A DNA stretch of 64,000 nucleotides, from NCBI RefSeq assembly GCF_003336225.1, contig NZ_QPID01000006.1, positions 104,207-168,206 on the forward strand, written 5' to 3'. This document shows positions 1 to 64,000 of this stretch, in pieces; positions within the stretch are counted from its first letter, which is position 1, and each line of letters starts with the position of its first letter. A program made the translations under genes and the position numbers. The DNA is from Corallincola holothuriorum. GTDB lineage: Bacteria > Pseudomonadota > Gammaproteobacteria > Enterobacterales > Neiellaceae. A model generated the notes under the pieces. The model was given only the letters and a program-made list of their open reading frames with translations, ran no database searches and had not been told where the DNA came from.

Positions 1-572
1 TCAACCGCTTGAGGTAGGTCGATGATGACTGGACCGTAGTCATCTACCAGTACATTAAACTCTGATAAATCACCATGAACGACACCGGCACAAAGCATAC
101 GTACGATGTATTGCATGACGATCCGGTGATCCTCAATCGCGTGTTCTGCCGGCATCACCACATCGTTCAGGCGAGGGGCCACATCACCCTCGTCATCGGT
201 GACCAGCTCCATGAGTAACACGCCGTCATAGCAGCCAAATGGTTGTGGTACACGCACCCCTGCAGCGGCAAGCTTATACAAAGCATCCACTTCGGCGTTT
301 TGCCAAGCGGCTTCTTGCTGATCGCGACCAAATTTGGAGCCTTTTTCCATTGCTCTAGCACGGCGGCTATTACGTACTTTTCGGCCTTCTTGATACTGCA
401 CAGCTTTTTTAAAACTGCGCTTCATCGCCTCTTTATAAACCTTGGCACAACGTATCTCATCGCCACAACGGACAACGTATACAGTGGCTTCTTTGCCGCT
501 CATTAACTGACTGATCACTTCGTCGACTAAGCCATCGTCGACTAGCGGCTGTATGCGTTTCGGTATTTTCAT
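1..572 (-). CDS. RIO-type (RIO1/PA4780-like) atypical protein kinase; 3' end truncated by the window edge
   Basis: Reverse-complement translation from the ATG at 572..570 reads MKIPKRIQPLVDDGLVDEVISQL...VHGDLSEFNVLVDD. The HGDLSE(F/Y)N catalytic loop is typical of RIO kinases. The frame stays open to position 1. Confidence 0.6.
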   Translation of the reverse strand, partial: MKIPKRIQPLVDDGLVDEVISQLMSGKEATVYVVRCGDEIRCAKVYKEAMKRSFKKAVQYQEGRKVRNSRRARAMEKGSKFGRDQQEAAWQNAEVDALYKLAAAGVRVPQPFGCYDGVLLMELVTDDEGDVAPRLNDVVMPAEHAIEDHRIVMQYIVRMLCAGVVHGDLSEFNVLVDDYGPVIIDLPQAV

Positions 573-827
573 AGCGTCCTTATACAGGAGTTGCGTAAGT
601 GATGTAAAACTTGTGCGCCGGTGTCCGCCTGTATCTGCGGATTTGTTGCTATGTTATCGGCTAACTTTGGGGGTTTTAAGTCATCTTTCGTTAATTGGCT
701 GTAGGATAGCTATTAGCGATTGAATACAATGAAAACTCTATATGCAGATGGTGTGCTGCTTTTGTGTGCTGGCTACAGATAATGCGCCTACGCCGTTGTT
801 AACCTTGGTTGCTGGAGCGATTCTCTT

Positions 828-1991
828 TTGAAGTTTATTCATACCTCAGACTGGCATTTAGGGCGGCAGTTTCATAATGCGTCGCTGTTGGAAGATCAGC
901 GTCATATTTTGCAACAGATAGTGGATATTGCCGAACGAGAGCATGTAGATGCTGTGATTGTGGCCGGTGATATATATGACCGTTCAGTACCACCTGCTAA
1001 TGCCGTGGCGTTGTTGGATGAGGTACTCGATAAACTGTGCCATGAAATGCAGCTGCCAGTGCTGATGATTTCCGGCAATCACGACAGTGCCCAGCGTTTA
1101 CGTTTTGCTGCTAACCAGTTACGCCAGTCTGGTTTGCACATCATGGGCGATCTTGGCTTGTTAACCACACCCGTGTTGCTGCACAGCGCAACGGCGGGCA
1201 CAGTGCAGTTTTTCGGTTTGCCGTACTGCGATCCTGAGCAGGTGAGGGATGCTTTTAACGACGAGGCTAGTGCTCAGTTGAAAACTCATGATCAAGCGAT
1301 GGCCTATTTAATGGCGCAACTTGATGCAGCACGGGATAAACAGTTGCCATCAGTTGTGATTGCTCACTGTTTCGTGGCTGGCGGCACCGGGTGCGAATCT
1401 GAACGTCCTCTGTCCATTGGTGGGGCTGATCAGGTCTCAGCCAGTCACTTTTCTGCTTTCAATTACACCGCGCTGGGTCACCTGCATGGTCCGCAAAAGC
1501 AGGGGGCTGAACATATTCGCTATTCTGGCTCACCACTTAAATATAGTTTTTCTGAGCAAAATCAGAATAAAAGCATTTCATTGGTCAGTATTGATGAGGC
1601 TGGTGCCGCTCACGTTGAGCTTATACCGTTACAGCCCTTGCGTGATATGCGGATCATTGAAGGGGAGCTGAACGCGTTAATTGCGCAAGGAAAAACCGAT
1701 CCCCATAGTGACGACTATTTGATGGTGCGGTTGACTGATACCCACGCCATTCTTGATCCCATGGGTAAGCTACGAGCGGTTTATCCAAATGTGCTGCATT
1801 TAGAGAAGCGGATGTTGCAGGCGCGCAGTGACAATGAGCAAGCCTTGCAGCGAGAAAAATTGCGGCAAAGTGAGCTGTCGATGTTTCGTGATTTCTTTCA
1901 GCAAGTGCATGGCAACGAACTGACAGGCGAACAGGATCAAGCCTTACAAACAGTGATTAAGCAGTTGCATCAAGACGAGGCAAACCGATGA
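828..1991 (+). CDS. sbcD: Exonuclease SbcCD, nuclease subunit SbcD (Mre11-like phosphoesterase)
   Basis: TTG start. N-terminal sequence MKFIHTSDWHLGR...AVIVAGDIYDR...GNHD carries the calcineurin-like phosphoesterase motifs. Its stop overlaps the sbcC start as ATGA. Confidence 0.9.
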   Translation: MKFIHTSDWHLGRQFHNASLLEDQRHILQQIVDIAEREHVDAVIVAGDIYDRSVPPANAVALLDEVLDKLCHEMQLPVLMISGNHDSAQRLRFAANQLRQSGLHIMGDLGLLTTPVLLHSATAGTVQFFGLPYCDPEQVRDAFNDEASAQLKTHDQAMAYLMAQLDAARDKQLPSVVIAHCFVAGGTGCESERPLSIGGADQVSASHFSAFNYTALGHLHGPQKQGAEHIRYSGSPLKYSFSEQNQNKSISLVSIDEAGAAHVELIPLQPLRDMRIIEGELNALIAQGKTDPHSDDYLMVRLTDTHAILDPMGKLRAVYPNVLHLEKRMLQARSDNEQALQREKLRQSELSMFRDFFQQVHGNELTGEQDQALQTVIKQLHQDEANR

Positions 1992-4900
1992 AGCCATTAA
2001 TGCTGACGATGCAGGCGTTCGGGCCGTTTTCTGCCACTGAAATCGTCGATTTCAGTGCGTTTGGCGATAATGCTTTGTTTTTGATAAATGGCCCCACTGG
2101 TGCCGGTAAAAGCACTATTTTGGATGCGATCTGTGTGGCGCTTTATGGGCAAACCACAGGCGCCGAACGTGAATCGGCGCAAATGCGTTGTGACCATGCC
2201 GATCCTGGGCTAGTCACAGAGTTGACGCTGGAGTTCGAATTGGCTGAAAAGCGGTATCGGGTGCAACGTAAGCCGCAACAAGAGAGACCAAAAGCCAGAG
2301 GCGAGGGTACGACAACGCAAGCGGCTGAAGCGAATTTATGGCTGCACGGTACCGATGACTCAGCAAGCGCAAGCACAGCTTGGACGTTGTTAGTGAGTAA
2401 GAAAATCGGTGAGGTTAATGATGCCATTCGTGACATTACCGGACTAAGTGTTGAGCAGTTTCGTCAGGTGATGGTATTGCCGCAAGGAAAATTTCGTGAA
2501 CTTTTACTCGCCGACTCGAAGAGCCGGGAAGCTATTTTTAGTCAGCTATTCCAGACGCAGATCTATCGTAAGATAGAAGACAGCTTGAAGATCAAAGCCA
2601 GTGCTATCCGCCGTGATGCTGAAGCCCATCGAAACAAAATCAAAGGGATCTTGGAAAACGCCGGTGTTGACTCGGAACAGGCTCTCAATGCTGAACGTAA
2701 TGCGCTTGCACCACAGTTGCAGGAAGCAGAACAGAAGAAAAAGCGAGCATTTGACCAACAATTGGGGGCGCAGAATGCCCTTGAGGCGGGTAAAAATCTA
2801 ACTGAACGCTTTCAGCGTTATCAGCAAAGAAAACAAGAGCTTATTCAGGCCGAAGTTCAGGCTGAGCAGATTGAAGGATTAAAGCAGCAATGCTTGCTGG
2901 CGGAGCAAGCGGAGCAGATCAATCCAATTTATACGCCGGTAGTGGAGGCTGAACGCGAATTAAACAGCTTATTGCTGGTTAGGGAAGAAGCAAAGCATTC
3001 CCTATCGCAGGCGACGACAACTTATCAGCAGGCGTCGACTCGCTACGAGCGTGCGATAGAGAATGCCAAACAGGTTGATGAGCTGAAAAACCAGCAAAAT
3101 GAGTTAGCTCGTTTGCAAACGCAAGTGGTTAACTTAGGTCAAGCACGCTTGCGTTGGTCTTCTGCACAGCAAGCTGCAGAAGCGAGTGAAAACACTTACC
3201 TTCAAGCTCAGCAGGTGCTCGTTGACAGCAAACGGCAACTCTCCGAATTGGAACAACTGAATGTAACCGCGCAGCAGCAGCTCATGCGGATGCCGGAGTT
3301 ACAGGTCAGACAAACCACGCTCAAGCAGCAGCGCGATCACCGGGTTGCATTAGATGAGTTGCGTCAGCAACGATCGCAGGCAGAGATGAGCGGTAAGCAA
3401 GCGCTGCTGGAAAAGCAAACTTTGCAACAAGAGTCAGCGCGTTTAGCACGCGACATGGCCGCGATAGAAATGCAATGGCACAGCGGCCAGGCGGCCCTCT
3501 TAGCGGCGCAGTTGGGGGTTGGCGAACCATGTCCGGTATGTGGTAGCAAAGAGCATCCGCTACCCGCTCATCGGGCGATGACGGATGATGGTTCTGCGTT
3601 AGTGACACATGAGCAAGTTGAACACGCGCGGCGTCGGGTGAACGACCAGCAGGGGCTGTTACAGCAGGCAGAAAACAGATATACCGAGTTGCAGCAGGTC
3701 TGGAAGGGGCTCAATAAACAGGTACAGGCGGTGGAATTGCAGCTAGCTGAATTTGCAGAGCAATCGTTAGTTCAGCTGGACGAGGAGCTTGCTCAGTTAT
3801 CTGCTGATGTTGATCGATTACTACAATGCCAACAGCAATTAGCGCAGCGTCAGAGACAGATTGAAGCATTGCATCAGCAATTGACCGGCTTGGAAAGCGA
3901 GCAGCTTAAACTCCAGCAACAAAGCGCGGATGCACAAAAAGCTGTTGCGGTGGCCGTCGCTGAACTGCAGCGCTTGGAAACCGAGGTACCGGAGCATTTT
4001 CGGGCTAACGGTGCTTTGGAAGCTGAGATCACCCGGTTTGAAAAGCAATGGCAAGCATTAGAGCTGGCGCTGCAACAAGCGACACTGGCACGTGACCAGG
4101 CGCGCTCTGCGCTGGACAAAGCCGGTGAGGGAGATAAGCGTTTGCAACAGCAGCTAGATGAAAGTAGAGCGAAACAGCAGCAGCGTGTGCAGGCATGGCA
4201 GTTGGCGCTTAGCAACTCAGGTTTTGCAGATGAAAACGCTTTTCAACAAGCCCGTTTAGCAAGTGATGAGCTGCAAGCGATAAAACTGACGATCGAAACA
4301 TATCAACTTCGTTTCAGTGAACTTCAAGGACAGGTCAAGCAGTTAGCGGAAGAGCTAGATGGGCAGGCAACACCGCAACTAGAGGCATTAACGCAACAAT
4401 TAGCCCTGTGCCAGCAGACGTACAAAGAAACTGAGCAGCGAGTAAGTACGCTGCATGCGCGCCTCACTTCACTCGATCATACGCTGAAAAACCTGCAGGC
4501 CGCTCACCTGACAAACCAAGCGCTGGAAGCGCAATATGAGATTTACGGTACGCTTAGTGATGTAGCTAACGGTCAGACAGGTAACAAGATCAGCCTGCAG
4601 CGTTTTGTTTTGAGTGTTTTATTGGATGACGTGCTCATTCAGGCATCACACCGCCTGCAACTGATGAGCAAAGGCCGCTATTTGTTGCTGCGAAAAGAAG
4701 ACCGTAGTAAAGGCAATCGCGCGTCAGGGCTTGAGTTGGAGGTCGAAGATGCCTATTCGGGCAAGACTCGTTCGGTAGCGACACTGTCTGGCGGCGAGAG
4801 CTTTCTGGCTGCGCTTGCCTTAGCTTTGGGTGTGTCTGATGTGGTGCAGAGTTATTCCGGGGGGATTAAGTTAGACACCCTGTTTATCGACGAAGGCTTT

Positions 4901-5074
4901 GGTAGTCTTGATCCCGAGTCATTGGATCTGGCTGTACGTACTTTGGTGGATCTGCAACACAGTGGACGTATGATTGGTATTATCAGTCATGTCAGTGAAC
5001 TGAAAGAGCAGATGGCGATGCGGCTTGATGTAGTTGCAACGCCAAAAGGCAGTAGTGTGCAACTTATCGCCTAA
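1988..5074 (+). CDS. sbcC: Exonuclease SbcCD, ATPase subunit SbcC (Rad50-like)
   Basis: N-terminal Walker A (GPTGAGKST). Long Q/E/L-rich coiled coil with a central CPVCGS zinc hook. C-terminal LSGGE signature and LFIDEGFGSLD Walker B. Confidence 0.9.
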   Translation: MKPLMLTMQAFGPFSATEIVDFSAFGDNALFLINGPTGAGKSTILDAICVALYGQTTGAERESAQMRCDHADPGLVTELTLEFELAEKRYRVQRKPQQERPKARGEGTTTQAAEANLWLHGTDDSASASTAWTLLVSKKIGEVNDAIRDITGLSVEQFRQVMVLPQGKFRELLLADSKSREAIFSQLFQTQIYRKIEDSLKIKASAIRRDAEAHRNKIKGILENAGVDSEQALNAERNALAPQLQEAEQKKKRAFDQQLGAQNALEAGKNLTERFQRYQQRKQELIQAEVQAEQIEGLKQQCLLAEQAEQINPIYTPVVEAERELNSLLLVREEAKHSLSQATTTYQQASTRYERAIENAKQVDELKNQQNELARLQTQVVNLGQARLRWSSAQQAAEASENTYLQAQQVLVDSKRQLSELEQLNVTAQQQLMRMPELQVRQTTLKQQRDHRVALDELRQQRSQAEMSGKQALLEKQTLQQESARLARDMAAIEMQWHSGQAALLAAQLGVGEPCPVCGSKEHPLPAHRAMTDDGSALVTHEQVEHARRRVNDQQGLLQQAENRYTELQQVWKGLNKQVQAVELQLAEFAEQSLVQLDEELAQLSADVDRLLQCQQQLAQRQRQIEALHQQLTGLESEQLKLQQQSADAQKAVAVAVAELQRLETEVPEHFRANGALEAEITRFEKQWQALELALQQATLARDQARSALDKAGEGDKRLQQQLDESRAKQQQRVQAWQLALSNSGFADENAFQQARLASDELQAIKLTIETYQLRFSELQGQVKQLAEELDGQATPQLEALTQQLALCQQTYKETEQRVSTLHARLTSLDHTLKNLQAAHLTNQALEAQYEIYGTLSDVANGQTGNKISLQRFVLSVLLDDVLIQASHRLQLMSKGRYLLLRKEDRSKGNRASGLELEVEDAYSGKTRSVATLSGGESFLAALALALGVSDVVQSYSGGIKLDTLFIDEGFGSLDPESLDLAVRTLVDLQHSGRMIGIISHVSELKEQMAMRLDVVATPKGSSVQLIA

Positions 5075-5210
5075 AAAAATGCGCTGAAGCGGTTAAGATT
5101 AACGGGAGTAATACCTGATCTTAATGTTTTTCAATAGTTTCAGTCACACAGCAGTGAGCAGCCAGTATAATTACTCTGCGATATCTATCTATTTAAGGAT
5201 GATCTGATTT

Positions 5211-7436
5211 ATGGGGCGGCTCCGCAAACCCAAGTTTCACTTCAAGTTACGGAAACCAAAAATAAAGCTGAAAGGTGGCTCCAGTTGGATCTTTATTGGC
5301 CTAATTGCTGGTCTGTTTACCGGATTGTTTTTTGGTGAAATGGTGGGTTGGATGCAGTGGCTGGGGAGCGCTGTTATTTTTCTACTGCAAGCCACTGTGT
5401 TGCCTTATATGGTTATGTCGTTGTTATACGGGGTTGGCTCGTTAACCACTGGCCATGCCAAACTACTATTCAGTAAAACGAGTATTGTATTGGTTCTTTT
5501 ATGGGTTCTGGGTTTACTGGTGATTTTATTATTGCCGCTTTCTTTCCCTGAACAGCTAAATGCCTCGTTTTTCTCGGCCAGTGTGCTGGAAGTGCCTCCA
5601 AGCCCCGACTACATGAAGCTGTATATACCTTCAAATCCTTTTCATTCATTAGCGGAAGGCTACGTTCCTGCTGTTGTTATCTTCTGCATGTTGTTTGGTG
5701 TGGCGCTTATTCGCATACAAAACAAGCAAGCCTTTATGTCGCTGACTGAAACCTCTGTGACTGCGCTGAGTAAAATGACCGGCATGATAGTGAAGATACT
5801 GCCTATAGGTGTCTTTGCCAGTACTGCCGCGGCCGCCGGTACCATGACATTGGAGGAGTTCAGTTCGCTACAGGTGTTTCTTATCTCCTATATGGTGCTG
5901 TGTCTTTTTCTGACCTTTGTCTTGCTACCATTTACCTTGAGTGCGTTAACGCCGTTTACCTACAGAGAAGTGATGACTATCAGTCGAGATTCACTGATCA
6001 CCGCTTTTGCCACCGGTAATATCCTGATTTTACTGCCAGTCTTAACCGAACAGTGTAAAAATATTTTTCATGCCAGAGGCTTAGCAACAGAAGAGACCGA
6101 TAAGTTGATCGGTGTGACCATGCCTGTCGCGTTTACTTTTCCTAATTTGGGCAAGTTGACCGTTATCTTGTTTGTTCTGTTCGCAGCTTGGTTTGTTGAC
6201 AAAGAGCCGCCCTTTTCTTTAGCTACGATGACCTCTATTTCTGGCCTGTTTACTCTCTTTGGCAGCGTTCAGGTTGCCGTACCCTTTATGCTTAATCTGC
6301 TGGAAGTGCCTGCGGATCTGTATCAACTGTTTTTGATCAGCAATGTTATTACTTCGCGGTTTAATTCCATGGTCGCGGCGCTGAATTTGGTCGTGTTGGT
6401 TCTAATCACCATCACTATGGTGCAGAACCAGCTACGGATCACCTTGATGCGGGGGCTATTTTATTTAGGAATTCTAGCGGGTGGTTTTGTTGCAACACTG
6501 CTGTTAAATCGATTGATTACCGCCCCATTTGTTGAGGATCAGTACACCCAGAGTTCATTAGTTGCAGAGATGAAGATGGTCGGGCAGGTACCTGAAAAAG
6601 TGTATGCAGAGTTACCAAAGCTTTATGAAACCGGTCGTTTCTCTAAAACAACGGTCGCGCAGATAAAGCAGCGTAATATTCTTCGTGTTGGTTTTCATCC
6701 GAAGAATGTGCCGTTCTCTTATTTCAACGCTAGCGGGGAGTTGGTGGGATTTGATATCTCGCTAGCGCATCAGTTGGCCAGCGATCTTGGCGTCGAGATC
6801 CGTTTTGTACCACTCGATTACAATAAGCTGCCCATCGAATTAGGGCGTGGATTTTATGATATTGCGATGTCAGGGTTGGCGATGACAGCCGAGCGTATCG
6901 CCGATATGTCGTTTACAGATCCCGTGCTACAACTTCATGTGGCGGTCGTCGGAAGAGATCATGAATTAAGTGTTCTTTCCGATCCCGAATTATTGAAGAA
7001 ACAAACCAAGTTGGTGATTGCCACATTAGATCATTCGGACATCGTCAAGCATATCAACAGAGCCTACCCAAATGCTGAAGTGGTTATGCTGAAAGATTAC
7101 GAGCAATTTTTCGAAGCAAAAGAGGGCACTTATGATGCTTTGTTGGTTAGTGCTGAGGCTGGCTATGCCTGGACCGTGCTCTATCCAGAATTTGGCGTCT
7201 GGATCCCGACTAACGCGAAGAAGAGGGTGCCTGTTGCCTATGCCCTCAATCGTTCGAATAATGATTTGTTGAGTTATCTGGATGATTGGTTGGATATCCA
7301 GCAATCTAATGATTTTATTGGCCAACAGTATGAGTTTTGGATCCTTGGCGGCGGTGCCAAACATCGACCACCTCGTTGGTCGGTGATTAAGGATCTTTTG
7401 GGCTGGGTCGGTGATAAGTCTGAGCCAGATGAATAA
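5211..7436 (+). CDS. Fusion protein: polytopic membrane transporter-like domain (~420 aa) joined to a C-terminal periplasmic solute-binding domain (SBP_bac_3-like)
   Basis: About 10 hydrophobic helices in the first ~420 aa. The C-terminal ~250 aa (ILRVGFHPKNVPFSYFNASGELVGFDISLAHQLASDLGVEIRFVPL...GFYDIAMSGLAMTAERI) looks like a family-3 amino-acid-binding protein. The true start may be downstream of the Lys-rich N-terminus. Confidence 0.5.
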   Translation: MGRLRKPKFHFKLRKPKIKLKGGSSWIFIGLIAGLFTGLFFGEMVGWMQWLGSAVIFLLQATVLPYMVMSLLYGVGSLTTGHAKLLFSKTSIVLVLLWVLGLLVILLLPLSFPEQLNASFFSASVLEVPPSPDYMKLYIPSNPFHSLAEGYVPAVVIFCMLFGVALIRIQNKQAFMSLTETSVTALSKMTGMIVKILPIGVFASTAAAAGTMTLEEFSSLQVFLISYMVLCLFLTFVLLPFTLSALTPFTYREVMTISRDSLITAFATGNILILLPVLTEQCKNIFHARGLATEETDKLIGVTMPVAFTFPNLGKLTVILFVLFAAWFVDKEPPFSLATMTSISGLFTLFGSVQVAVPFMLNLLEVPADLYQLFLISNVITSRFNSMVAALNLVVLVLITITMVQNQLRITLMRGLFYLGILAGGFVATLLLNRLITAPFVEDQYTQSSLVAEMKMVGQVPEKVYAELPKLYETGRFSKTTVAQIKQRNILRVGFHPKNVPFSYFNASGELVGFDISLAHQLASDLGVEIRFVPLDYNKLPIELGRGFYDIAMSGLAMTAERIADMSFTDPVLQLHVAVVGRDHELSVLSDPELLKKQTKLVIATLDHSDIVKHINRAYPNAEVVMLKDYEQFFEAKEGTYDALLVSAEAGYAWTVLYPEFGVWIPTNAKKRVPVAYALNRSNNDLLSYLDDWLDIQQSNDFIGQQYEFWILGGGAKHRPPRWSVIKDLLGWVGDKSEPDE

Positions 7437-7573
7437 TGCGTCGTACGTGGGAGTTGAGTTGGTATTTCAGACCATTATTATCCACGCTATTAGCCATGCA
7501 AGTGGTTGATTTTCAATATTGAGCTTGACGTAAAACTTTTGCCTCTGTTAGCTTCTAATGAGTTGATGGAGCA

Positions 7574-9793
7574 ATGAAATTGGCGAATGTCATAAAGGAC
7601 AATGATCGCAGCCGAGCACTGGCTGAGTCTAAATGGATCGTTTTTTTAACCAGTATCATGTTATTGATATTGGTTATCTGGGGCGCGCTTTCTTCCATTC
7701 AGCTTCATTATAATTATCAAAAATCCCTGATGGATTCGGTCACTAAAAGTGTCTTGGCTGAGTATCAGGAACACCTCACGCAACTTCGCTTAACGATTGA
7801 CCAGTTTCAATTTCGCCACGCATCAGCGTTGGCCCAGTTGGTTCTATCCGGTAATCAGACCTCGAAAGATGAGTACATGGAGCTGTTAACGCAGCTGCGT
7901 GAAGAGGTCGATGATGTGCGCTTATTTGCCATTGTCGACAGTTCAGGAAAGGGGGTGTTGTCACAGTTAACAGGGGAATTTTTGCCTGACTGTAGAGAAG
8001 AGATTGATGATACCTTGCTGCGAGGCAGTCAGGAGAACCTGTTTCTGCATCGCAGCCCGAATGGTTTTCACTATGACCTGTTGCAACCCTTACTTGTTGA
8101 TGAGCAGGCCGGTCTGTTTCTTTTTGTTGCTTTTGACCCTGCGGTATTAGAGAGGATATTAACCCAGCACCAACTTCCCTATCAGCAGCTGTTTTTGATG
8201 CGTAGTGACCAGTCCGGCAAGATTGAGTTTGGTACAGAGATCTCGCTTGAAAAAAGTCATGATCAGTCGATCTATATGAGTGGGGAAGAGGTGCATCAAT
8301 TTGATTTCCTCAAGCCCATTCCGGGGACGCGTTGGCAGTTGGCTATTCGTTTGGCTCCTGAATATAACGCGCGAGTTTACTTGGAAAGCATTCTACAAGC
8401 GTTATTGCTTTGGGGAGTGACTACCGGTTTCGTATATCTATTCTATCAGGCCCAGCGCCGGCGCCTGTACAAACAACGGATTATGGAAAAAGAGTTGAGC
8501 TTTAAGACCTCCCACGATGAGCTCACAGGGACCATGAATCGTGCAACTTTTGAGGGGCAGTTAGCAGGATTTATTGCGCAGCACAGTGGCCAACTGATGA
8601 TGGAAGGTGTGGTGTTGCTCATCGACATCGACCAGTTTCAATTGGTGAATAACAGTTTTGGTTACAGCGCTGGAGATAGCTGCCTTAATTTGCTCTCTTT
8701 TGCCCTGCGGCGACAGCTACCAGCGCAGGCAAAAATAAGTCGACTTAGCAGCGATGAGTTCGCTGTGATGTTGCCAGAATTGCATCATGAACTGGCTCAT
8801 GGCTTTGCCGAAAAGGTTAGGCAGCAGATCGAACAGTTCGACTTCACCCACATCGCACCCGATCTTTCTTTGTCAGCCTCCGTTGGCGCTTTCGTTTTAG
8901 ATGGGCAACAGTTAGGTAGTGAGGAGGTATTTAATGCCTTGGCACAAGCTGTTCGCCTTGCGAAATCGAAAGGCGGTAATCGAGTACAGCTTTACCACAG
9001 TGACGATGTCGCGTTATCACAGCATGCACAAGAGATGAATGTTGTTCGCGAGCTGCGAGCTGCACTTAATGACAATCGTTTGCAGCTTTATCGCCAGCGC
9101 CTCAGAGCATTAAGCGATGCATCACAAGCGTCACGTTACGAAGTGCTAGTGCGGTTAATCGATCATCACGGCTCTCTTTTGACGCCTGATAAATTCATAC
9201 CTGCGGCTGAGAAATACGGCTTAATCAGCCAGGTTGACCACTGGGTGATTGAAGCAACATTTGCTGCGATAGCAAAGGACATCGGCGATAATAGCAGTCA
9301 TTACAGTATCAACCTGTCGGGTGTGACCCTCGGCGATAAAGGGATCATCTCTTTTGTTCATACCATGTTGGAAAAATATCAGGTAGCACCGCAACGCATC
9401 GGCTTTGAGATAACGGAAACCTATGCGATCACTCACCTAAGCGCCGCGATCGCCTTTATTGAGCAGATGACAGCGATTGGCTGTGAGTTTTCATTGGATG
9501 ACTTTGGTAGCGGGCTATCATCGTTCAGCTATCTACAGCAACTGCCGGTGCACAACCTTAAAATTGATGGGGTGTTTATTCGTAACATCTGCGACAACCG
9601 CTTGAATCAAGTGTTTGTGGAAACGATGCACCGTTTGGCGAAAGAGATGGGTAAGAAGACCGTGGCAGAGTTTGTAGAAACTGAGAGCGCGCAGCACTAC
9701 CTGTCATCAATAGGGGTGGATTACGCCCAAGGCTATCATCATCATAAACCGGAGTTTTGGTTCGAATACAGTGCGGACGTTACGGGTAGTTAG
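7574..9793 (+). CDS. Membrane-anchored sensor protein with GGDEF-EAL domains (c-di-GMP turnover); the GGDEF site is degenerate
   Basis: TM1 at aa ~22-42, a periplasmic region, then TM2 at ~275-295. GGDEF-like domain has SSDEF in place of GGDEF (RLSSDEFAVML). The EAL domain (YEVLVRL...QRIGFEITE...DDFGSG) looks intact. Confidence 0.8.
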   Translation: MKLANVIKDNDRSRALAESKWIVFLTSIMLLILVIWGALSSIQLHYNYQKSLMDSVTKSVLAEYQEHLTQLRLTIDQFQFRHASALAQLVLSGNQTSKDEYMELLTQLREEVDDVRLFAIVDSSGKGVLSQLTGEFLPDCREEIDDTLLRGSQENLFLHRSPNGFHYDLLQPLLVDEQAGLFLFVAFDPAVLERILTQHQLPYQQLFLMRSDQSGKIEFGTEISLEKSHDQSIYMSGEEVHQFDFLKPIPGTRWQLAIRLAPEYNARVYLESILQALLLWGVTTGFVYLFYQAQRRRLYKQRIMEKELSFKTSHDELTGTMNRATFEGQLAGFIAQHSGQLMMEGVVLLIDIDQFQLVNNSFGYSAGDSCLNLLSFALRRQLPAQAKISRLSSDEFAVMLPELHHELAHGFAEKVRQQIEQFDFTHIAPDLSLSASVGAFVLDGQQLGSEEVFNALAQAVRLAKSKGGNRVQLYHSDDVALSQHAQEMNVVRELRAALNDNRLQLYRQRLRALSDASQASRYEVLVRLIDHHGSLLTPDKFIPAAEKYGLISQVDHWVIEATFAAIAKDIGDNSSHYSINLSGVTLGDKGIISFVHTMLEKYQVAPQRIGFEITETYAITHLSAAIAFIEQMTAIGCEFSLDDFGSGLSSFSYLQQLPVHNLKIDGVFIRNICDNRLNQVFVETMHRLAKEMGKKTVAEFVETESAQHYLSSIGVDYAQGYHHHKPEFWFEYSADVTGS

Positions 9794-9805
9794 CGTCGAT
9801 TTATT

Positions 9806-10300
9806 CTATTCATTAAATTCCCGATAAGTCAGATATAAGCGGGCGTCAAATTCCAGCTGATGGTAATCGGGCTCCATATGACAACAAAGCGCGTAAAAGG
9901 CTTTGTTATGCTCCTTTTCTTTCAAATGTGCTAGCTCATGTACCACCAGCATTCTTAACAGTGGCTCCGGTGCGTTGCGAAACAGGCTGGAGATCCGTAT
10001 CTCATTTTTGGCTTTCAGGTTTTTGCCGTGTTGCCGTGAAACAAACGTGTGTAAGCCCAGAGCATGATTGACCAGATGGATTTTGGGATCGTAAATGACT
10101 TTACTTAGTGGAGCGGATTTTTTCAGGAACTGGTTTTTAATCGCGAGCGTATAGTTGTATAGCGACTTTTCAGTTTTTAGATCGTGCAGTGTGGGATATT
10201 TGTTTTCTATCCACGTAGCTAATTGACCGTTTTTAATCAATTTTTCGACTTGCCCAAGTACTTCGGGCGGATAGCCGTTTAGATAGCGTAATTCGTTCAT
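9806..10300 (-). CDS. YgjP-like (DUF45/M48-related) zinc-dependent hydrolase
   Basis: 164 aa ending in the HELAHLKEKEHNKAFY motif (HExxH...E), as in E. coli YgjP-family proteins. Confidence 0.65.
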   Translation of the reverse strand: MNELRYLNGYPPEVLGQVEKLIKNGQLATWIENKYPTLHDLKTEKSLYNYTLAIKNQFLKKSAPLSKVIYDPKIHLVNHALGLHTFVSRQHGKNLKAKNEIRISSLFRNAPEPLLRMLVVHELAHLKEKEHNKAFYALCCHMEPDYHQLEFDARLYLTYREFNE

Positions 10301-10543
10301 GGTAGAACCGGTGTTTTAGCCTGACGCTATGATACCGAGGAATAAATTAAATACATCACCAATTTGCTGACGTACATATTACAGATCGAGCATTCCAATG
10401 GCGTTACTGTACTTTTGCCCCATCTGTTTCAGCCAATCGTTAAAGCCTTTAGTTGGTTTTGCTGCAGAGTTTAGCTGAGACACTGTTTGGCGCTGCACGG
10501 CATAGTAAGTTGAACTCAGGATAACTTAGGGAGCAGTTTTTAT

Positions 10544-11041
10544 ATGGGCCATAAACCACTTAGCCATCACAGCTATGATCTCTTATTGATAGGGTTGGTG
10601 GTGGGATTGCTGCTCCTGCTATCCGGTTGTGATCAGCATCAGGACGCCGAACTCGCCTTTCATCCGTCAGTCGATCTGGAGTTTCCCGAGCCGCAGTATT
10701 ACGGTGCGATGTTCCTGGCTAGTGCGGTTCATCGCTGTGCCAGTGATAAGCAAGTAACACCACAAGCCTGCGTAGAAAATGATGTTGTTGACATCGCCGT
10801 GCTGGATGATTCGCGGATAGCGCAGTTTAGTCTGCTTCAGCATATCGATCCGGGTAAGATCAGAGCTTGTGATGCCGACGACCAGGCGGTTTTCCCACAT
10901 CACAGTGAGTATCCTGAAACATCTGTGTTCTGGGTCTGTTTTGACATGCAAGCACCCTATGAAGGGCAACGTTTATTGCTGCATTTGCAACCGACGGATC
11001 ACCCTCCTAGTTATCGCTTGGTCGGCATAGTGCGTTTTTAA
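10544..11041 (+). CDS. Hypothetical lipoprotein
   Basis: GGGAG Shine-Dalgarno plus ATG. Hydrophobic N-terminus with an LLSGC lipobox. No recognizable domain. Confidence 0.4.
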   Translation: MGHKPLSHHSYDLLLIGLVVGLLLLLSGCDQHQDAELAFHPSVDLEFPEPQYYGAMFLASAVHRCASDKQVTPQACVENDVVDIAVLDDSRIAQFSLLQHIDPGKIRACDADDQAVFPHHSEYPETSVFWVCFDMQAPYEGQRLLLHLQPTDHPPSYRLVGIVRF

Positions 11042-11091
11042 GTCGTGAGTTTAGGTTTTGTCGCTACTTCTCACCAACGGAGGTGGATAGC

Positions 11092-11463
11092 ATGGAATGT
11101 GTGAATAGAGAGGCAGTACCTAGTGCGTTAAGAAGTGCCCGTTATGCCATGTTAATCGGTGTCGGCTTACTGCTGCTAAGTGCGGCAATATCTGCTCTGT
11201 TTCAGACGGTATCTATGTTTTATTTGGCATGTAATGTCTACTTAGTCGGTTTTATTGCTGTGTTAGGCGGCTCAGTGACGGCGCTTCGCTTGGCAAAATT
11301 GAATGAGATGTTTTGGTATCGGGGGCAGTTTTTGGCGTTAGATAAAGTGACTCTGCTGCTCTACACCAGTTTTCGGTATCGGATAATCGCCGGTGCCACT
11401 ATGTTGACCCTGTTTAGTGTGGGGTTGGCCGTGATCGCCTACCGCATCGTCGCTATAAGTTAG
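11092..11463 (+). CDS. Small hypothetical inner-membrane protein (3-4 TM)
   Basis: GGAGG at 11079-83 sits 8 nt before the ATG at 11092. The six-frame track begins at the upstream GTG 11083. The protein is hydrophobic. Confidence 0.35.
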   Translation: MECVNREAVPSALRSARYAMLIGVGLLLLSAAISALFQTVSMFYLACNVYLVGFIAVLGGSVTALRLAKLNEMFWYRGQFLALDKVTLLLYTSFRYRIIAGATMLTLFSVGLAVIAYRIVAIS

Positions 11464-11548
11464 CGCACTAAAGTTGGTAGGGTTCGGTTTTAAAATTGGA
11501 GCCGCCCCAGCAATGAAACGCCTCCATATTTTTGCCGTGAGTACGGGG

Positions 11549-12637
11549 CTAACGGTTAACCACTGCTGCTGGATGAGCCAGCATTTGCAGTAAGGGGTTA
11601 CGCATAAATATATAGGGTTTTAGCGCAACGCCCATGATTAAACCGCTAACAAAGCCGCCGATGTGAGCCCAGTAGTCAACACCACCTTCGCCAAGCATCA
11701 TGCCCAATACATTTAGTCCGACCCAAATAGCGAAGTACCAAACTGGCGCTAATTTCTTTTGATAGATAAATATCATAAACGTCAGGCTGGCATGGCGGAA
11801 CCAGACTAAATAGACTCCAAATAACCCGGCTATTGCACCGCTGGCACCAATGGATGGGATCTCACTCTGCCAATTAAGCACTACGCTGATCAGACTGGAT
11901 AAAATACCGAGAGCAAAATACAACGCGATGAAGCGGCGACGACCTAATGCATCTTCAATATTGTCACCGACTACATAGAGGAAATACATATTCCCCAGCA
12001 GGTGAAGGGGATCCCCATGCAGAAACATGCAGCTTGCCAGTGTCCATAATTGATCGCCGGCCAGTGTTGCTGCGGGCACATTACCAAACAGAGAGACCAA
12101 TTGGTTGGCCAACTCTGGATTACCAACATAACTCATAAAAATAAGACAGTTGAGCGCCATTAGCGTCCAGGTGACGACCGGTTTACGTTTAGGCTTAATG
12201 TTGTACTCGACTGGCATCTGCGATAGAAACTGAAATACGCGACTTTTCCAGCTCAGAGCTTGATTCAGCGAGCCAAGTGCTTGCTGTAACTTCGGAGACT
12301 GCTTTACTTGGTTAAGCTCATCGCTATCAACCCATACCCCTTCGCAATGCTCACATATATCAATTTCCAGTTGATAATCAGCGAGTAGGTGATGGCTTTG
12401 CATTGGGCCATGACGGTCCGGACACTGGCGTTCACTAACACCGATTGACGCACCTAAATGCTGCTGATATTCGACCTGATCTTGGCCATTATCAACTTTG
12501 GATAGCACCTTGTTCATTTCGCCTTGTTCAAACCAGTGGCCGCCACATGAACGACAAATGTCTAACTCCTCATCATGACAAGTGGTTGTCTCCAGATAGG
12601 TATCCGTGCAGCTAGGGCAGAGCGCTGGTGTTGCCAT
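11549..12637 (-). CDS. Rhomboid-family intramembrane serine protease with an N-terminal double zinc-ribbon domain
   Basis: Two CxxC...CxxC ribbons (CPSC...CRSCGGHW and CPDRHG...CEHCEGVW), then a 6-TM core carrying the GASGAIAGL (GxSG) and HIGGF catalytic dyad motifs. Confidence 0.8.
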   Translation of the reverse strand: MATPALCPSCTDTYLETTTCHDEELDICRSCGGHWFEQGEMNKVLSKVDNGQDQVEYQQHLGASIGVSERQCPDRHGPMQSHHLLADYQLEIDICEHCEGVWVDSDELNQVKQSPKLQQALGSLNQALSWKSRVFQFLSQMPVEYNIKPKRKPVVTWTLMALNCLIFMSYVGNPELANQLVSLFGNVPAATLAGDQLWTLASCMFLHGDPLHLLGNMYFLYVVGDNIEDALGRRRFIALYFALGILSSLISVVLNWQSEIPSIGASGAIAGLFGVYLVWFRHASLTFMIFIYQKKLAPVWYFAIWVGLNVLGMMLGEGGVDYWAHIGGFVSGLIMGVALKPYIFMRNPLLQMLAHPAAVVNR

Positions 12638-13251
12638 TATTTCACCTCATCCTGAAGATCAACGACAACATCGTACTTTTGCAGTTCAACTGTCAGTGCG
12701 GTGGCGCTCGCTTGCAGTTTGGGAAGCACTTCGTTGTTCATAGTGTCTAAGTGCTGCTGCAATAGGCTGCTGGCATGCCGACTACCATATTGACCTTGTT
12801 CTACTTTATGGATGATCTCATTGACGTCCGCGTAGAAGCGGCGCGTTTGAGTTAAGAAGTAGGTTGGGGTTTCCAACGTCGAGGGAGAAAACTTCATACT
12901 TTCCCAAACGTAGGTGCTTAAGCGTGGGTTTCTCAGCTTGATCGTATCAACAGAAACTCCCTTCTTAAGAACGTCGTGGTTGTATGCGTTGAGTAGGGCG
13001 GTATTGTCAGCTAACTCAGCATAAAGGGAGGAGCGGAGGTAGTAATTGTTCTGCTTGGTTTGCAGCGTATCGAAGATCAATGCCTGGGAAAGCCCCGCTT
13101 GTGCTGCGAGGTAAACGCCAATGACCGTTGCCAGAATGGTTAACAGATGAGAAAGCCAAAAACCGCTCTTAGACAGATCTTTATTGTCGAGCTTTGGTAA
13201 TGGCTTTTTGCCTGGTTTGTCGGACTTAGTTTGCGGGGCGGGCGTTTTCAT
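12637..13251 (-). CDS. Hypothetical membrane-anchored protein, coupled to the rhomboid gene
   Basis: Lys/Pro-rich N-terminus, one TM helix, then a soluble domain. Its TAA stop overlaps the rhomboid ATG (TAATG). Confidence 0.4.
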   Translation of the reverse strand: MKTPAPQTKSDKPGKKPLPKLDNKDLSKSGFWLSHLLTILATVIGVYLAAQAGLSQALIFDTLQTKQNNYYLRSSLYAELADNTALLNAYNHDVLKKGVSVDTIKLRNPRLSTYVWESMKFSPSTLETPTYFLTQTRRFYADVNEIIHKVEQGQYGSRHASSLLQQHLDTMNNEVLPKLQASATALTVELQKYDVVVDLQDEVK

Positions 13252-13431
13252 TTCGACTCCATGTCTGCGTTAAGGGGGGAATGGTATGAGAATGCCGCTG
13301 TCATTAGCAAGTGATAGCCGCTGTTTACATGCTTAGTTGTTACTTAAACATGACTAGTGGTGAACGGAGACAATCTGCTACATTGCTTCAGCCGTATTTA
13401 TGTTCATCGACTTAATTTATTGAAATAACAG

Positions 13432-14127
13432 ATGCTAAAACCCCGTATTGAACTGATTGTTGCGTTGCTTTGCGCGCTAATACTGATCTGGCTACCTTTG
13501 GTCAGTGCACCATTAAAGTATTTTGAAACCCTGCTGCATGAGGGTAGTCATGGCCTCGCTGCTATTTTATCGGGTGGGCAGGTGGTTTCTATTGCATTGC
13601 ATCTTGATGGCTCCGGTCTCGCTACCTCACGTGGCGGCTGGTCGTGGTTGGTCACTTTTTCCGGTTATGCTGGGGCCTCCTTATGGGCCTATACCTTGGC
13701 GCGGATCCAGTTTAGTGGTGTTTCCCGAAGAATCGGTAGCTGGATCTATTTTGCTATTGTCGGTTTGTTTGTGCTTGGTAGCCTGATTTATACCCGAGAT
13801 CCCATCACCTTGTTGATTGTTGGCTTTATCGGTGTGACATACTGGTGTTTGTTTCGCTGGCGCCACCAGCATTGGGCGACATTCGCCAATCAGGTATTGG
13901 CGCTGTTTATCCTGCTGCAAAGCGCCATCAGTCCAAGCTACCTGTTGTATGTGGGAGACCGGGGCGACCATCTGGCGATGAAAGGTTATACCGGTATTCC
14001 GGGGATCGTTTGGGTTGTGCTTTGGACGCTCATCGCTGGCTTAATGATCTTCGATTTGTGTCGACGAGCTTGGGCGCAACCTCGTATGGCCAGCGACGCT
14101 CTCCGTGCAGAGACTAGCGGCCTCTGA
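13432..14127 (+). CDS. Small polytopic membrane protein with an intramembrane HExxH motif (putative M50-like metalloprotease)
   Basis: LLHEGSHGLAAILSGG lies in the first TM helix. About 6 TM helices in total. The assignment rests on the motif alone. Confidence 0.4.
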   Translation: MLKPRIELIVALLCALILIWLPLVSAPLKYFETLLHEGSHGLAAILSGGQVVSIALHLDGSGLATSRGGWSWLVTFSGYAGASLWAYTLARIQFSGVSRRIGSWIYFAIVGLFVLGSLIYTRDPITLLIVGFIGVTYWCLFRWRHQHWATFANQVLALFILLQSAISPSYLLYVGDRGDHLAMKGYTGIPGIVWVVLWTLIAGLMIFDLCRRAWAQPRMASDALRAETSGL

Positions 14128-14275
14128 AGCACAGTATTGATGCCGTACTTCGTCTGTTGAATCCTTTTAACTTCAGCGGCTGGTGAAAAAGACTGAGCGA
14201 AGTCTGCGCCATAGTAATAGAATGTGCCGTTATAAAGCGCTGTTTAACCCCGCGTTGCAACAGAAACCAGCGATA

Positions 14276-14302
14276 ATGAAGCTCATAGTGCAGCTTCATT
14301 TT
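14276..14302 (+). terminator. Stem-loop (atgaagct/agcttcat) followed by a T-run, immediately upstream of dbpA
   Basis: An 8-bp perfect stem at 14276-83 and 14292-99, followed by tttcc. It could be a terminator/attenuator or a 5' UTR structure. Confidence 0.3.
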
Positions 14303-14321
14303 CCCAATTAGGAATAATCCC

Positions 14322-15710
14322 TTGAGCGAACTCGACTTTGCCTCCCTGGCGTTGCCCCAGCAACAGCTGACTAATTTATCTTCATTGGGCTATGAACAAA
14401 TGACGCCCATTCAAGCGGAAAGCTTGCCGCTAATGCTTGCCGGTAGGGACGTTATCGCGCAGGGCAAAACTGGCTCAGGTAAAACCGCCGCGTTTGGCTT
14501 GGGGCTGTTGTCCCGTTTGGATGTAAAGCGTTTTCGAATTCAAGCGTTGGTGCTCTGTCCGACTCGCGAGTTAGCCGACCAAGTGGCGGTTGAAATACGC
14601 CGTTTAGCTCGCGCCACTCACAATGTGAAGGTGTTGACCTTATGCGGTGGTATGCCGTTTGGGCCGCAGGTCGGATCTTTGGAACACGGTGCGCATATCA
14701 TTGTTGGCACACCGGGACGGATAGAAGAGCACCTAAGTAAAGGGCTATTGAAGTTACAGGATTTGAATACCTTAGTGCTGGATGAAGCTGATCGTATGCT
14801 GGAGATGGGTTTTCAGAGTGCGCTTGATTTCATCATTGATGAAACACCAGCAGATCGTCAAACCCTGTTGTTTAGTGCGACCTATCCGCCACAGATCGAA
14901 TCTATTGCTAAGCGGATCATGGTGACTCCGGCGTTGGTTCAAGCGGCATCTACCCATGACAACAGCAGTATTCGTCAGCACTTTTATCAGGTGGCGAGTA
15001 ACGATGATCGCCTACTGGCACTGAAGTTGTTGTTACTTAAACATGATCCTGAATCGGCTGTGGTTTTCTGTAATACCAAGCGTGAAACCCAGGAGGTGAA
15101 TGATGCCTTGGTTGACGCTGGTTTTAGTGCGATGGCGCTACACGGCGATCTTGATCAAAAGGCGAGGGATCAAGCGCTGGTGCGTTTTGCCAATAAGAGT
15201 GTGAAGATCATGGTGGCGACAGATGTCGCTGCCCGCGGGTTGGATATTGATGCCCTGGATGCGGTATTTAACTACCACATAGCTCGTGATGCTGAAGTGC
15301 ACGTTCACCGTATCGGGCGAACCGGCCGTGCGGGAAGCAAAGGCGTTGCGTGCTCCATCTATACCGATAAAGAGGCGTATAAAGTCTCTTTACTGGAAGA
15401 GTATTTAGATCGCGTCATTGAGGGTGAGGTGTTGCCATCGCGCGAGCTGTTAAGCCAAGTGCCATCACAAGCAGAGATGATGACATTACAGCTCGATGGC
15501 GGTAAGAAACAGAAGATCCGCCCAGGTGATATCTTAGGCGCACTGACTGGTGACAACGGTATTCAAGGCTCTCAGGTGGGTAAAATAAAAGTGGGTCCAA
15601 TGTGGGCTTATGTCGCCGTGCACCGAGATGCATTGAAGCCTGCACTGCGTAAGCTGGAGCAGGGTAAGATCAAAGGTAAATCAGTACGGGTGCGGGTTAT
15701 ACGCGGTTAG
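14322..15710 (+). CDS. dbpA: ATP-dependent RNA helicase DbpA (DEAD-box with C-terminal 23S rRNA-binding domain)
   Basis: TTG start. The N-terminus aligns with E. coli DbpA (QLTNL..LGY..MTPIQ). Motifs AQGKTGSGKT, DEAD and HRIGRTGRAG are present, plus the C-terminal DbpA RBD. Confidence 0.85.
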   Translation: MSELDFASLALPQQQLTNLSSLGYEQMTPIQAESLPLMLAGRDVIAQGKTGSGKTAAFGLGLLSRLDVKRFRIQALVLCPTRELADQVAVEIRRLARATHNVKVLTLCGGMPFGPQVGSLEHGAHIIVGTPGRIEEHLSKGLLKLQDLNTLVLDEADRMLEMGFQSALDFIIDETPADRQTLLFSATYPPQIESIAKRIMVTPALVQAASTHDNSSIRQHFYQVASNDDRLLALKLLLLKHDPESAVVFCNTKRETQEVNDALVDAGFSAMALHGDLDQKARDQALVRFANKSVKIMVATDVAARGLDIDALDAVFNYHIARDAEVHVHRIGRTGRAGSKGVACSIYTDKEAYKVSLLEEYLDRVIEGEVLPSRELLSQVPSQAEMMTLQLDGGKKQKIRPGDILGALTGDNGIQGSQVGKIKVGPMWAYVAVHRDALKPALRKLEQGKIKGKSVRVRVIRG

Positions 15711-16002
15711 TCGTCGCTGGATTTAAATTGATGCAGCTGCTTTGGAACGAGCCATGATATCAAAGCTAACTCGTTGGCTTGTTGGGCTTTCTGCTGCTGG
15801 TTATTTCACACCGATCAGGCACCCTGCGATATAGCCAGTGGCACTTTGTTGCGTTAGCGGTGCCTGCGTCTATCTGTTTGCTATTAGCTTATCGCTTATT
15901 ACGACAATACTAATAATTTGCCTGTGAGCGCGCAGTTTTCTCTGCAATGAGTTCGTAGTATGCCCAAATGAGCCGATTCAAGGTCTGTTTTGTACCTTGC
16001 CT

Positions 16003-16350
16003 ATGTCGAATTTGGAGTATCGCTTGAGCGTCGCAGAAGAGAGAAAGCTGCTTGTTATTATCCGAGTTGAGCCCGGTTGCCTAGGGCCTGATGGTGCCGA
16101 TCACATTGAAGGGTTTTGTCAGCTAGCGCAGCTGGCGTTCGAACCTCGCTATGCCGGGATTATTCGCTGGCAGGTCGTGCCGCGCTACGATAAAAGCCTG
16201 CCTGAACTGCAGTATCTAATGGCAAATAAAAATCTTGCCCATGAGCAAGTTGAGAAAGTTTTAGATCTCATCAATTTGTCTCTCGACGACTTTGAAATAG
16301 AAACGGGTGATCGGCTGTCCATGCTAATCGATAAAACATTACGCCGTTAA
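16003..16350 (+). CDS. Hypothetical cytoplasmic protein
   Basis: ORF with an ATG at 16003; the track starts at the TTG at 15997. It overlaps the RecQ-family gene convergently by 4 nt. No motif recognized. Confidence 0.35.
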   Translation: MSNLEYRLSVAEERKLLVIIRVEPGCLGPDGADHIEGFCQLAQLAFEPRYAGIIRWQVVPRYDKSLPELQYLMANKNLAHEQVEKVLDLINLSLDDFEIETGDRLSMLIDKTLRR

Positions 16351-18281
16351 TTCAGCAGTGCTATCACTTTTGCCCGTATATCGGCGTATCTGAATTGCTC
16401 ACATGAGCCGAACCCGGGTAATTGCCTGACCTTGTTACGCGCAAACAATGGGATGCTGAGTCCGGCAAGAAAGCGGCAATAGGTTTCTGTGGTTAACGAG
16501 TGCTTGGCGCGAGTGGCCATATGTTGCTTTAACCCGGCTAGCATTACTGACAGGGTCTGCTTATCAGTCCAAATGGGCGTTTCCGAGTAGGCGAGCTTGG
16601 CAACGTGACCGTGACATACGGAACAATGCCCGCAACGTTCAGGGGCTTGCTGATCATCAAAGTAACGTGACAAGTTGTGACTGAGGCAGCGGTCTAGTTC
16701 AAAAAAGCGTACCAGCGCGGCAATACGTTTTATCTCTTTTTGCTCTTTGTCGACAAAATATTGATAGAGGGTTTGTGCCAGGTCGGTGGCCGCCAGTGCA
16801 GATAGATTGACGTTAAATACCTCGGTCATTTTCTTAGTTTCTAGCTCAACTAACTGCTGCTCTTGCAGGTATTCCAAAGCGGTGACGATCCGGCCACGCT
16901 GGCATTGATATCTCTGGCAGATAGCGTCGAAATCTGGTTCACCCCATACTTTCTTAAATCTCGTGTTGTCGATGATCGCTTTTACAAACGCTTGTCGCTC
17001 GCCTTCAAATCGCGCTAGCACAGTCTCTTTCGGTTGAACAAATTTGTACTTAAAATCGGCAAAATACGCATAACTTGGTTCTAGCACACCTAATAGTTCT
17101 AACTGTACCAACAGTGTTTTAAGCGGTAATTGACGAATGTTTGCAGCATTCGACAACGCCGTTACTTGTAATTCCCATTGTCCATTTTGGGCTTCATCAC
17201 GAATGCTTTGAAGCACAAACTCAATGCCATTTAGCTCCGGCGTGTCACCATATACAAAGTTCTCAACAGTATTGATCCCATCCAGATTGGCTAACGTGAC
17301 GCAATGAGAAGGGTGCCCATCGCGTCCTGCTCGGCCTATTTCCTGGCTGTAGTTTTCAATCGACTTCGGCAGATCATAGTGGATAACGAAACGTATATCT
17401 GACTTGTCGATCCCCATGCCAAAGGCAATGGTTGCCACCACAATTTGAATCTTGCCAGCCATAAAGTCTGCTTGGATCTGTTTACGTCGTTCATCATCAA
17501 ATCCAGCATGATAAGCACTGGCATTAAGCCCTTGCTGCTGTAGATAGTTAGCCACTTGTTCGGCGGTTTGCTGCAGTGTGACATATACAATGCCAGCCCC
17601 ATTTTGTTGTTGTACCTGCTGTGCTAGCTGGGCGTTTTTTTCCGCGCTGGCAACAGGTATTACACTCAGGTCTAAATTGGCGCGGTAGAATCCCGTCTGC
17701 ACTATGTGCTGTTCAGCGATGGCGAATTTGCTTGCCATATCCAGTTTGACTTTTCGGGTGGCGGTCGCGGTAAGTAGCAGCACCAAAGGGATATTCAATT
17801 GCTGCCGATAGGCGGGTAGCTTGAGGTAGTCTGGGCGGAAGTTATGACCCCACTCAGAGATACAGTGGGCTTCATCTACCACTAACATCGACAACGGCAC
17901 ACTGCCGATAAACTGGCGAAAACGCTCATTCTTAAATCGCTCTACCGACACCATCAGGATCTTCAATTTGCCTGAGCGTACATCGGCCATCACTTGCTGG
18001 TTCTGTTCCGGTGTGAGAGTGGAGTCGATGCTGGCAGCAGCAATCCCCTTACTGGCAAGAAAGTCCAACTGATCTTTCATCAATGCTAATAGCGGTGATA
18101 CCACCAAGGTCAAATGAGGCAGGTGAATCGCGCTTAGCTGATAACACAATGATTTTCCTGAGCCGGTGGGGAAGATCGCTAAGGATGAGTCTCCTGCCAA
18201 AAGCTGAGATATGGTCTGTTCTTGACCTGGACGAAACTGATCAAAGCCAAAATACTGTTTAAGGGTTGCTGCTAGAGGCAT
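16347..18281 (-). CDS. RecQ-family ATP-dependent DNA helicase (no HRDC tail)
   Basis: FRPGQ, PTGSGKS, DEAHCISEWGHNFRPDY, and a C-terminal Zn-binding/winged-helix region with CGHCSVC. Confidence 0.85.
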   Translation of the reverse strand: MPLAATLKQYFGFDQFRPGQEQTISQLLAGDSSLAIFPTGSGKSLCYQLSAIHLPHLTLVVSPLLALMKDQLDFLASKGIAAASIDSTLTPEQNQQVMADVRSGKLKILMVSVERFKNERFRQFIGSVPLSMLVVDEAHCISEWGHNFRPDYLKLPAYRQQLNIPLVLLLTATATRKVKLDMASKFAIAEQHIVQTGFYRANLDLSVIPVASAEKNAQLAQQVQQQNGAGIVYVTLQQTAEQVANYLQQQGLNASAYHAGFDDERRKQIQADFMAGKIQIVVATIAFGMGIDKSDIRFVIHYDLPKSIENYSQEIGRAGRDGHPSHCVTLANLDGINTVENFVYGDTPELNGIEFVLQSIRDEAQNGQWELQVTALSNAANIRQLPLKTLLVQLELLGVLEPSYAYFADFKYKFVQPKETVLARFEGERQAFVKAIIDNTRFKKVWGEPDFDAICQRYQCQRGRIVTALEYLQEQQLVELETKKMTEVFNVNLSALAATDLAQTLYQYFVDKEQKEIKRIAALVRFFELDRCLSHNLSRYFDDQQAPERCGHCSVCHGHVAKLAYSETPIWTDKQTLSVMLAGLKQHMATRAKHSLTTETYCRFLAGLSIPLFARNKVRQLPGFGSCEQFRYADIRAKVIALLN

Positions 18282-18438
18282 GGATTATCCGCGGCTGGAA
18301 AGTCAAAGTGCTGAGCATAGAAACTAACATGGAAAGCGGTGTGTGGGGAGGAGGAGGCGATTTTCAACGACAACAGAATGTCGCTCTTTCTGTTAAAATA
18401 GCGTTTGCTGCTCTTTATGATGCCAATCGATATCGACT

Positions 18439-19635
18439 ATGACTGACCGCTTTCGTTCGCCGCAGACTTTCTTATTGTTAATCGCCTTCGCTATGCCGGT
18501 GGCATTTTCCACTTGGTTGGCACTGCTTAATAACTTCGCTATCGATGGGGCAGGGTTTACCGGTAAAGAGATCGGCATCTTGCAAAGTTTGCGCGAAGTT
18601 CCTGGTTTCTTAGCGTTTACAGCCGTCTTTGTATTGCTCTTTATTCGTGAACAACGTTTTGCGGTGGTGTCCCTGCTGGTGCTCGGGGTTGGGGTGGCTA
18701 TCACCGGTTTTTTCCCCGCGGCTATCGGCCTCTATTTGACGACGATCTTGATGTCAATTGGGTTCCATTATCTGGAGACCATCAATCAATCGTTAACACT
18801 GCAATGGTTGCCAAAAGAGCAAACCGCACACTTTATGGGGAAGGCGATGGCCGTTAAAGGTGCGGCGGCAGTGCTCTCTTTTGGTGGTGTCTGGTTATTG
18901 TTGGACTACTTTTCGGTCGCTTATGTCTGGGTATATCTGCTGTTTGGTTGCATTGCGGTGTTGTTAGCAATACTGATGCTGATGGCATTTCCGCAGTTTC
19001 AAGATGGGCATGAACAACAAAAAAAGCTGATCTTGAAACGCCGTTACTGGCTGTTCTACCTGCTGACCTTTTTTTCCGGCGCCCGGCGGCAGATCTTCGT
19101 TGTATTTGCAGGCTTCTTGATGGTGGAAAAATTTGGTTATAGCGCAGGGCAGATCGCCTTACTGTTTCTGTTTAACCATTTCTTTAATCTGTTTTTTGCC
19201 AGTCGAATTGGCCGGTGGATCGGCCATATTGGTGAGCGCCACGCGCTCACCATAGAGTATGTTGGCCTGTTCCTGGTTTTTACCGGTTATGCACTGGTTT
19301 CTGATGCTGATATAGCTGCTGTTCTATATGTGCTCGATCATCTTTTTTTCGCATTTGCCATCGCTATTCGTACCTACTTCCAAAAAATTGCTTCGCCGGA
19401 AGATATAGCCTCAACGGCGGGGGTGAGCTTTTCCATAAATCATATTGCAGCGGTGATTTTACCTGCGGCATTGGGGCTGGTTTGGTTGGTGTCACCTGCA
19501 GTGGTGTTTTATCTGGGCGCTGCGTTGGCTTTGGCATCGCTGCTATTAACTCAGTTGATCCCCAACAAACCACAACAGGGAAATGAGATCCGCTGGTTTG
19601 ATTCGGCTGCCACTGCGCAAAGGCCAGCAAGTTAG
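18439..19635 (+). CDS. MFS-type transporter
   Basis: 12 predicted TM helices arranged 6+6, with a central basic loop (KRRYWLF). Confidence 0.65.
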   Translation: MTDRFRSPQTFLLLIAFAMPVAFSTWLALLNNFAIDGAGFTGKEIGILQSLREVPGFLAFTAVFVLLFIREQRFAVVSLLVLGVGVAITGFFPAAIGLYLTTILMSIGFHYLETINQSLTLQWLPKEQTAHFMGKAMAVKGAAAVLSFGGVWLLLDYFSVAYVWVYLLFGCIAVLLAILMLMAFPQFQDGHEQQKKLILKRRYWLFYLLTFFSGARRQIFVVFAGFLMVEKFGYSAGQIALLFLFNHFFNLFFASRIGRWIGHIGERHALTIEYVGLFLVFTGYALVSDADIAAVLYVLDHLFFAFAIAIRTYFQKIASPEDIASTAGVSFSINHIAAVILPAALGLVWLVSPAVVFYLGAALALASLLLTQLIPNKPQQGNEIRWFDSAATAQRPAS

Positions 19636-19672
19636 TGGGTAACCTTACTGGCGCTTGTTGTCGCTCAGGGCA

Positions 19673-19861
19673 TCAGCGACTTGCAGTTAGGTCAGATATC
19701 AACTGCTTAGCAGCTTCATCCACCGACAATTCGTCATCAAAGTATTGATGTTCCAGTAAGCTCGCTGGCAGGTGGTTTGCGACTTCGTCAGAAACGCCAT
19801 AGTGATCTTTTAGCGTCTCGGCCACCTCTTTTTGCCAGTCAAAATAGTGTGCTGTGCTCAT
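19673..19861 (-). CDS. Small acidic hypothetical protein (62 aa)
   Basis: ORF only. No motif recognized. Confidence 0.3.
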   Translation of the reverse strand: MSTAHYFDWQKEVAETLKDHYGVSDEVANHLPASLLEHQYFDDELSVDEAAKQLISDLTASR

Positions 19862-20228
19862 CGCTATACCCTCCTGTTTATCTGCAAAGGGAGCTGGTAA
19901 TTGCTTTCCCTAGTAGTTTTGACAGGCAGAACCCATGAATTACTGCATCGCGGAGCTAATTATTCTTACTGTGCAGAACAGTCGATGTGGACTTGATAGT
20001 GCAAGTTACCTGAGATCGTGGAAATCCAATTGAATGATGAAATCCTTTCTGAATTAAGCAAATGCTAACATTTTCAGATGGTTTTCATTTCCTGATGACA
20101 GTGCTAGTCTTCACAATCTAGCAATTTTAATGGATTTTCAGCCCAAGCAGTGGGCCAGGTGAATGTCACAGGGAATGTGAAGGAAATGCCAAATCGAAGC
20201 AACAAGCTCCTTTTTTTAAGGAGTGTCA

Positions 20229-22547
20229 ATGTACAGTAATACGCCAGCGAGCGTTGCCGCCAGAGTTAATCAAACGCTCCTTATCGACAATCTTGCCAAC
20301 AGTTACATATTTTGCACTAGCGCTCAGCTTGATGGCAAAGATCCCCAAGATGCGCTGTGGTACCTGCGCGATGATTACTATGCGGGGTTATTGTTACGCA
20401 GCCACAGTGATAGCTGGGGAGTGGCATTCAGTATCCGCAAGCTCTATCTGCAAATTAAACCTGAAGCGACATTGTTGCATCTAAAATCTGATGCCCAGTT
20501 ATCGCAAGAGTTGACTGCGCTTATCGCCCATGGCGATGTGATGGTATTCAGAGAAGAAAACCGATATGACCAACTTGCCGCTGCCAGACGTTGGCAAGAT
20601 GTGCCTCCTGCGGGCAGCAGCCAGCTCAGCGTGCCTAAGTCGGCAAAATCGTCACCCTCGAACAATAGCAACAACGCAGGGCCTGGTGTCAGTCAGCCAA
20701 CCGCGCAGGGGGGGAAAGTAGCCACCGCTGCAACAACACCGGTGCTAGAACCGTTAGATCTCTATTGTGCATTGCCTAATGGCAAACCTGCAGCAGGGTT
20801 ACCCTACAAAGCCACGTTAGCCACAGGTCAAGTCTTACAAGGTAAACTTGATGCAAAAGGCTTTGCCCACTTTACCAATTTAGAGCCCAGTAAGGTTGAT
20901 GTTGAATTTGGTGAGCAGCCAGATGAAGCTGCGATTAAGGCCACACGGTCACAAATTGCTTCGGCACTGGATTCCATGTTGGCGGAAGAACGGGCCGAAG
21001 GCGCTGCGTTTGAGTCCACCTATGCCGAACTAAACTTAGCCGAAAAAGGCTTGGTCAGTACAGGCGCGCTGTTTACCGGTATTTGGCGTGGGGTGACGGA
21101 CCTCGCTGAGTTTGCTAACAATGTTTATGAGCTGGGTGCGCCGCAACAACAACTAAAACGCGCAGTGAACGCCGCTTGGTCAGCATACGACACCGATTCC
21201 GACAACTGGGCGGCAACGTTTGCGGATAATTGGCAAGACTCCCAGCACCAAGCGTTTGTGAAAGTACTTGGTTTTGATCCTTCGGCCATCAGTAAAAAAG
21301 ATATCGCTGAGGCGTATGAGATCGCGAGCTTTATTTATGATGACGCTGAAACCAAAGCGTTGTTGATGGAGTTTGGTAAAGACTATGTTAGTGCTCAGCA
21401 CCATACCGAACTTACTGACATGGCGGGCACGGCCGTATTTGAGATCATTTTAGGCGCATTACTTGCTGTTGCGACAGGCGGAGCCGGAACCGCGGCCATG
21501 GCTGCTAGTAAACTGAGTAAGTTAAAAAAATTGGGTGGACTGTTTAAAAAACTTGGTAGTGAACTTAAGAAAAAAGTCCGTTTTAAGAAAAAGTCAGGTG
21601 GGACGAATAGTAAAGTTGAAGAGGCTATTGGTAAGCCTCTGCAAGCGGAAGTCCCTAAGCCCGGAGATAAACCAGAGACGAAAAAAGAGGGGCAGGGAGA
21701 ACCTGAGCGACGAGAAGATCCGCCTCCACCACCGCGATATACAAAAGAGGAGCAGAAGTTCCTTGATGATTATAAAAAGCGGTTCCCAAATACGACACTG
21801 AGTGATGATGAATTAATTGCTCGTCACCGAGCCGGAAAGCGAATGAGTCCGGACACAGACCGATTGCATGATCCAGAGAGAAAGGCCAGACCAAAACCTG
21901 ACATTGGCGCTAAAATTGCAGGTCAAAAAGAAGTGGCGTTTGATGATTTACCTGAAAAACATCAAAGAAAGCTGAAAAAGCTGGAGTATCAAAGAAAACA
22001 GGCTTACGAAGCGAAGTTGGCGGCGGTTAAAGCACAAGATGAAGTAGCCTCTAAGGCTGCGACTCAGCAAATGAAAGATATCAGCGAGAAAATGGGTGAA
22101 GTCAGCGCTGAAGGTGTTATGAAAGTTGAGTATCCTGACTTCAAAAGGGTTAAATCCAATCTGCCTGGTAATGGTAAACAAGGACAATTCGATCAGATTT
22201 ACCATAACCCCAAAACAGGCGAGATAATTGTCGTTGAAGCCAAAGGCGGCGGCGCTACGCGTGGTGTCAGAAAAGGTCTAGATGGTAAATATGCAGAGCA
22301 AGGAACCAAAGCATATCGAGACAGTATTATCCACAATATGAATAAAAAGCTGAATACGGCGTTGGATGATCCTCGTTATGGTGTGGATGACAAATATACT
22401 CGTGATATTGATCAACTTGATGATACTGTTAGTAAATTGAATAAAGCACAACTCAATGATGACAGCATTATCTCCAAACAAGTGAGTCAGCGTTTAAATA
22501 GTGATGGTTCGCTAAAACCAACCGCTGAGTTAATTGATTTTAAATAA
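20229..22547 (+). CDS. Polymorphic toxin-like protein with a C-terminal PD-(D/E)xK (restriction-endonuclease-fold) nuclease-like domain
   Basis: AAGGAG Shine-Dalgarno 5 nt before the ATG at 20229. No signal peptide. Middle hydrophobic helix (AVFEIILGALLAVATGGAGTAAMAA), then a Lys/Glu/Pro-rich linker (PPPPPRY). The C-terminus reads GQFDQIYHNPKTGEIIVVEAKGG, a D...ExK pattern. Two immunity-like paralogs follow. Confidence 0.6.
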   Translation: MYSNTPASVAARVNQTLLIDNLANSYIFCTSAQLDGKDPQDALWYLRDDYYAGLLLRSHSDSWGVAFSIRKLYLQIKPEATLLHLKSDAQLSQELTALIAHGDVMVFREENRYDQLAAARRWQDVPPAGSSQLSVPKSAKSSPSNNSNNAGPGVSQPTAQGGKVATAATTPVLEPLDLYCALPNGKPAAGLPYKATLATGQVLQGKLDAKGFAHFTNLEPSKVDVEFGEQPDEAAIKATRSQIASALDSMLAEERAEGAAFESTYAELNLAEKGLVSTGALFTGIWRGVTDLAEFANNVYELGAPQQQLKRAVNAAWSAYDTDSDNWAATFADNWQDSQHQAFVKVLGFDPSAISKKDIAEAYEIASFIYDDAETKALLMEFGKDYVSAQHHTELTDMAGTAVFEIILGALLAVATGGAGTAAMAASKLSKLKKLGGLFKKLGSELKKKVRFKKKSGGTNSKVEEAIGKPLQAEVPKPGDKPETKKEGQGEPERREDPPPPPRYTKEEQKFLDDYKKRFPNTTLSDDELIARHRAGKRMSPDTDRLHDPERKARPKPDIGAKIAGQKEVAFDDLPEKHQRKLKKLEYQRKQAYEAKLAAVKAQDEVASKAATQQMKDISEKMGEVSAEGVMKVEYPDFKRVKSNLPGNGKQGQFDQIYHNPKTGEIIVVEAKGGGATRGVRKGLDGKYAEQGTKAYRDSIIHNMNKKLNTALDDPRYGVDDKYTRDIDQLDDTVSKLNKAQLNDDSIISKQVSQRLNSDGSLKPTAELIDFK

Positions 22548-22561
22548 GAGAACGAACAGTG

Positions 22562-23395
22562 ATGATTAAAAGACACTTTACTCCTAAAAATATGGCCAGA
22601 GTTGGTGTAGTGATAGATAGGTTTGAAGAAAATACGGCGCTTGTTATTAATAGCGCTAAAAATAAAAACAGTGGTGAAGTGCTAGGTATTTGTATTCCCA
22701 AGGCTATTAATGCCTTTGCCGAGTCGATCGTCGCTGAAAAACCACCTGCTACCGCTTTACGCTACCTGACCTTTGCCAAAGAACTGGGCGCTGCCAACTT
22801 TACCTTTGTGATGCGGATGGAAGAGACGTTTCAAACCTCGTTGCTTGGTGAACAGTTTGAAATGACTGGCGCCCATAAGGTGAGTTACGTTGATACGGAT
22901 GTTTGGTTGAAGAGTTTTTTCTGTGCGCAGATACTACGCGACAGTGCCGCTATCGATGCGCTGAATGAAGTGGATGAAACGGTATTTTTTAACGCCGAAC
23001 TTAAACCCGATGCGTTGGATCTGCGTATGGTCGATTTGATGCAAGGTATATATAAAGGTCACCGAGATCTTAATACTTTATTGACTAATGCATGGGAGGC
23101 GGAGCCTGAAGACAGTCGGGTTGAGTATGTGGCTAGCCACTTTATGCCTCTGTTGTCTGTGATGCGGACTATTTTTACACCGGATGCGGAAGCTGAATAT
23201 AATAAAGAGATGCGTGAAGCGGTGGAGCTGCATAAAAAGTTCTGGAGCCAGAGCGAAGATCATGAGTGGGAGCCGGAAGCTTGGGTATCGCTGCCGCTTA
23301 TAGCCATGGCTGCGCTGGCTTATGACCATAAAGGCTACGAACTGGATTTTGAGACCGATTACATTCCTGATTGGTTGGTGAAAAAGCAGTTTTAG
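22562..23395 (+). CDS. Putative cognate immunity protein, paralog 1
   Basis: Lies immediately after the toxin stop. Shares long identical blocks with the next gene (YLTFAKELGAANF, DTDVWLKSF.CAQILRDSAAID, LPLIAMAALAYDHKGYELDFETDYIPDWLVKKQF). Confidence 0.5.
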   Translation: MIKRHFTPKNMARVGVVIDRFEENTALVINSAKNKNSGEVLGICIPKAINAFAESIVAEKPPATALRYLTFAKELGAANFTFVMRMEETFQTSLLGEQFEMTGAHKVSYVDTDVWLKSFFCAQILRDSAAIDALNEVDETVFFNAELKPDALDLRMVDLMQGIYKGHRDLNTLLTNAWEAEPEDSRVEYVASHFMPLLSVMRTIFTPDAEAEYNKEMREAVELHKKFWSQSEDHEWEPEAWVSLPLIAMAALAYDHKGYELDFETDYIPDWLVKKQF

Positions 23396-23424
23396 TTCCT
23401 CCATTGGTGTACTTGTTAGAAACT

Positions 23425-23453
23425 AAAAAGCGGACATGGTTGTCCGCTTTTTT
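23425..23453 (+). terminator. Rho-independent terminator (agcggaca-tggt-tgtccgct + T6)
   Basis: 8-bp GC-rich stem followed by six T residues directly after immunity paralog 1. Confidence 0.75.
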
Positions 23454-23505
23454 GATGAAAATTATGTTTGCCATTGTAATTAACTCGTAGTTTTGAATAA
23501 GTTGA

Positions 23506-24339
23506 ATGATGATAGGAAGACATTATCAAGAAACACACACTCATTTACTTCAGAAGGCGTTGGATAAGTTCGAAAAACGTCTGCCAAGGAAAATAAATAG
23601 TATAAAGAAGGAAGATGATGGAGAGTTGCTAGGCTCTTCTATTTCACAAACTGTAAATGTCTTTTGTGAATCTATAGTGGCTGAGAAAGATCATCTAACC
23701 ATATTACGTTTTTTAACTTTTGCTAAAGAGCTGGGTGCAGCAAATTTTGCTTCTGTGATGAGGATGGAAGAAACCTTTGATGTGCATCTCTTAGGTGAAA
23801 CCATTACGCTAACAGGGGCTCATAAGGCCTGTCATGTCGATACAGACGTATGGCTAAAAAGTTTTTATTGTGCACAGATATTACGGGATAGTGCTGCTAT
23901 CGATGTCCTAAATGAGGTGGATGAAACGGTCTTTTTTGCGGCCGAAATTAAACCTGATGCGTTGGATCTGCGCATAGTGGACTTGATGCAGGGTATTTAT
24001 AAGGGCCATAAAGAACTTACTACCTTGCTGAATAGTGCACTCCAGGCGGAGCCTGAAGATAGCCGTTTAAGTTATGCCTTTCATCTATTAAATCCGCTTC
24101 TTTCTATTATTCGCACTATTTTTACGCCAGGTGCGGACGCTGAATTCAATAAAGAGGTGCGTGAAGCGGTAGAGCTGCATAAAAAGTACTGGGGTCAGGA
24201 AGATGAGAAATGGGCAGCCCGCGGTTGGGTGTCATTGCCGTTAATCGCCATGGCGGCGCTGGCGTATGATCACAAAGGCTACGAACTGGATTTTGAAACC
24301 GATTACATTCCTGACTGGTTAGTGAAAAAGCAGTTTTAA
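23506..24339 (+). CDS. Putative cognate immunity protein, paralog 2
   Basis: 277 aa, roughly 65% identical to paralog 1 over the whole length; the last ~40 aa are identical to paralog 1. Confidence 0.5.
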   Translation: MMIGRHYQETHTHLLQKALDKFEKRLPRKINSIKKEDDGELLGSSISQTVNVFCESIVAEKDHLTILRFLTFAKELGAANFASVMRMEETFDVHLLGETITLTGAHKACHVDTDVWLKSFYCAQILRDSAAIDVLNEVDETVFFAAEIKPDALDLRIVDLMQGIYKGHKELTTLLNSALQAEPEDSRLSYAFHLLNPLLSIIRTIFTPGADAEFNKEVREAVELHKKYWGQEDEKWAARGWVSLPLIAMAALAYDHKGYELDFETDYIPDWLVKKQF

Positions 24340-24368
24340 TTCCTCCATTGGTGTTCTTGTTAGAAACT

Positions 24369-24397
24369 AAAAAGCGGACATGATTGTCCGCTTTTTT
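24369..24397 (+). terminator. Rho-independent terminator, duplicate copy
   Basis: aaaaagcggacatgattgtccgctttttt. It differs by one base in the loop from the copy at 23425..23453. Confidence 0.75.
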
Positions 24398-24437
24398 GAT
24401 GACAAGTGATGCGAAATTTATCAGTGCATTTTGTTAA

Positions 24438-25595
24438 TCAACCCACAATCACATGGGGCACAAAACGGCTGGTGTCTTTGGTGATCAAACTATTATCCTC
24501 CCGTATCGTTAGGCCGGCGGCTTCGTGGCCGACCACCCAGCTACCGATGAGGGTAAAGCTCTCGTTAAAGCGGGGCAGGGGGCTGAGAGATTGGTAGATA
24601 TAGCCCTCTTCACCGTACTCACCGCCGACGGCCAGTGTGGGTTTGCCATCTTCTATCAGTGAGATATTTGCGCCTTCACGGCTAAACAGTGGCTTTTTAC
24701 AGTAGCTGTTGCCTAAATCGGCCTTTTGTTCACCTTCAAAATAGGATGGCAGCAAGTTGGGGTGGCCTTTATGAAATTGCCACAACAGGGGCAATATCCC
24801 CTTATTGCTCAGGATCGCTTTCCAGGCGGGTTCGACAAAGCGGGTTTTCGATTTTGCTAAGTAATCACTGAAAGGATCCGTGAGCATCCACTCCCAAGGA
24901 TAGAGTTTGAACAGGCAACTTATCTCGTAGTCGTCGAGATCGGTAAACTGACCTTTGGTGTTAACGCCGATATCTTCGACATAGATAAAGCGTGTTGCGA
25001 CTCCGGCTTGCTGAGCGCAATCTTCCAGATATTCGACGGTTGCCCGATCTTCGGTACTGTCCTGACAACAGGCAAAGTGCATTTCACCATCAGAGGGGAT
25101 CTTTGCCATCTGGGCGATCAGCTTTTCCTGGATAGAATTAAACTGGTCAGTGCTACGTAACAGGGTGCCGGCTTTGACCTGATCTTCGAGCCAGATCCAT
25201 TGGAAGAAAGCGGCTTCGTAGATGGAGGTTGGTGTATCAGCGTTGTATTCAAGTAGCTTGGCAGGGCCGTTGCCGTTGTAAGCAAAGTCCATTCGCCCGT
25301 ACAAACTCGGCTCTTTGAAGCGCCATGAATCAAGAATGAGTTGCCACTGATGCTTGGGGATCTGGAGTTTTGTTAGCCAATACTCATCGCGAACAACTTG
25401 CTCAACCAGATCCATGCAGAGCGCTTCTAGCTCGTTGGTAGGATCTTCAAGATCCCGTTCAATCTGCTGGAGCGTGAATTGATAGTAGTGGTTTTCGTCC
25501 CAGTAGGGTTCGCCATCAATGGTATGAAAGTCGAACCCATACTGGTTAGCACGTTGCAGCAGATTAGGCCGCGGTGCACAGGCGATACGTAGCAC
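24438..25595 (-). CDS. Glutathionylspermidine synthase-family protein (E. coli YgiC/YjfC-like ATP-grasp amide ligase)
   Basis: GTG start. Collinear from memory with E. coli YgiC: YGFDFHTIDGEPYW...LEYNADTPTSIYEAAFFQWIWLED...SREGANISLIE. Confidence 0.85.
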   Translation of the reverse strand: MLRIACAPRPNLLQRANQYGFDFHTIDGEPYWDENHYYQFTLQQIERDLEDPTNELEALCMDLVEQVVRDEYWLTKLQIPKHQWQLILDSWRFKEPSLYGRMDFAYNGNGPAKLLEYNADTPTSIYEAAFFQWIWLEDQVKAGTLLRSTDQFNSIQEKLIAQMAKIPSDGEMHFACCQDSTEDRATVEYLEDCAQQAGVATRFIYVEDIGVNTKGQFTDLDDYEISCLFKLYPWEWMLTDPFSDYLAKSKTRFVEPAWKAILSNKGILPLLWQFHKGHPNLLPSYFEGEQKADLGNSYCKKPLFSREGANISLIEDGKPTLAVGGEYGEEGYIYQSLSPLPRFNESFTLIGSWVVGHEAAGLTIREDNSLITKDTSRFVPHVIVG

Positions 25596-26188
25596 TAACT
25601 ACCCCAGCCGCCGCGAGCCGCTGTTTTAGAACCAAAACCACCACGGCTGACCGTCGCGGCTTTTTTGCCATACTGGCCAGAACTGCGTTTAATTTGGCCG
25701 GAGTTATTTGGTACTGTTGTCATGATAGAGCGCGGTAATTTACTGGCTCGGCCAGTGCTGCCGTAGCTACCTACCGGATAGTTATTACTGGTGCGGTACA
25801 TGCCCCAGTCGTCACGTGAACGGTATAAGGGGCGTGAATAAGCGCTACGATAATAGAGGCTATTGCCTACATCGCGAGCGATCATCGACATCATGTAACC
25901 GGCCATGAAGGGCTGCCAAAAGCCGCTGCTGCGTGATGGCTGGCATTGCTCTGCACCAAAGTCCATTTCACAGTTGTACCGGCTATCGTAGCGTGGTGCT
26001 TCCAGTTGGTTTGCCGCTACTGCTTTTTCGTATTGATACTCGCAATCGCTGGCTTCAAACAAGCCGCTGGCCTTGCACTCTGCCACACTTTTAAAAGTTA
26101 CGATCTCTTCTTGTGGCTCGCTACAGCCTGTCACCATGCCGCCAGCGAGTCCCATCAGAGTAAGTTTGACTGTACGGGAACGTTTCAT
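25595..26188 (-). CDS. DUF1190-family lipoprotein (YgiB/YjfM-like)
   Basis: Lipobox VTGCS. FWQPFMAGYMMS block and Gly/Ser-rich C-terminus as in YgiB. Its TAG stop overlaps the GTG of the downstream gene by 1 nt. Confidence 0.7.
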   Translation of the reverse strand: MKRSRTVKLTLMGLAGGMVTGCSEPQEEIVTFKSVAECKASGLFEASDCEYQYEKAVAANQLEAPRYDSRYNCEMDFGAEQCQPSRSSGFWQPFMAGYMMSMIARDVGNSLYYRSAYSRPLYRSRDDWGMYRTSNNYPVGSYGSTGRASKLPRSIMTTVPNNSGQIKRSSGQYGKKAATVSRGGFGSKTAARGGWGS

Positions 26189-26200
26189 TTTGACGCTCCT

Positions 26201-26605
26201 CTAGTAGGTCATACAGGCAGCGTTCAAAATACCGGTTGCCAATGCGCAGCAACCAAGGAATACACCCGCAGGCAGCTCATTGGCAGTTAGGCGCTCAGTC
26301 AACCGTGGCATATAGAAGCGGACAGTAAAGTAGGTTAATAGCTGAGTTACCATGGCAACGCCACCCCAGATAATAAAGTCGATGACACCCACAGAGTTGA
26401 TGGCTGCACTGGCAACAGGGATGGTGAAACCCACGACGGTTAGACCAAAGGCAACTGCCGCAGCACTGTTGTTTTCGCGCATTAAGGTCCATTCACAGTG
26501 TGGTGTTGCTTTGGTATAGATGGCGGTAAACAGCAGGATCATTACGTAGCCGCTGACGAAATAGAGGGCAAAAGCAGGTAAACCCTGAAGGGATTCCATA
26601 AACAT
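26201..26605 (-). CDS. DUF350-family small membrane protein (YjfL-like)
   Basis: 134 aa with 4 TM helices, matching YjfL topology and length. Position is conserved in the yjf cluster. Confidence 0.55.
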   Translation of the reverse strand: MFMESLQGLPAFALYFVSGYVMILLFTAIYTKATPHCEWTLMRENNSAAAVAFGLTVVGFTIPVASAAINSVGVIDFIIWGGVAMVTQLLTYFTVRFYMPRLTERLTANELPAGVFLGCCALATGILNAACMTY

Positions 26606-26695
26606 AGTTATTCGCTTCCTTAATTGTTTAAATTTGACGCTGATTCTTTGTGTTATAACGACCGGATATTGTTCATCTAGGCCGTTGGGTTATCT

Positions 26696-27352
26696 TTAGC
26701 TGATCACTCTAAATTGCGACGGTGATAGGTTGACGCCAAGGGCGTAACTAAGCATGCGCTCATTGTCACCGCTCTCCTCGGCATTAATCAATAGTAATTC
26801 GTTGATATCGTCGTTAATGCCTCTTTCATACAGCATACAGAAGTTATCAACGCTATAACGTTCGCCGGCTTTGTTTTCTACCTTTTCAGTCATGGCCACC
26901 GGAGGCACATTACCGTCGTTATCGCCAAAAAATACCCGTTGGAATTCGCGGTCACTGTGTTGAAAGGTCGGGGTACCAATAAAGTCGGCGGCGATCACTT
27001 TTTCCCACTCCGCTTTGGTTGCGATGGCGTTGCTCTTATCGTAAACAAACAGCAATACATCTTCGACATTATGTTCAGTTTCGTCGCCGCTGTAGTTTAT
27101 CTGGATAAAAGCATCGTCGCTGGTGTAGTAACGCAGCATATAAGACCCTGCGCCAAGAGAGGTACGGCTAATCGCTTCAATTAATTGCGTGTCGCCCGGA
27201 AACTCCATCTTTAATTCGTCACCGAGTACGCGAAAATCCAACGAGCTTAGCTCTACGGCACAACCCAGGTGCAAACCAAACAAGCCTTTTTCTGGCTGCT
27301 TGGGTGCTTCCTCTTGCTTCTTTTTACCGAACAGATCTTTGAAAAAATTCAT
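26696..27352 (-). CDS. DUF2491-family protein (YjfK-like)
   Basis: 218 aa soluble protein starting MNFFKDLFGKKK.... Assigned by its position between the DUF350 and PspA-like genes. Confidence 0.45.
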   Translation of the reverse strand: MNFFKDLFGKKKQEEAPKQPEKGLFGLHLGCAVELSSLDFRVLGDELKMEFPGDTQLIEAISRTSLGAGSYMLRYYTSDDAFIQINYSGDETEHNVEDVLLFVYDKSNAIATKAEWEKVIAADFIGTPTFQHSDREFQRVFFGDNDGNVPPVAMTEKVENKAGERYSVDNFCMLYERGINDDINELLLINAEESGDNERMLSYALGVNLSPSQFRVIS

Positions 27353-28434
27353 GATGCTTTCTCCGGGGCTAATGCTGACCAGTTAACGCTCGACTCTGTT
27401 AAGCGTTGGGCGGCAATATAATATAGCGTTACGCCTGAGCTGAGTGGTTTGTTCATCGCCGGGTTGATCTCCACTTCGCCTTGAGTGCTATGGTCGGCCA
27501 CGGCAATCAAGGTGGCATCATGTTGCTGTTTTAGGTAGATAAATAGCTCGCCAAAACTTGCGGTCGGTGCATTAACTGGAATAGTTAATGAAAACTGCGT
27601 GGCACCGTCGAGCGTATTCATCAGTTGTTCAAATACTCGGCTGGAGCCGGGATCTTGCATGGAACGTGTCAGCAGCTCAGCCTCGCGTGAGGTACTGACT
27701 TCGATATGGGGATAAGCCGTTTCTACTAGTTGCGCCATCGATTCACTTTCAAAGTAAGCGCAGACATGGGTGGAATCTGGCTGAGTCAATGCGCCAACCC
27801 TTAAAGCGATGGCCAAAGTCTCTTCGTCACTGTCGCCATCAATTATTACTTTATCCGCTTCTTCAATTCCAGCTCTCTGCAATGAACTAGGTTCAGAATA
27901 GCTTTCAACGCGAATAAAGTTAACTTCAATACGGTCAGGGCAGGGGTGTTCCATCTCATCTGTCACGCATAGAAGGATCTGACGTTGTTGGCGGTTTTTA
28001 TCACCCAGTATCAGTTCGATAATCTTTAGTGTCTGCATCGGCGTCCAGCCGATCAACACAATGTGATTAGACAGATGCCCGAAATCACGTTCACCTTTCA
28101 TGGTTTGCTCCCACATTAGCGAGATAGTAGTGGCAAGTTTGCCGATAAATGAACCGAATAGACCTAAACCGAGGGGGATAACCCACAGTGTGACAGCCCA
28201 CATGCCAGAGGCACTCTCCGGCGAATAATCGCCGTAACCTACGGTAGATATGGTGACCATAAACCAGTAAATATAACGGCTGAGGTTTTCGGTTAATGCG
28301 GTTTCGCCTGCCAAATAAAGCAAGGCATAAGAAGTGACTGCGTGACCAACGACAAGGCCGGCAAGTGCCGGCCAAGTTAGTGAACGCAGGTGTTGATTGA
28401 GGCGCAGGCTAGCCCAGCGCAACCACCACTGCAT
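27349..28434 (-). CDS. Potassium channel (2-TM pore with TVGYGD filter) fused to a cytoplasmic RCK/TrkA-like domain
   Basis: TISTVGYGDYSP selectivity filter between two TM helices; C-terminal ~230 aa is soluble. Its stop overlaps the start of the downstream DUF2491 gene. Confidence 0.7.
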   Translation of the reverse strand: MQWWLRWASLRLNQHLRSLTWPALAGLVVGHAVTSYALLYLAGETALTENLSRYIYWFMVTISTVGYGDYSPESASGMWAVTLWVIPLGLGLFGSFIGKLATTISLMWEQTMKGERDFGHLSNHIVLIGWTPMQTLKIIELILGDKNRQQRQILLCVTDEMEHPCPDRIEVNFIRVESYSEPSSLQRAGIEEADKVIIDGDSDEETLAIALRVGALTQPDSTHVCAYFESESMAQLVETAYPHIEVSTSREAELLTRSMQDPGSSRVFEQLMNTLDGATQFSLTIPVNAPTASFGELFIYLKQQHDATLIAVADHSTQGEVEINPAMNKPLSSGVTLYYIAAQRLTESSVNWSALAPEKAS

Positions 28435-28449
28435 GGTAATCGTCCTTTA

Positions 28450-29136
28450 TTAGCCTGCTTGTTTTGCTTTCAGTCGCTCTAACACGGAGTTAGCTGAGGA
28501 AGTAGAACTACCGATCCCAGCGTCCTTGAGTTTTTTCTCTAGTTCATTGCCGTCGTCAGATAACTCTTCCGCTGCTTCAAGTTTAGCTTGCTTCTCTGCT
28601 TGCTTATTCTTGATGCGCTGCAGTGAATCTGCGGCATTGGCTACTTTTGAGTTGGCATTGATACTGGTTGCAGCGATCTGCTCTTGTGCTTTTTGTACTG
28701 CTTCGGTCGCTTTCACCTGCGCCAGTTGACGCTCCATTTCCGCTAACTGTTTCTTGCTTTTAGCGATAGTGGTTTCGATACGGGCAAAATCAGCCTTAAT
28801 TGTATCCAGATGCGCTTTGTCTTCAGTGAACTGAGTTTCCAGCGCTGCAATTTTTTCTGCCACTTCGCCAGCCAAGGCTTCATCACCTTTGCTTAGGGCT
28901 TCTACGGCAAAGTTTTCATATTTGCTGATCTCTGCTTGCAACTTGTCCACCTTAGATTCAGCCAGTTTCTTCTTACCTGCTAAATCAATACGGCTACGAC
29001 CTGCTACGTCCATTGCCTGGCGTGCGTCGCGGATATGCTGCTCCAGCAAACGGATTGCTTGAGCGTCGGTAAATTCTTCTTCCATCTCGGCTTTGATAGC
29101 ACGACCGAAAGTAAACAGTTTCTTAAATAAACTCAT
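28450..29136 (-). CDS. PspA/IM30-family protein (YjfJ-like)
   Basis: LEQHIRDARQ, a long coiled coil, and VKATEAVQKAQEQ align with E. coli YjfJ/PspA. Confidence 0.8.
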   Translation of the reverse strand: MSLFKKLFTFGRAIKAEMEEEFTDAQAIRLLEQHIRDARQAMDVAGRSRIDLAGKKKLAESKVDKLQAEISKYENFAVEALSKGDEALAGEVAEKIAALETQFTEDKAHLDTIKADFARIETTIAKSKKQLAEMERQLAQVKATEAVQKAQEQIAATSINANSKVANAADSLQRIKNKQAEKQAKLEAAEELSDDGNELEKKLKDAGIGSSTSSANSVLERLKAKQAG

Positions 29137-29148
29137 GATAAATTCCTC

Positions 29149-29577
29149 TTATTCGGCTGCAGGGTGACGGGCAATTTGATCTTCACACGCTTCGGCAACG
29201 GTTAATACGTTATCTGCCAAGCTAGTGAGTTCCAGCATTACGTTTTCTATGGTTGATGTCGCACTCAGCGCACCAAATAGGACGTAATGGTCCTCGCCGT
29301 TAATGGTTTCAATGGCAACGGTAGAAAGCGGCAGGTACTTATGGTTGCGAAGGAACTCATCGTTCAACGCTACCTTGTCCTTAACTACTGCAACCGGAAA
29401 CAATACAGACTCCATCAACATCTGATCTTCAGAGATGCTGATAACGACGGGCAGGTCACCCTGCTCATGCATGGTGGCTGCCAAGCAGTCGCCTACCAAA
29501 GATACAGTTACCTCTCCAGAAGTAATCGCATCAAGTTCGTACATCGCGTCTAATAAAGTTTGTGTAGTCCAGCTCAT
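29149..29577 (-). CDS. DUF2170-family protein (YjfI-like)
   Basis: 142 aa acidic protein at the head of the cluster, in the position yjfI occupies in E. coli. Confidence 0.5.
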   Translation of the reverse strand: MSWTTQTLLDAMYELDAITSGEVTVSLVGDCLAATMHEQGDLPVVISISEDQMLMESVLFPVAVVKDKVALNDEFLRNHKYLPLSTVAIETINGEDHYVLFGALSATSTIENVMLELTSLADNVLTVAEACEDQIARHPAAE

Positions 29578-29769
29578 GATTCACTCCGTGTTATGGGTGC
29601 TGGCGAACCAGCCACTTAAGGATGTTCTCAAAAATAATAAATGTCAACTATATTCAACATTTGTTTTGTTTTGTTGCTTTTTGGTTCGTATTGACCAATA
29701 CTCATATCATTCACAATATGTAATGATTGAGCGCGCAAACATGCGTGATGAAATTACTAAGGAAACACT

Positions 29770-30036
29770 ATGACAACAGATACGCCTCCTGCGTTCGATT
29801 CTGTTATTAAACGCCTGGTGAGAACCATGATGGCGCAAAGTGGTATGACGTACGCTGAACTGAGTAAACAGTTATACCTGCAGTTCGGAACGACACAGTT
29901 GGACAATAATCTGAGGTCGAAGGTTAACAAAGGCAAGATGTCTGCGGATCTTTTTATTCAAATTTTGTCTGTGTGCAAGTTTTCGGTGTCACCTGAGATA
30001 GTTAAGCAGGTGATAGAAGCCACCCAGTCGCAATAA
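29770..30036 (+). CDS. Small putative helix-turn-helix DNA-binding protein
   Basis: AAGGAAA Shine-Dalgarno plus ATG. 88 aa containing an HTH-like segment (MTYAELSKQLYLQFG). It is the first gene of the plus-strand block. Confidence 0.35.
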   Translation: MTTDTPPAFDSVIKRLVRTMMAQSGMTYAELSKQLYLQFGTTQLDNNLRSKVNKGKMSADLFIQILSVCKFSVSPEIVKQVIEATQSQ

Positions 30037-30180
30037 TTTGTTTCATTTTTTAGTCATAGAATAATGTTGATCTAGGCCGCTTCTTTAGCAAAAGCCTAAC
30101 AAAAAGGTGGAGGCTATCGGTTAGTATGTCGGCTTGTTTTTTATCTCCCGCTTGTATCAAGCAGAGGGGAATAATTAATA

Positions 30181-30233
30181 CATACATGATGTATGTGAAT
30201 GGATAGTTGTTTCATAAGCACGCGTGTTTATGA
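30181..30233 (+). promoter_or_regulatory. Two inverted repeats upstream of the yqiJ-like gene (candidate operator sites)
   Basis: catacat-g-atgtatg at 30181..30195 is a perfect 7-bp inverted repeat with a 1-nt spacer. tcataagcacg/cgtgtttatga at 30212..30233 is an 11-bp inverted repeat with one mismatch. They lie 40-90 nt upstream of the ATG at 30271. Confidence 0.35.
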
Positions 30234-30270
30234 GTAGGTCGCCTGACGGCCTCCAAAGGAAGGAGTACAT

Positions 30271-30915
30271 ATGGATGTTTTCTTAGCGCACCTGATTCAA
30301 TTTCCCACGGTTATTTACACCGTTTTACTCGGTGTCATGCTCTGCTATTGGTTTGTTGCCGCATTGGGCACCGTTGATGTTGACGTATTAGATATCGACA
30401 TTGATGTTGATGCGGATGTCGGCGCCCTAGAAGGTTTTGCCGGATTGCTACTGAGATTGGGGTTGGCGGGTGTGCCTTTAACTGTCGTGCTGACAGTGAT
30501 TGCACTCACAGGTTGGAGTATCTGCTACTTCTCCATGTTGCTGGTGATTAATCCTTTGTTTTCGTTCTCTGGTGTATTGCAGTGGGTATTAGGTGCCGGT
30601 GTAGCCATGGTGGCTTTTGTTGCCTCCATTTTTATCGCCGCGCAAATCGTTAAGCCTCTGCGACCTTTGTTTAAGTCAGCGAATGCGACATCTACCAACG
30701 ATTTGGTGGGTTCAAAAGTAGTTATACGCACCTCAAAAGTGACTCCTACATTTGGCGAAGCCACATTGGAAGATGGTGGCGCGGGCATGGTATTGCGCGT
30801 GCGGGCCGACGAAACTCAAAACTTAACTCGCGGCGATATTGTCGTGATCCTCGAATACCTGCCGGAAACACATGCCTATCGCGTGATGACCGAGGCAGAA
30901 CTGTTTAAGCAATAA
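30271..30915 (+). CDS. YqiJ/NfeD-like inner membrane protein with C-terminal OB-fold domain (flotillin partner)
   Basis: GGAAGGAG Shine-Dalgarno. 4 TM helices, then a soluble beta-rich C-terminus (GSKVVIRTSKV...GDIVVILEY). The architecture and the downstream flotillin mirror E. coli yqiJK. Confidence 0.6.
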   Translation: MDVFLAHLIQFPTVIYTVLLGVMLCYWFVAALGTVDVDVLDIDIDVDADVGALEGFAGLLLRLGLAGVPLTVVLTVIALTGWSICYFSMLLVINPLFSFSGVLQWVLGAGVAMVAFVASIFIAAQIVKPLRPLFKSANATSTNDLVGSKVVIRTSKVTPTFGEATLEDGGAGMVLRVRADETQNLTRGDIVVILEYLPETHAYRVMTEAELFKQ

Positions 30916-30970
30916 CTCAATTTAGAAACCAATTTTCGTACAAATTTAATTTGAAAAAGGAATATTCAAT

Positions 30971-33031
30971 ATGCCTATAGATATGGGTCTAGCAATGGGT
31001 GTACTTACCATCATCGGTGTTATTTTTGGCGTCATATTCGTACTTGCGATGATGTTTAAAGCGTTTTACGAGAAAGTGCCCCAAGGAACAGCGTTGATTG
31101 TGAATGACATGAGTTCAACGCCAAAGGTGAAGTTCACCGGCGGTATGGTGATCCCCGTTATCCACAAGAAAGAGCTGATGAAGATCTCTTTAATCACTCT
31201 GGAAGTGGATCGAAGAGGACGTGATGGTTTGATCTGCCGCGACAATATGCGTGCGGACATTACCGTGGCTTTCTACCTGCGCGTTAATGAAACCCAGGAA
31301 GATGTATTGAAGGTCGCTAAGGCGATTGGCGTAGAGCGTGCGTCTGACAAAGCGGCGGTGAATGAGTTGTTTAACGCCAAGTTCTCCGAAGCGCTGAAAA
31401 CCGTCGGTAAGCAGATTGAGTTTGTACGTTTGTTTGAAGATCGTCTGACCTTCCGTGAAAAGATTGTTGAGGTGATTGGTGATGATCTTAACGGTTACAT
31501 TCTTGAAGATGTTGCCATCGATTACTTAGAACAAACACCAAAGAGTGCCTTAGATCCTACCAATATTTTGGATGCTCAGGGCATACGAAAAATTACCGAG
31601 CTGACGGCAACTCAGAACGTGCAAACCAACGAGTTTGAGCGTAATGAAGAGTTGGCGATCACCAAGAAAAACGTGGAGACCAAAGAGTCTATGTTGGCGT
31701 TAGAGCGTCAACAAGCGGATGCCGAAGCGCGCCAGGCTCGAGAAATAGCCACGATCCAAGCCCGTGAAGAAGCTGAAACCATTAAGGTCAGTGAAGAGGA
31801 GCGTCTGCGTTCTGAGCAAGCTCGTATTAAGACGCAGCAGGATCTTGATATTCAGGAAGAGAATCGTAAGCGTGAAGTAGAGATTGCGGTCGAAAATCGT
31901 CAGCGTGCCGTAGTGATTGAGAAAGAAAAAGTAACGCGGGCGCAGGATCTGGAAGTGGTCTCCCGCGAGCGTGAAGTTGAGCTTGAGCGTATCGCCAAAG
32001 AAAAAGACCTGGAAGTTGAGCGTACCAATATTGCTAACGTGACCCGTGAGCGTGTGGCAGTAGAGAAAACAGTGGCTGAAGAGGAGGAGCGTATTAAAGA
32101 GGTGCGTGAAATCTCAGAAGCTGACCGCTCTAAGCAGGTGTTGATCTTAGAGGCGCAGGCGCAAGCCGAAGAGGAGCTGGTTAAGCAGGTTAAGCAGGCC
32201 GAAGCCGATGAAACCAAAGCCAAGCATAAAGCCGTTGAACTGAATGTACTGGCGCAAGCTGAACTGGAAGCGGCAGCGAAGAAAGCCGATGCGATGAAAC
32301 GTATGGCTGAAGGTATTGAAGCGGAACGTGCGGCGCCAGGGTTTGCTGATGCCCGTGTGCAGGAAGCAAAAGCAGAAGCACTTGAGAAAGAAGGTGCTGC
32401 TGAAGCACAAGTACTCGCGAAGAAGATGGAAGCTCAGGCCCAAGGTGATGAGCAGCAAGGGTTGGCGAAAGCCCGTGTGATTGAAGCGCAAGCGATTGCC
32501 AAAGAGAAAGAGGGGCTGGCCGAAGCCAAGGTGCTGGAAGAGAAGCTGGGTGCCCAAGCCAAAGGCGACGAACAGCAAGGTCTCGCAGAAGCCGCCGCAG
32601 AAAAAGAGAAAGGTTTGGTGGCTGCCACAGTTATTCGCGAGAAATTGACCGCAGAAGCTGAAGGTTTAGTGGATAAGTTCAAGGCGATGGATGCTATGAG
32701 CGATCAGGCGCGCAGCCACGAAGAGTTCCGTATGCAGCTTGAGAAGCAGTTTGAAGAAGCGATTGCGTCTATCGGCGCGAGCAAAGAGATCGCCAAAGAG
32801 CAGGCTGAAGTTCTGTCTGCTGCGTTGTCGAATGCCAATATCGACATCGTTGGCGGTCAGGGCGAGTTCTTTGATTCGTTCGCCAAGTCTCTGTCTGTTG
32901 GTAAATCAGTTGAAGGGATCGTGGGTAAAAGCCCCGTGGTGCAGGAGCTGTTAAGTAAGGTGATGGCGCTGGGTGGCGGGAAAGGGGGCAAGAAACCTTC
33001 TAGCTCAACCTCATCAACCGATCTGTTGTAA
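30971..33031 (+). CDS. Flotillin / SPFH (band-7) family protein, YqiK-like
   Basis: N-terminal TM helix and SPFH domain (VPQGTALIVN...). Long EA-rich coiled coil with internal flotillin-type repeats (EGLAEAKVLEEKLGAQAKGDEQQGLAEA appears twice). Confidence 0.85.
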   Translation: MPIDMGLAMGVLTIIGVIFGVIFVLAMMFKAFYEKVPQGTALIVNDMSSTPKVKFTGGMVIPVIHKKELMKISLITLEVDRRGRDGLICRDNMRADITVAFYLRVNETQEDVLKVAKAIGVERASDKAAVNELFNAKFSEALKTVGKQIEFVRLFEDRLTFREKIVEVIGDDLNGYILEDVAIDYLEQTPKSALDPTNILDAQGIRKITELTATQNVQTNEFERNEELAITKKNVETKESMLALERQQADAEARQAREIATIQAREEAETIKVSEEERLRSEQARIKTQQDLDIQEENRKREVEIAVENRQRAVVIEKEKVTRAQDLEVVSREREVELERIAKEKDLEVERTNIANVTRERVAVEKTVAEEEERIKEVREISEADRSKQVLILEAQAQAEEELVKQVKQAEADETKAKHKAVELNVLAQAELEAAAKKADAMKRMAEGIEAERAAPGFADARVQEAKAEALEKEGAAEAQVLAKKMEAQAQGDEQQGLAKARVIEAQAIAKEKEGLAEAKVLEEKLGAQAKGDEQQGLAEAAAEKEKGLVAATVIREKLTAEAEGLVDKFKAMDAMSDQARSHEEFRMQLEKQFEEAIASIGASKEIAKEQAEVLSAALSNANIDIVGGQGEFFDSFAKSLSVGKSVEGIVGKSPVVQELLSKVMALGGGKGGKKPSSSTSSTDLL

Positions 33032-33128
33032 GCCCTATGGCAAGCGTCTTTGTGCGGAGTTAAATCCGCATTAGGACGGTCAATATGGCTGGCCAGTTTC
33101 ACCTGACGTCTCAGGAACACATCATGGG

Positions 33129-36100
33129 ATGTCAGGGTGGCCAAACTGTTTCGACAGCACGCAGGGAGTACACAGGGTGCAGGATAAAAACCAAGATAAA
33201 CAAGGCGCTGAAGCCGGTATCGTTGATAAGGCGGTGACTGAAGGTGGCGCTTATGAAGTGATCCGTAAGCGCTTGGAAGGGCAAGGGAAGCAGCTTCGAG
33301 AAGAAGTCGATGCCCTTAACCAGTCACGTATCAGTGAGTTTGGTAGTACCGAAATGAAAGTGCTGGGGCGTTTGCGTACCCGCACGGAAAATAACTGTAT
33401 TGCCCAGGATATCGTCTGCGTTGGCGAACACCTGCTGTTTGGCTTCAACGTGTTTATGGGGCTAAAAAAAGAGACTCACATCAGTGATGTATTTGCCCTC
33501 TATCATTTCCAAAAAACTGCTGATGGCTTTGATTTAGAGCCCGCGCGCAGTGACGATACGTTTTTGGCCAATGCAGCCTTTGTGCGTGAGTTTAATGAAC
33601 TGTACGCCTATTACAAAAATACTCGTTTGTCGCAGCTGGTGGTCAAAGATGGCAAGTTACTAGCCAGCTTCCAGATCGGCGAACGGGAAGAAGATATTCG
33701 TGTGTTTCGTTGGTCGATCAGTGCAGATGGCAAACGTGTAGAGTATATCGACAACCGTGGTGAGCGTGATATCGCCTTGCCATCGGCTTATGATTTTGAA
33801 TGGCAGGCAACCAGTCGTGAGAATGCTGTTCATGGTAAACATCCACACCTGAATATTCTCGATACCCTGTTTGTGGAAACGGTCGGTGGTGATCTGACCG
33901 TTAAGATAGAAGACAACACCGCGTCCGGAGAGGGGATCTACGCCGAAGCTGTGGTGGATCAGACCCAGTCGCTGGATGACGCCGATGTGTTTTATGCCGA
34001 GGTCGGCCACCTGATACTGCTAAAAATCTTGCCTTATCGAGAAGAGACCTGGCGCTACTTGTTATTTAACAAGCTGACCCATGAAGTGTTGCGTGTCGAT
34101 GCTATTGGTCAGGCATGTCGGCTGTTGCCGGAAAATCACGGCATTATTTTCCCTGGCGGCATTTATCTGGAATCAGGCGGGCTTAAACTGTTTGATGAAG
34201 ACATGACTGGCATGCGTTTCCGTCGTGTGCGCCGTTCGCCCAATGGCGAAGATGCCATGTATGTGTTCTACAACCCTGAGAACGCAACGATCGCCTTGTT
34301 TGCGTACAACCTGATTGAGAAAAGCCTGCAGGTGCCGTTACTTGGCCATGGTTACGCCATGCTCGATGATGGCACCATGGTGATTTTCTATGCCGAAGGG
34401 GATGAGCCAACCCGCGTGCATCCGATGCAGGTTTGGGAAACGCCCTATTGCAGTGATGAGCACGCCAGTAAAGCACCGGTGAAAGACAGCGTCTATGGCC
34501 GCATTGGCAATGCTGAATTAGTGCGTGCTATTTCCGATTTTTACAGTGTATGCCGTGCCGTGGATGAGCAATCCGTGTCGGCGCGTTTATATGATGAACT
34601 GTGCAAAAATACCTTGCGCCTGTTTGATAGCTACTACTGGTTGGACAATCAGGAAGTACAGGGGATCTCAGATCTGCTACACGAGATTGCCAAAACCAGT
34701 GAACTGGTGCTGGATGAGTTTGAAAAAGTAGAAAGTATTCGTCAGCAGTCAGAGTTGGCAATGGCTGAGGCGGAACAACAGCAAAAAGCGCTGCTCAAAT
34801 CGATGAATGTCGATAGTTGGCACAGCGCTGAAGCTTTTGTTGATGCCCTCGACAGCATTCGCAAACTGCGCGGTCACTTACTGACGATCCGTGACTACCG
34901 CTATATCAATACCTCACGTATTGATGAGATGGAGCAGCAGCTACAAGAAACCGGTGACAAGATATCACTGAAGACCGGCGAATTTCTCTCTTCAGCTGAA
35001 GCCATTGCCCCCTACCATGATCGTCTAGGGACGCTGGAGCAGGCGCTAGCCGATGCGAATTCGATTGTAGAGCTGGAGGCACCTGTCGCCGGACTCGAAA
35101 AGATGGCTTCAGAGCTGGATCTGCTATCTGAGCTGATGACCAGCCTGAAAGTGGATGACGCACAGCAGCGTACCGCCATTGTTGAGGCGATCTCTGAGGT
35201 TTACGCCAAGTTAAATCAGAGCCGTGCCCGTGCCGGACACAAGCAAAAAGAGCTCGGCTCGGCAGAAGCTGTGGCTGAGTTTTCCGCGTCGTTTAAGTTG
35301 TTTTCTCAAGGTATTACCAATGCCCTGAGTGCGGCCACCACGCCGGAGAAGTGTGATGAGCAGCTGACGCGCTTGCTGGTGCAGCTAGAAGAGCTGGAGA
35401 GCCAGTTCAGTGAGCATGACGAGTTCTTGGCCGATATTCTTTCCAAGCGGGAAGAAGTTTACGAAAGCTTTGAGGCGCAGAAACAAGCGCTACTTGATGA
35501 GCGCCAGCGCAAGGCACAGAACCTGCAGGATGCCGCCAGCCGTATTCTCAGTAACATTCAAAAACGGGTACAGCGTTTCACCGAGCCTGATGAACTGAAC
35601 AGCTTTTATGCCGCCGATCCGCTGGTGATGAAAGTACGGGAGATCAGCGAGCAGTTGCGCGGACTCGATGATCAGGTGAAAGCCGATGATATCGATGCTC
35701 GTTTTAAGATGGGTAAAGATCAGGCGCTGAAATCGCTGCGAGATAAGAGCGAGATCTATGAAGAGGGCGGTAACGTCATCAAGCTGGGACCACGGCACAA
35801 ATTTAGTGTGAATACCCAGCCGCTAGATATCACTATCTTACCGCGTAATAACCAGCTTAATTTCCACCTCACCGGTACCGACTATTTCGAGCCAGTAGAA
35901 GATAAGCGGCTGGCTGAATTGAGCCAATACTGGCAGGCGGATATCGAATCTGAATCTGCTGAGATCTACCGCGCTGAATATCTGGCTGGATTGATCCTCG
36001 ATAGCGCTGATATGCATGAGCATGGCCTTACACCAGAGTTACTAAGCAGCGCTGCCAGTGAGCAAGAGGCGCTGGTTAAGATCGCCAGAGAGTTTGCTGC

Positions 36101-38549
36101 GCCAAGATATAAAGAGGGCTATCAGAAAGGGGTTCATGACCATGATGCTGCGCTGATCCTGGCCAAAGTGTTGCCTTTACGGCAAAGCGTCGGCCTGTTG
36201 CGGTTTGATCCGCTGAGTCGTGGTTTAGCGATTATCTTTTGGGCTAACAATCAGCAACAAGCTTGGGCGAAAAGCTGCCCACAGCGGGCACGCTCGGCAT
36301 TGACTATGCAAACCCTGTTTGCCAGTGGCGAAGCACTCGTTTTACTGGAACAGGAGCTGCTGAGTCAGCTGAATAGCTATCTTGAATTGCATACCATTCC
36401 GGTCAGCCAGAGCGACTGCCAACGTGCGGTGAGCTATTTGGTGCGTGAGCTGGCCAACGACAGGGTGGAGTTTGAAACCAGTAAGTACGCCCGTCAGTTG
36501 GCAGATGAGCTAAAGCAGTCTCTTAAAGCTGGCAAAGCGCTGCGCACATTTGAAGAAGCATTGCAGCAGTTGGTTGGCAAAGCGGGGGAGCGCTGGGCGT
36601 TAACCTACAGCTGGTTAACCGCGATGTTAGCCAGTAAGAAAGCAGGCGCCGCGGATACAGCGGAGGCATTAGCCGCCTACGTTCCTGAAGCCGTGGCGAT
36701 CATTAACGCCGAAGAGAGAGTTTCCCGTCGTCACAGCGAAGCGGATCTTAATTTCAGTGTGGATGGCCTCTTGGGTGAACATAGCCGCATTGACAGTCAG
36801 TCACTGCAGTTGCGCTTGGATAGCTTCCTAACCAACTATCAGCTGCACAGAGATCAGTTTGTGCCGGCCTATCATGAGTACCTCAATACGCGACAGCAGG
36901 TGATCAGCGATCGTCGTAAACAATTAAAGCTGCATGAATTTGTTTCGCGACCACTTAGTTCATTTGTTCGTAACCAGCTGATTAATCAAGTTTACCTACC
37001 AATTATTGGCGATAACTTGGCGAAACAGATGGGCACCGTGGGCGAAAACAAGCGCACCGACTTAATGGGCTTGTTGATGATGATCTCGCCGCCCGGTTAC
37101 GGTAAAACCACGTTGATGGAGTATGTGGCGAACCGGCTGGGTTTGATCTTTATGAAGATCAACTGTCCGTCGCTGGGGCATGAAGTGGATTCATTGGATC
37201 CAACGCAAGCGCCCAACGCTACCGCGAAGCAGGAGCTGGAGAAGCTCAACCTGGCGCTGGAGATGGGCAATAACGTGATGCTGTATCTTGATGATATTCA
37301 GCATACCCACCCCGAGTTCTTGCAGAAATTTATCTCCTTGTGTGACGGTACCCGTCGTATTGAGGGGGTATGGCGTAACGAATCAAAAACCTACGATATG
37401 CGCGGCAAGAAATTCTGTGTGGTGATGGCGGGCAACCCATACACTGAATCCGGCGAAGTGTTTAAGATCCCCGACATGTTGGCGAACCGTGCCGATATCT
37501 ACAACTTAGGTGAGGTGCTTGGCGGCATGGAAGCGCCGTTTGCACTGAGCTATATCGAAAACAGTCTGACCTCGAATCAGGTGCTGCAACCGCTAGCAAC
37601 CCGAGATATGCAGGATCTGTATCGCTTTGCCAAAATGGTAGAAACCGACACCATCAATACCAATGACCTTAGCCATAGTTATAGTGGCGCCGAGGTTAAT
37701 GAGATCCTGGATGTGCTGCGTAAATTGATGGTGGTGCGTGATGTGCTGCTGAAAGTAAACAAGCAATACATCGTTAGTGCCTCCCAGGCGGAAAAATACC
37801 GTACCGAGCCCGCGTTTAAGTTGCAGGGTTCATACCGCAACATGAACAAGATGGCGGAGAAGATCTCGGCGGTGATGAACGACGCCGAGCTAAAACAGGT
37901 GATTGCTGATCATTATCTCGGAGAGGCACAACTACTTACCGGCGGGGCGGAAGAGAACCTATTAAAACTGGGTGAAATGCGCGGCACACATACTGATGCA
38001 GAAGCGGCTCGTTGGCAGCAGATCAAGGCCGACTTTGCCCGTAGTAAAGCGATGGGCGGCGACGATGCCGATACTGGCATGCAGGTGGTTGGACAACTGC
38101 ACGACTTAGTTAGCAGCGTAAAAGGCGCGGCAGAACTGATGGTCAATAAGCCGGAAGTTGCGGATAGCGGTAGCGAGCAAACCTCACAAGCGATCGTTCA
38201 GTTGTCAAAAGAGCTGTCTCAGGCACAACAAGCGGCTAGCGATCGTCATATTGAAGTGGTTGAAGCACAGCACTCGGCATCCCGTGCCAAGTTCAATAAG
38301 TCGGCCCGCGCTTTTCTGACGTTGTCGAAGGTGTTCGCCAAAGCGTTATCCCGTGTTGAAGTGGTGAATCAGCCCATTCCTGGGTTAGAAAATCAGCTGG
38401 CGACGCTAACTCAGAGCTTGCAAACCATTGCTCACTCGTTGGCGCCAGATGATAACGATCAGATCCAGATCTTGTTGCGTAATATTGGCAAGTTGGAGCA
38501 TGAATTAGCCGCGCTTAAAGGCGGTAAGCAGAGTGCAGAGGATGCATGA
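33129..38549 (+). CDS. Giant multidomain protein (1806 aa) with a C-terminal-proximal AAA+ ATPase module; function unknown
   Basis: Approximate architecture: aa 1-480 beta-rich, 480-1300 alpha-helical, ~1320-1480 AAA+, then a ~300 aa helical tail. Walker A ISPPGYGKTT, Walker B VMLYLDDIQH, sensor-1 VVMAGNPY and RADIY are contiguous, which is AAA+ and not an SMC/ABC layout. An alternative in-frame GTG start at 33177 follows an AGGGAG Shine-Dalgarno. Confidence 0.7.
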   Translation: MSGWPNCFDSTQGVHRVQDKNQDKQGAEAGIVDKAVTEGGAYEVIRKRLEGQGKQLREEVDALNQSRISEFGSTEMKVLGRLRTRTENNCIAQDIVCVGEHLLFGFNVFMGLKKETHISDVFALYHFQKTADGFDLEPARSDDTFLANAAFVREFNELYAYYKNTRLSQLVVKDGKLLASFQIGEREEDIRVFRWSISADGKRVEYIDNRGERDIALPSAYDFEWQATSRENAVHGKHPHLNILDTLFVETVGGDLTVKIEDNTASGEGIYAEAVVDQTQSLDDADVFYAEVGHLILLKILPYREETWRYLLFNKLTHEVLRVDAIGQACRLLPENHGIIFPGGIYLESGGLKLFDEDMTGMRFRRVRRSPNGEDAMYVFYNPENATIALFAYNLIEKSLQVPLLGHGYAMLDDGTMVIFYAEGDEPTRVHPMQVWETPYCSDEHASKAPVKDSVYGRIGNAELVRAISDFYSVCRAVDEQSVSARLYDELCKNTLRLFDSYYWLDNQEVQGISDLLHEIAKTSELVLDEFEKVESIRQQSELAMAEAEQQQKALLKSMNVDSWHSAEAFVDALDSIRKLRGHLLTIRDYRYINTSRIDEMEQQLQETGDKISLKTGEFLSSAEAIAPYHDRLGTLEQALADANSIVELEAPVAGLEKMASELDLLSELMTSLKVDDAQQRTAIVEAISEVYAKLNQSRARAGHKQKELGSAEAVAEFSASFKLFSQGITNALSAATTPEKCDEQLTRLLVQLEELESQFSEHDEFLADILSKREEVYESFEAQKQALLDERQRKAQNLQDAASRILSNIQKRVQRFTEPDELNSFYAADPLVMKVREISEQLRGLDDQVKADDIDARFKMGKDQALKSLRDKSEIYEEGGNVIKLGPRHKFSVNTQPLDITILPRNNQLNFHLTGTDYFEPVEDKRLAELSQYWQADIESESAEIYRAEYLAGLILDSADMHEHGLTPELLSSAASEQEALVKIAREFAAPRYKEGYQKGVHDHDAALILAKVLPLRQSVGLLRFDPLSRGLAIIFWANNQQQAWAKSCPQRARSALTMQTLFASGEALVLLEQELLSQLNSYLELHTIPVSQSDCQRAVSYLVRELANDRVEFETSKYARQLADELKQSLKAGKALRTFEEALQQLVGKAGERWALTYSWLTAMLASKKAGAADTAEALAAYVPEAVAIINAEERVSRRHSEADLNFSVDGLLGEHSRIDSQSLQLRLDSFLTNYQLHRDQFVPAYHEYLNTRQQVISDRRKQLKLHEFVSRPLSSFVRNQLINQVYLPIIGDNLAKQMGTVGENKRTDLMGLLMMISPPGYGKTTLMEYVANRLGLIFMKINCPSLGHEVDSLDPTQAPNATAKQELEKLNLALEMGNNVMLYLDDIQHTHPEFLQKFISLCDGTRRIEGVWRNESKTYDMRGKKFCVVMAGNPYTESGEVFKIPDMLANRADIYNLGEVLGGMEAPFALSYIENSLTSNQVLQPLATRDMQDLYRFAKMVETDTINTNDLSHSYSGAEVNEILDVLRKLMVVRDVLLKVNKQYIVSASQAEKYRTEPAFKLQGSYRNMNKMAEKISAVMNDAELKQVIADHYLGEAQLLTGGAEENLLKLGEMRGTHTDAEAARWQQIKADFARSKAMGGDDADTGMQVVGQLHDLVSSVKGAAELMVNKPEVADSGSEQTSQAIVQLSKELSQAQQAASDRHIEVVEAQHSASRAKFNKSARAFLTLSKVFAKALSRVEVVNQPIPGLENQLATLTQSLQTIAHSLAPDDNDQIQILLRNIGKLEHELAALKGGKQSAEDA

Positions 38550-39250
38550 TGAGTGAGTTAAGCGTATTAGAAAAACAACTGATTGATAGCTTCGATGATC
38601 TTAAGCTCAGTGACAGTGAGCGGGCGGAGCTGAAGGAGCTTGCTCGACCATTAAGCGCAGATAAAGTGAGATTTATTCGCAACAAAGCGTTTGCTATTGC
38701 CCGTGACAAAATTGCTACGGCTAGTGGAGATGATAATGCTGCTGAAGCGTTGTCGGCGCTTGGTTGGCTGGAGCGGGTGGTGAAAACCCTTGATCAGGCC
38801 ACGCGCAAACAAGCGATCACCTCGGGAGCTTATTTCAGCCCAGGCACGGCTTGCATGAAGAAGATCGTTGACCTTTGTCACCAAGCCAAGCGCAACATTG
38901 ATATCTGTGTCTTTACTATCTCAGATGATCGCCTCAGCGCTGCGATTAAGAAAGCCCATGATCGCGGCGTGCAGGTGCGGATCATCACGGATAATGATAA
39001 AGCCAATGACAGTGGCAGTGATGTTGACCAGTTAGCCAGACAAGGGGTGCCGTTGCGTATGGATCGCACTGAATACCATATGCACCACAAGTTTGCGTTA
39101 TTTGACCGCGTAACCTTGCTTAACGGCAGTTTTAACTGGACCCGCAGCGCGACAGATAAGAACGAAGAGAACATTTTGGTGACGGACAGTGAAACGCTAT
39201 GTGCTTCCTATCTGGAACAGTTTGAGCGTTTGTGGCAGAAGTTCGCCTAA
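38546..39250 (+). CDS. Phospholipase D-family nuclease (single HKD motif, Nuc/Zucchini-like)
   Basis: Single HxKx4D...N motif (HMHHKFALFDRVTLLNGSFNWTRSA) in a ~150 aa PLD core after a ~90 aa helical N-terminal extension. Its ATG overlaps the TGA of the giant gene (ATGA). Confidence 0.8.
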   Translation: MMSELSVLEKQLIDSFDDLKLSDSERAELKELARPLSADKVRFIRNKAFAIARDKIATASGDDNAAEALSALGWLERVVKTLDQATRKQAITSGAYFSPGTACMKKIVDLCHQAKRNIDICVFTISDDRLSAAIKKAHDRGVQVRIITDNDKANDSGSDVDQLARQGVPLRMDRTEYHMHHKFALFDRVTLLNGSFNWTRSATDKNEENILVTDSETLCASYLEQFERLWQKFA

Positions 39251-39307
39251 TATAGCCTGCTATTGATATGAGCGGGTGAGAGTTGATAAAGGTAGCAGTA
39301 AATCAAA

Positions 39308-39745
39308 ATGAATAAACAGAATTCAGGAGAAGAAGCGATGCGCGGAGCAGGCGGAACCAGCGGTGGGGTGGGGCAATTCTTTATTGGCTTGGTAATGATG
39401 TGTGGCGGTTTTTATATGCTGTTTAATGCCATTACAGTGCGCTCCAGCTTTGGTATGCGTACCTCTCTATACTCCTTTGGCTCAGGCTGGGGAATCACCA
39501 GCGGTATGGTGATGATCCCGTTTATCTTTGGTATTGGGCTTATTTTTTACAACAGCAAAAATATCCTTGGTTGGATCCTAACCATCGGTTCACTGGTGGC
39601 GCTTATCTTTGGCGTGATCTCCTCGATAAACTTCAGCATGCGTACCATGACCTCATTCGATCTCATTGTGATCTTAGTGTTGTCCGTTGGTGGCGTAGGC
39701 TTGTTTTTGCGCTCGCTAAAAGGGCTGCCGGAAGTAAGTGAATAG
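39308..39745 (+). CDS. Small 4-TM membrane protein, last gene of the operon
   Basis: AGGAGAAG Shine-Dalgarno. 145 aa with Gly-rich hydrophobic helices. Followed by a terminator. Confidence 0.45.
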   Translation: MNKQNSGEEAMRGAGGTSGGVGQFFIGLVMMCGGFYMLFNAITVRSSFGMRTSLYSFGSGWGITSGMVMIPFIFGIGLIFYNSKNILGWILTIGSLVALIFGVISSINFSMRTMTSFDLIVILVLSVGGVGLFLRSLKGLPEVSE

Positions 39746-39778
39746 TATTCGATGATAGGCTAACTTATAGCGATACAA

Positions 39779-39804
39779 GGGCACCACCTACGGTGCCCTT
39801 TTTT
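39779..39804 (+). terminator. Rho-independent terminator (gggcacc-acctac-ggtgccc + T6)
   Basis: 7-bp GC stem with a T-run. It closes the plus-strand operon. Confidence 0.8.
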
Positions 39805-40299
39805 CTGGTTGCTCGTGGGTTCTCTCTGTTACATCTGTGGTTACCCCATTTTCATCTCAATCACACGCTCTTTACTAAGGTGCTTGAGCATCGTTTCTTC
39901 GTTTCACCGATATAGGTGGCTTTGTGTTATCTACCTGCTACCGTCGAATTCGTTAGCGCAGGCGTGATTTTTCTCCTATTTGGTATTACTTCTTTGATAC
40001 CAATTTCTGTGGCTTATTTTTGTAGGTTAGATACGTTAAAAGAGACTGATAGGGCTTAATTTAGTTGTGTGACTGATAGGTGTGAAGGTTGCTCTTGTGT
40101 TTGTAACTTGCTGAATTTAAAGTGTAAAAAAACCTGACACCGGAAAATAGCTTAAACTAAATTAGTTTGTTTATCATGTTGTTATGAAGAACGTCATCAA
40201 ATGGTTGATTTGGGGCATTCTATTTAATATTAGCTTGCTATAAGATGCGCAAAAATTAGGCATTTTATAACAAGAAAATAACAAGTAGGTGAAGTAGCT

Positions 40300-40674
40300 A
40301 TGACGTATTGGCGAGTAGTAGTATTCTCGGCTCTTATAGCAGTATTGACGACCGGTTGCGCAACCCAGCCACTGGATCTTGGCATGGATATGAAAGGCCA
40401 GTGGCAGATCACTTTGCTTGATGGCAATCACTACCCAGCAACAATTCAACAGCTAAGCATGGATCGTGTACAGATTAACTGTGCGAGTCTAAAGCTATCT
40501 GGTGAGTATGAATTCCATGGTAGCGCATTGACGTTGGCGAAAGCCGATGCCAAGCGAGTTAAGTCGGCTTATTTTGAAAAAAATAGTATGGGTAACTGGA
40601 CGGTGATGTCTGCTAGCACCGATACCTATTTGATGCCACACCTGCTCGGCGCACAACTCGTCCGCATAAACTGA
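40300..40674 (+). CDS. Hypothetical lipoprotein
   Basis: Shine-Dalgarno aggtgaag; signal peptide with an LTTGC lipobox. Confidence 0.4.
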   Translation: MTYWRVVVFSALIAVLTTGCATQPLDLGMDMKGQWQITLLDGNHYPATIQQLSMDRVQINCASLKLSGEYEFHGSALTLAKADAKRVKSAYFEKNSMGNWTVMSASTDTYLMPHLLGAQLVRIN

Positions 40675-40754
40675 GCATGCTTGTCACTCGGGGAGGGCAT
40701 ATGTGTGTTACTCCCTGAATTTGGCAATGCCTCTTTCGATAAGCTGCCATCGGC

Positions 40755-41606
40755 TTAGTGCTTATCAAAAAAATCTTTTCTACGAATATATTTCCCCATG
40801 TCATGGTAACTGATTGGCATCATGAGCCAGCTGGTTAAGCTTTTGACCAGGCGAAAGTGCTCAGAGACATTTTCGTAAATCTTATCGTTATGCAGCCATA
40901 GCATCCGCCCAACATGCCAGTAAAGTCCGGGAATAGGCGGTAAAAAAGTTACAATATCGATATCACAGCAGATCCTGTACGTACGTTTATGCAATAAGTA
41001 CTGCTTTTTGAAGCTCCATGTGCCAGTGCCGGGCTGACCGAACGTGATCACTCGTTTTACCTTGGTTGGATAGCGTCTTTCTAATCTATCTGCTGCCAAG
41101 ATGGCCATAGAGCCACCAGAGGAGTGCCCGGTTAGTGTAATCCGTTTACCGTCAGCAATGAGCGGTTCAAGAACTTGTTGGAGCCGTTCATATACGCTGA
41201 CGTTCCGCTCTTTTTCTGCGTGATCCCGAGGCATGATTTGAGATACGAGTGGAGTCGTCGGCAATAGGGAAGGTTCGGTGGCGTATTTTGCCAACGGACT
41301 GGGTAGCTCCAGCAACCGAGAGTAGCCCCAGTGGACGCGATAGCTTGCACCTGGATATGTTCGTTTTACTGGAAATAGTGCCAGATTAGTTAGCCAATCG
41401 GTTAAGTGGTAAGTCCCTCTGAACACCACGACAACTTCTCTTTTTTCTCCCCACATGACCCGAATTGATACTTGACCACTTAAATCGCGGATAAGGCAGT
41501 GGCCTTCAGTATTGAACCCGTAAGCGGTGTGATCAAAGTCTGTCGGGTAGGACGCTTGGCACAGCAGTGCATAGCGCTCGTATTGATAGCTTTTTAACTT
41601 TTTCAA
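40755..41606 (-). CDS. Class-3 (fungal-type) lipase / alpha-beta hydrolase
   Basis: TLTGHSSGGSMA nucleophile elbow (GHSxG) in a Lipase_3-like context (VVVFRGTYHLTDW). Confidence 0.7.
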   Translation of the reverse strand: MKKLKSYQYERYALLCQASYPTDFDHTAYGFNTEGHCLIRDLSGQVSIRVMWGEKREVVVVFRGTYHLTDWLTNLALFPVKRTYPGASYRVHWGYSRLLELPSPLAKYATEPSLLPTTPLVSQIMPRDHAEKERNVSVYERLQQVLEPLIADGKRITLTGHSSGGSMAILAADRLERRYPTKVKRVITFGQPGTGTWSFKKQYLLHKRTYRICCDIDIVTFLPPIPGLYWHVGRMLWLHNDKIYENVSEHFRLVKSLTSWLMMPISYHDMGKYIRRKDFFDKH

Positions 41607-41672
41607 AGGAGAGTTCTGTAGCTACTAATACCCCCAGATTAACGTCGAGATGAAGATGTCTTCGTGGCAATT

Positions 41673-42506
41673 TTACGACATTTTTGTTTCATCAGTTTTA
41701 GGCGACGACGCGGATGCTGATGTTGCGGTATTATTTTGCTGAGCAATCACTGCTTGCAGTTCGTTTAGCTGTACTTGGAGTGTCTTGATGTCATCACGCA
41801 GATTTGTAATGGCATGCTGATCCTTGCGCTCCTCATCCTCCTCCAGTAGCCAGGATGCAACAAAACCGGTAAAGGTACCGAACAGTCCAACACCCGCGAC
41901 CATCAACATAGCAGCGATAATCCGCCCACCGATGGAGACAGGGTAATAGTCACCGTAACCCACCGTTGTTATCGTCACAAACGACCACCACAACGCATCC
42001 GCGCCGGTTTCTACATTTGCCCCCTCAACTCCCTGCTCCAGTTGTAAGATGGCGATGGCAGCGAAGATAATCATCAGCAGTGACACGGTACAAACGAGAG
42101 TAAAAGAACTCTCTGTTTTATGACGCATGGCGTAGTTGATGAGTACTTTTGTTGAACGTACTGCTCGCAGAATACGCATCACTCTAACGATACGTACGAC
42201 GCGGGCATAGCGGAGCGGGTCGATCATTGGGATACTGGAAATAAAATCTATCCAACCCCATTTCATAAACTGTTTTCGGTTATCGGCACGATGCCATCTA
42301 ATAAAAAAGTCCGTCATAAAAATCAGGCAGATAGCGTTGTCGGCGATATCGAGAATATCGACAACTTCTGCTGGTAATTCGAATAGACTTTGCACGATCA
42401 AGGCCAACAAAACATAAAAAGACAAGACCAATAGGGCGACTTGAAAACTGCTGATTGCTTCTTCAGTTTTTTGATTACATTTGGTATTTGCGGCTGACGT
42501 GTTCAA
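41673..42506 (-). CDS. Voltage-gated-type potassium channel (6-TM ion_trans architecture)
   Basis: S4-like helix with Arg at every third position (RVVRIVRVMRILRAVR), a TTVGYGD pore signature, and a C-terminal coiled coil. Confidence 0.7.
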   Translation of the reverse strand: MNTSAANTKCNQKTEEAISSFQVALLVLSFYVLLALIVQSLFELPAEVVDILDIADNAICLIFMTDFFIRWHRADNRKQFMKWGWIDFISSIPMIDPLRYARVVRIVRVMRILRAVRSTKVLINYAMRHKTESSFTLVCTVSLLMIIFAAIAILQLEQGVEGANVETGADALWWSFVTITTVGYGDYYPVSIGGRIIAAMLMVAGVGLFGTFTGFVASWLLEEDEERKDQHAITNLRDDIKTLQVQLNELQAVIAQQNNTATSASASSPKTDETKMS

Positions 42507-42912
42507 TTTTTCCTCTGTGCTGACTATGCGATTTTTTAGTGTACTGAGAGTGGTTCTAACCGTCGGCGTACATTCTACTTCCCTATCTGAATGGTCGGGA
42601 TACGGAAGAGCGTCACTGGTTTATCCAACTGAGCCTCATCTTCAAAAGCGGGTCTGCCACAGCCGAAATGCTTAGACTTACTTCGTTTGCCGCCACTGTG
42701 ATTCACGGTGAAGAGAGTGCAATAAACGAGGTAGTGAGTCTATCAAGGCGCTTCTTTCAAACGCTAGTAGACTACGATTTTCACTAAAAGTTGCACAACA
42801 AGAAGTTGGCTGACGCTGGCTATGATATTAACGCTCTGAACGCTATTTATATGTCGTAAGAAACTCAGCCATTGGCCGCTTAATGGCTGAGTATTATACA
42901 GGCTAAACTACC

Positions 42913-45900
42913 CTAATGAGCATCCTGTTTATTGGCAAAGCTTACTTTGCCAAAGTCATCCAATACTGAATAAAAGGCCGGCACCATAAACAATACCAGT
43001 GCTGTTGAAGCGAAGATGCCAAAGACCACAGATATCACTAGGGGCTTGAGCACTTGCGCTTGCAAGCTCGTCTCCAGCATCAGTGGCAACATCCCTGCGG
43101 CAGTGGTCATCGAGGTGATAAAGACCGCGCGAAAACGCTCACGACTGGCCTGTACCACGGCTTCATGCACGCTATCCCCCTCTTCGACGTGATGGCGAAT
43201 GTATTGCACCAGCAGGATAGAGTCGTTCACCACGATCCCTGCCAGGGATACAAAGCCCATCACTGATGGCATAGACAAGCTATAGCCGAGTAGCAGGTGC
43301 CCCCAAAGCACACCAATTAAAGCTAAAGGGATCGCAACCATGACGGTGACGGGTTCCAAATAGCTTTTGAACTGCAGGCTTAATATCGCAAAGACGCCAA
43401 AGAGACCGAGCAAGAAGCCTTTGCCCATGGAGCTTCCGGTCTTGGCGCTTTCTTTAACTTCTCCTTCGAACTCTATACGCAGTCCTGGATGCTTCGCCAG
43501 CAGTTGTGGCATCAGCTCGTTGCGGAACAACTGCAGTACCTCGTTGGTGTTGGCCTGGCTGACATCGACATCGCCCAGCACACTGATTGTTCGCAGGCCA
43601 TCTATCCGTTCAATACGGACAAACCCGCGTTGAAAGGCTATCTCGGCCAGTGAAGCAAGTGGCACCTGTTTGTCGCCGACATTAATAGGAAAGTTGAGAA
43701 GATTGCTTAGCTTAGCCGCATCAGCTTTGGCCAGCTTAACGTCGATCTGGATATTTTCTGGCCCCACTTGGATCTCATCAGCGGTTTGATGGAAATAGGC
43801 GCCGCGCAGCTGGCTGGCGAGCATCTGACCATCGATACCATACACCTCTGCACCGGGACGCAAGGTGACTAATATTTCCTCTTTACCGGGGCGCATGGTA
43901 TCGAGCAAACCGTAAACCCCCTGAAAATTCGATAGGTATTGTTGGACCTCGGTGGAGACCTGCTTAAGCAGATATAGATCGTCATGCCGTATGCGAATTT
44001 CGATGGCGCGTCCCGCGGGCCCCATCTCTGGTTGTTTAAATACCATAGACAAGGGGGCGGCTAACTCGCCGGTCTCTTCACGCCATTGGCGAATGAACTC
44101 GTGTATTGATCCCTGGCGTAGTTCCGCGCTTAGCAGATCCAAGCGGACGGTGGCGACATGTGGGCCTGTCTCTTTCGCATCGTTATTGAAATTGAATTTT
44201 TCAGTCAGGTGTTGCACATAGCTTTGGTCCACTTCCTCGGCAGAAAAGCGTTCATCTACTTTTTCTGCCGCCGCGACGATCTTTTCTACCACGGTTTTTG
44301 TTTCCATCAGCGTTGCGCCGGGTGGCAGTACCACGCGCGCTTCGACGATATCGCCATCAAGTTCTGGAAACCCGATAAATTTCACCGCGCCGCCAGCCAC
44401 CAAGGAGAGCGAGAGTAAAAATAGGGCGATGATCGCGCCCAAGAAGCCGTAGCGCCATTTAACAACCCACTCAACGGCGTTGACCAACTGGTTGTTTCTA
44501 AACGCTTCAAAGTGCTGATGGAACCAAGCGCGGATCCCTCTTGGCGCATCGCCGTCACTGTTCTTGCTGAGCGCATGGGACAGGTGATTAGGCAGGATCA
44601 AAAATGCTTCCAATAAACTGATTGTCAGGATCAGTAGCAGTGTTAAGGGAACGACTTTTAGAACATTGCCCATCTGACCATCAAGAAACAGCAGAGATGA
44701 GAAGATAAATACCGTGGTTAAAAACGATGACAGTACGCCCGGTGCAACCTTTTTAACGCCCGCGACAATGGCTTCAGAACGCTCCATACCGCGTTCTACA
44801 TGGGAAGCGATTGACTCCGCTATCACAATGGCATCATCCATCATGATGCCGATCGCCATGAGAAAAGCGACCAGCGTCATCACGTTAATCGACAGACCAA
44901 ACAATGGCATCATTGCTACGGCCGCTAAGAAGGCAACGGGTAAGCCCATGGCGACCCAAAATGAGTAGCGAAGGCTGAAGAACAGCCACATGGTTAGGAA
45001 AACCAGGAACACCCCCTGCAAACCGTTTTTGATCATCATACTCAGACGATCTGAGACCAGTGAAGACATGTCGTTGGTGGTTTGTAGCGTCACGCCTGCG
45101 GGCAGGTTAGGGCGTATTTCATCAAGCAGTCGCAGCAAGTCTTCTTTGACTTTGAGTACGTCCTCCTCTTTGTTTTTACTGATGGACAAGATGGCGGCCG
45201 GTTTGCCATCAAACAGCACATGCTCTTCGTCCAGCTCAAAGCGATCCGTGAGCACGGCAACATCGCCGAGCCTGACGATACCGCCATCGGTATTTGAACT
45301 GATCACTGTTTCTGCCAATGCCGCAGGGGTGACCTTTTGTTCATCAAAACGGATCAGCAGGTTCTTGTCGTGGGTCTCTATAGTGCCGGAGGGCAGGCGC
45401 ACGTTTTGCCGACGTAATTTGTCGGCAATATCACCGACTGATAAGCCGAGACGACGTATATCTGTCAGCGACAGTTCCACCAATATTTGATGATCAGAGA
45501 AGCCATTGATGGTGACCAGTTTAACGCCCGCTTCAAGTTTGATACGGCGCTTCAGTTGTTCGGCATAAGCCTTTAGCTCCGACGCTGGTAGATCTGCGAC
45601 TAGAGCGACATCCATGACCGGTTTGGTACGGGACAACTCGGTGACGACCGGTGGCTCAGCTTCATCGGGAAAGTCTTTCACCGCATTAATCTGAGTCTGT
45701 ACATCGAGCAACATGCGGCTGATATCTGTGCCGCTATTGAGCTTTAGGGTCAGGGTGGCCATCCCTTCCACGGCTTCACAACGCACTTCTTCGATATCTG
45801 ATAGACCATCAACGGCATCTTCCATTCGCTGACACAGGTTTTCTTCGGCGTCCTGAGGCGCCGCACCCGGTTGCACTATCTGTGCTTGCACAAAATCAGA

Positions 45901-46017
45901 TTCGAATTCTGGAAAGGTCTCCCGTTTGATCGTTGGGATCACCATTAAGCCAACCAAAATCATCGACAACATCAATAGGTTGGCAGCGGTTGGGTGCCGC
46001 GTAAAATAGTTGATCAC
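42913..46017 (-). CDS. RND efflux pump, inner-membrane permease (AcrB/HAE1 family)
   Basis: 1034 aa, 12 TM helices with two large periplasmic loops. Typical AcrB N-terminus (MINYFTRHPTAANLLMLSMILVG). Confidence 0.9.
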   Translation of the reverse strand: MINYFTRHPTAANLLMLSMILVGLMVIPTIKRETFPEFESDFVQAQIVQPGAAPQDAEENLCQRMEDAVDGLSDIEEVRCEAVEGMATLTLKLNSGTDISRMLLDVQTQINAVKDFPDEAEPPVVTELSRTKPVMDVALVADLPASELKAYAEQLKRRIKLEAGVKLVTINGFSDHQILVELSLTDIRRLGLSVGDIADKLRRQNVRLPSGTIETHDKNLLIRFDEQKVTPAALAETVISSNTDGGIVRLGDVAVLTDRFELDEEHVLFDGKPAAILSISKNKEEDVLKVKEDLLRLLDEIRPNLPAGVTLQTTNDMSSLVSDRLSMMIKNGLQGVFLVFLTMWLFFSLRYSFWVAMGLPVAFLAAVAMMPLFGLSINVMTLVAFLMAIGIMMDDAIVIAESIASHVERGMERSEAIVAGVKKVAPGVLSSFLTTVFIFSSLLFLDGQMGNVLKVVPLTLLLILTISLLEAFLILPNHLSHALSKNSDGDAPRGIRAWFHQHFEAFRNNQLVNAVEWVVKWRYGFLGAIIALFLLSLSLVAGGAVKFIGFPELDGDIVEARVVLPPGATLMETKTVVEKIVAAAEKVDERFSAEEVDQSYVQHLTEKFNFNNDAKETGPHVATVRLDLLSAELRQGSIHEFIRQWREETGELAAPLSMVFKQPEMGPAGRAIEIRIRHDDLYLLKQVSTEVQQYLSNFQGVYGLLDTMRPGKEEILVTLRPGAEVYGIDGQMLASQLRGAYFHQTADEIQVGPENIQIDVKLAKADAAKLSNLLNFPINVGDKQVPLASLAEIAFQRGFVRIERIDGLRTISVLGDVDVSQANTNEVLQLFRNELMPQLLAKHPGLRIEFEGEVKESAKTGSSMGKGFLLGLFGVFAILSLQFKSYLEPVTVMVAIPLALIGVLWGHLLLGYSLSMPSVMGFVSLAGIVVNDSILLVQYIRHHVEEGDSVHEAVVQASRERFRAVFITSMTTAAGMLPLMLETSLQAQVLKPLVISVVFGIFASTALVLFMVPAFYSVLDDFGKVSFANKQDAH

Positions 46018-47336
46018 GGCTGAACCTCGGTGTTGATTACTTTCAGTGCCATGCCAGCCACCGCGGGCATTAGATCTGTGGTGATCACGCGATCACCCGG
46101 CGAAAGTTCGGCGGTAATGGCCACTGACTGACCGTTGAAGAACAGCATTTTTGCTGGAATGATCTGTAACTGATCGTTGTTATCCAGCAGATATATCTGA
46201 TTACCGTGTAGTGCTTTTAGTGGTAATAGCCAATGGGCTTTAGGCTTGCCCTTAATTTCTGCACGGAGAAACATGCCGTTGACCAGCGGCGGTTTAACAG
46301 CGGGCTCAATCTCTTGCCAATTTTGTTCAACTTCCAGAAAGATACCGACCGTGGCTTGGCTGGGATCAACCGTGTCACTGATCCGGTCAACGCTGGCGGG
46401 CCAACGATAGTTAAAATCGAATCCTTCCAGGATTAGCTCGGCAGTCATTCCCAGTTCAGAGACTTGTGGCATGCCATTGTCCAGTGGCTTGAAGTTCAAA
46501 CTCCGTACCAGCGTTCGCATATCGTGAATAGATACTTGCGCATTCACGTTCATCAGCTGCATACCATGGGCGCTGACCATCACTTGCTGACTATTAACAA
46601 CTTGGTCCAATTCGACGTCAACTTCTGCGATCCTGCCTCGAAAGGGCAGTACTACCTCGGTTTTATCCAGTTTGCGTTTGGCATCATCAACTCTGGCGCT
46701 GGCTTGGCGGAGTTGTGCTTGCAACAGTTCCTCTTCGTTAGGCATCAGCTTTAACTGGTTTTCCAGTTCTTGCACTTTTTGCTGCTGTTGCAGTAGGTTT
46801 TGCGCTTCAAGATCCAGCTCAGACTGGGACACTAGGTTTTTATTCTTTAGCTGTTTTTTCCGGGTAAGCTCTTGTTTGGACAGCGCCAGACGATCATGCT
46901 CGATTTGCAAAGACAGCGCTAAGTTTTGCCGTTCTAAGGTTTTCCCTTCGAGTTGTACTTCAATGGCGCGATGGTCAGCTTCGGCCTCTGCCAGGCTGAT
47001 CTCATAATCAGTGCGGTCGATACGCAGCAGCGTGCTACCTGCTGGTAGGGTTTTGCCCTTATACATGTCTGGGTTGCGGTAAACCACACGGCCGCTCACT
47101 TCGGCAACTGCTTGCCATATCTGCTTCGGCTCGACACGACCGAAGCCCTCAATGGTTGGCGCAATCAGCTGTTGTTTGACGACCAGTATGTCGACTGCCG
47201 CAGCGTTCTCTGTGGAAGGTGAAAGTGCTGGTTTGCCTTTTAGCGCGATGATGACAATAAGAGCCAGTAAACCAGCCCCTACACCGTAGACAAATAGGCG
47301 CTTTTTCGGCGTGAGGGAGTTAAGCTGAAAGCCCAT
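46014..47336 (-). CDS. RND efflux periplasmic adaptor (membrane fusion protein, HlyD/AcrA family)
   Basis: N-terminal TM anchor, coiled-coil hairpin, and beta-barrel domains. Overlaps the permease start. Confidence 0.8.
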   Translation of the reverse strand: MGFQLNSLTPKKRLFVYGVGAGLLALIVIIALKGKPALSPSTENAAAVDILVVKQQLIAPTIEGFGRVEPKQIWQAVAEVSGRVVYRNPDMYKGKTLPAGSTLLRIDRTDYEISLAEAEADHRAIEVQLEGKTLERQNLALSLQIEHDRLALSKQELTRKKQLKNKNLVSQSELDLEAQNLLQQQQKVQELENQLKLMPNEEELLQAQLRQASARVDDAKRKLDKTEVVLPFRGRIAEVDVELDQVVNSQQVMVSAHGMQLMNVNAQVSIHDMRTLVRSLNFKPLDNGMPQVSELGMTAELILEGFDFNYRWPASVDRISDTVDPSQATVGIFLEVEQNWQEIEPAVKPPLVNGMFLRAEIKGKPKAHWLLPLKALHGNQIYLLDNNDQLQIIPAKMLFFNGQSVAITAELSPGDRVITTDLMPAVAGMALKVINTEVQP

Positions 47337-47979
47337 GTTTTAACAGTTCCTTATTATGTTTCGCTAAACGTTGTAGGAAATTAGTATCTAACTTGATGCC
47401 CTGCATCTGCATGATGGCCGGTGGCATTAGGAATGGAAATACCATCAGACTGATAAGGGACATACGGATCAGTTTAGGATCAAGATCTGGCTTAAGATCC
47501 GCTTTACTCATGCTGGCATCTATCTTCCGGTCGAAGGTGTCATTGATATGGGTAAACAGGCGCTGGATGATCTGTCGGGAAGGATCATCTTCCGGCAATG
47601 ACATTGCCCGCTGCACCAGTTTCGGAAATGCCGGCAGCGGCGCCATTGTTTCGTAATAGCCGCTGATAATATCGCCCAGCCCATCGACGCTACTATTATT
47701 CACAAACCGTTCCAACTGTGCCGTCATCTGATCGATGAACTGGCGACAGACTGCTTCGAATAAGCCTGCTTTGTTAGCAAAATAGTAGCGGATCATACCT
47801 ATGTTGGAGTCTGCTCGGGTCGCGATGGCACGAGTGCTGACTTTTTCGTAAGGCAGCGACGTAAATAGTTGCGCCGCAGCATCAATTAGCCGCTGTCGGA
47901 CGCGGCTATCTTCACTTGGTCGTCCAACCATGGAGCGTTTCCTTGTTAATCGGGTGATTAATATCTTAGACCGCGCCAT
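47320..47979 (-). CDS. TetR/AcrR-family transcriptional regulator
   Basis: N-terminal HTH (ALFTSLPYEKVSTRAIATRADSNIGMIRYYF). Its 3' end overlaps the adaptor gene start. Confidence 0.8.
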   Translation of the reverse strand: MARSKILITRLTRKRSMVGRPSEDSRVRQRLIDAAAQLFTSLPYEKVSTRAIATRADSNIGMIRYYFANKAGLFEAVCRQFIDQMTAQLERFVNNSSVDGLGDIISGYYETMAPLPAFPKLVQRAMSLPEDDPSRQIIQRLFTHINDTFDRKIDASMSKADLKPDLDPKLIRMSLISLMVFPFLMPPAIMQMQGIKLDTNFLQRLAKHNKELLKHGLSA

Positions 47980-48272
47980 GCTGAATGGCGAAGGGCTTTA
48001 ATTCATCGTATATCTGGGAGTGATTAATTTACGCTGATTCTCGGTAAATAGGGGTAAAACACTGTAAAGATAGGTAAAGCACATGCTGTGCTTTTCTCCT
48101 GTTTTATCTCTTTGATTAACAGGACTGTTGACGCTTGTTTGGTGTCGTAAGAATAATCGCGCACTAACGGTTGTCAGTGGTTATCGAAATAGTCTTTGCT
48201 TAGGGATATTTGGATTACGCTTATGGCAGTACGCGTACTTTTCAATAATCCCGCTCATTGGAGAATATCAGC

Positions 48273-49046
48273 ATGGCCAACTTAGATAACAAAGTGGTTT
48301 TGGTAACCGGTTCAACAAAAGGGATAGGGTTGGCGATCGCGCAATCCTTTGCTGACAAGGGTTGCCGCGTCATTGTGCATGGCCGAGATGCACAACAGGC
48401 CGCACAGGTTTGCTTGGACATTAAGGGCTATGCGAGCGTAGCTGGTGATCTTAGTAGCGCGAATGCATGTGACGAGGTGTTACAGCAACTATCTCATTTA
48501 GATGATGTTGAGTATTTAGTAAATAATGCCGGTATTTTTAGTGTGGCGGATTTTTTTGCCATTGATGACGATGAGTGGCTGCGTTACTACCAAACCAATG
48601 TGCTTAGCGTTGTGCGTCTTTGCCGGGCGCTGATGCCAGGTATGTTGGCGCGCGACAGTGGTGGGATCATTAATGTGGCGAGCGAAGCTGGCTATAAACC
48701 GTTACCGCAGATGATCCATTACTCCGTGAGTAAGACGGCGCTGACAGGCTTATCTCGTGGACTTGCAGAGTTGACTAAAGGGACCAACGTTACCGTCAAC
48801 ACGCTATTGCCGGGGCCAACTTGGACGGCTGGGGTGGAGGAGTACTTTGCAGGCCTAGCAAAAGAGGAGGGCAGGCCACTAGATGAACTGGTGGAAAACT
48901 ACTTCCAGGAACATGAGCCGAACTCGTTGATCCAGCGGTTTATTACCATTGAAGAGGTGGCCGATGCTGCCGTTTTTGTTGCTGGGAATGGTGCGGTTAA
49001 TGGCAGTGCACTAAGAGTTGAGGGCGGGATTATTCGCTCGATATAA
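48273..49046 (+). CDS. SDR-family (short-chain dehydrogenase/reductase) oxidoreductase
   Basis: GGAGA Shine-Dalgarno before the ATG at 48273; the track starts at the TTG at 48258. [12 protein letters not shown] Rossmann motif, NNAG, and YSVSK catalytic YxxxK. Confidence 0.85.
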
Positions 49047-49062
49047 GACGTTTGATATAAGG

Positions 49063-49096
49063 ATCCAAACAGGCACCGATAAGGTGCCTTTTGGAT
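49063..49096. terminator. Bidirectional terminator hairpin between the convergent SDR and satP genes
   Basis: atccaaacaggcacc-gataa-ggtgccttttggat forms a 14-bp interrupted stem, flanked by T-runs on both strands. Confidence 0.7.
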
Positions 49097-49110
49097 TGAC
49101 TTAGCAGCTT

Positions 49111-49707
49111 TTATGCGGCCACTTTCAACTGGATTGGCGCGCTGAGCTTGTGCTCGCCAATAGGTAATACAGTGCGTCCATATTGCTCATTGATCACGGT
49201 CGCCATTGCCAGATAGATTGCGCTAGCGCCACATAAAATACCTTCGTAGCCAGCAATCGTGCCTATCACGGCGCTGCCGGTGAAATCGCGGAGCGCCAAC
49301 AAGAAGAACAGCAGCGTTAATGATGCAAAGACAAACTGTTTAACCCGTGGAAATTTGACTGTGCCTGCCAACATAAACAGGGTAAATATGCCCCACATCA
49401 GCAGGTAAAATCCCATGTAGGCTTGGGGCGTTGCTTCAGCGATACCCATTTCAGGCAAGACCAGAAGCAGTACCAAACTCCACCAAAAAGTACCGTAAGA
49501 GATAAAGGCGGTAACGCCAAAGGTGTTACCGCGTTTGTATTCCATGACGCCAGCGATGATTTGAGCTAAACCGCCGTAACAGAGCCCCATGGCCAGGATC
49601 ATGGCGCTAATAGGAAAAAAACCTGCATTGTGGATATTTAGTAAGATAGTGGTCATGCCAAAGCCCATAAGGCCTAATGGGGCTGGATTCGCCAACTTTT
49701 CGGTCAC
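49111..49707 (-). CDS. satP: Succinate-acetate/proton symporter SatP (GPR1/FUN34/YaaH family)
   Basis: [21 protein letters not shown] matches the YaaH N-terminal motif. 6 TM helices. Confidence 0.8.
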
Positions 49708-49931
49708 GTACGTTACTCCGAGGGAGGGAGGTAATTAAGGAGGCGCGATTGTAGTCGTGTGACATAGGTCACACAAGCTTTGTATTACATTGGCAAATGT
49801 CAGCGAACAAAACATAGCCAAGATCGCTTATTAATAATTGAGATAGCTTTGCGAACTCGTTCTGCCGCCATAAATTTGCAGTTTATCGAGTGGATGTTAA
49901 CCAAGCTTTATTTGCTCATGGGGCTGTTTTA

Positions 49932-52900
49932 TTACCATTGATTGTGCATATTGTGGAGTGCGGAGTGCATCAGCTCGTCATCGTTGACTTGGTTATCTAA
50001 GTGGTCGACCGGCTGCTCACCCATCGTGGCATCATCAAGTTTATGCTGGTGTTCATCCTGCAAGGGGTTTTCAAACGCGTCTGTAGGCTGGGTATCAAAC
50101 ATCTCTGCATCTTGGTTAATCTGTGTTGCTGCCATATCAGGTAAATCAGTGGCCAATGGTGTCTCAGATGCTGTCGTAATATCCGTCTGACTTATACCAA
50201 CCATTTGTAAATAGTGATCGATGGGCGAACTTGCTTCTGAAGGACTAATCGGAGCTGTATGTGTATGTGACGGCTGAGCGGGAGGTGTTTCATCGGCAGC
50301 GCCAATATCTGATACTACATGGTCAAATGATGATTCATCTTCTGTGATGCTGGCGCTAAAAGCCTGTATGTCGTCCGGTGCGTCGTGCATCTCAGCAGCC
50401 GGTGGCGGAGCCACCGAAGTGTCAGGTGTGACGGTCATAGCAACAAGATGAGTAGAGGTTTGATTGTGACCACTATGGCCATGAACATAGGTCACATCCA
50501 GATTCACTTTAACATCCACATTTGATGCATGTACATCGTGATAAACAACTTGAAACACATCATGATGCTCTTCTGATACTGTTTGCCCTGCCCAATGGGT
50601 GCCTCCTGCTGCTTTATTGCCAGGAGCTGGCGCTTGGCTATAAACATAGTCAACGTGACCAGTATCTGGGTCGATAGTTAAGGTGCCATATTGGCCGTGT
50701 AGGCTAGTAGAGGTATGACCTTTTCCATCACTAATCGCCCAACCACCACTGGGTAAATGAGGGGTGAGTTGTTGTATTAACGGTGGTACAACCAAATCGC
50801 CAGATATGTGCGAGCCAATACTGCCACCGCCCGTAGGTGTGGGTGGTGCTTTAAAGCTCAAGCTCGGTACAGGATTAGCGCTATCACCAACAAAAAGCGG
50901 ACTGTGTATTGATGCTAGATTACCCGCAAGATCCTGAACTGACGCGGTAACATCAACGGTGCCTCCCGGCAGAGCCTGCACCTCTGCTGCAGTTAAAGAA
51001 GTACTCCAAGCACCATGAGCCACTGCAGCTTGGTAGTGATGACCGCCAATGGAGACTGTAACTGTTTGTCCATCTTCAACCCCAGACACAGTACCGGTTA
51101 TATCAATGGTTTGGTGGTGTTCACTCGCTTCAATAATATTGTCGCCGGAAATGGGGTTAACCCGAATGCTTGCGCCTGTATCTATGCTGTAGTGATGGTT
51201 ATCTGTCGCGGTGGCACTGTTTCCGGCTTCATCGGTTATAGTGATTGATGCCATGATATTGGTGTGACTGCCCAGTTGGTCGGCGGGAACGTCAATAGAG
51301 AATTGATGATTAGCATCAACTGCACCGGTGTATGTGCGTGCCCCCAGCGTAAGGGTAACCTTATCTCCTACATTGACCTCGCTGCTCACTGTCCCAGTGA
51401 CCGCTAGATTAGCGCTGAGCTCTGTTTGATTAAGCACGTTATCGGCGGTAACAGGATCAAGACTAATATGTGGCGAAGGTGATTGGGTGTCTAGGGTGAA
51501 ACTAAGACTGCTGGCTGCTGAAGCATGCCCAGCACCATCAGTCTGTCTTACCTGTAGCTGATTCACCCCTTCAATTGGCGAAAATTGGGTACTCCAATTT
51601 TTGCCGCCGTCAATAGAATACTCTACCTGCATTCCCGCTGTTTGGCCTGAGATGCTAAGCGTCCCATCCTGAGTGACTAAATCTGTAGCCGAGCTACCGG
51701 TATCATTTGCCAGTGCTACCGTTAACGGTGCAATAATGGGAGGCTGGTATGGATCTATATGAATACTCAAGGTGTTCTGGCTATTATCCGCATAATCACC
51801 GTGCGTGTCTGTTACTCGATAGATAAGAGAAGGCACTTGCCCACTAAAAGAGTTGTTTGGAGTAAAGCTGTAGTCGCCATTGGCTGAAATCGCAATCATC
51901 CCAACACCGCTAATGTTGTGAGTTTGCCCCGCTTGAACCGTCACGTAGTGCTGCGTTACAGGATCTTTATACTGCACATCATGAAGCTCTAAGTGTGCAC
52001 CATCATCCACATCTGTTGCGCCTTGGAGTAGATTCCCTGTAACCGGGCCATTGTTTTGTGGCGAATGCGGGCTAAAGCTGTGAATAATCGGTTTGTCGCT
52101 GGTGCCAGTGATAACTACTCGTGCTTGCTGCTGCGAGGCTTGTAGGTTGCTGCCCGCGCTTTGTTGTAACTGATACTTAATGTCAATGGTTGAGGCAATG
52201 CCGTTAGCTAAGTGGTTGTAGCTATTGTGGGCGGGGTCGACCTGCAAGGTATGCCCATCTCTGGCAAGCATAAAACCATCGGGCACCCGATTAGAAAAGT
52301 GGATACCGTCAGTTGAAAATTGCAATTGGCTCACGCCCGTAGCATTAAGCCCGCCAAAGAGATCGAGTGAATGCTGTGCTTCCCCTTCGTTGAGGCTGAG
52401 GCTAGGGCGATCATCATGGCCGTGAACTTGAATGTTGATGGTGTGGCTAGCGGTGCCGTCGGGTGAACTAAAGGTAAAGCTATCGGTGACAATTTGGCCT
52501 GCCTTTAAGGCATTGGTTGCGGCTAAGTTGTTGTTTAGGCTATATGCCCAGTGGCCATCTGCTTCTAAATTTATTTCACCATATTGCCCCAGTAAATGAG
52601 CTTGTGGCACAAAGTTGGCTTCGCCACTATCGACATCGGTCAGTGCCAGCAGCCCCGTAAGGCGGTTTGTAGCGCTATCTTCGAATATATTGACGTTCGA
52701 TGATGCTTGTGACTGACCATTGATATGGGCCGCATCATTCACCGCCATTAAGGTTGTACTTGCGCTGGTATGGGTAACACCGCCATGACGATCGGTGACG
52801 TCATAACTAAAGTGAACATCGCCGTTAAAGTCTTTCTCAGGGGTAAAGGTGAAGCTGCCATCGGCATTGGTGCTGATTGTCCCATGATCGGCTGTTAAGT

Positions 52901-55900
52901 GGGTGGCTCTTAGCCAGCCTTGATCGTTGCGGTCACTATCACTGGCATGGGCTAACAAATCCTGTTGGGTTAATATAACCTGCTTGTCTTCACTGCCTTG
53001 GCTAAGTACTAGGCCGCTTTTAACGGTTGGCGCGTCGTTACTACCGTGAACAACAACAGTCACTGTCTTGGTGATTCGGCTCCCATCGGTTGATATAGCC
53101 TCAATGGTGAAGTGTTCGTTCCATTTATCACCTTGCCCTAATACTCCTGCTTTTGACTCATCGACAACGTAGTGCCAGTGGCCATCGGTATCAACTGAAA
53201 ATTCACCATATTTGCCAGCAGTTTGGGTAATGGCCCAGCTCACTGAATCATGAGTATCACTATCATGGGCCTGTAGCTGACCACTGACTTGTGCGCCTGT
53301 TGATTGATGCTCAATCACATCGCCAAGATGATTGGGGGCATCAATAATTACATGATCTTCTGTGCCTTTTATCTCTACAGACAGTGCTTGGCGGGTGCCG
53401 TCTGGCGCAACTAAAGTGATACTTTCGTGTAAAGATTCCCCTTCTTTTAAACCTTGAATCGATGGGTTGCGATTATCACCGTTATACAACCAAACTAGCT
53501 CGCCCTTGTGCGGGCCATGAGAATATATTGTTAGTTCGAACTTGCCATAATTGGTTTGGATATCAAGAGGCGACCCGACTTGCCAAGTAACAGTTTTCCC
53601 ACCAAACTCAATGTCGATTTGATCAACCTTACTGTCTGTATCCGTAATCGTTAGTTGATGCCATTGGGTACCAGCAAAACGGCTGCCACCAAAGTTGCCA
53701 TAAGAGTTGGCACCAGGGTCAACATCTTCTTTAGCAAAATCTGTGGTTATGCCAGCAAATACTGTGTGATCATCTACAGCAGTCAAGCTAGTGGATGCAC
53801 CAGTGTGAGTGATACCACCGTGGGCATCTTTCACGTCATAGGTGAAATGAACTTGGCCGTTATAATCTTTCTCTGGTGTAAAGGTGAAACTGCCGTCTTG
53901 ATTATGCTTAATGGAACCGTGGTCGGCATGCAGGTTCTCAATGCTCAGCAGCCCAGCATCATTGTTATCTACATCAACCGTGTTTTGCAGCAGTTGCGCG
54001 ACTGTAATGGTTTGGCGAGTATCTTCAGTGCCTGCATTCAGTTGCACTTCTGACGAACAATAGGGGCGATCATTACTGCCATGAATGGTGATGACAATAT
54101 CGTGAGATGTGCCATCTTTTGAATAAACGGTCACAGTATCAGTCAGGGTTTCTCCTTTGCCAAGATGATCAATTGCGGTGCCCCTATTTGTTGCATGGCC
54201 ACCTTTCCCACGGATGTTTCCAGCATCAGCATAATAGGACCACGTACCATCTTCTCGCAGTAACAAATCGCCATATTTACCGACATAATTGTATCCGACG
54301 CCATGAGAATCAAATGCAGATTCATCTGTATCAACATCAGTAATAGTTAGCGCACCACTGGCATAAAGAGGACTATTACCTAAATGACTCATACCAGGTT
54401 GAGCATAATCAGGGGACATATCTCGACCTGCAGTACCTTCGATGACATCCCCCGTATCAACCCCACCTATGACAGCGGCATTATTAACTCCAGTAATACT
54501 AATAGTAAGGTTTTGCGTAGAGCTGGCATTATGCTCATCGGTTACAGTGACCGGGATGGTAAGGGTTTTTGTGACGCCAGATGCTAAGGATTGATAACTT
54601 GAGTTGCTCGGATCGAAGCTATAGCTGCCATCAGTGTTAAATATCAGTCCATCAATTTTGGGGGTTGAGTAATGCAGTGTTGCGCCAGTATCAATATCTT
54701 GCCCACGCATTTGCCCATATATGAGGGCACCACCTTCAATAACCGTATGCGACTGTGCAGCAATCGTGGGTCTGTCATTTGTACCGTGAACCGTCATTTC
54801 AATGGTATGGGTGGTGCCATCCGCTGAGCGAATAACAACCGAGTCTTTTATCGCTTCTCCCTCTGCGAGGTGTTGAATATTTCGATTGTCCAAGGTGTAG
54901 GTGTAATGACCATTTTGCATTAGCACCACATGGCCGCCTAGCTTAGTGTCATAACCAATACCTTGGTTGGTTTGCGGGCCAATATTTGGATCAAATTTAG
55001 CTTCACCGGCATCTGGGTCTTGGATGTTCAGTTGGCCGTTATAATTCAGTTTATAGTGAGTATCGATATAGCCGCGATCTTCAGTGACACCCCGTAAGTT
55101 CGGGTTTGTTTGGGCGTCGGTAATAACTGCATTATCGGGAGATGCTGCTAGGTCAAATTTGGCTTGGGTACTAACATTGCCACCTTGCCCATCTACTACG
55201 TTATAGCTCAAGCGAACTTCACCATTAAAATCCTTATCTGGAGTGAAGGTGTAGCTGCCATCGTTATTGTTTATGAGGTGGCCATGGGAGGCTTGCAAGT
55301 TCTCGACTCGCAGAGTATCAGTGGTATCAATATCGCTTGCGTGTCTGAGTAGATCTGCGATTTGAATTATGACAGGTTTGTCTTCTGTTCCGGCTGCTAG
55401 TTGAGCCCAAGCAGTGACAATAGGCTTATCATTACTCCCCGTTACATCAACAACAACTTTATGTGGTACAGCCACTCCTGATGAGTCGGTTGCCGTTACC
55501 CAAAATGTCTCTTGTTGCTGTTGACCTGCAGCCAGCTTGTCTGTCGTGCCACCTGTTGAATTATCTAACTGATAACGCCAGTTTCCTTGCTGATCGATTG
55601 ATAAATTACCAAATTGACCTTGACCTTGAGGTTGGCTAATCGCCCATTGAATACTGTCAGTTGAGTCAAGATCAGTCGCAATAAGGGTGCCAGTCGCATT
55701 CGCTTTCCCAGTAATATTTTCTCCCTGTTCAATAACGTTTCCTGAGGATACTCCTGAAATAACGGGTAAGTCGTTAGAGCCGTTAATGGTGACAGTGATC
55801 TTTTGCTCGGTGCCATCAGCAGAGTGGACTAGCAGCGTGTCGGTGAGTGACTCACCGCTCTTAAGGCCTTGAATAGCAGTCTGAGAATTGTCAGCTGTGT

Positions 55901-58900
55901 AGGTCCAATGACCCAATTGGTTAATCGACAAGGTGCCAAATTGGCCTTGCAATACACCTGCTTGGAATTGGTTTTCTCCAGCGTCAACATCAGTGACCGT
56001 CAGCGCCCCATCAACGCGAAGTAGGCCATTATGAACCTCTTTGTCTTCAGTGAGCGAGGCCGTGGCTGTGCCAGCAATCACGGCTTTATCGTCGGTGCCG
56101 TTAATCGTCACTGTGATTTTCTGTTCAGTGCCGTCAACACTATGAACAATTAGAGTATCGGTAACTGACTCTCCGTTTTTTAACCCTTGAATGGTCGCTT
56201 GTGAATTATCCGCAGTGTAAGTCCAGTGACCTAATTCATTGATTGAAAGAGTACCAAACTGACCTTGCAACGAGGTAGCAGCGAATTGGTTTTGGTCTGC
56301 ATCGGCGTCAGTGATAGTCAGCGCCCCATCAACACGAAGTTGACCACCATGAACGTCTTTATCTTCAGTCAGGCTTGCGGTGCTGGTGCCTGCTATCACG
56401 GCTTTATCATCAGTGCCGTTAATGGTTACTGACACTTGTTGTGAAGTACCATCAACCGAGTGCACAACGAGTGTATCTGTAACAGATTCACCTGTTTTTA
56501 AACCTTGAATAGTCGCTTGTGAATTTTCGGCGGTGTAAGTCCAATGACCTAATTCATTGATTGAAAGAGTACCAAACTGCCCTTGCAATGAGGTCGCGGT
56601 AAATTGTGCCTGACCATTATCCGCATCCGTTACCGTCAGCGCCCCATCGAATCGAAGCTGCCCCTGATGAACGTCTTTCTCTTCAGTTAAACTTGCTGTT
56701 GCTGTGCCAGCAATCACGGCTTTATCATCAGTGCCGTTAATAGTGACAGTGACTTGTTGTTCAGTGCCATCCACAGAATGAACCAGCAGGGTATCAGTTA
56801 CTGACTCTCCGGTTGTTAAGCCTTGAATCGTGGCTTGTGAGTTATCGGCTGTGTAGGTCCAATGACCTAAGTTATTGATGGTCAGTGTTCCGAATTGACC
56901 TTGCAGGGTTTCTGCGCTGAACTGAGCTTGGCCGTTATCGCTATCAGTAATGGTCAGGGCACCATCCACGCGCAATTGACCCACATGAACGTCTTTATCT
57001 TCAGTGAGCGAGGCCGTTGATGTGCCAGCAATCACGGCTTTATCGTCGGTGCCGTTAATCGTCACTGTGATTTTCTGTTCAGTGCCATCGACGCTGTGAA
57101 CAACTAGAGTGTCAGTTAAGGCTTCACCGGTTTTTAAGCCTTGAATAGCCGTTTGTGAATTATCCGCAGTGTAAGTCCAATGACCTAATTCATTGATTGA
57201 AAGAGTACCAAACTGCCCTTGTAATGAGGTCGCGGTAAATTGTGCCTGACCACTATCCGCATCCGTTACCGTCAGCGCCCCATCGACACGTAGCTGCCCA
57301 CTATGAACCTCTTTATCTTCGGTAAGACTCGCGGTTGCAGTACCACCTATCACCGCTTTATCGTCGGTGCCATCAATCGTGACAGAGATTTTTTGCTCGG
57401 TGCCATCAACGGAGTGCACCAGTAACGTGTCGGTGAGTGACTCTCTGCTTTTAAGGCCTTGGATCGTAGGCTGAGAATTATCAGCGGTGTAGGTCCAATG
57501 ACCCAGATTATTGATACTCAGCGTACCGAACTGGCCTTGCAATACTTCTGCTTGGAATTGGTTTTCTCCAGCATCAACATCAGTGACAGTCAGCGCACCA
57601 TCAACGCGAAGTAGGCCATTATGAATCTCTTTATCTTCCGTGAGACTGGCGGTGCTGGTGCCAGCGATTTCGGCTTTGTCATCAGTCCCGTTAATGGTGA
57701 CAGTGATTTTTTGCTCAGTGCCATCAACGGAGTGCACCAGTAATGTGTCGGTGAGTGACTCACCGGTTTTTAGCCCTTGAATTGAACTTTGTGAGTTGTC
57801 TGCGGTGTAGATCCAATGACCTAATTGATTAATCGACAAGGTACCAAATTGGCCTTGCAAAGATGTTGCTTGGAACTGGGCTTCGCCGTTGTCTGCGTCA
57901 GTGATTGTTAACGCACCATCAACGCGAATTAGGCCATTATGAACCTCTTTATCTTCAATTAAACTTGCTGTTGCTGTGCCAGCAATCACGGCTTTATCGT
58001 CGGTACCGTTAATCGTCACAGTGATTTTTTGTTCAGTGCCATCAACGGAGTGCACCAGCAATGTGTCGGTGAGTGACTCACCGCTTTTAAGGCCTTGGAT
58101 CGTAGGCTGAGAATTATCGGCGGTGTAGATCCAGTGACCCTGATTATTGATACTCAGCGTACCAAGATGGCCTTGTATTGAGGTCGCCGTAAATCGATCT
58201 TGCCCTGTGTCAGGAGATATAACATCGAGCTGACCCGAAGTGTGAAGCAGCCCGTTAGTAAGCTCCTTGTCTTCGGTGATTGAACCTGATTTAACGCCCG
58301 ATATGACAGAATTGTGCTGTGCTGGCGAAGGAATTAATGGTGCCCCTAGGGGATCTTTTTCGCTTGAAGAGCCGGTTTGAGTGACGCTAGTATGGCCATC
58401 CGTTGGCGGGATATGGCCTTTTCCAAGCATCTGTTCTTTCGTATTTGTGTTTGTTGCTTGACCTTGGGGAGGATTAGTATGTGGCCCGGAATTATCCGGC
58501 GCTTTAACCGTTTTTTGACGAATAAACGTGGCTGCATTGTTCTCTTGCGCTGTTTTTGCGACGGATATATCAGGTGCTGTAGTAACTGGGGGTATATGAG
58601 TGTCTGTCGGTATTATGTTGCCATGGGTACCATGATACCTGACTGTACCACTACTTTTGGTCGGCGCTTCAGGCGCGTTATCGATCGACTGTTGTTGCTC
58701 TGATCCGCCTTCTGACTCTCTGCTTTGAATTGCCTTCTGCTCAACATTTGCGATGTTAATGTTAGTCTGCGCTTGTTTTTCCGCAGGATCTTCTAGTAAC
58801 TGCTCTGGAGCAGATTGCTCATTTTGTGAGCTTACAGGAGCAGCTTTTGATTTCGCCGCTACGAGGTCTTCGTTGTCGCCGGTAGTTTTTAGTTCCTTAT

Positions 58901-59087
58901 CTCTAAGCTCTTTGGCTTTTAAGCGCTTCACATCCTTATCGATCTGCTTGGACTTTTGAAACGCCTTGCGTGTTGATTTTTTGCCATGTAATGACGTTTG
59001 TTCCATCTGGCTTTGATCGTTTGCGTCAGGAACTGATAGGCCTAGGGTATGAGGTTGTTTGTTATCTTTGTCTGACTTGGTCATCAA
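49932..59087 (-). CDS. Giant type-I-secreted repeat adhesin (3051 aa; BpfA/LapA-like, with tandem Ig/cadherin-like ~105 aa repeats and an acidic C-terminal secretion region)
   Basis: Lys-rich N-terminus. At least 8 near-identical repeats (LLVHSVDGTEQKITVTINGTDDKAVIAGTATASLTEDKEVHNG...GQFGTLSINQLGHWTYTADNSQ), diverged Big-like domains, and a Thr/Asp/His-rich C-terminus. HlyD and ABC genes lie directly upstream. Confidence 0.85.
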   Translation of the reverse strand: MMTKSDKDNKQPHTLGLSVPDANDQSQMEQTSLHGKKSTRKAFQKSKQIDKDVKRLKAKELRDKELKTTGDNEDLVAAKSKAAPVSSQNEQSAPEQLLEDPAEKQAQTNINIANVEQKAIQSRESEGGSEQQQSIDNAPEAPTKSSGTVRYHGTHGNIIPTDTHIPPVTTAPDISVAKTAQENNAATFIRQKTVKAPDNSGPHTNPPQGQATNTNTKEQMLGKGHIPPTDGHTSVTQTGSSSEKDPLGAPLIPSPAQHNSVISGVKSGSITEDKELTNGLLHTSGQLDVISPDTGQDRFTATSIQGHLGTLSINNQGHWIYTADNSQPTIQGLKSGESLTDTLLVHSVDGTEQKITVTINGTDDKAVIAGTATASLIEDKEVHNGLIRVDGALTITDADNGEAQFQATSLQGQFGTLSINQLGHWIYTADNSQSSIQGLKTGESLTDTLLVHSVDGTEQKITVTINGTDDKAEIAGTSTASLTEDKEIHNGLLRVDGALTVTDVDAGENQFQAEVLQGQFGTLSINNLGHWTYTADNSQPTIQGLKSRESLTDTLLVHSVDGTEQKISVTIDGTDDKAVIGGTATASLTEDKEVHSGQLRVDGALTVTDADSGQAQFTATSLQGQFGTLSINELGHWTYTADNSQTAIQGLKTGEALTDTLVVHSVDGTEQKITVTINGTDDKAVIAGTSTASLTEDKDVHVGQLRVDGALTITDSDNGQAQFSAETLQGQFGTLTINNLGHWTYTADNSQATIQGLTTGESVTDTLLVHSVDGTEQQVTVTINGTDDKAVIAGTATASLTEEKDVHQGQLRFDGALTVTDADNGQAQFTATSLQGQFGTLSINELGHWTYTAENSQATIQGLKTGESVTDTLVVHSVDGTSQQVSVTINGTDDKAVIAGTSTASLTEDKDVHGGQLRVDGALTITDADADQNQFAATSLQGQFGTLSINELGHWTYTADNSQATIQGLKNGESVTDTLIVHSVDGTEQKITVTINGTDDKAVIAGTATASLTEDKEVHNGLLRVDGALTVTDVDAGENQFQAGVLQGQFGTLSINQLGHWTYTADNSQTAIQGLKSGESLTDTLLVHSADGTEQKITVTINGSNDLPVISGVSSGNVIEQGENITGKANATGTLIATDLDSTDSIQWAISQPQGQGQFGNLSIDQQGNWRYQLDNSTGGTTDKLAAGQQQQETFWVTATDSSGVAVPHKVVVDVTGSNDKPIVTAWAQLAAGTEDKPVIIQIADLLRHASDIDTTDTLRVENLQASHGHLINNNDGSYTFTPDKDFNGEVRLSYNVVDGQGGNVSTQAKFDLAASPDNAVITDAQTNPNLRGVTEDRGYIDTHYKLNYNGQLNIQDPDAGEAKFDPNIGPQTNQGIGYDTKLGGHVVLMQNGHYTYTLDNRNIQHLAEGEAIKDSVVIRSADGTTHTIEMTVHGTNDRPTIAAQSHTVIEGGALIYGQMRGQDIDTGATLHYSTPKIDGLIFNTDGSYSFDPSNSSYQSLASGVTKTLTIPVTVTDEHNASSTQNLTISITGVNNAAVIGGVDTGDVIEGTAGRDMSPDYAQPGMSHLGNSPLYASGALTITDVDTDESAFDSHGVGYNYVGKYGDLLLREDGTWSYYADAGNIRGKGGHATNRGTAIDHLGKGETLTDTVTVYSKDGTSHDIVITIHGSNDRPYCSSEVQLNAGTEDTRQTITVAQLLQNTVDVDNNDAGLLSIENLHADHGSIKHNQDGSFTFTPEKDYNGQVHFTYDVKDAHGGITHTGASTSLTAVDDHTVFAGITTDFAKEDVDPGANSYGNFGGSRFAGTQWHQLTITDTDSKVDQIDIEFGGKTVTWQVGSPLDIQTNYGKFELTIYSHGPHKGELVWLYNGDNRNPSIQGLKEGESLHESITLVAPDGTRQALSVEIKGTEDHVIIDAPNHLGDVIEHQSTGAQVSGQLQAHDSDTHDSVSWAITQTAGKYGEFSVDTDGHWHYVVDESKAGVLGQGDKWNEHFTIEAISTDGSRITKTVTVVVHGSNDAPTVKSGLVLSQGSEDKQVILTQQDLLAHASDSDRNDQGWLRATHLTADHGTISTNADGSFTFTPEKDFNGDVHFSYDVTDRHGGVTHTSASTTLMAVNDAAHINGQSQASSNVNIFEDSATNRLTGLLALTDVDSGEANFVPQAHLLGQYGEINLEADGHWAYSLNNNLAATNALKAGQIVTDSFTFSSPDGTASHTINIQVHGHDDRPSLSLNEGEAQHSLDLFGGLNATGVSQLQFSTDGIHFSNRVPDGFMLARDGHTLQVDPAHNSYNHLANGIASTIDIKYQLQQSAGSNLQASQQQARVVITGTSDKPIIHSFSPHSPQNNGPVTGNLLQGATDVDDGAHLELHDVQYKDPVTQHYVTVQAGQTHNISGVGMIAISANGDYSFTPNNSFSGQVPSLIYRVTDTHGDYADNSQNTLSIHIDPYQPPIIAPLTVALANDTGSSATDLVTQDGTLSISGQTAGMQVEYSIDGGKNWSTQFSPIEGVNQLQVRQTDGAGHASAASSLSFTLDTQSPSPHISLDPVTADNVLNQTELSANLAVTGTVSSEVNVGDKVTLTLGARTYTGAVDANHQFSIDVPADQLGSHTNIMASITITDEAGNSATATDNHHYSIDTGASIRVNPISGDNIIEASEHHQTIDITGTVSGVEDGQTVTVSIGGHHYQAAVAHGAWSTSLTAAEVQALPGGTVDVTASVQDLAGNLASIHSPLFVGDSANPVPSLSFKAPPTPTGGGSIGSHISGDLVVPPLIQQLTPHLPSGGWAISDGKGHTSTSLHGQYGTLTIDPDTGHVDYVYSQAPAPGNKAAGGTHWAGQTVSEEHHDVFQVVYHDVHASNVDVKVNLDVTYVHGHSGHNQTSTHLVAMTVTPDTSVAPPPAAEMHDAPDDIQAFSASITEDESSFDHVVSDIGAADETPPAQPSHTHTAPISPSEASSPIDHYLQMVGISQTDITTASETPLATDLPDMAATQINQDAEMFDTQPTDAFENPLQDEHQHKLDDATMGEQPVDHLDNQVNDDELMHSALHNMHNQW
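55750..58200 (-). repeat. Eight near-identical tandem coding repeats, period ~315-320 nt, inside the adhesin gene
   Basis: Recurrent gtgccatcaacggagtgcaccag...gtgtcggtgagtgactcacc blocks at about 55815, 56135, 56450, 56780, 57095, 57410, 57730 and 58050. More diverged copies flank them. Confidence 0.8.
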
Positions 59088-59095
59088 ATATCCTC

Positions 59096-60421
59096 CTAAC
59101 GTTCACCGAAGGCGCTGCTGATGTTGGTGAAGATCGGCTTCCATAGGTATTGGAAGACAGTTTTTTCGCCGGTCACGATATCAGCCTCAGCGGTCATGCC
59201 TGGTATCAACCCAAATTGTTCGGGATTATCACGAAAATAGGGTTTTTCGATCGCTATTTGTACTTTGTAAAATACCCCGCCGTGCTCGTCGGCATCCGTG
59301 GTTGGTGATATCTTTTTTACAACGCCATCAAGGGCGCCATACCGACTGTAATCAAAGGCATCAACTTTAATTCGAGCCGTCTGTCCTACGGTAACAAAGC
59401 CGATGTCACGAGGTGATAGCTTGGCTTCCAGCAAGGCCGTTGGTGTTGTGGGAACAATAACTGCCACCGTGCCTCCCGGGGCAACAACACTGCCCGATGA
59501 GGTAGACGGTATTGATTGGATGACTCCATTTACCGGAGACAAAACGGTGGTTTGGGCGACCTGTTGGCCAGATGATTTCAGCCGAGCGCGAACCGCTAAC
59601 AGTTCTGCTTGCGCGTCAGCACGTTTTTCACTGACTTCAGTAAAAAGCGCCGCTTGCTTCTGTTTTAACTGTTGGCGGTCATTAGCGAGATTTTTAGCCA
59701 AGACAAGTTCTTTTCCTTCCATTGCCTTTAGTTCACGCAAATAGCTATCAGTTTTTTGTTGGGCATCTAATATTTGTACTTGAGAAACGGCTTTCTGACC
59801 GCTCAGCGAGTTCATCATCGCCAACGTCTTTGTTGAAGCACTGATCTGATCTCTGAGTGCTGGTAATTCAGACTTAATGGCATCGAGTTCAGCTTGCGTT
59901 TTTGCGAGCCCCGTTTCTGCTAGTGCTACGCTAGCATTGAACTCTGCTTGCATGTGACCAAAAGCCTTTATCTGCTGAGATACAAGGGAAGGGTAGGTGG
60001 TTGCATAATTGGATACATTCATTTCCCGACGTTCAATAAATGCATTGTAGCGTTCTATCTGTAGCGTTAAGTTTGCTTGTTTGCTCTCTAATTCTTCCAC
60101 TGCGGATTGACTATCAATGGCTAAGAAATTGGCCAAGACATCGCCTTTTTTTACGACATCACCCTCTTCCACGTTAATTGTCGCCAGTGTTCCACCTAGT
60201 TGGCTTTGTATTATCTGTCTGTGACCAAGAGGCACTACTTGACCTTTTGCCTTTGCTACCTCCTCGATAGACGTGAAAATTGACCACGTTGCTATTAATA
60301 AAATTGCGCCACTCACAATAAAGATAATGTTACGTATTAGGCGCTGTTCTGCAGGGGATTCGACTGCATCAGCGAATTCATACGCGTGCCATACTCGTTG
60401 ACGAAGAGGGGATTGCTGCAT
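59096..60421 (-). CDS. Type I secretion periplasmic adaptor (HlyD family)
   Basis: AGGAGG Shine-Dalgarno. N-terminal TM helix, a long coiled coil, and C-terminal beta domains. Confidence 0.85.
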   Translation of the reverse strand: MQQSPLRQRVWHAYEFADAVESPAEQRLIRNIIFIVSGAILLIATWSIFTSIEEVAKAKGQVVPLGHRQIIQSQLGGTLATINVEEGDVVKKGDVLANFLAIDSQSAVEELESKQANLTLQIERYNAFIERREMNVSNYATTYPSLVSQQIKAFGHMQAEFNASVALAETGLAKTQAELDAIKSELPALRDQISASTKTLAMMNSLSGQKAVSQVQILDAQQKTDSYLRELKAMEGKELVLAKNLANDRQQLKQKQAALFTEVSEKRADAQAELLAVRARLKSSGQQVAQTTVLSPVNGVIQSIPSTSSGSVVAPGGTVAVIVPTTPTALLEAKLSPRDIGFVTVGQTARIKVDAFDYSRYGALDGVVKKISPTTDADEHGGVFYKVQIAIEKPYFRDNPEQFGLIPGMTAEADIVTGEKTVFQYLWKPIFTNISSAFGER

Positions 60422-60424
60422 AGA

Positions 60425-62473
60425 TTAAGCCTCCTGCACGGGCTGTGATTGTGGTTGAGGTCCAGCGTAAACTAAGCAGCCTTTGTCTAGCACCAGCACT
60501 TTGTCTGCATGTTTTATTAACTCTGGATCATGGCTGCTAAATAAGACGGTATGACGCCCTTTTAGTTGTTCAAGGGTGTGCACAAATTGCCGCCTTGCGC
60601 GAGGGTTTTGATTGGCTATCGGCTCATCGAGAAGCAGCAATGGTGAGCGTTTTAATAGTGCTCTAGCTAAGCTAATATAACTGCCTTCAATCGCAGTTAA
60701 CGTGCTGTAGCCTTGTTCGAATAGATCTTGATTTAGGCTGCCACCTAGAGTGTCTAAAAGAGTGGCGGCGCCTGCTTCTAGCAGTGCTTGCTGTAACTCT
60801 TCTTCTGTGGCTTCGGGACGTGAAATTCTTAAGTTATCAGCTAACGTTCCAGGGAACAGATCTGGTTGTGCAGGCGCATACCCAGCCCAGTGTCTGAAGT
60901 TGGTCGGATCGTACTGGGTTAGATTCCTGTCATTGATCGTTATAAAACCTGATTGTGGTTCGATAACGCCAAGAGCAGCCTGTAACAATGTTGATTTACC
61001 AGCTTGATTTGGTCCGATAACAACTGCCACTTCACCGGGGCATATTTCGAAATCAATACTCGATAAGACTGGCTCTTGCGTTGCGCTGAATCGCAGTGTG
61101 ACATGCTGAAATTTCAATGACGGGGGACCCGAACTGTCTGGGATCTCTAGTCGTAATTCATTATTTTCAGTTTTCACTTTCATGAAGTTATCAAACTGTT
61201 GTGAAGCACTTTTCAGCATGGCCATTTTGGGTAATGATGCGAAAGCGAGCTGGGCAGGGCCGGTGATCCGCCAAATCAACATCGTGCTGGCTATCAATGC
61301 GCCAGCCGTAATACTTTGATCTAATACTAGAAATATACCTGTAAATACCGTAACCAAGGCCGTCATCAGGCTTAGTCCGTGGCTAACAGCTTGGTTTAGG
61401 CCATTTCTTTTTGCATAGGCAAAGTTTTGTTGACAGTTGATACGAGTTTGGCGAATAAACCTCTCAATCCAACCACTGTAATTACCACTGGTTTTTAGCG
61501 CGAGTAGTTGCTTGGTTAGTTCGTTAATAGAGTTCTGATGTTTAGTCGATAGCGTAGGGGAGGCTCGTTGAGCATATTTTTGCAGTCCGCGAGCTATTAG
61601 ATAGTACAATCCGAGCATACCGACAGGCACAACAACTAACCAACCACTCAATAAGACGATGGTAAACAGCGCGATCAACGTGAAAGGGATATCAATTAAA
61701 CCAGCGCCTCCGGGACCGGAAAACAGCATTCGAACACGCTCTGCATTTCTCAATCTGGCAATGTGATTGGATATCCCGACACGGCCTAATACCATTAGCG
61801 GCATATGTAATAAGCGGCTAAATGTCATGTCAGAAAGATCACGTGCCATACGGTTACTGACAGAACAAAGAATGGCTGCGCGTACAATGCGACAGACAAC
61901 GAGTATCGCCAGTGCCAGTATGGCCCCCATTGCGATCCCTGGTAGTTCTGCGGGTGCCTGACCACCAATAACTTTGTCGTACACAGCCATAGTAAACAGG
62001 GGGACTGTTAATCCGGTAATACTTGCAAGGAGGCTTAACCAAAATACAGGGCGGTACCATTTTCGGCGTTTATCTAGCTCTTGGGTAAATCTACTCTGTT
62101 CTCCTCTTTGCCCTGGCAGATGTTCAATTAACACCATATGGGCGCCAGCCATTGAGGTGATATTGGTTAATGGTTGCCATGTCTGGTCGGCAGCCAATTG
62201 CTCTAAACGCTCATCCTTTCGCCGCGCGACAAACGCTTGTGAGTCACTTGGAATAACCACGAACGGGTGTATCGCACACATCATCTTTTTGTGGTCTGCA
62301 GGCAACACTGAAAAATCTATATCGTACCTGTCTAATTGACGATTAAATCCAATAGTATCCAAAAAATGGAGTTGAGGATCTGTGGCTATTTTATTGGCTT
62401 GAGCATACATACCTAGCTGTTGAAATAAACCGACCAATGACTGGTGTAAGTCAGAATGTTGAGTATTCATCAT
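60425..62473 (-). CDS. Type I secretion ABC transporter subunit with N-terminal C39-like domain: canonical Walker A but degenerate signature
   Basis: The likely start is the ATG at 62473 (MMNTQHS), overlapping the upstream TGA as ATGA; the track starts further upstream at 62536. Walker A GPNQAGKST, Walker B LLLLDEP, H-loop SSHD. IEGSY replaces LSGGQ. Confidence 0.8.
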   Translation of the reverse strand: MMNTQHSDLHQSLVGLFQQLGMYAQANKIATDPQLHFLDTIGFNRQLDRYDIDFSVLPADHKKMMCAIHPFVVIPSDSQAFVARRKDERLEQLAADQTWQPLTNITSMAGAHMVLIEHLPGQRGEQSRFTQELDKRRKWYRPVFWLSLLASITGLTVPLFTMAVYDKVIGGQAPAELPGIAMGAILALAILVVCRIVRAAILCSVSNRMARDLSDMTFSRLLHMPLMVLGRVGISNHIARLRNAERVRMLFSGPGGAGLIDIPFTLIALFTIVLLSGWLVVVPVGMLGLYYLIARGLQKYAQRASPTLSTKHQNSINELTKQLLALKTSGNYSGWIERFIRQTRINCQQNFAYAKRNGLNQAVSHGLSLMTALVTVFTGIFLVLDQSITAGALIASTMLIWRITGPAQLAFASLPKMAMLKSASQQFDNFMKVKTENNELRLEIPDSSGPPSLKFQHVTLRFSATQEPVLSSIDFEICPGEVAVVIGPNQAGKSTLLQAALGVIEPQSGFITINDRNLTQYDPTNFRHWAGYAPAQPDLFPGTLADNLRISRPEATEEELQQALLEAGAATLLDTLGGSLNQDLFEQGYSTLTAIEGSYISLARALLKRSPLLLLDEPIANQNPRARRQFVHTLEQLKGRHTVLFSSHDPELIKHADKVLVLDKGCLVYAGPQPQSQPVQEA

Positions 62474-64000
62474 GCTCCCTCCTGTTGGGACAAATGAGCA
62501 TGACCTGAGGAGCCAATTTCGATCTGAGCATCGCATTGGACGATCAGTGATGGGTTGTGGCTGCTTGCAACAATCGTCATTTCTGGCGTCATCTGTTTTA
62601 AGAGCGTCACTAATCTATTTTGGCCATCGATATCCAACGACACTAGTGGCTCGTCCAGTAGTAATAACGAAGGCTTTTGTACCAATGCTCGAACCATGGC
62701 GATTAGCTTTATCGCGCCTTGGCTTAGACGAGTATCCGCGCCTTCTCCGACGGGTGTTTGATAACCATTATTTAACCTTGAAATGGTGGTGGTTAGGCCT
62801 AAGTCATCCGCTAGTTTCATTGCTTCTGGTGCCAGTTCTGGATTGAACATGGTCATGTTGTCGATTAACGAGCCATCAAATAGTGGGGGCCAGCTGCTAA
62901 CGTAAAGTACCGACTGAGAAAACTCATTTTGGTTGTGATGGTACTGGGGTATTTCGTTGAAGTAGATATCTCCTTCACAGGGTTTTTGCAAGCCACCTAT
63001 CGTCGTTAGTAACAGACTCGCGTGGGTAAGGGGGTCTGAACGCACGACGGTTAGTCTATTTGCAGGGATAGTGAGTGATACATGGTCCAGATGAGCACAT
63101 ACCCTTTTTGCTGATAGTTGACAGAGCTTAATGAACGGAGCGGGTAGTTTTGCCTGATAGGTATGTGTACCTGTGAAGTGACTACTGGGTAAGTTAACGA
63201 TCGTATCGACGCTCGTCATGGCTGATTTCGCTGCAACCAAACGTGAACGAAGGCTAATGATTGCACTGAGAGGAGCAACTGCTCGACCAGCTAATATCGA
63301 ACACGCTGCGAGACCACCTGACGTCAATTCACCATTAAGCACTGCTAAGCACCCAACTAACACTAACAGTAAGGTTGTGCCTTGTGATGCACCTTGAATG
63401 ATTTCTTGCAAGCGAGAAGCGAGCCAGTCTACCTGCTGTTGTTGTGCTAACCGTTGATGATTTAATTCGCGATACTTACTTGCGAGTTTGGTTTCCAAAG
63501 CCAGTGCTTTCGCCGTGCTAATTCCAATTAACACATGCATCAACATGCGTGTCCGTTGGCTATCACTTAATGCTACAGTATTTGTTACTTGATAGAGCTT
63601 CTTACCAAGTAACCAAACAATTAGCCCCACCACCAACCATACCGCTAGCGGAATAAAAACAAGTACGCCACCGATATAGGCTACAAGCACGAGAAAAATA
63701 ACTACAAATGGAAAATCCATGATGGCTAGCGCTGCTTGTCCAGAATAGAGATCTCTTACCGTGGCAATGCTCGAAAGTCCGCTAAAGATTCTCCCTGTAC
63801 CTAATTGCTCGATCTGTTGGTAATCGGCATCCATTAACGCTTGCGATGTATTTATGGTGGCAGACAGTTCAAAGTGACTTGCTGAAGCGGCAAGTACCCA
63901 ACTTCGAGCGAATCGAAGTAGGGTTTCCAACAGGATCGCAATGGCCACACTAACCACCAGTACTGTTGCTGTACCTAAGCTTTGGTTGGGAAGAATGCGA
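62470..64000 (-). CDS. Second ABC half-transporter of the T1SS (5' end beyond the window): degenerate Walker A, near-consensus signature
   Basis: TM domain, then an NBD lacking GxxGxGK(S/T) (VVRSDPLTHASLLLTTIGG) but retaining LSQGA, Walker B LLLLDEP and H-loop SSHN. The frame is open through 64000. Confidence 0.7.
   Translation of the reverse strand, partial: RILPNQSLGTATVLVVSVAIAILLETLLRFARSWVLAASASHFELSATINTSQALMDADYQQIEQLGTGRIFSGLSSIATVRDLYSGQAALAIMDFPFVVIFLVLVAYIGGVLVFIPLAVWLVVGLIVWLLGKKLYQVTNTVALSDSQRTRMLMHVLIGISTAKALALETKLASKYRELNHQRLAQQQQVDWLASRLQEIIQGASQGTTLLLVLVGCLAVLNGELTSGGLAACSILAGRAVAPLSAIISLRSRLVAAKSAMTSVDTIVNLPSSHFTGTHTYQAKLPAPFIKLCQLSAKRVCAHLDHVSLTIPANRLTVVRSDPLTHASLLLTTIGGLQKPCEGDIYFNEIPQYHHNQNEFSQSVLYVSSWPPLFDGSLIDNMTMFNPELAPEAMKLADDLGLTTTISRLNNGYQTPVGEGADTRLSQGAIKLIAMVRALVQKPSLLLLDEPLVSLDIDGQNRLVTLLKQMTPEMTIVASSHNPSLIVQCDAQIEIGSSGHAHLSQQEGA

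What the first reader, a model, noticed from the sequence alone, without database searches (positions are those of the whole stretch)
22562..24339. Tandem duplication of the immunity-like gene with mosaic divergence
The two ORFs are 278 and 277 aa. They share long identical blocks (YLTFAKELGAANF, DTDVWLKSF, AQILRDSAAID, ETVFF, KPDALDLR, VDLMQGIYKGH, RTIFTP, REAVELHKK and a ~40 aa identical C-terminus). Their N-terminal 60 aa and several internal stretches differ (TFVMRMEETFQTSLLGEQFEMTGAHKVSYVD versus ASVMRMEETFDVHLLGETITLTGAHKACHVD). This pattern fits an expanding immunity repertoire, for example protection against diversified toxin alleles, or gene conversion that homogenizes the 3' ends.
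Basis: seen in the sequence. Interest (0 to 1): 0.6.

Follow-up and report, generated by a model that had tools for sequence, protein, structure and literature searches.

The report
Tandem Imm49 toxin-immunity gene pair
Two old, diverged copies of a known immunity gene (Imm49) sit behind a nuclease-type toxin gene in a swappable cassette of the marine bacterium Corallincola holothuriorum, which is an ordinary layout for bacterial warfare loci, with clear signs of past recombination.

Summary
ORFs 22559/22562-23395 and 23506-24339 are paralogs, 69% identical in protein and 70% in DNA. Both are clear members of Pfam Imm49 (PF15575).

They follow a 772-aa polymorphic toxin. Its last ~265 aa carry the Tox-REase-6 signature (E, D, ExK, Q, Y), and Tox-REase-6 is the published partner of Imm49. 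Comparison with C. spongiicola shows that window ~21359-24426 (toxin C-terminus plus both immunity genes) is one exchanged, low-GC cassette. The sister species has a different toxin end and a single, distant Imm49.

The duplication is not recent: silent sites are saturated over most of the gene. The mosaic has three layers:
- Constraint is uneven across the family, so the identical 37-aa C-terminus is largely purifying selection.
- The first ~45 codons have a separate ancestry.
- A 156-nt 3' block that includes the terminator is 94-97% identical, which suggests gene conversion.

Arrays of two or more Imm49 genes occur in 6 of 11 related loci. This is a new member of a known kind, a small homogeneous polyimmunity array. 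No function was tested. No promoter was found for copy 2, which lies behind a strong terminator.

The parts
21359..24426 (+). Exchanged toxin-CT/immunity cassette: the distal half of the toxin gene, both Imm49 genes and both terminators. GC is 0.43 against 0.48-0.49 in the flanks.
   Evidence: blastn against the syntenic C. spongiicola locus L004 gives 94% identity up to 21358 and 97% from 24427, with nothing in between.
20229..22547 (+). Polymorphic toxin gene (DU002_11260, 772 aa from the ATG; the ORF opens at GTG 20223). The N-terminal ~470 aa are shared with Corallincola and Agarivorans proteins that carry other C-termini.
   Evidence: No Pfam domain was found.
21750..22547 (+). Toxin C-terminal module (residues 510-774), Tox-REase-6-like. 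It has 300 cluster representatives elsewhere, always at the C-terminus of carrier proteins.
22098..22316 (+). Predicted catalytic core carrying the conserved E626, D657, E672-x-K674, Q693 and Y698 (774-aa numbering).
   Evidence: Conserved columns of alignment A4. Predicted secondary-structure order alpha-beta-beta-beta-alpha.
22559..23395 (+). Imm49 copy 1 (DU002_11265). It starts 12-15 nt after the toxin stop codon and is the presumed cognate immunity gene.
   Evidence: AF2 model pLDDT 91.
23303..23458 (+). 3' near-identical block of copy 1 (last 93 nt of the CDS plus 63 nt non-coding). It pairs with 24247-24402 with 10 mismatches in 156 nt.
   Evidence: permutation p = 2e-4. Third-position identity is 0.82 in codons 258-279 and non-coding identity is 0.97.
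23425..23458 (+). Terminator-like hairpin plus T-run after copy 1.
   Evidence: dG -17.8 kcal/mol.
23459..23505 (+). Unique 47-nt spacer between the two repeat units. It has no sigma-70-like site and no toxin remnant.
23506..24339 (+). Imm49 copy 2 (DU002_11270), the presumed extra (orphan or spare) immunity gene.
24247..24402 (+). 3' near-identical block of copy 2, including the terminator-like hairpin at 24369-24402.
   Evidence: (dG -20.1 kcal/mol).

Best explanation
The two ORFs are anciently diverged paralogs of the Imm49 immunity family. They are carried together on a horizontally exchanged toxin-immunity cassette.

The upstream 772-aa protein is a polymorphic toxin. Its conserved N-terminal part presumably serves delivery, by an unidentified route. 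Its last ~265 aa form a Tox-REase-6-type (PD-(D/E)xK-like) nuclease module.

Copy 1 abuts the toxin gene and is most likely the cognate immunity protein, blocking the nuclease by direct binding in the producer and its kin. Copy 2 most likely acts as a spare immunity protein against variant REase-6 toxins fired by competitors. That makes the pair a minimal homogeneous polyimmunity array.

The mosaic has three layers:
1. Constraint is uneven across the family. The C-terminal core is strongly conserved, while helices 1-2, the beta-hairpin and a few loops evolve fast.
2. The first ~45 codons have a separate ancestry. Either the bodies of old paralogs were homogenised, or a 5' segment was swapped in.
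3. The last ~156 nt, including the terminator, were homogenised recently by gene conversion.

Shown here: family membership, toxin-immunity co-occurrence, cassette boundaries and divergence patterns. Inferred: nuclease activity, neutralisation by binding, which copy is cognate, the role of copy 2, and gene conversion as the cause of layers 2 and 3.
For: Family:
- Both copies hit Pfam Imm49 far above threshold.
- Both keep all 14 family-invariant residues.
- The AF2 model is confident (pLDDT 91) and mostly helical.

Toxin:
- The same C-terminal module lies directly upstream of Imm49 genes behind unrelated N-termini in L001, L003 (next to a VgrG) and L005.
- The module has 300 representatives, fused to eCIS-core, RHS, PT-HINT and DUF6861 carriers.
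- Its conserved columns are E, FD, ExKG, QG, Y, matching the Tox-REase-6 signature in Zhang et al. 2012.
- The confident model (pLDDT 95.7) places these residues on an alpha-beta-beta-beta-alpha core.

Cassette: flanks are 94-97% identical to C. spongiicola, which has a different REase-like toxin end and one distant Imm49 at the same site. The cassette has low GC.

Age and selection: pS 0.66, dS about 1.6, dN/dS 0.14.

Mosaic:
- Differences between the copies track family variability (p = 9e-7).
- In residues 1-45 the pair is 36% identical, but copy 2 is 64% identical to a Pseudoalteromonas homolog. From residue 46 on the pair is 69-78% identical against ~52% to others. Informative sites run 2:15 versus 65:12, p = 2e-8.
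- Third-position identity climbs from 0.41-0.49 to 0.82, and the non-coding tail is 97% identical.
- The independent L003 pair shows the same pattern: a ~187-nt near-identical 3' flank beside 70%-identical proteins.

Arrays: 6 of 11 loci have two or more Imm49 genes, including a toxin-less pair in L002.
Against: - No function was tested.
- Copy 2 follows a strong hairpin terminator, and no sigma-70-like promoter was found in the spacer, so its expression is uncertain.
- Its nearest relative anywhere is copy 1; no known toxin-linked Imm49 elsewhere resembles it closely. That does not fit simple capture from another strain.
- The residue-45 breakpoint was chosen after looking at the data. Faster evolution of the N-terminus (dN/dS 0.37-0.60 against 0.11-0.23) explains part of the signal.
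- The max-chi-square test on synonymous codons alone is only p = 0.03.
- No T6SS or other delivery genes lie next to the toxin in the window.
Confidence: 0.7

Rival explanations
1. Copy 2 is a silent leftover: an orphan immunity gene kept after an earlier toxin end was displaced. It is no longer expressed and gives no benefit.
For: - It lies behind a strong hairpin terminator.
- No promoter-like site is found in the 47-nt spacer, and the Shine-Dalgarno sequence is weak.
- Orphan cassettes left by displacement exist in this family: L001 has a truncated toxin-CT fragment in front of its second Imm49.
Against: - The reading frame is intact, with all 14 family-invariant residues.
- Pairwise dN/dS is 0.14.
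- There is no toxin remnant beside it.
- Multi-copy loci recur in 6 of 11 cases, including pairs without any toxin, which argues for retention by selection.
Confidence: 0.15
2. A recent in-place tandem duplication was followed by rapid adaptive divergence of one copy, driven by positive selection for a new specificity.
For: - The two copies are each other's closest relatives overall (69% against 53% or less to others).
- The repeat unit includes the terminator.
- The N-terminus has a raised dN/dS.
Against: - Silent sites are saturated over codons 1-120 and remain at pS about 0.55 beyond that. This is far more than the 3-6% divergence between the species' flanks.
- dN/dS is below 1 in every segment of every pair.
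- In residues 1-45 each copy is nearer to homologs in other genera than to its partner.
Confidence: 0.06
3. Both copies are needed together, for example as a hetero-oligomeric immunity complex against the one toxin.
For: Pairs are frequent (6 of 11 loci). Both copies are under purifying selection.
Against: - L005 (Thalassomonas) has the same toxin module followed by one Imm49 only, and four further loci also show one copy.
- In the sister species, one Imm49 follows the toxin.
- The terminator between the copies argues against obligate co-expression.
Confidence: 0.06
4. The genes are not immunity genes at all but have an unrelated cellular or enzymatic role.
For: No direct functional data exist. 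The only published neutralisation test of an Imm49 protein found in the searchable library is in a retracted paper.
Against: - Strong Pfam Imm49 membership, with no significant enzyme-family hit in Pfam or NCBIfam.
- Repeated placement directly after the same toxin module behind unrelated carriers.
- Fold match to PA2201.
Confidence: 0.03

Closest known systems
Imm49 / Tox-REase-6 toxin-immunity pairs (Zhang et al. 2012, PMC3482391)
   Same: Both ORFs match the Imm49 model. The upstream toxin end has the E, D, ExK, Q, Y signature and sits at the C-terminus of varied carrier proteins. The immunity gene lies immediately downstream.
   Different: The carrier N-terminus here matches no described trafficking domain. 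Pfam has no Tox-REase-6 model, so membership rests on motif and context. The predicted Imm49 fold contains one beta-hairpin besides the helices.
V. parahaemolyticus RhsP locus: REase-6 fragment VP1520 followed by two Imm49 genes VP1521/VP1522 (PMC6156420, a RETRACTED paper; only its gene-order description is used here)
   Same: Two adjacent Imm49 genes are associated with a REase-6 toxin domain.
   Different: There the REase-6 piece is a fragment inside an Rhs locus with other immunity genes. Here the toxin is intact and stands alone. That paper's experimental claims cannot be relied on.
Homogeneous polyimmunity loci (Zhang et al. 2012)
   Same: Same-orientation tandem paralogs of one immunity family, with no toxin cassette between them and copy number varying between relatives.
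   Different: There are only two genes. They are attached to an intact toxin gene rather than forming a separate locus. A terminator hairpin lies between them, so a single polycistronic message is doubtful. Imm49 is not among the families that paper lists as forming prominent homogeneous arrays.
Orphan immunity arrays made by sequential effector displacement in Vibrio cholerae T6SS clusters (Kirchberger et al. 2017, PMC5361080)
   Same: An extra immunity gene lies downstream of an effector-immunity pair, in a cassette exchanged by recombination between conserved flanks.
   Different: In V. cholerae the orphans closely match immunity genes of other strains and belong to different families. Here the extra gene's nearest relative is its own neighbour. 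No effector remnant is left and no T6SS cluster is adjacent.
PA2201 (PDB 2fef), founder of the Imm-PA2201 immunity family
   Different: Only 13% sequence identity and no sequence-level match. Foldseek support is weak (TM 0.44-0.46).

Membership tests
Imm49 (Pfam PF15575) | Sequence matches the family model above the curated threshold | tested here: met
   87.5 and 79.5 bits against a cut-off of 30.1, covering profile positions 9/10-217 of 217.
Imm49 (Pfam PF15575) | All-alpha fold (Zhang et al. 2012) | tested here: met
   AF2 model with pLDDT 91 and pTM 0.91 has 13 helices plus one short beta-hairpin at residues 90-104.
Imm49 (Pfam PF15575) | Encoded immediately downstream of a Tox-REase-1 or Tox-REase-6 toxin | tested here: met
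   Copy 1 starts 12-15 nt after the toxin stop codon, and copy 2 is the next gene. The same adjacency is seen in L001, L003 and L005.
Imm49 (Pfam PF15575) | Neutralises the cognate toxin | not testable with these tools
   Needs co-expression or binding assays.
Tox-REase-6 (Zhang et al. 2012) | Conserved signature E, D, ExK, Q, Y | tested here: met
   Conserved columns of the 34-sequence alignment A4 are E117, F147-D148, E163-x-K165-G166, Q184-G185 and Y189. The published signature was read.
Tox-REase-6 (Zhang et al. 2012) | Restriction-endonuclease (PD-(D/E)xK) fold | tested here: inconclusive
   [not shown]
Tox-REase-6 (Zhang et al. 2012) | C-terminal position in polymorphic toxins with varied trafficking or pre-toxin domains | tested here: met
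   300 representatives, with the module at the C-terminus of proteins from ~400 to over 3,000 aa. Carriers include eCIS_core, RHS, PT-HINT and DUF6861.
Tox-REase-6 (Zhang et al. 2012) | Nuclease activity | not testable with these tools
   Needs biochemistry.
Homogeneous polyimmunity locus (Zhang et al. 2012) | Tandem same-orientation paralogs of one immunity family, not interrupted by toxin cassettes | tested here: met
   Two Imm49 genes with no toxin remnant between them.
Homogeneous polyimmunity locus (Zhang et al. 2012) | Short intergenic distances implying one polycistronic message | tested here: inconclusive
   The gap is 110 nt and contains a 12-bp-stem hairpin with a T-run. No promoter-like site precedes copy 2.
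Homogeneous polyimmunity locus (Zhang et al. 2012) | Extended array of four or more genes | tested here: not met
   Only two Imm49 genes are present in the whole window.
Orphan immunity array by effector displacement (Kirchberger et al. 2017) | The orphan gene closely matches the immunity gene of an effector-immunity pair in another strain | tested here: not met
   The best non-self relatives are 53% identical or less, and its nearest relative is copy 1. Only residues 1-45 are closer to other genera, at 64%.
Orphan immunity array by effector displacement (Kirchberger et al. 2017) | Remnant of the displaced effector next to the orphan gene | tested here: not met
   tblastn finds no toxin-CT fragment in the window apart from the intact gene. 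One is present in L001 at 8953-9297.
T6SS effector-immunity module | Encoded next to VgrG, PAAR, Hcp or adaptor genes, or carrying a known T6SS marker domain | tested here: not met
   None is found near the toxin or among the large ORFs of the window. The Agarivorans homolog also stands alone. A protein sharing the C-terminal module follows a VgrG in L003, so T6SS delivery remains possible.

The most novel reading that the evidence does not exclude
Imm49 arrays might be maintained by a specific cassette mechanism. In this reading, the conserved 3' end of the gene plus its terminator acts as a fixed homology anchor at which gene conversion or recombination repeatedly homogenises or adds immunity genes. 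The first ~45 codons (helices 1-2) would be kept apart as a trans-specifically shared specificity module. Imm49 loci would then behave as a small programmed diversity system rather than a passive duplication. The same 3'-flank identity in the unrelated L003 pair, and the shared N-terminal types across genera, are what keep this open.
Probability: 0.1. Interest if true: 0.55.

Novelty: new member of a known kind. Interest (0 to 1): 0.3.

Why it matters
It matters modestly. The locus adds a clean natural example of a Tox-REase-6/Imm49 cassette on an undescribed carrier protein. It also provides a pair of old paralogs whose differences concentrate in helices 1-2, the beta-hairpin and a few loops. 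That makes a ready-made map of candidate specificity determinants for a toxin-immunity family with no solved structure related by sequence. The only published neutralisation test found in the searchable library is in a retracted paper. Comparing the two Corallincola species also gives exact recombination boundaries for toxin-end exchange. None of this changes current understanding of polymorphic toxin systems.

Tried and rejected
- The first genome scan, with the two-sequence alignment, found no relatives. The second, with the 34-sequence alignment, found 7 loci.
- The third homolog search, with the toxin C-terminus, returned nothing because of the word index. The exhaustive search was used instead.
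- Sequence searches of the PDB found nothing for either protein or for the toxin-CT profile.
- Pfam and NCBIfam gave no domain for the toxin.
- The promoter scan found no site ahead of copy 2. The scan also missed the obvious hairpins, which were confirmed by folding.
- The context of the C. platygyrae homolog P0003 was not on record.
- Positive selection was looked for in four paralog pairs and not found: dN/dS is below 1 everywhere.
- The idea that the identical C-terminus by itself proves gene conversion was rejected, because that region is the most conserved part of the whole family. Only the last ~21 codons plus the non-coding tail show silent-site homogenisation.

Full report
**Observation.** The window holds two same-strand ORFs at 22559-23395 (278 aa from GTG; 277 aa from the ATG at 22562, the NCBI start) and 23506-24339 (277 aa). 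They are 69% identical in protein (191/278, E = 2e-144, one 1-aa gap) and 70% in DNA. The first shared block is LTFAKELGAANF, because copy 2 has F where copy 1 has Y. The identical C-terminal run is 37 aa. The repeat unit does not stop at the stop codon. It continues for 63 nt at 97% identity and includes a 12-bp-stem hairpin with a T-run (dG -17.8 and -20.1 kcal/mol). The two units are separated by a unique 47-nt spacer. The block occurs only twice in the window.

**The partner toxin.** The upstream 772-aa protein has no Pfam domain. Its homologs in Corallincola and Agarivorans share only the N-terminal ~60%, and some carry another C-terminal domain, PF02267. That is the architecture of a polymorphic toxin. 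Its last ~265 aa recur directly upstream of Imm49 genes behind unrelated N-termini:
- L001: a 521-aa protein, 47% identical over 265 aa.
- L003: a 696-aa protein that follows a VgrG.
- L005: Thalassomonas.

**The cassette.** C. spongiicola has the same neighbourhood. DNA identity is 94% up to window position 21358 and 97% from 24427, with nothing alignable in between. At that site it carries a different REase-like toxin end, one distant Imm49 (258 aa) and a 161-aa ORF. So window 21359-24426 is one exchanged unit containing the toxin C-terminus, both Imm49 genes and both terminators. Its GC is 0.43 against 0.48-0.49 in the flanks.

**Age of the duplication.** Synonymous differences are saturated: pS is 0.66 overall and above 0.8 in codons 31-120, with dS about 1.6. 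The flanks of the two species differ by only 3-6%. The copies therefore did not arise by a recent duplication in this genome. They were acquired as an old pair or assembled stepwise. Overall dN/dS is 0.14 and both copies keep all 14 family-invariant residues, so both look functional.

**The mosaic has three layers.**
1. Positions where the copies differ are the positions that vary across the family. Mean conservation is 0.48 at differing positions and 0.63 at identical ones (p = 9e-7). The C-terminal 40 residues are the most conserved part of the family. The identical C-terminal protein block is therefore largely purifying selection. On the model, the differences sit in helix 1 (72%), helix 2 (45%), the hairpin (47%), helices 8-9 (~50%) and the 230-244 loop (53%). 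Helices 4-7 and 12 are nearly invariant.
2. The first ~45 residues have a different history. The pair is 36% identical there, while copy 2 is 61-64% identical to Pseudoalteromonas homologs. From residue 46 on, the pair is 69-78% identical against ~52% to all others. Informative sites switch from 2:15 (pair: copy-plus-outgroup) to 65:12, with Fisher p = 2e-8. The switch is significant (p < 0.05) for 13 of 14 outgroups. The N-terminus does evolve faster: dN/dS is 0.37-0.60 against 0.11-0.23, significant in three of four paralog pairs, and never above 1. Faster evolution alone does not explain why the shared stem of the two copies almost vanishes there. Either the bodies of old paralogs were homogenised, or a 5' segment was swapped in. 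The breakpoint was chosen after inspection, so the p-values are optimistic.
3. Silent-site identity rises from 5' to 3'. Third-position identity is 0.49, 0.41, 0.53, 0.62 and 0.82 in successive segments, and the non-coding tail is 97% identical. The best segment is 156 nt with 10 mismatches (window 23303-23458; permutation p = 2e-4). A synonymous-codon max-chi-square test alone gives p = 0.03. The independent pair in L003 has the same feature: a near-identical ~187-nt stretch covering the last 60 nt of the gene and its terminator, beside proteins only 70% identical, with no similarity upstream. Recent gene conversion of the 3' end is the simplest reading.

**How common this is.** Among 11 loci of this Imm49 subfamily, six have two or more copies: the window, L001, L002, L003, L008 and L010. 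Five have one, and two of those are on short contigs. L001 shows the classic orphan layout, with a 115-aa truncated toxin end in front of the second Imm49. L002 has two overlapping Imm49 genes with no toxin. Two Imm49 genes after a REase-6 fragment were also described at the V. parahaemolyticus RhsP locus, but that paper is retracted. Zhang et al. describe 'homogeneous polyimmunity loci' of tandem paralogs as back-up against toxins of non-kin strains. Kirchberger et al. describe immunity arrays built by effector displacement.

**Mechanism proposed.** The toxin is delivered to neighbours by an unidentified route. No T6SS genes lie nearby, although a relative of the toxin module follows a VgrG in L003. 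Its C-terminal nuclease presumably cuts nucleic acid in the target cell. Copy 1 binds and blocks the nuclease in the producer. Copy 2 is kept as spare immunity against variant alleles. These steps are inferred from family knowledge and context, not shown. The main caveat is that copy 2 lies behind a strong terminator and no promoter was found for it.

**Verdict.** This is a new member of a known kind and of modest interest.

Noticed in passing
[not shown]
   Followed up: no
window 23174-23203 (+): A near-consensus sigma-70-like site (TTTACA, 18 nt, TATAAT; 11 of 12) lies inside the copy 1 coding region, about 300 nt before copy 2. The equivalent place in copy 2 lacks it (TTTACG ... TTCAAT). 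It could drive copy 2 only through the terminator.
   Followed up: partly
L001 5321-11039: A 303-aa multi-pass membrane protein is duplicated at 96.7% identity on either side of the toxin / Imm49 / truncated toxin end / Imm49 block. A whole module seems to have been duplicated there.
   Followed up: partly
window ~21435-21515 (toxin residues ~405-431): A Gly/Ala-rich hydrophobic stretch (GTAVFEIILGALLAVATGGAGTAAMAA) lies just before the variable toxin end. Similar stretches occur in the VgrG-linked L003 protein and in P0057. It may be a conserved pre-toxin or membrane-interacting segment.
   Followed up: no
L004 8001-11297 (C. spongiicola): At the same chromosomal site the sister species has a distinct REase-like toxin end (GFDQVW ... 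IIIVEAKGPG). It also has a distant 258-aa Imm49 and an unassigned 161-aa ORF, which may be a second, unrelated immunity gene.
   Followed up: partly
L002 7154-8850 (Pseudoalteromonas sp. SWXJZ94C): Two Imm49 genes overlap by 4 nt with no toxin upstream, and this genome holds at least four Imm49 homologs. It looks like a toxin-less immunity array. A DNA methylase gene lies nearby.
   Followed up: no
L003 10404-10856: A YezG-like gene (an immunity family for a different toxin type; weak hit) follows the two Imm49 genes. This suggests a mixed immunity array downstream of the VgrG-linked effector.
   Followed up: no
window 30971-39250 (+): A three-gene block: a 686-aa protein with no Pfam hit, a 1806-aa DUF3686 / DUF7902 / AAA ATPase, and a 234-aa PLD-like nuclease. 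It looks like a candidate defence or DNA-repair system.
   Followed up: no
window 49932-62536 (-): A 3051-aa cadherin/Ig-repeat adhesin is followed by HlyD-type and ABC-transporter genes, as in a type I secretion adhesin operon.
   Followed up: no
Homologs of the toxin N-terminus (P0003, P0015): Some proteins sharing the toxin's N-terminal carrier end in PF02267 (from memory, the ADP-ribosyl cyclase family) instead of the nuclease module. This confirms that the carrier accepts unrelated toxic ends.
   Followed up: no

Follow-up and report, generated by a model that had tools for sequence, protein, structure and literature searches.

Genes and features of the locus

The window analysed here, a 64,000-nt stretch of Corallincola holothuriorum DNA, carries five open reading frames on the + strand at 30271-30915, 30971-33031, 33129-38549, 38546-39250 and 39308-39745, separated in that order by 55, 97, -4 (an ATGA overlap) and 57 nt. 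The last of them is followed by an intrinsic-terminator-like hairpin on the same strand at 39777-39800 (a 9-bp stem with 6 GC pairs and a T-run) and then by an AT-rich region (GC of 0.367 at 39801-40299 vs 0.479 for the whole window); no + strand terminator-like match occurs in the three intergenic gaps. An earlier note on this DNA had described such a run of five tightly spaced same-strand genes closed by a terminator and an AT-rich stretch, and the coordinates, the hairpin and the GC content all bear it out, as do its gap figures apart from the first, given as 56 nt. The reading frames are real genes, since all five have homologues and the third product is 100% identical to an NCBI protein of Corallincola spongiicola.

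Upstream of the block lies a small + strand ORF (29770-30036) coding for an 88-aa HTH-like DUF6471 protein (Pfam DUF6471, E = 9e-15). Beyond it, on the - strand, are yjfI (29149-29577), coding for a DUF2170, CesT/Tir-like chaperone (Pfam DUF2170, E = 6.5e-41), and yjfJ (28450-29136), coding for a PspA/IM30 protein (Pfam PspA_IM30, E = 1.5e-40), the two genes that head a yjfIJ–K-channel–yjfKLMC operon.

The first gene of the block encodes a YqiJ/NfeD-like inner-membrane protein of 214 aa with about three TM segments (~11-37, 55-94 and 99-130 by hydropathy) and a C-terminal beta-rich domain, and the second a flotillin/YqiK-like SPFH protein of 686 aa in which an N-terminal TM segment (residues 1-36, the one hydrophobic segment in its hydropathy profile) is followed by an SPFH domain and a long Ala/Glu-rich coiled coil. 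When the window proteins were searched singly against Pfam, NCBIfam and PADLOC, no match was found for the first, second or fifth, and the same scan over 26 family members brought only a marginal gain, the YqiJ_N model being matched by 6 of the 26 members of the YqiJ-like family. Homology was decided by hhalign comparison of the family profiles with the E. coli proteins, which gave a probability of 93.4% (E = 2.5e-7) for YqiJ and of 99.9% (E = 2.2e-33, 31% identity over 407 columns) for YqiK. To judge from these profiles, the two proteins are remotely homologous to E. coli YqiJ and YqiK, the resemblance that the earlier note had pointed out, and they form a divergent branch, since the Pfam Band_7, Flot and NfeD models miss them. 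The profiles of the YqiJ-like, flotillin and third-gene families found no match when run against the PDB sequence set.

The third gene (33129-38549) encodes a giant cytoplasmic protein of 1806 aa made up of DUF3686 (56-503), DUF7902 (624-708), helical regions and one divergent AAA+ module (about 1300-1660), so that its earlier description as an AAA+ protein is upheld by domain search. Hydropathy shows no TM segment, and long stretches are helical or coiled-coil. The AAA+ motifs, encoded at 37089-37508, comprise a Walker A (PPGYGKTT, aa 1321-1328), a Walker B (VMLYLDDIQH, aa 1383-1392) with Asp-Asp in place of Asp-Glu, a sensor-1 region (VVMAGNPYTESG, aa 1431-1442) and a putative Arg finger (PDMLANRADIYNL, aa 1448-1460), and all four are invariant across the homologue sets examined (n=16 and n=36). 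Comparison of the giant protein with E. coli RavA by hhalign was not significant.

The fourth gene (38546-39250), whose start overlaps the stop of the giant gene, encodes a 234-aa enzyme with a single HKD motif (PLDc_2, E = 2e-33). The canonical HxKx4Dx6GSxN motif of the phospholipase D (PLD) superfamily is intact at aa 180-197 (nt 39083-39136) and follows a helical N-terminal extension of ~100 aa, with no TM segment by hydropathy. By this motif the protein is a member of the PLD superfamily, as had been proposed; the more specific label of nuclease could not be kept, nucleases being only its nearest sequence neighbours. Its best matches are to Nuc/NucT, DISARM DrmC, Dpd DpdK and Mokosh MkoB/C, with which it has the single-HKD PLD fold in common, but it falls below the cut-offs of all these families: the NucT models give at most 63 bits against cut-offs of 211-351, so that it is not a NucT equivalog, the NCBIfam DrmC equivalog model scores 39.8 against 133, and the PADLOC matches are weak (DrmC, 1.8e-11; MkoB, 2e-10). 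The partner genes of DISARM, Dpd and Mokosh are absent here. We note that these nearest relatives, nucleases and defence PLDs (NucT, DrmC, DpdK), do not sit quite comfortably with a purely membrane role.

Conservation of the block and its boundaries

We compared 80 related loci, ~70 of them with upstream DNA. In all ~70, among them loci from Pseudomonas, Stenotrophomonas, Xenorhabdus, Gilliamella, Comamonas, Longimicrobium and Zetaproteobacteria, the YqiJ-like, flotillin and giant genes follow one another in the same order and on the same strand, and the trio is also present in Hymenobacter, Streptomyces and Deinococcus. Linkage this constant among the first three genes far exceeds what chance would give, and from the obligate association of the giant gene with the flotillin pair a shared function, as put forward in the earlier note, is a fair inference. 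Relatives of the giant protein were found in at least 583 stretches of a collection of species-representative genomes, and clustering of its N-terminal module at 50% identity yields about 930 protein clusters. Members of the family occur in Pseudomonadota, Bacteroidota, Actinomycetota, Deinococcota and Gemmatimonadota. Identity between orders is 58-62% over 1,800 aa for the giant protein and 50-88% for the flotillin.

Beyond the trio the composition varies. A PLD gene follows the giant gene in 23/80 loci (roughly a third of the ~70 genomes), and a rhomboid protease gene also recurs downstream of it. Immediately upstream of the trio, on its strand, 39 of the 80 loci carry a YjfI–PspA pair and 5 more have YjfI only; the pair has this place in roughly 60% of the ~70 genomes. 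In the window this pair is divergent and ~690 bp away, a layout also seen at two further loci (L053 and L063), and the YjfI–PspA arrangement next to the block recurs in Hymenobacter and on the plasmid pQBR103, where the trio and yjf genes of polyamine type run in the same direction as a single cluster, mirroring the back-to-back layout of the window. YjfI and YjfJ (PspA) are likely functional partners of the block. The link is not obligatory, as the sister species C. platygyrae carries the cassette apart from the YjfI–PspA pair.

The C. platygyrae genome also sets the boundaries of the block. At the equivalent site its 4-TM gene directly follows the DUF6471 gene with no flotillin block between them, and the four-gene block is found at another genomic location. 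The small 4-TM membrane protein (39308-39745) is a member of a family of its own that is conserved in Alteromonadales (70-84% identity, 2169 matches) and whose genes have unrelated contexts in Colwellia and Pseudoalteromonas. The 4-TM gene and the terminator behind it thus belong to the resident chromosome and not to the module, as does the DUF6471 gene upstream of the insertion point, which was found in 0 of the 80 related loci. The extent given to the block in the earlier note holds for the first four genes, and its inclusion of the 4-TM gene and terminator does not. We also asked whether the 4-TM gene might correspond to the rhomboid gene found behind the giant gene elsewhere, and rejected this, as the two proteins have no similarity and the 4-TM gene has its own family. 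As a possible trace of mobile-element insertion, direct and inverted repeats were sought at the ends of the cassette, and none of 9 nt or more was found.

Relationship to described operons

The earlier note did not recognize the combination as any named system. The block at 30271-39250 is nevertheless the four-gene cassette of a known family of PspA-associated flotillin/AAA+ operons, the bac operon, and has thus already been described in kind: it is the Corallincola copy of a widespread bacterial cluster of phage-shock-protein type. Ravi et al. (2024) defined an operon class consisting of a CesT/Tir–PspA pair, a band-7/flotillin protein, a novel AAA+ protein and a 3TM YqiJ/YuaF-type protein, with or without a PLD enzyme, the latter occurring "in some Proteobacteria", and also described abbreviated operons lacking the CesT/Tir–PspA pair (PMC11237479). 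Every listed component is found in or adjoining the block, the difference being that the CesT/Tir–PspA pair is on the opposite strand.

The second counterpart is bacABCDEF, the "biofilm-associated cluster" of P. aeruginosa (PA3732-PA3727 / PA14_16140-16200), which is co-transcribed from bacA to bacF as determined by RT-PCR, and in which a σ54 site upstream of bacA has been proposed from sequence; a bacA mutant over-produces BacB-F, and bac mutants are impaired in biofilm, rhamnolipids and virulence (PMC10948618). PA3728-PA3732 are up in all phage-infected samples of another study, where they are described as phage shock proteins (PMC12041424). The match of families and order was made via the close relative P. 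paraeruginosa (locus L021), in which the genes run YjfI, PspA, YqiJ-like, flotillin, giant and PLD, followed by yaeQ and recJ, with identities to the window proteins of 46% (YqiJ-like), 74% (flotillin), 60% (giant) and 52% (PLD). The four genes of the block would accordingly be of BacC, BacD, BacE and BacF type, an equivalence drawn from the gene order at L021 and one annotation string, not from an alignment to PAO1. The window differs from P. aeruginosa in that its YjfI–PspA pair points the other way, at the head of a separate operon, and in its flanking genes, the host being a marine gammaproteobacterium of Alteromonadales type. It differs also in lacking the σ54 site: no match to TGGCAC-N5-TTGC with up to 2 mismatches was found at 29578-30270, upstream of the first gene, and σ54-type sites across the whole window are as numerous as expected by chance. 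This site is a P. aeruginosa feature and may not define the family.

E. coli yqiJ–yqiK is a further parallel. Both of its proteins have homologues in the block by profile comparison, and the two genes stand in the same order, but E. coli has the pair alone, without giant ATPase, PLD or adjacent PspA, and DNA searches against E. coli genomes and plasmids gave no match.

Proposed mode of action

It most likely is the cell membrane that the block protects, rather than its being a new anti-phage system, and the cassette, as a member of the bac-type operons, probably acts as a flotillin/PspA membrane-remodelling machine. From the gene content, homologies and conserved synteny observed here, together with the co-transcription, induction and mutant phenotypes reported in P. 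aeruginosa, we infer a physical complex, an ATP-driven remodelling step and a substrate for the PLD enzyme. The YqiJ-like protein and flotillin would together build an SPFH scaffold that is anchored in the inner membrane and faces the cytoplasm, and the soluble giant protein would dock on it via the beta-rich and coiled-coil parts at its N-terminal end. Where the membrane is stressed or damaged, the single AAA+ module at the C-terminal end of the giant protein would then spend ATP on assembling, remodelling or taking apart polymers of flotillin and/or PspA (ESCRT-III-like), with the divergent YjfI–PspA neighbours supplying a chaperone-held sealing polymer. The cytoplasmic HKD enzyme may serve as an optional effector, its phosphodiester substrate being a lipid or a nucleic acid. 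The recurrent partners PspA, YjfI and rhomboid are membrane-stress proteins.

As in Snf7/ESCRT-III with Vps4 and in bacterial PspA and AAA+ pairs, a PspA of the ESCRT-III superfamily is here genomically coupled to an AAA+ ATPase, a coupling argued to suggest ATP-driven polymer remodelling at membranes; how PspA-type polymers are regulated without a dedicated ATPase was posed as an open question in the same work (PMC11237479). The giant protein could go as far as being a Vps4 analogue on an unrelated, MoxR-like AAA+ scaffold, the ATP-driven engine of a flotillin/PspA membrane-repair machine in which the HKD enzyme processes lipids or nucleic acids at the lesion. We hold this to be unlikely, even when counted jointly with its variant of a phage-triggered, membrane-based abortive-infection device.

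The earlier note had likened the block to membrane-associated defence or abortive-infection modules. As an anti-phage system of this kind, its flotillin scaffold would sense envelope perturbation by phage, the giant protein transduce the signal and the PLD enzyme degrade DNA. Such a reading could appeal to the weak matches of the PLD enzyme to the DrmC, MkoB/C and DpdK models and to the induction of PA3728-PA3732 by phage infection (PMC12041424), but induction does not imply immunity. The Psp response is itself named for its induction by phage. Signs of mobility point the same way: the cassette has shifted position between two species of Corallincola, a copy is carried by the conjugative megaplasmid pQBR103, and the flotillin is 70-75% identical to those of Comamonas/Delftia vs 50-54% to those of Glaciecola/Paraglaciecola, identities that do not track taxonomy and so imply horizontal transfer. 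Against this, phage records contain no copy of the giant gene and plasmid records almost none (13/72,556, all of them megaplasmids or chromids of at least 169 kb or misfiled chromosomes), the locus sits stably beside yaeQ–recJ in many Pseudomonas species, and the conservation of the giant protein between orders is atypical for fast-evolving defence genes. PADLOC-DB 2.0 models match none of the giant, flotillin, YqiJ-like and 4-TM proteins, and the PLD enzyme, which is the sole candidate effector and scores far below the DrmC equivalog cut-off, is missing from about two thirds of the loci. The flanks of 25 loci (100 proteins) contain 132 Pfam families, mostly housekeeping, and although a type IIG restriction-modification gene accounts for 2/100 flanking proteins, only ~4/100 match defence models, so that no defence-island context emerges. 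A literature search combining flotillin, anti-phage, PLD and AAA+ found no match. With these heterogeneous flanks and membrane-stress partners, the defence reading is not supported, and we regard it as quite improbable.

It is very improbable, too, that the giant protein is a structural tether or cytoskeleton-like coiled coil with a catalytically dead AAA+ module, organising flotillin microdomains without ATP-driven remodelling. Its long helical and coiled-coil regions, its weak sequence resemblance to active AAA+ enzymes and the invariant replacement of the catalytic Walker B Glu by Asp would all suit such a role. Asp can, however, act as catalytic base in certain P-loop NTPases, and the invariance of the Walker A, the sensor-1 Asn and the candidate Arg finger speaks for selection to bind and hydrolyse nucleotides.

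That the giant protein is a DNA-repair ATPase partnered with a PLD nuclease, the flotillin genes being mere neighbours, can practically be dismissed: its database names ("DNA repair ATPase"; Pfam, "ATPase involved in DNA repair"), the recJ and yaeQ genes downstream in Pseudomonas and the similarity of the PLD enzyme to Nuc/NucT nucleases are set against the failure to detect any DNA-binding or repair domain in it, to find an experimental source for the name or to find any paper mentioning DUF3686 in a literature search, against a recJ linkage limited to Pseudomonas, and against membrane proteins as its invariant partners in every genome examined.

A flotillin/PspA membrane-remodelling machine thus remains our preferred reading of an operon family that is widespread and, in P. 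aeruginosa, tied to biofilm, virulence and phage response. The Corallincola locus adds little to this alone; it shows that YqiJ-like, flotillin, giant and PLD genes move as a four-gene unit, and that this unit can sit back-to-back with a polyamine-type yjfIJ operon.

Composition of the gene block

Five open reading frames occupy the + strand of the window exactly where the earlier note had placed them: ORF1 (30271-30915), ORF2 (30971-33031), the giant ORF3 (33129-38549), ORF4 (38546-39250) and ORF5 (39308-39745), with successive gaps of 55, 97, -4 (an ATGA overlap) and 57 nt. The terminator-like hairpin is also present (39777-39800, + strand, 9-bp stem with T-run), and none of the weaker + strand terminator-like matches lies inside the gaps between ORF1 and ORF5. 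ORF1, ORF2 and ORF5 had no match in Pfam, NCBIfam or PADLOC. The homology of the first two was established by building family alignments from related loci and matching these against E. coli proteins: the ORF2 family matched YqiK (probability 99.9%, E = 2.2e-33, 31% identity over 407 columns) and the ORF1 family YqiJ (probability 93.4%, E = 2.5e-7), so the supposed resemblance of these genes to yqiJK was right. The branch is nevertheless a divergent one, and most of it escapes the Pfam Band_7, Flot and NfeD models. Hydropathy predicts about three transmembrane segments in ORF1, a single N-terminal one in ORF2, four in ORF5 (the 4-TM protein) and none in ORF3 or ORF4. ORF4 is a phospholipase D-like (PLD) protein (PLDc_2, E = 2e-33) whose residues 180-197 form the canonical HxKx4Dx6GSxN motif.

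The giant ATPase combines DUF3686 (E = 7e-200), DUF7902 and one AAA/AAA_5 module; a protein of Corallincola spongiicola matches it at 100% identity. Identity stays at 58-62% over the full length across orders, and four AAA+ motifs are invariant family-wide: the Walker A motif PPGYGKTT; the Walker B motif LYLDDIQH (aa 1383-1392, window 37275-37304), which in all aligned homologues is hhhhDD rather than DE, with Asp for the usual Glu; the sensor-1 region AGNPYTESG; and a putative Arg finger, ANRAD.

Conserved neighbourhoods across genomes

When one genome per species was scanned, at least 583 stretches with relatives of the giant emerged; 80 of these were examined as loci, recurrent partners being found by clustering their neighbour genes. 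All of the loci that include upstream DNA, about 70, have the order YqiJ-like, flotillin, giant on a single strand. Directly upstream of this trio, on the same strand, 39 of the 80 loci carry a pair encoding YjfI (DUF2170) and PspA/IM30, and five more YjfI alone; in two loci (L053 and L063) the pair is divergent from the trio. A rhomboid protease gene lies close to the giant gene in 21/80 loci, mostly directly downstream, and the PLD gene is found in 23/80; some loci also encode a Zn-ribbon protein and have a small TerB-like ORF. The core gene set crosses phyla, since the trio is also found in Streptomyces and Deinococcus, and Hymenobacter has the order Tir-like chaperone, PspA, DUF1449, flotillin-like, giant. 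The locus of a zetaproteobacterium and those of two Lampropedia species (L044, L047 and L052) have 2-3.4 kb of extra DNA between the flotillin and giant genes, and three Xanthomonadales loci (L029, L040 and L042) carry a + strand ORF of about 1,340-1,370 aa upstream of the block.

Immediately upstream of the block in the window, and divergent from it, lies the operon yjfI–yjfJ(PspA)–K-channel–yjfK–yjfL–yjfM–yjfC (24438-29577, - strand), so that the PspA and trio modules stand back-to-back here. The additional K+ channel gene between yjfJ and yjfK (27349-28434, - strand; Ion_trans_2, with a sub-threshold TrkA_N match) has the same position in the sister species C. platygyrae. On pQBR103, a conjugative megaplasmid of P. 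fluorescens SBW25 (L090, 1-12229), a single co-directional cluster (PspA, rhomboid, DUF2491, DUF350, DUF1190, glutathionylspermidine synthase, YqiJ-like, SPFH, giant) merges the two PspA operon classes that the window holds back-to-back.

Relocation of a four-gene cassette

The 4-TM gene, taken in the earlier note as the last member of the operon, does not belong to it. Its family (2169 matches) is without annotation or Pfam domain and shows unusual conservation, at 70-84% identity across Alteromonadales, and in Colwellia and Pseudoalteromonas its contexts are unrelated to the block. A small HTH-like DUF6471 ORF (29770-30036 in the window) precedes it in both Corallincola species. In the window the inserted cassette separates the two; in C. 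platygyrae they are adjacent with nothing between, and the syntenic region there reads yjfC…PspA–DUF2170, DUF6471, 4-TM and, further on, lipase, ion channel and RND pump. The C. platygyrae YqiJ-like–flotillin–giant–PLD block sits on another contig (L001). In blastn comparisons between C. platygyrae and the window the flanks (about 73.5%) and the block (74-76%) are equally diverged, which indicates that the cassette is ancestral to both species and was relocated as a four-gene unit; no repeats were found at its boundaries. As the 4-TM gene is outside the module, the terminator at 39777-39800 is its own, with read-through from the cassette possible.

The AT-rich stretch beyond (39801-40299, GC 0.367) is probably a deletion scar; in C. 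platygyrae this site is occupied by a 56-aa ORF and the gene for a 347-aa FAD-dependent oxidoreductase. The C. platygyrae region also lacks any counterpart of the whole stretch 19487-24440, which looks like a toxin/immunity indel: a gene for a 774-aa protein without Pfam match (20223-22547) precedes two genes for Imm49 immunity proteins (22559-23395 and 23506-24339). Elsewhere in the window, the region 49932-62536 (- strand), where a 3051-aa ORF comes immediately after HlyD-family and ABC-exporter genes, probably encodes a type I secretion system and its giant substrate.

Published relatives

The gene combination, which the earlier note did not recognise as a named system, is not new. Ravi et al. 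(2024) described an operon joining a CesT/Tir–PspA (yjfJ family) pair to a band-7/flotillin protein, a novel AAA+ protein and a 3TM YqiJ/YuaF protein, with a PLD (HKD) hydrolase added in some Proteobacteria and abbreviated versions without the CesT/Tir–PspA pair (PMC11237479). Its named, partly characterised representative is the P. aeruginosa cluster bacABCDEF (PA3732-PA3727), whose six genes are carried on a single transcript, as shown by RT-PCR; a σ54 site upstream of bacA was proposed from sequence. BacB-F are over-produced in a mutant of bacA (YjfI family), and mutation of bacA or bacB impairs biofilm formation, rhamnolipid production, swarming and virulence (PMC10948618). One annotation string relating to this cluster matches the label of DUF3686. 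In P. paraeruginosa the locus (L021) reads YjfI, PspA, YqiJ-like, flotillin, giant, PLD, yaeQ, recJ, and from this gene order we infer that BacC-F belong to the YqiJ-like, flotillin, giant and PLD families; the four P. paraeruginosa proteins of these families are about 46-74% identical to those of the window. The Corallincola copy has a variant layout, sharing the PspA pair divergently and lacking a rhomboid gene, and bears evidence of cassette relocation.

Defence or membrane maintenance

That the block is an anti-phage defence system, as the earlier note proposed, seems unlikely. Phage infection does induce the operon, PA3728-PA3732, which the study terms phage shock proteins, being among 17 genes up-regulated in all phage-infected samples (PMC12041424); there are signs of horizontal transfer, and in sequence the PLD protein is closest to nucleases. 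However, this protein, the sole candidate effector, is missing from about two thirds of loci, was alone in being matched by PADLOC, and then weakly, and falls far short of the DrmC and NucT equivalog cut-offs. Nor was a defence-island context seen at the 25 loci whose flanks were scanned: two genes per side (100 proteins) gave 132 Pfam families, among them those of cytochromes, efflux pumps, fatty-acid synthases, GyrB and MutS, and the only matches to defence models were two type IIG restriction-modification enzymes, both MmeI-type, and about two others. A tblastn search for the giant gave no match in 50,697 phage records and 13 in 72,556 plasmid records, each of the 13 being at least 169 kb or really a chromosome, and its full-length conservation across orders also speaks against defence.

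We consider it probable that the block is instead a Psp-type membrane-maintenance module, though the individual steps are less sure. The homologies and synteny behind this reading are established, as are co-transcription, induction and phenotypes in Pseudomonas. The YqiJ-like protein and flotillin would build a membrane-anchored SPFH scaffold, onto which the soluble giant may dock by the β-rich and coiled-coil regions at its N-terminal end, forming a complex in which its AAA+ ring could drive, by ATP, the assembly or disassembly of flotillin and/or PspA polymers. PspA would be chaperoned and regulated by YjfI, and the HKD enzyme may serve as an optional phosphodiesterase effector.

What the first reader, a model, noticed from the sequence alone, without database searches (positions are those of the whole stretch)
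33129..38549. Giant protein with a beta-rich N-terminal ~480 aa, ~800 aa helical middle and a C-terminal-proximal AAA+ module
The only P-loop (SPPGYGKTT) is ~1320 aa into the protein. Walker B (LYLDDIQH) follows ~65 aa later and sensor-1 Asn (MAGNPY) ~35 aa after that. This is an AAA+ arrangement, not the split Walker A/B of SMC/SbcC. The protein could be mistaken for SbcC-like because it is Q/E/L-rich. The N-terminal third has alternating short hydrophobic and Gly/Asp turns, suggesting a beta-propeller or beta-sandwich sensor. No catalytic motif other than the ATPase is visible. Two candidate starts exist: ATG 33129 with a weak Shine-Dalgarno, and GTG 33177 with AGGGAG.
Basis: seen in the sequence. 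Interest (0 to 1): 0.75.

Follow-up and report, generated by a model that had tools for sequence, protein, structure and literature searches.

The report
Giant flotillin-linked AAA+ ATPase (BacE family)
This 1,800-residue protein is a real, intact member of a widespread but functionally unstudied family of giant ATPases that is always encoded next to a flotillin-type membrane scaffold, so its database label "DNA repair ATPase" is almost certainly wrong, but the family and its operon have already been described.

Summary
ORF 33129-38549 (+) encodes 1806 aa with one P-loop (SPPGYGKTT, K1326), one Walker B (LYLDDIQH) and a sensor-1 Asn (N1436) near the C-terminus. It has a beta-propeller-like N-terminal domain and about 830 mostly helical residues between them.

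It is not an orphan. Pfam reads DUF3686 + DUF7902 + AAA, and full-length relatives occur in at least 583 species across five or more phyla. In every related locus with enough flank, the gene follows a YqiJ/NfeD-like membrane protein and a YqiK-type flotillin. A DUF2170-PspA pair often lies upstream, and a PLD (HKD) hydrolase sometimes follows.

[quoted passage not shown] 2024. In Pseudomonas aeruginosa it is the bacABCDEF operon, where the giant is BacE (PA3728). No function has been shown for BacE.

Most likely it is an ATP-driven assembly or remodelling factor, or a nucleotide switch, acting on the flotillin/NfeD/PspA membrane-stress scaffold. It does not look like a DNA-repair or phage-defence protein.

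The start is more likely GTG 33177. Verdict: new member of a known kind, moderate interest.

The parts
30271..30915 (+). YqiJ/NfeD-like (DUF1449-type) multi-TM protein with a C-terminal soluble domain, 214 aa. First gene of the operon; BacC equivalent.
   Evidence: No Pfam hit for this protein itself. Profile of 20 orthologues vs E. coli YqiJ by hhalign: prob 94%, E=1.5e-7. 4 of 20 orthologues weakly hit YqiJ_N. Found directly upstream of the flotillin gene in 72 of 80 related loci; all misses are contig truncations.
30971..33031 (+). YqiK-type flotillin (TM + SPFH/band-7 + long E/A/K-rich coiled coil), 686 aa. BacD equivalent.
   Evidence: No Pfam hit for this protein itself. Profile of 21 orthologues vs E. 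coli YqiK by hhalign: prob 99.9%, E=8.5e-33, 406 columns, 31% identity. One orthologue hits Band_7 at 1.5e-7. The Streptomyces neighbour is annotated 'flotillin family protein'. Present immediately upstream of the giant gene in 76 of 80 loci; the 4 misses are truncated contigs.
33129..38549 (+). Giant AAA+ protein, 1806 aa from ATG 33129. The probable true start is GTG 33177, giving 1790 aa. BacE (PA3728/PA14_16190) orthologue.
33177..33179 (+). Probable start codon GTG, with AGGGAG at 33163-33168 (8-nt spacer).
   Evidence: Sequence. Homologues' N-termini align here and lack the 16 preceding residues.
33357..34439 (+). Beta-propeller-like domain, aa 77-437; core of Pfam DUF3686 (aa 56-503).
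34449..35738 (+). Elongated helical region, aa 441-870, including Pfam DUF7902 (aa 624-708).
   Evidence: Pfam. Helices are modelled for aa 443-559 only; the remainder was not modelled, and its helical character rests on its Q/E/L/A-rich composition.
35823..36938 (+). Family-specific 'middle domain', aa 899-1270: mostly helical with small sheets. It is preceded by the near-invariant motif GGNVIKLGPRHKFSVNTQ (aa 880-897).
   Evidence: AF2 pLDDT >90 over this stretch. No PDB fold match; all Foldseek hits map to AAA+ proteins. phmmer over 1.84 billion representatives gives only 530 hits at E<=1e-3. Among the best 150 listed, the 1500-1930-aa proteins carry the domain at the same position, about residues 850-1290, and the shorter entries match only part of it.
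37074..37508 (+). AAA+ alpha/beta core, aa 1316-1460. Walker A SPPGYGKTT at 37086-37112 (K1326). Walker B LYLDDIQH at 37281-37304 (D1388, D1389). Sensor-1 MAGNPY at 37425-37442 (N1436). Candidate Arg finger R1454 at 37488-37490.
   Evidence: Pfam AAA and AAA_5. All motif residues are invariant in 20-37 sequences. 91% mean identity among gammaproteobacterial families. The wider AAA+ slice used as query, aa 1260-1665, is 60-67% identical to Deinococcus, Streptomyces and Hymenobacter. Foldseek hits are Skd3/ClpB, CbbQ/NorQ, RuvB, PspF and ClpA (E 3e-3 to 9e-2). A profile search of PDB sequences matches only the P-loop to beta2 stretch of NVL, p97/Cdc48, Rix7, NSF and RuvB. The R1454 assignment is inference from the box VII/SRH position.
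37509..38108 (+). Lid and conserved C-terminal helical region, aa 1461-1660, including the invariant motif FKLQGSYRNMNKM (aa 1563-1575).
   Evidence: Conservation. This motif lies in a stretch with pLDDT <50.
38109..38546 (+). Variable Q/A-rich C-terminal tail, aa 1661-1806, with a short semi-conserved motif VEVxNQPxPG.
   Evidence: 18% mean identity; alignment.
38546..39250 (+). Single-HKD phospholipase-D-superfamily hydrolase, 234 aa. Its start overlaps the giant's stop (ATGA). BacF equivalent.
   Evidence: PLDc_2 E=2e-33. HHKFALFD at aa 180 and GSFN at aa 194. Best PDB sequence matches: MitoPLD/Zucchini 4e-30, Nuc 8e-15, NucT 1e-6. Below cutoff for NucT, DrmC and DpdK. Present downstream in 22 of 80 loci.
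39308..39745 (+). 145-aa predicted multi-TM protein, possibly co-transcribed. Membership in the system is doubtful.
   Evidence: No family hit. A homologue was seen in only 1 of 80 loci (L061). A terminator-like hairpin follows at 39777-39800.
28450..29577 (-). DUF2170/YjfI (CesT/Tir-like, 29149-29577) and PspA/IM30 YjfJ-type (28450-29136). This is the BacA-BacB equivalent dyad, here divergently transcribed and heading a yjfIJKLMC-like operon.
   Evidence: Pfam. In 42-46 of 80 related loci this dyad lies directly upstream of the YqiJ-like gene, usually on the same strand.

Best explanation
The gene encodes the Corallincola orthologue of BacE. BacE is the giant AAA+ subunit of a conserved membrane-stress module built around a YqiK-type flotillin and its YqiJ/NfeD-type partner. 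The module is frequently extended by a DUF2170 (CesT/Tir-like) chaperone, a YjfJ-type PspA (bacterial ESCRT-III) and a single-HKD PLD hydrolase.

Proposed mechanism (inferred, not shown):
1. The protein oligomerises through its C-terminal AAA+ module at the cytoplasmic face of the flotillin/NfeD assembly.
2. The propeller-like N-terminal domain and the family-specific middle domain bind the scaffold proteins (flotillin tail, NfeD soluble domain and/or PspA).
3. The long helical region acts as a spacer or lever.
4. ATP binding and (probably slow) hydrolysis drive or gate assembly, disassembly or remodelling of the flotillin/PspA polymers at stressed membrane. This role is analogous to Vps4 on ESCRT-III or to FtsH inside the HflK/C cage.
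5. Where present, the translationally coupled PLD may act on anionic phospholipid (cardiolipin or PG to PA) in that microdomain. A nucleic-acid substrate cannot be excluded.

Shown: domain anatomy, conservation, gene linkage, orthology to the bac operon. Inferred: oligomerisation, physical contacts, substrates.
For: Identity:
- Pfam DUF3686 + DUF7902 + AAA.
- 100% match to a Corallincola spongiicola protein, and more than 5,000 full-length relatives.

Linkage:
- 76 of 76 loci with usable flank have the flotillin gene, and 72 of 72 have the YqiJ-like gene, immediately upstream on the same strand. 42-46 have DUF2170-PspA and 22 have the PLD.
- The same trio is found in Deinococcus, Hymenobacter (with 'chaperone Tir' + PspA/IM30 + DUF1449) and Streptomyces (with 'flotillin family protein').

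Partner identity was tested by hhalign against E. coli YqiK (E=8.5e-33) and YqiJ (E=1.5e-7).

Literature:
- Ravi et al. [quoted passage not shown] They propose ATP-dependent membrane remodelling and assembly roles (PMC11237479).
- In P. aeruginosa PA14, RT-PCR shows bacA-F is one operon, and BacB-F (including PA14_16190 = BacE) rise 6-13-fold in a bacA mutant (PMC10948618).
- PA3731 (BacB) is induced by osmotic shock (PMC2587700).
- PA3728-PA3732 are upregulated by phage infection (PMC12041424).
- P. paraeruginosa locus L021 has the six genes in the bac order with matching sizes.

ATPase:
- Walker A, Walker B, sensor-1 and a box-VII Arg are invariant.
- The core is 91% identical across families.
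- Its P-loop to beta2 stretch is most like classical-clade remodellers and RuvB.

Not a mobile or defence gene: 0 of 50,697 phage records, 13 of 72,556 plasmid records (mostly megaplasmids or chromids), and no PADLOC model.
Against: - No experiment on any family member addresses the ATPase itself. No interaction, localisation or activity data exist.
- Walker B is DD rather than DE (invariant). The pore-loop-1 position has no aromatic residue (LGHEVDSLDP). Both argue against a fast substrate-threading motor of the Vps4/ClpB type and fit a slower switch.
- The AAA+ part of the model is only moderately confident (pLDDT 50-80, P-loop region <50). Fold matches are weak (E about 1e-2), so the clade is unresolved.
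- PspA is absent from the immediate neighbourhood in about 40% of loci and the PLD from about 70%, so neither can be the obligatory substrate or effector.
- In this window the PspA dyad is on the opposite strand and belongs to another operon.
- No sigma-54 promoter like that proposed for bacA was found upstream of the operon here.
- The closest solved relative of the PLD, Zucchini/MitoPLD, is itself disputed between lipid and RNA substrates.
Confidence: 0.5

Rival explanations
1. It is a nucleotide-gated switch or scaffold rather than a motor. The giant would be a slow, DnaA/ORC-like or STAND-like ATP switch. Its propeller senses a membrane-stress ligand or an unassembled partner. In the ATP state it nucleates or licenses the flotillin/PspA assembly, or activates the PLD, with hydrolysis only resetting the switch.
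For: The invariant DD Walker B and the lack of an aromatic pore loop. A large sensor-like propeller plus a family-specific domain. Extreme conservation of the ATPase core, typical of a tightly regulated site. The same gene linkage as the best explanation. That DD Walker B motifs occur in slowly hydrolysing initiator ATPases is recalled from general knowledge and was not tested here.
Against: There are no Pfam or fold matches to STAND (NACHT/NB-ARC) or initiator-clade ATPases. The best sequence similarity of the P-loop stretch is to classical-clade remodellers and RuvB. No effector other than the optional PLD is encoded.
Confidence: 0.22
2. It is an anti-phage or abortive-infection defence system. 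The flotillin/NfeD pair would sense membrane perturbation on infection, the giant ATPase would transduce the signal, and the PLD-family protein would act as a nuclease effector.
For: The PLD gives weak hits to DrmC, DpdK and MkoB/C defence nucleases, and is related to the Nuc/NucT/Zucchini nucleases. PA3728-PA3732 are induced by phage infection. Giant ATPases with repeat-domain sensors are common in defence systems (general knowledge).
Against: No PADLOC model matches the giant, the flotillin or the YqiJ-like protein. The PLD scores lie far below the curated cutoffs (63 vs 211 bits for NucT, 40 vs 133 for DrmC), and the PLD is absent from about 70% of loci. The family is absent from 50,697 phage records and nearly absent from plasmids. 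The core is 50-78% identical and syntenic across orders and is part of the P. aeruginosa bac operon present in PAO1, PA14 and the P. paraeruginosa lineage. That pattern is unlike patchy, fast-evolving defence islands. Induction by phage is what a phage-shock-type envelope response does anyway.
Confidence: 0.12
3. It is a DNA repair or chromosome-maintenance ATPase of the SMC/SbcC/MukB kind, as the database name says.
For: Source names 'DNA repair ATPase/protein' and the Pfam DUF3686 title 'ATPase involved in DNA repair'. A long Q/E/L/A-rich helical region. A neighbouring PLD related to nucleases. A weak RuvB_N / NCBIfam RuvB hit over 48 residues (E 0.004-0.008).
Against: There is no N-terminal Walker A, no ABC signature motif, and no split head. 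The single P-loop and Walker B lie 65 residues apart in an AAA+ module. The RuvB hits score 15-16 bits against cutoffs of 282-299. There is no DNA-binding or nuclease domain. The neighbours are membrane-scaffold and envelope-stress genes, never repair genes. No paper links DUF3686 or PF12458 to repair. The name most probably stems from compositional hits of the coiled-coil region to SbcC/Smc COGs; this last point is my inference.
Confidence: 0.03

Closest known systems
[quoted passage not shown] 2008, PMC2587700; PMC10948618, 2024)
   Same: Same family and architecture; Pseudomonas relatives are 60-62% identical over about 91% of the length. Same gene order YqiJ-like, flotillin-like, giant, PLD (L021). 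The giant is co-transcribed and co-regulated with the PspA-like BacB.
   Different: In P. aeruginosa the DUF2170-PspA dyad (BacA-BacB) heads the same operon, reportedly from a sigma-54 promoter. In this window the dyad is divergent, heads a yjfIJKLMC-like operon, and no sigma-54 site was found. BacE itself has no assigned function, so orthology transfers context but not mechanism.
[quoted passage not shown]
   Same: Every component is present and was verified here independently. The abbreviated flotillin + YqiJ + AAA+ form is also seen.
   Different: That work is comparative genomics only. Here the middle domain is additionally shown to be a confidently folded, family-restricted domain. The DD Walker B, the missing aromatic pore loop and two invariant but unmodelled motifs are also noted.
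Vps4/CdvC acting on ESCRT-III (Snf7/CdvB); PspA/Vipp1 are bacterial ESCRT-III homologues
   Same: An AAA+ ATPase genomically coupled to an ESCRT-III-superfamily polymer. The P-loop to beta2 stretch resembles the classical AAA clade.
   Different: No MIT domain. Walker B is DD, not DE. No aromatic pore loop. About four times larger. The strict coupling is to flotillin/NfeD, while PspA is optional. This is a functional analogy only.
FtsH-HflK/C and m-AAA protease-prohibitin (AAA+ machines working inside SPFH cages)
   Same: A partnership between an SPFH-family membrane scaffold and an AAA+ ATPase.
   Different: The giant has no TM segment and no protease domain. The SPFH partner is YqiK/flotillin-type, not HflK/C.
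E. coli YqiJ-YqiK and B. subtilis YuaF-FloT (NfeD-flotillin pairs)
   Same: The two upstream genes are homologues of this pair.
   Different: In the 10-kb E. coli K-12 yqiJK stretch fetched, sibD/ibsD follow yqiK and no giant ATPase gene is present. The flotillin subfamily here escapes the Pfam Band_7 model in 20 of 21 members.
MitoPLD/Zucchini and Nuc (single-HKD PLD-superfamily enzymes)
   Same: The downstream 234-aa protein has the HxKxxxxD and GSxN motifs and matches these best.
   Different: No N-terminal membrane anchor. It has an about 100-aa helical N-terminal extension. The substrate is unknown.

Membership tests
DUF3686/BacE-type giant AAA+ ATPases | N-terminal DUF3686 (PF12458) domain | tested here: met
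   E=7.2e-200, aa 56-503, full profile coverage.
DUF3686/BacE-type giant AAA+ ATPases | DUF7902 helical domain and a single C-terminal-proximal AAA+ module in a 1600-1900-aa protein | tested here: met
   PF25472 E=3.8e-26 at aa 624-708; AAA and AAA_5 at aa 1316-1443. The 20 relatives aligned in full are co-linear end to end, and all 119 non-identical relatives listed cover 91-99% of the query with the same Pfam architecture.
DUF3686/BacE-type giant AAA+ ATPases | Encoded immediately downstream of a YqiJ/NfeD-like gene and a YqiK-type flotillin gene | tested here: met
   Window genes 30271-30915 and 30971-33031. hhalign to YqiJ E=1.5e-7 and to YqiK E=8.5e-33. The same order holds in all loci with sufficient flank and in three other phyla.
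bacABCDEF-type operon (P. aeruginosa) | DUF2170 (BacA) and PspA-like (BacB) genes heading the same transcription unit, with a sigma-54 promoter | tested here: not met
   The dyad is adjacent but on the opposite strand, heading a yjfIJKLMC-like cluster. No TGGCAC-N5-TTGCW-like site (<=2 mismatches) lies in 29577-30271. The window therefore has the abbreviated flotillin-YqiJ-giant-PLD form next to a PspA operon.
bacABCDEF-type operon (P. aeruginosa) | PLD/HKD gene (BacF) directly after the giant gene | tested here: met
   38546-39250 overlaps the giant's stop by ATGA. PLDc_2 E=2e-33 with the HKD motif intact.
bacABCDEF-type operon (P. aeruginosa) | Induction by envelope, osmotic or phage stress; biofilm, rhamnolipid or virulence phenotype | not testable with these tools
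   Known only for P. aeruginosa BacA/BacB and the operon transcripts.
Classical-clade AAA (Vps4, p97/Cdc48, NSF, katanin) | GPPGxGKT P-loop followed by a beta2 strand of the '...A...G..F..I.GP.L' type | tested here: met
   SPPGYGKTTLMEYVANRLGLIFMKINCPSL. The best PDB profile hits are NVL, p97, Rix7, Cdc48 and NSF, over this 35-residue stretch only (E 2e-4 to 6e-3).
Classical-clade AAA (Vps4, p97/Cdc48, NSF, katanin) | Walker B hhhhDE with a catalytic Glu | tested here: not met
   MLYLDD: D1388 and D1389 are invariant in all alignments.
Classical-clade AAA (Vps4, p97/Cdc48, NSF, katanin) | Aromatic-hydrophobic-Gly pore loop 1 after beta2; second region of homology with two Arg | tested here: not met
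   The loop is LGHEVDSLDPTQAP with no aromatic residue. Only one conserved Arg (R1454 in MLANRAD) follows sensor-1. Motif expectations come from general knowledge of the clade.
SMC/SbcC/MukB-type 'DNA repair' ABC ATPases | N-terminal Walker A and C-terminal Walker B plus signature motif, separated by an antiparallel coiled coil | tested here: not met
   There is a single GK[ST] at aa 1325 with Walker B 60 aa later, and no LSGG. No SMC_N, AAA_23 or SbcC Pfam hit.
MoxR AAA+ (with VWA partner) | AAA_5/MoxR core of about 300 aa, with an adjacent VWA-domain protein | tested here: not met
   AAA_5 reaches 29.9 bits (cutoff 22), and CbbQ and NorQ are among the weak fold hits. However, no VWA gene is in the operon and the protein is six times larger.
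Known anti-phage defence systems (PADLOC-DB v2: BREX BrxC, DISARM, Dpd, Mokosh and others) | Match of the ATPase or its partners to a defence-system model | tested here: not met
   No hit for the giant, the flotillin or the YqiJ-like protein. Only generic PLD similarity for the downstream gene, below NCBIfam cutoffs.

The most novel reading that the evidence does not exclude
BacE-type giants may be the long-missing dedicated energy source for bacterial membrane-scaffold dynamics. In this reading, a cytoplasmic AAA+ machine docks through its propeller and family-specific middle domain onto YqiK-type flotillin/NfeD cages and, where present, onto YjfJ-type PspA (ESCRT-III) polymers. It then uses ATP to assemble, disassemble or reshape them during membrane repair, with the coupled PLD locally converting cardiolipin or PG to phosphatidic acid. 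That would be a bacterial counterpart of Vps4/ESCRT-III and of MitoPLD-driven membrane remodelling, built from unrelated parts. The two invariant but unmodelled motifs (GGNVIKLGPRHKFSVNTQ and FKLQGSYRNMNKM) would be the partner or oligomer interfaces.
Probability: 0.3. Interest if true: 0.8.

Novelty: new member of a known kind. Interest (0 to 1): 0.42.

Why it matters
Flotillins and PspA/Vipp1 (bacterial ESCRT-III) are central to membrane organisation and repair. Yet no dedicated ATPase that drives their dynamics is established in bacteria. This family is the most consistent genomic candidate. It is a roughly 200-kDa AAA+ protein welded to flotillin/NfeD genes across at least five phyla. In P. 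aeruginosa it sits in an operon tied to biofilm formation, rhamnolipid production, virulence, osmotic shock and phage infection.

Correcting the misleading 'DNA repair ATPase' label matters for annotation of thousands of genomes.

For this particular window the result is mostly a re-identification. The gene is an ordinary, intact orthologue, and the operon class is already in the literature. The value lies in the sharpened anatomy and in testable residues (K1326, D1388/D1389, N1436, R1454, HKD H181/K182).

Tried and rejected
- PADLOC scan of the giant and six neighbours: only generic PLD hits.
- phmmer of the giant, the flotillin-like and the YqiJ-like proteins against PDB sequences, and profile searches with A4 and A5: nothing useful.
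- Pfam at E<=10 on the flotillin-like and YqiJ-like proteins of the window: no SPFH or NfeD hit. This was resolved only by scanning orthologues and by hhalign to E. coli YqiK and YqiJ.
- Literature searches for 'DUF3686', 'PF12458' and 'flotillin + DNA repair ATPase': zero papers.
- megablast of 30000-40000 against E. coli genomes: no match.
- Foldseek of the C-terminal model: only weak AAA+ hits, none for the middle domain.
- Sigma-54 promoter search: 45 hits against 47 expected, none in the operon's upstream region.
- Arc1-3 antagonism-resistance clusters (PMC8926400) were checked as a possible identity for the operon. They are unrelated; PA3729 appears there only as a background protein.
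- SMC/SbcC, MoxR-VWA, STAND/NLR, BrxC and bEBP (PspF-like) identities were considered and rejected (see the membership table).
- The search of the middle domain against 1.84 billion representatives found no other architecture carrying it.


Full report
**1. The observation**

The window has an uninterrupted ORF at 33129-38549 (+) of 1806 codons.

A motif scan finds exactly one GK[ST] (aa 1325, within SPPGYGKTT at 1320-1328). It finds exactly one hhhhD[DE] (MLYLDD at 1384, so LYLDDIQH starts at 1385). MAGNPY is at 1433. There is no ABC signature and no TM-like stretch.

They are slightly off for sensor-1, which is 48 aa from the start of Walker B rather than about 35.

Pfam places AAA (E=5.8e-8) and AAA_5 (E=6.4e-7) at aa 1316-1443, DUF3686 at aa 56-503 (E=7e-200) and DUF7902 at aa 624-708.

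Both proposed starts exist. In a 20-sequence alignment the homologues start where GTG 33177 lies ('MxQQ...') and lack the 16 residues that follow ATG 33129. With AGGGAG 8 nt upstream, GTG 33177 is the more probable start, giving 1790 aa. The public record uses ATG (P0001, 1806 aa).

**2. Anatomy from structure prediction**

Model of aa 17-560:
- 37-sequence alignment, pLDDT 78.8, pTM 0.69.
- It has a long N-terminal helix, about 30 beta-strands between aa 77 and 437, then helices.
- Foldseek against PDB returns 181 matches at E<=1e-3. The top 50 are essentially all beta-propellers (Sec12, DCAF1, IFT-A WD40s, prolyl oligopeptidase, LGI1 EPTP), but TM-scores are only 0.1-0.4.
- I therefore call the domain propeller-like. 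The blade count (about 7) is inferred from the strand count only.

Model of aa 860-1720 (pLDDT 74.1):
- It contains a compact, mostly helical domain with small sheets at aa 899-1270, modelled at pLDDT >90.
- This domain has no PDB fold match; all Foldseek hits fall on AAA+ proteins.
- By phmmer over 1.84 billion representatives it gives only 530 hits at E<=1e-3. Among the best 150 listed, the 1500-1930-aa proteins carry it at the same position (about residues 850-1290) and the shorter entries match only part of it. It appears to be family-specific.
- The AAA+ part is modelled less confidently. It matches Skd3/ClpB, CbbQ/NorQ (MoxR), RuvB, PspF and ClpA only weakly (E 3e-3 to 9e-2).
- A profile of the AAA+ region against PDB sequences matches just the 35-residue P-loop to beta2 stretch of NVL, p97/Cdc48, Rix7, NSF and RuvB.

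Departures from a classical remodelling motor:
- An invariant DD Walker B (D1388, D1389).
- A pore-loop-1 position without an aromatic residue (LGHEVDSLDP).
- A single Arg (R1454) where the second region of homology would be.

Conservation is very uneven:

| Region | Mean identity |
|---|---|
| AAA+ core | 91% |
| Stretch before the middle domain (aa 871-898) | 86% |
| Beta domain | 66% |
| Middle domain | 48% |
| C-terminal tail | 18% |

Two near-invariant motifs fall in regions the model could not place (pLDDT <50): GGNVIKLGPRHKFSVNTQ at aa 880-897 and FKLQGSYRNMNKM at aa 1563-1575. These are candidate interfaces or an unrecognised site.

**3. The family and its context**

The protein is 100% identical to an 'AAA family ATPase' of Corallincola spongiicola. 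More than 5,000 clusters match, and the 119 non-identical relatives listed cover 91-99% of the query at 57-78% identity. Most are named 'DNA repair ATPase'.

Eighty loci were fetched. They include Pseudomonas, Stenotrophomonas, Xenorhabdus, Gilliamella, Comamonas, Delftia, a zetaproteobacterium and Longimicrobium.

tblastn of the window's neighbours against these loci gave:
- the 686-aa protein immediately upstream in 76 of 80 loci;
- the 214-aa protein before it in 72 of 80 loci;
- every miss is a contig that ends within a few hundred bases of the gene.

DUF2170 and PspA/IM30 genes lie just upstream in 46 and 42 loci, almost always on the same strand. The PLD lies downstream in 22 loci.

The trio recurs in distant phyla:
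- on a Deinococcus megaplasmid;
- in Hymenobacter, annotated 'molecular chaperone Tir', 'PspA/IM30', 'DUF1449', hypothetical, 'DNA repair ATPase';
- in Streptomyces, annotated 'flotillin family protein' followed by 'DNA repair ATPase'.

The AAA+ region (aa 1260-1665) of these distant members is still 60-67% identical to the window.

Neither neighbour of the window hits Pfam directly. Profiles of their orthologues align to E. coli YqiK (hhalign prob 99.9%, E=8.5e-33) and YqiJ (prob 94%, E=1.5e-7). One orthologue hits Band_7 and four hit YqiJ_N.

The family is absent from 50,697 phage records. It is present in only 13 of 72,556 plasmid records, mostly megaplasmids, chromids or mislabelled chromosomes. 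PADLOC has no model for it.

**4. What is already known**

Ravi, Anantharaman et al. (mSystems 2024, PMC11237479) describe this very operon. Its components are:
- a CesT/Tir (DUF2170)-PspA (YjfJ) dyad;
[quoted passage not shown] - a YqiJ/YuaF 3TM protein;
- in some Proteobacteria, a PLD (HKD) hydrolase.

They also report abbreviated flotillin + YqiJ (+ AAA+) versions that are more widely distributed. They suggest roles in ATP-dependent membrane remodelling and complex assembly.

In P. aeruginosa the locus is the 'biofilm-associated cluster':
- PA3732-PA3729 (BacA-D) were named in 2008. A PA3731 (PspA-like) mutant is defective in biofilm, swarming, rhamnolipids and virulence, and PA3731 is induced by osmotic shock (PMC2587700).
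- In 2024, RT-PCR extended the operon to bacE (PA14_16190) and bacF (PA14_16200). All of BacB-F rise 6-13-fold in a bacA mutant (PMC10948618).
[quoted passage not shown]' (PMC8855297).
- PA3728-PA3732 are upregulated by phage infection (PMC12041424).
- Locus L021 from P. paraeruginosa shows the six genes in the bac order with matching sizes. On this basis the giant is BacE and the PLD is BacF by orthology.
- I found no study of BacE itself and no solved structure.

**5. Peculiarities of this window**

The DUF2170-PspA dyad (29149-29577 and 28450-29136) is on the minus strand. It heads a yjfIJKLMC-like cluster containing a K+ channel, DUF2491, DUF350, DUF1190 and glutathionylspermidine-synthase-like genes. 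This is the second PspA operon class of Ravi et al.

The two classes are therefore adjacent and divergent here and share one dyad. Hahella (L053) and a Cellvibrionaceae genome (L063) show the same inversion.

No sigma-54 consensus lies upstream of the YqiJ-like gene.

The PLD start overlaps the giant's stop (ATGA). A 145-aa TM protein and a terminator-like hairpin follow.

**6. Mechanism**

What is shown:
- the anatomy;
- the invariance of the ATPase motifs;
- the absolute linkage to flotillin and YqiJ;
- the frequent linkage to PspA and DUF2170;
- the optional PLD;
- co-transcription and co-regulation in P. aeruginosa.

What I infer: the giant is the nucleotide-driven component of a flotillin/NfeD(/PspA) membrane-stress module. 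The propeller and middle domain would be partner-binding modules, and the AAA+ ring would act as engine or switch. Functional analogies are Vps4 with ESCRT-III and FtsH with HflK/C.

The DD Walker B and the non-aromatic pore loop make a slow switch a serious alternative to a threading motor. That is why the rival 'nucleotide-gated scaffold' is kept at 0.22.

The closest solved relatives of the PLD are MitoPLD/Zucchini (4e-30) and Nuc (8e-15). Its HKD and GSxN motifs are intact. A lipid substrate fits the membrane context, but a nucleic-acid substrate is not excluded.

The defence-system and DNA-repair readings are disfavoured for the reasons in the rival list.

**7. Verdict**

The ORF is genuine and not a fusion.

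The gene is an orthologue of an already catalogued and described, though functionally uncharacterised, family. It is therefore a new member of a known kind.

Interest is moderate at 0.42. A specialist in envelope stress would not be surprised by its presence. The family nevertheless remains an attractive, tractable candidate for the ATPase behind bacterial flotillin/PspA dynamics, and its public name is misleading.

Limits of this analysis:
- The alignments used for modelling were shallow (37 sequences at about 60% identity).
- I could not inspect model coordinates.
- No multimer prediction was possible.
- All functional statements about partners and substrates are inference.

Noticed in passing
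window 24438-29577 (-): A complete yjfIJKLMC-like envelope or polyamine cluster lies here. It comprises DUF2170, PspA/IM30, a K+ channel with a TrkA_N domain, DUF2491, DUF350, DUF1190 and a glutathionylspermidine-synthase-like protein. It is divergent from the flotillin-giant operon. The two PspA-associated operon classes of Ravi et al. 2024 therefore sit back-to-back here and share one DUF2170-PspA dyad.
   Followed up: partly
window 29770-30036 (+): An 88-aa ORF with Pfam DUF6471 (E=9e-15) looks HTH-like by eye. It lies in the divergent intergenic region between the two operons and is absent from all 80 related loci. It may be a local regulator or an insertion.
   Followed up: no
window 39308-39745 (+) and 39777-39800: A 145-aa multi-TM protein with no family hit follows the PLD, and is itself followed by a strong terminator-like hairpin (9-bp stem, T-run). 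The only homologue (70% identity) sits directly after the giant gene in Paraglaciecola (L061 15145-15504).
   Followed up: partly
giant protein aa 880-897 (window 35766-35819) and aa 1563-1575 (window 37815-37853): Two near-invariant motifs, GGNVIKLGPRHKFSVNTQ and FKLQGSYRNMNKM, fall in segments that AlphaFold2 models at pLDDT <50. They are conserved more strongly than the confidently folded middle domain. They may be interfaces or an unrecognised functional site.
   Followed up: partly
window 30971-33031 (+): The flotillin subfamily linked to the giant ATPase escapes the Pfam Band_7/Flot models; only 1 of 21 orthologues hits Band_7. It also gives no phmmer or hmmsearch hit to any PDB sequence. 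It is nevertheless clearly homologous to E. coli YqiK by profile comparison, which suggests a model-coverage gap in Pfam.
   Followed up: yes
NC_009444.1 92413-94008 (plasmid pQBR103 of P. fluorescens SBW25; hit H3): The well-studied 425-kb megaplasmid pQBR103 carries a homologue annotated 'DNA repair ATPase' (58% identity over the N-terminal domain). This is one of only 13 plasmid records with the family.
   Followed up: no
window 40755-41606 (-), 41673-42506 (-), 42913-46017 (-): Downstream genes unrelated to the finding: a class-3 lipase, a voltage-gated-type ion channel and an AcrB-family RND transporter.
   Followed up: no
L001 (Corallincola platygyrae) 1-7000: In the closest relative's genome, no DUF2170 or PspA homologue lies within 7 kb upstream of the YqiJ-like gene. 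The adjacency to the yjf-like operon seen in the window is therefore not conserved even within the genus.
   Followed up: no
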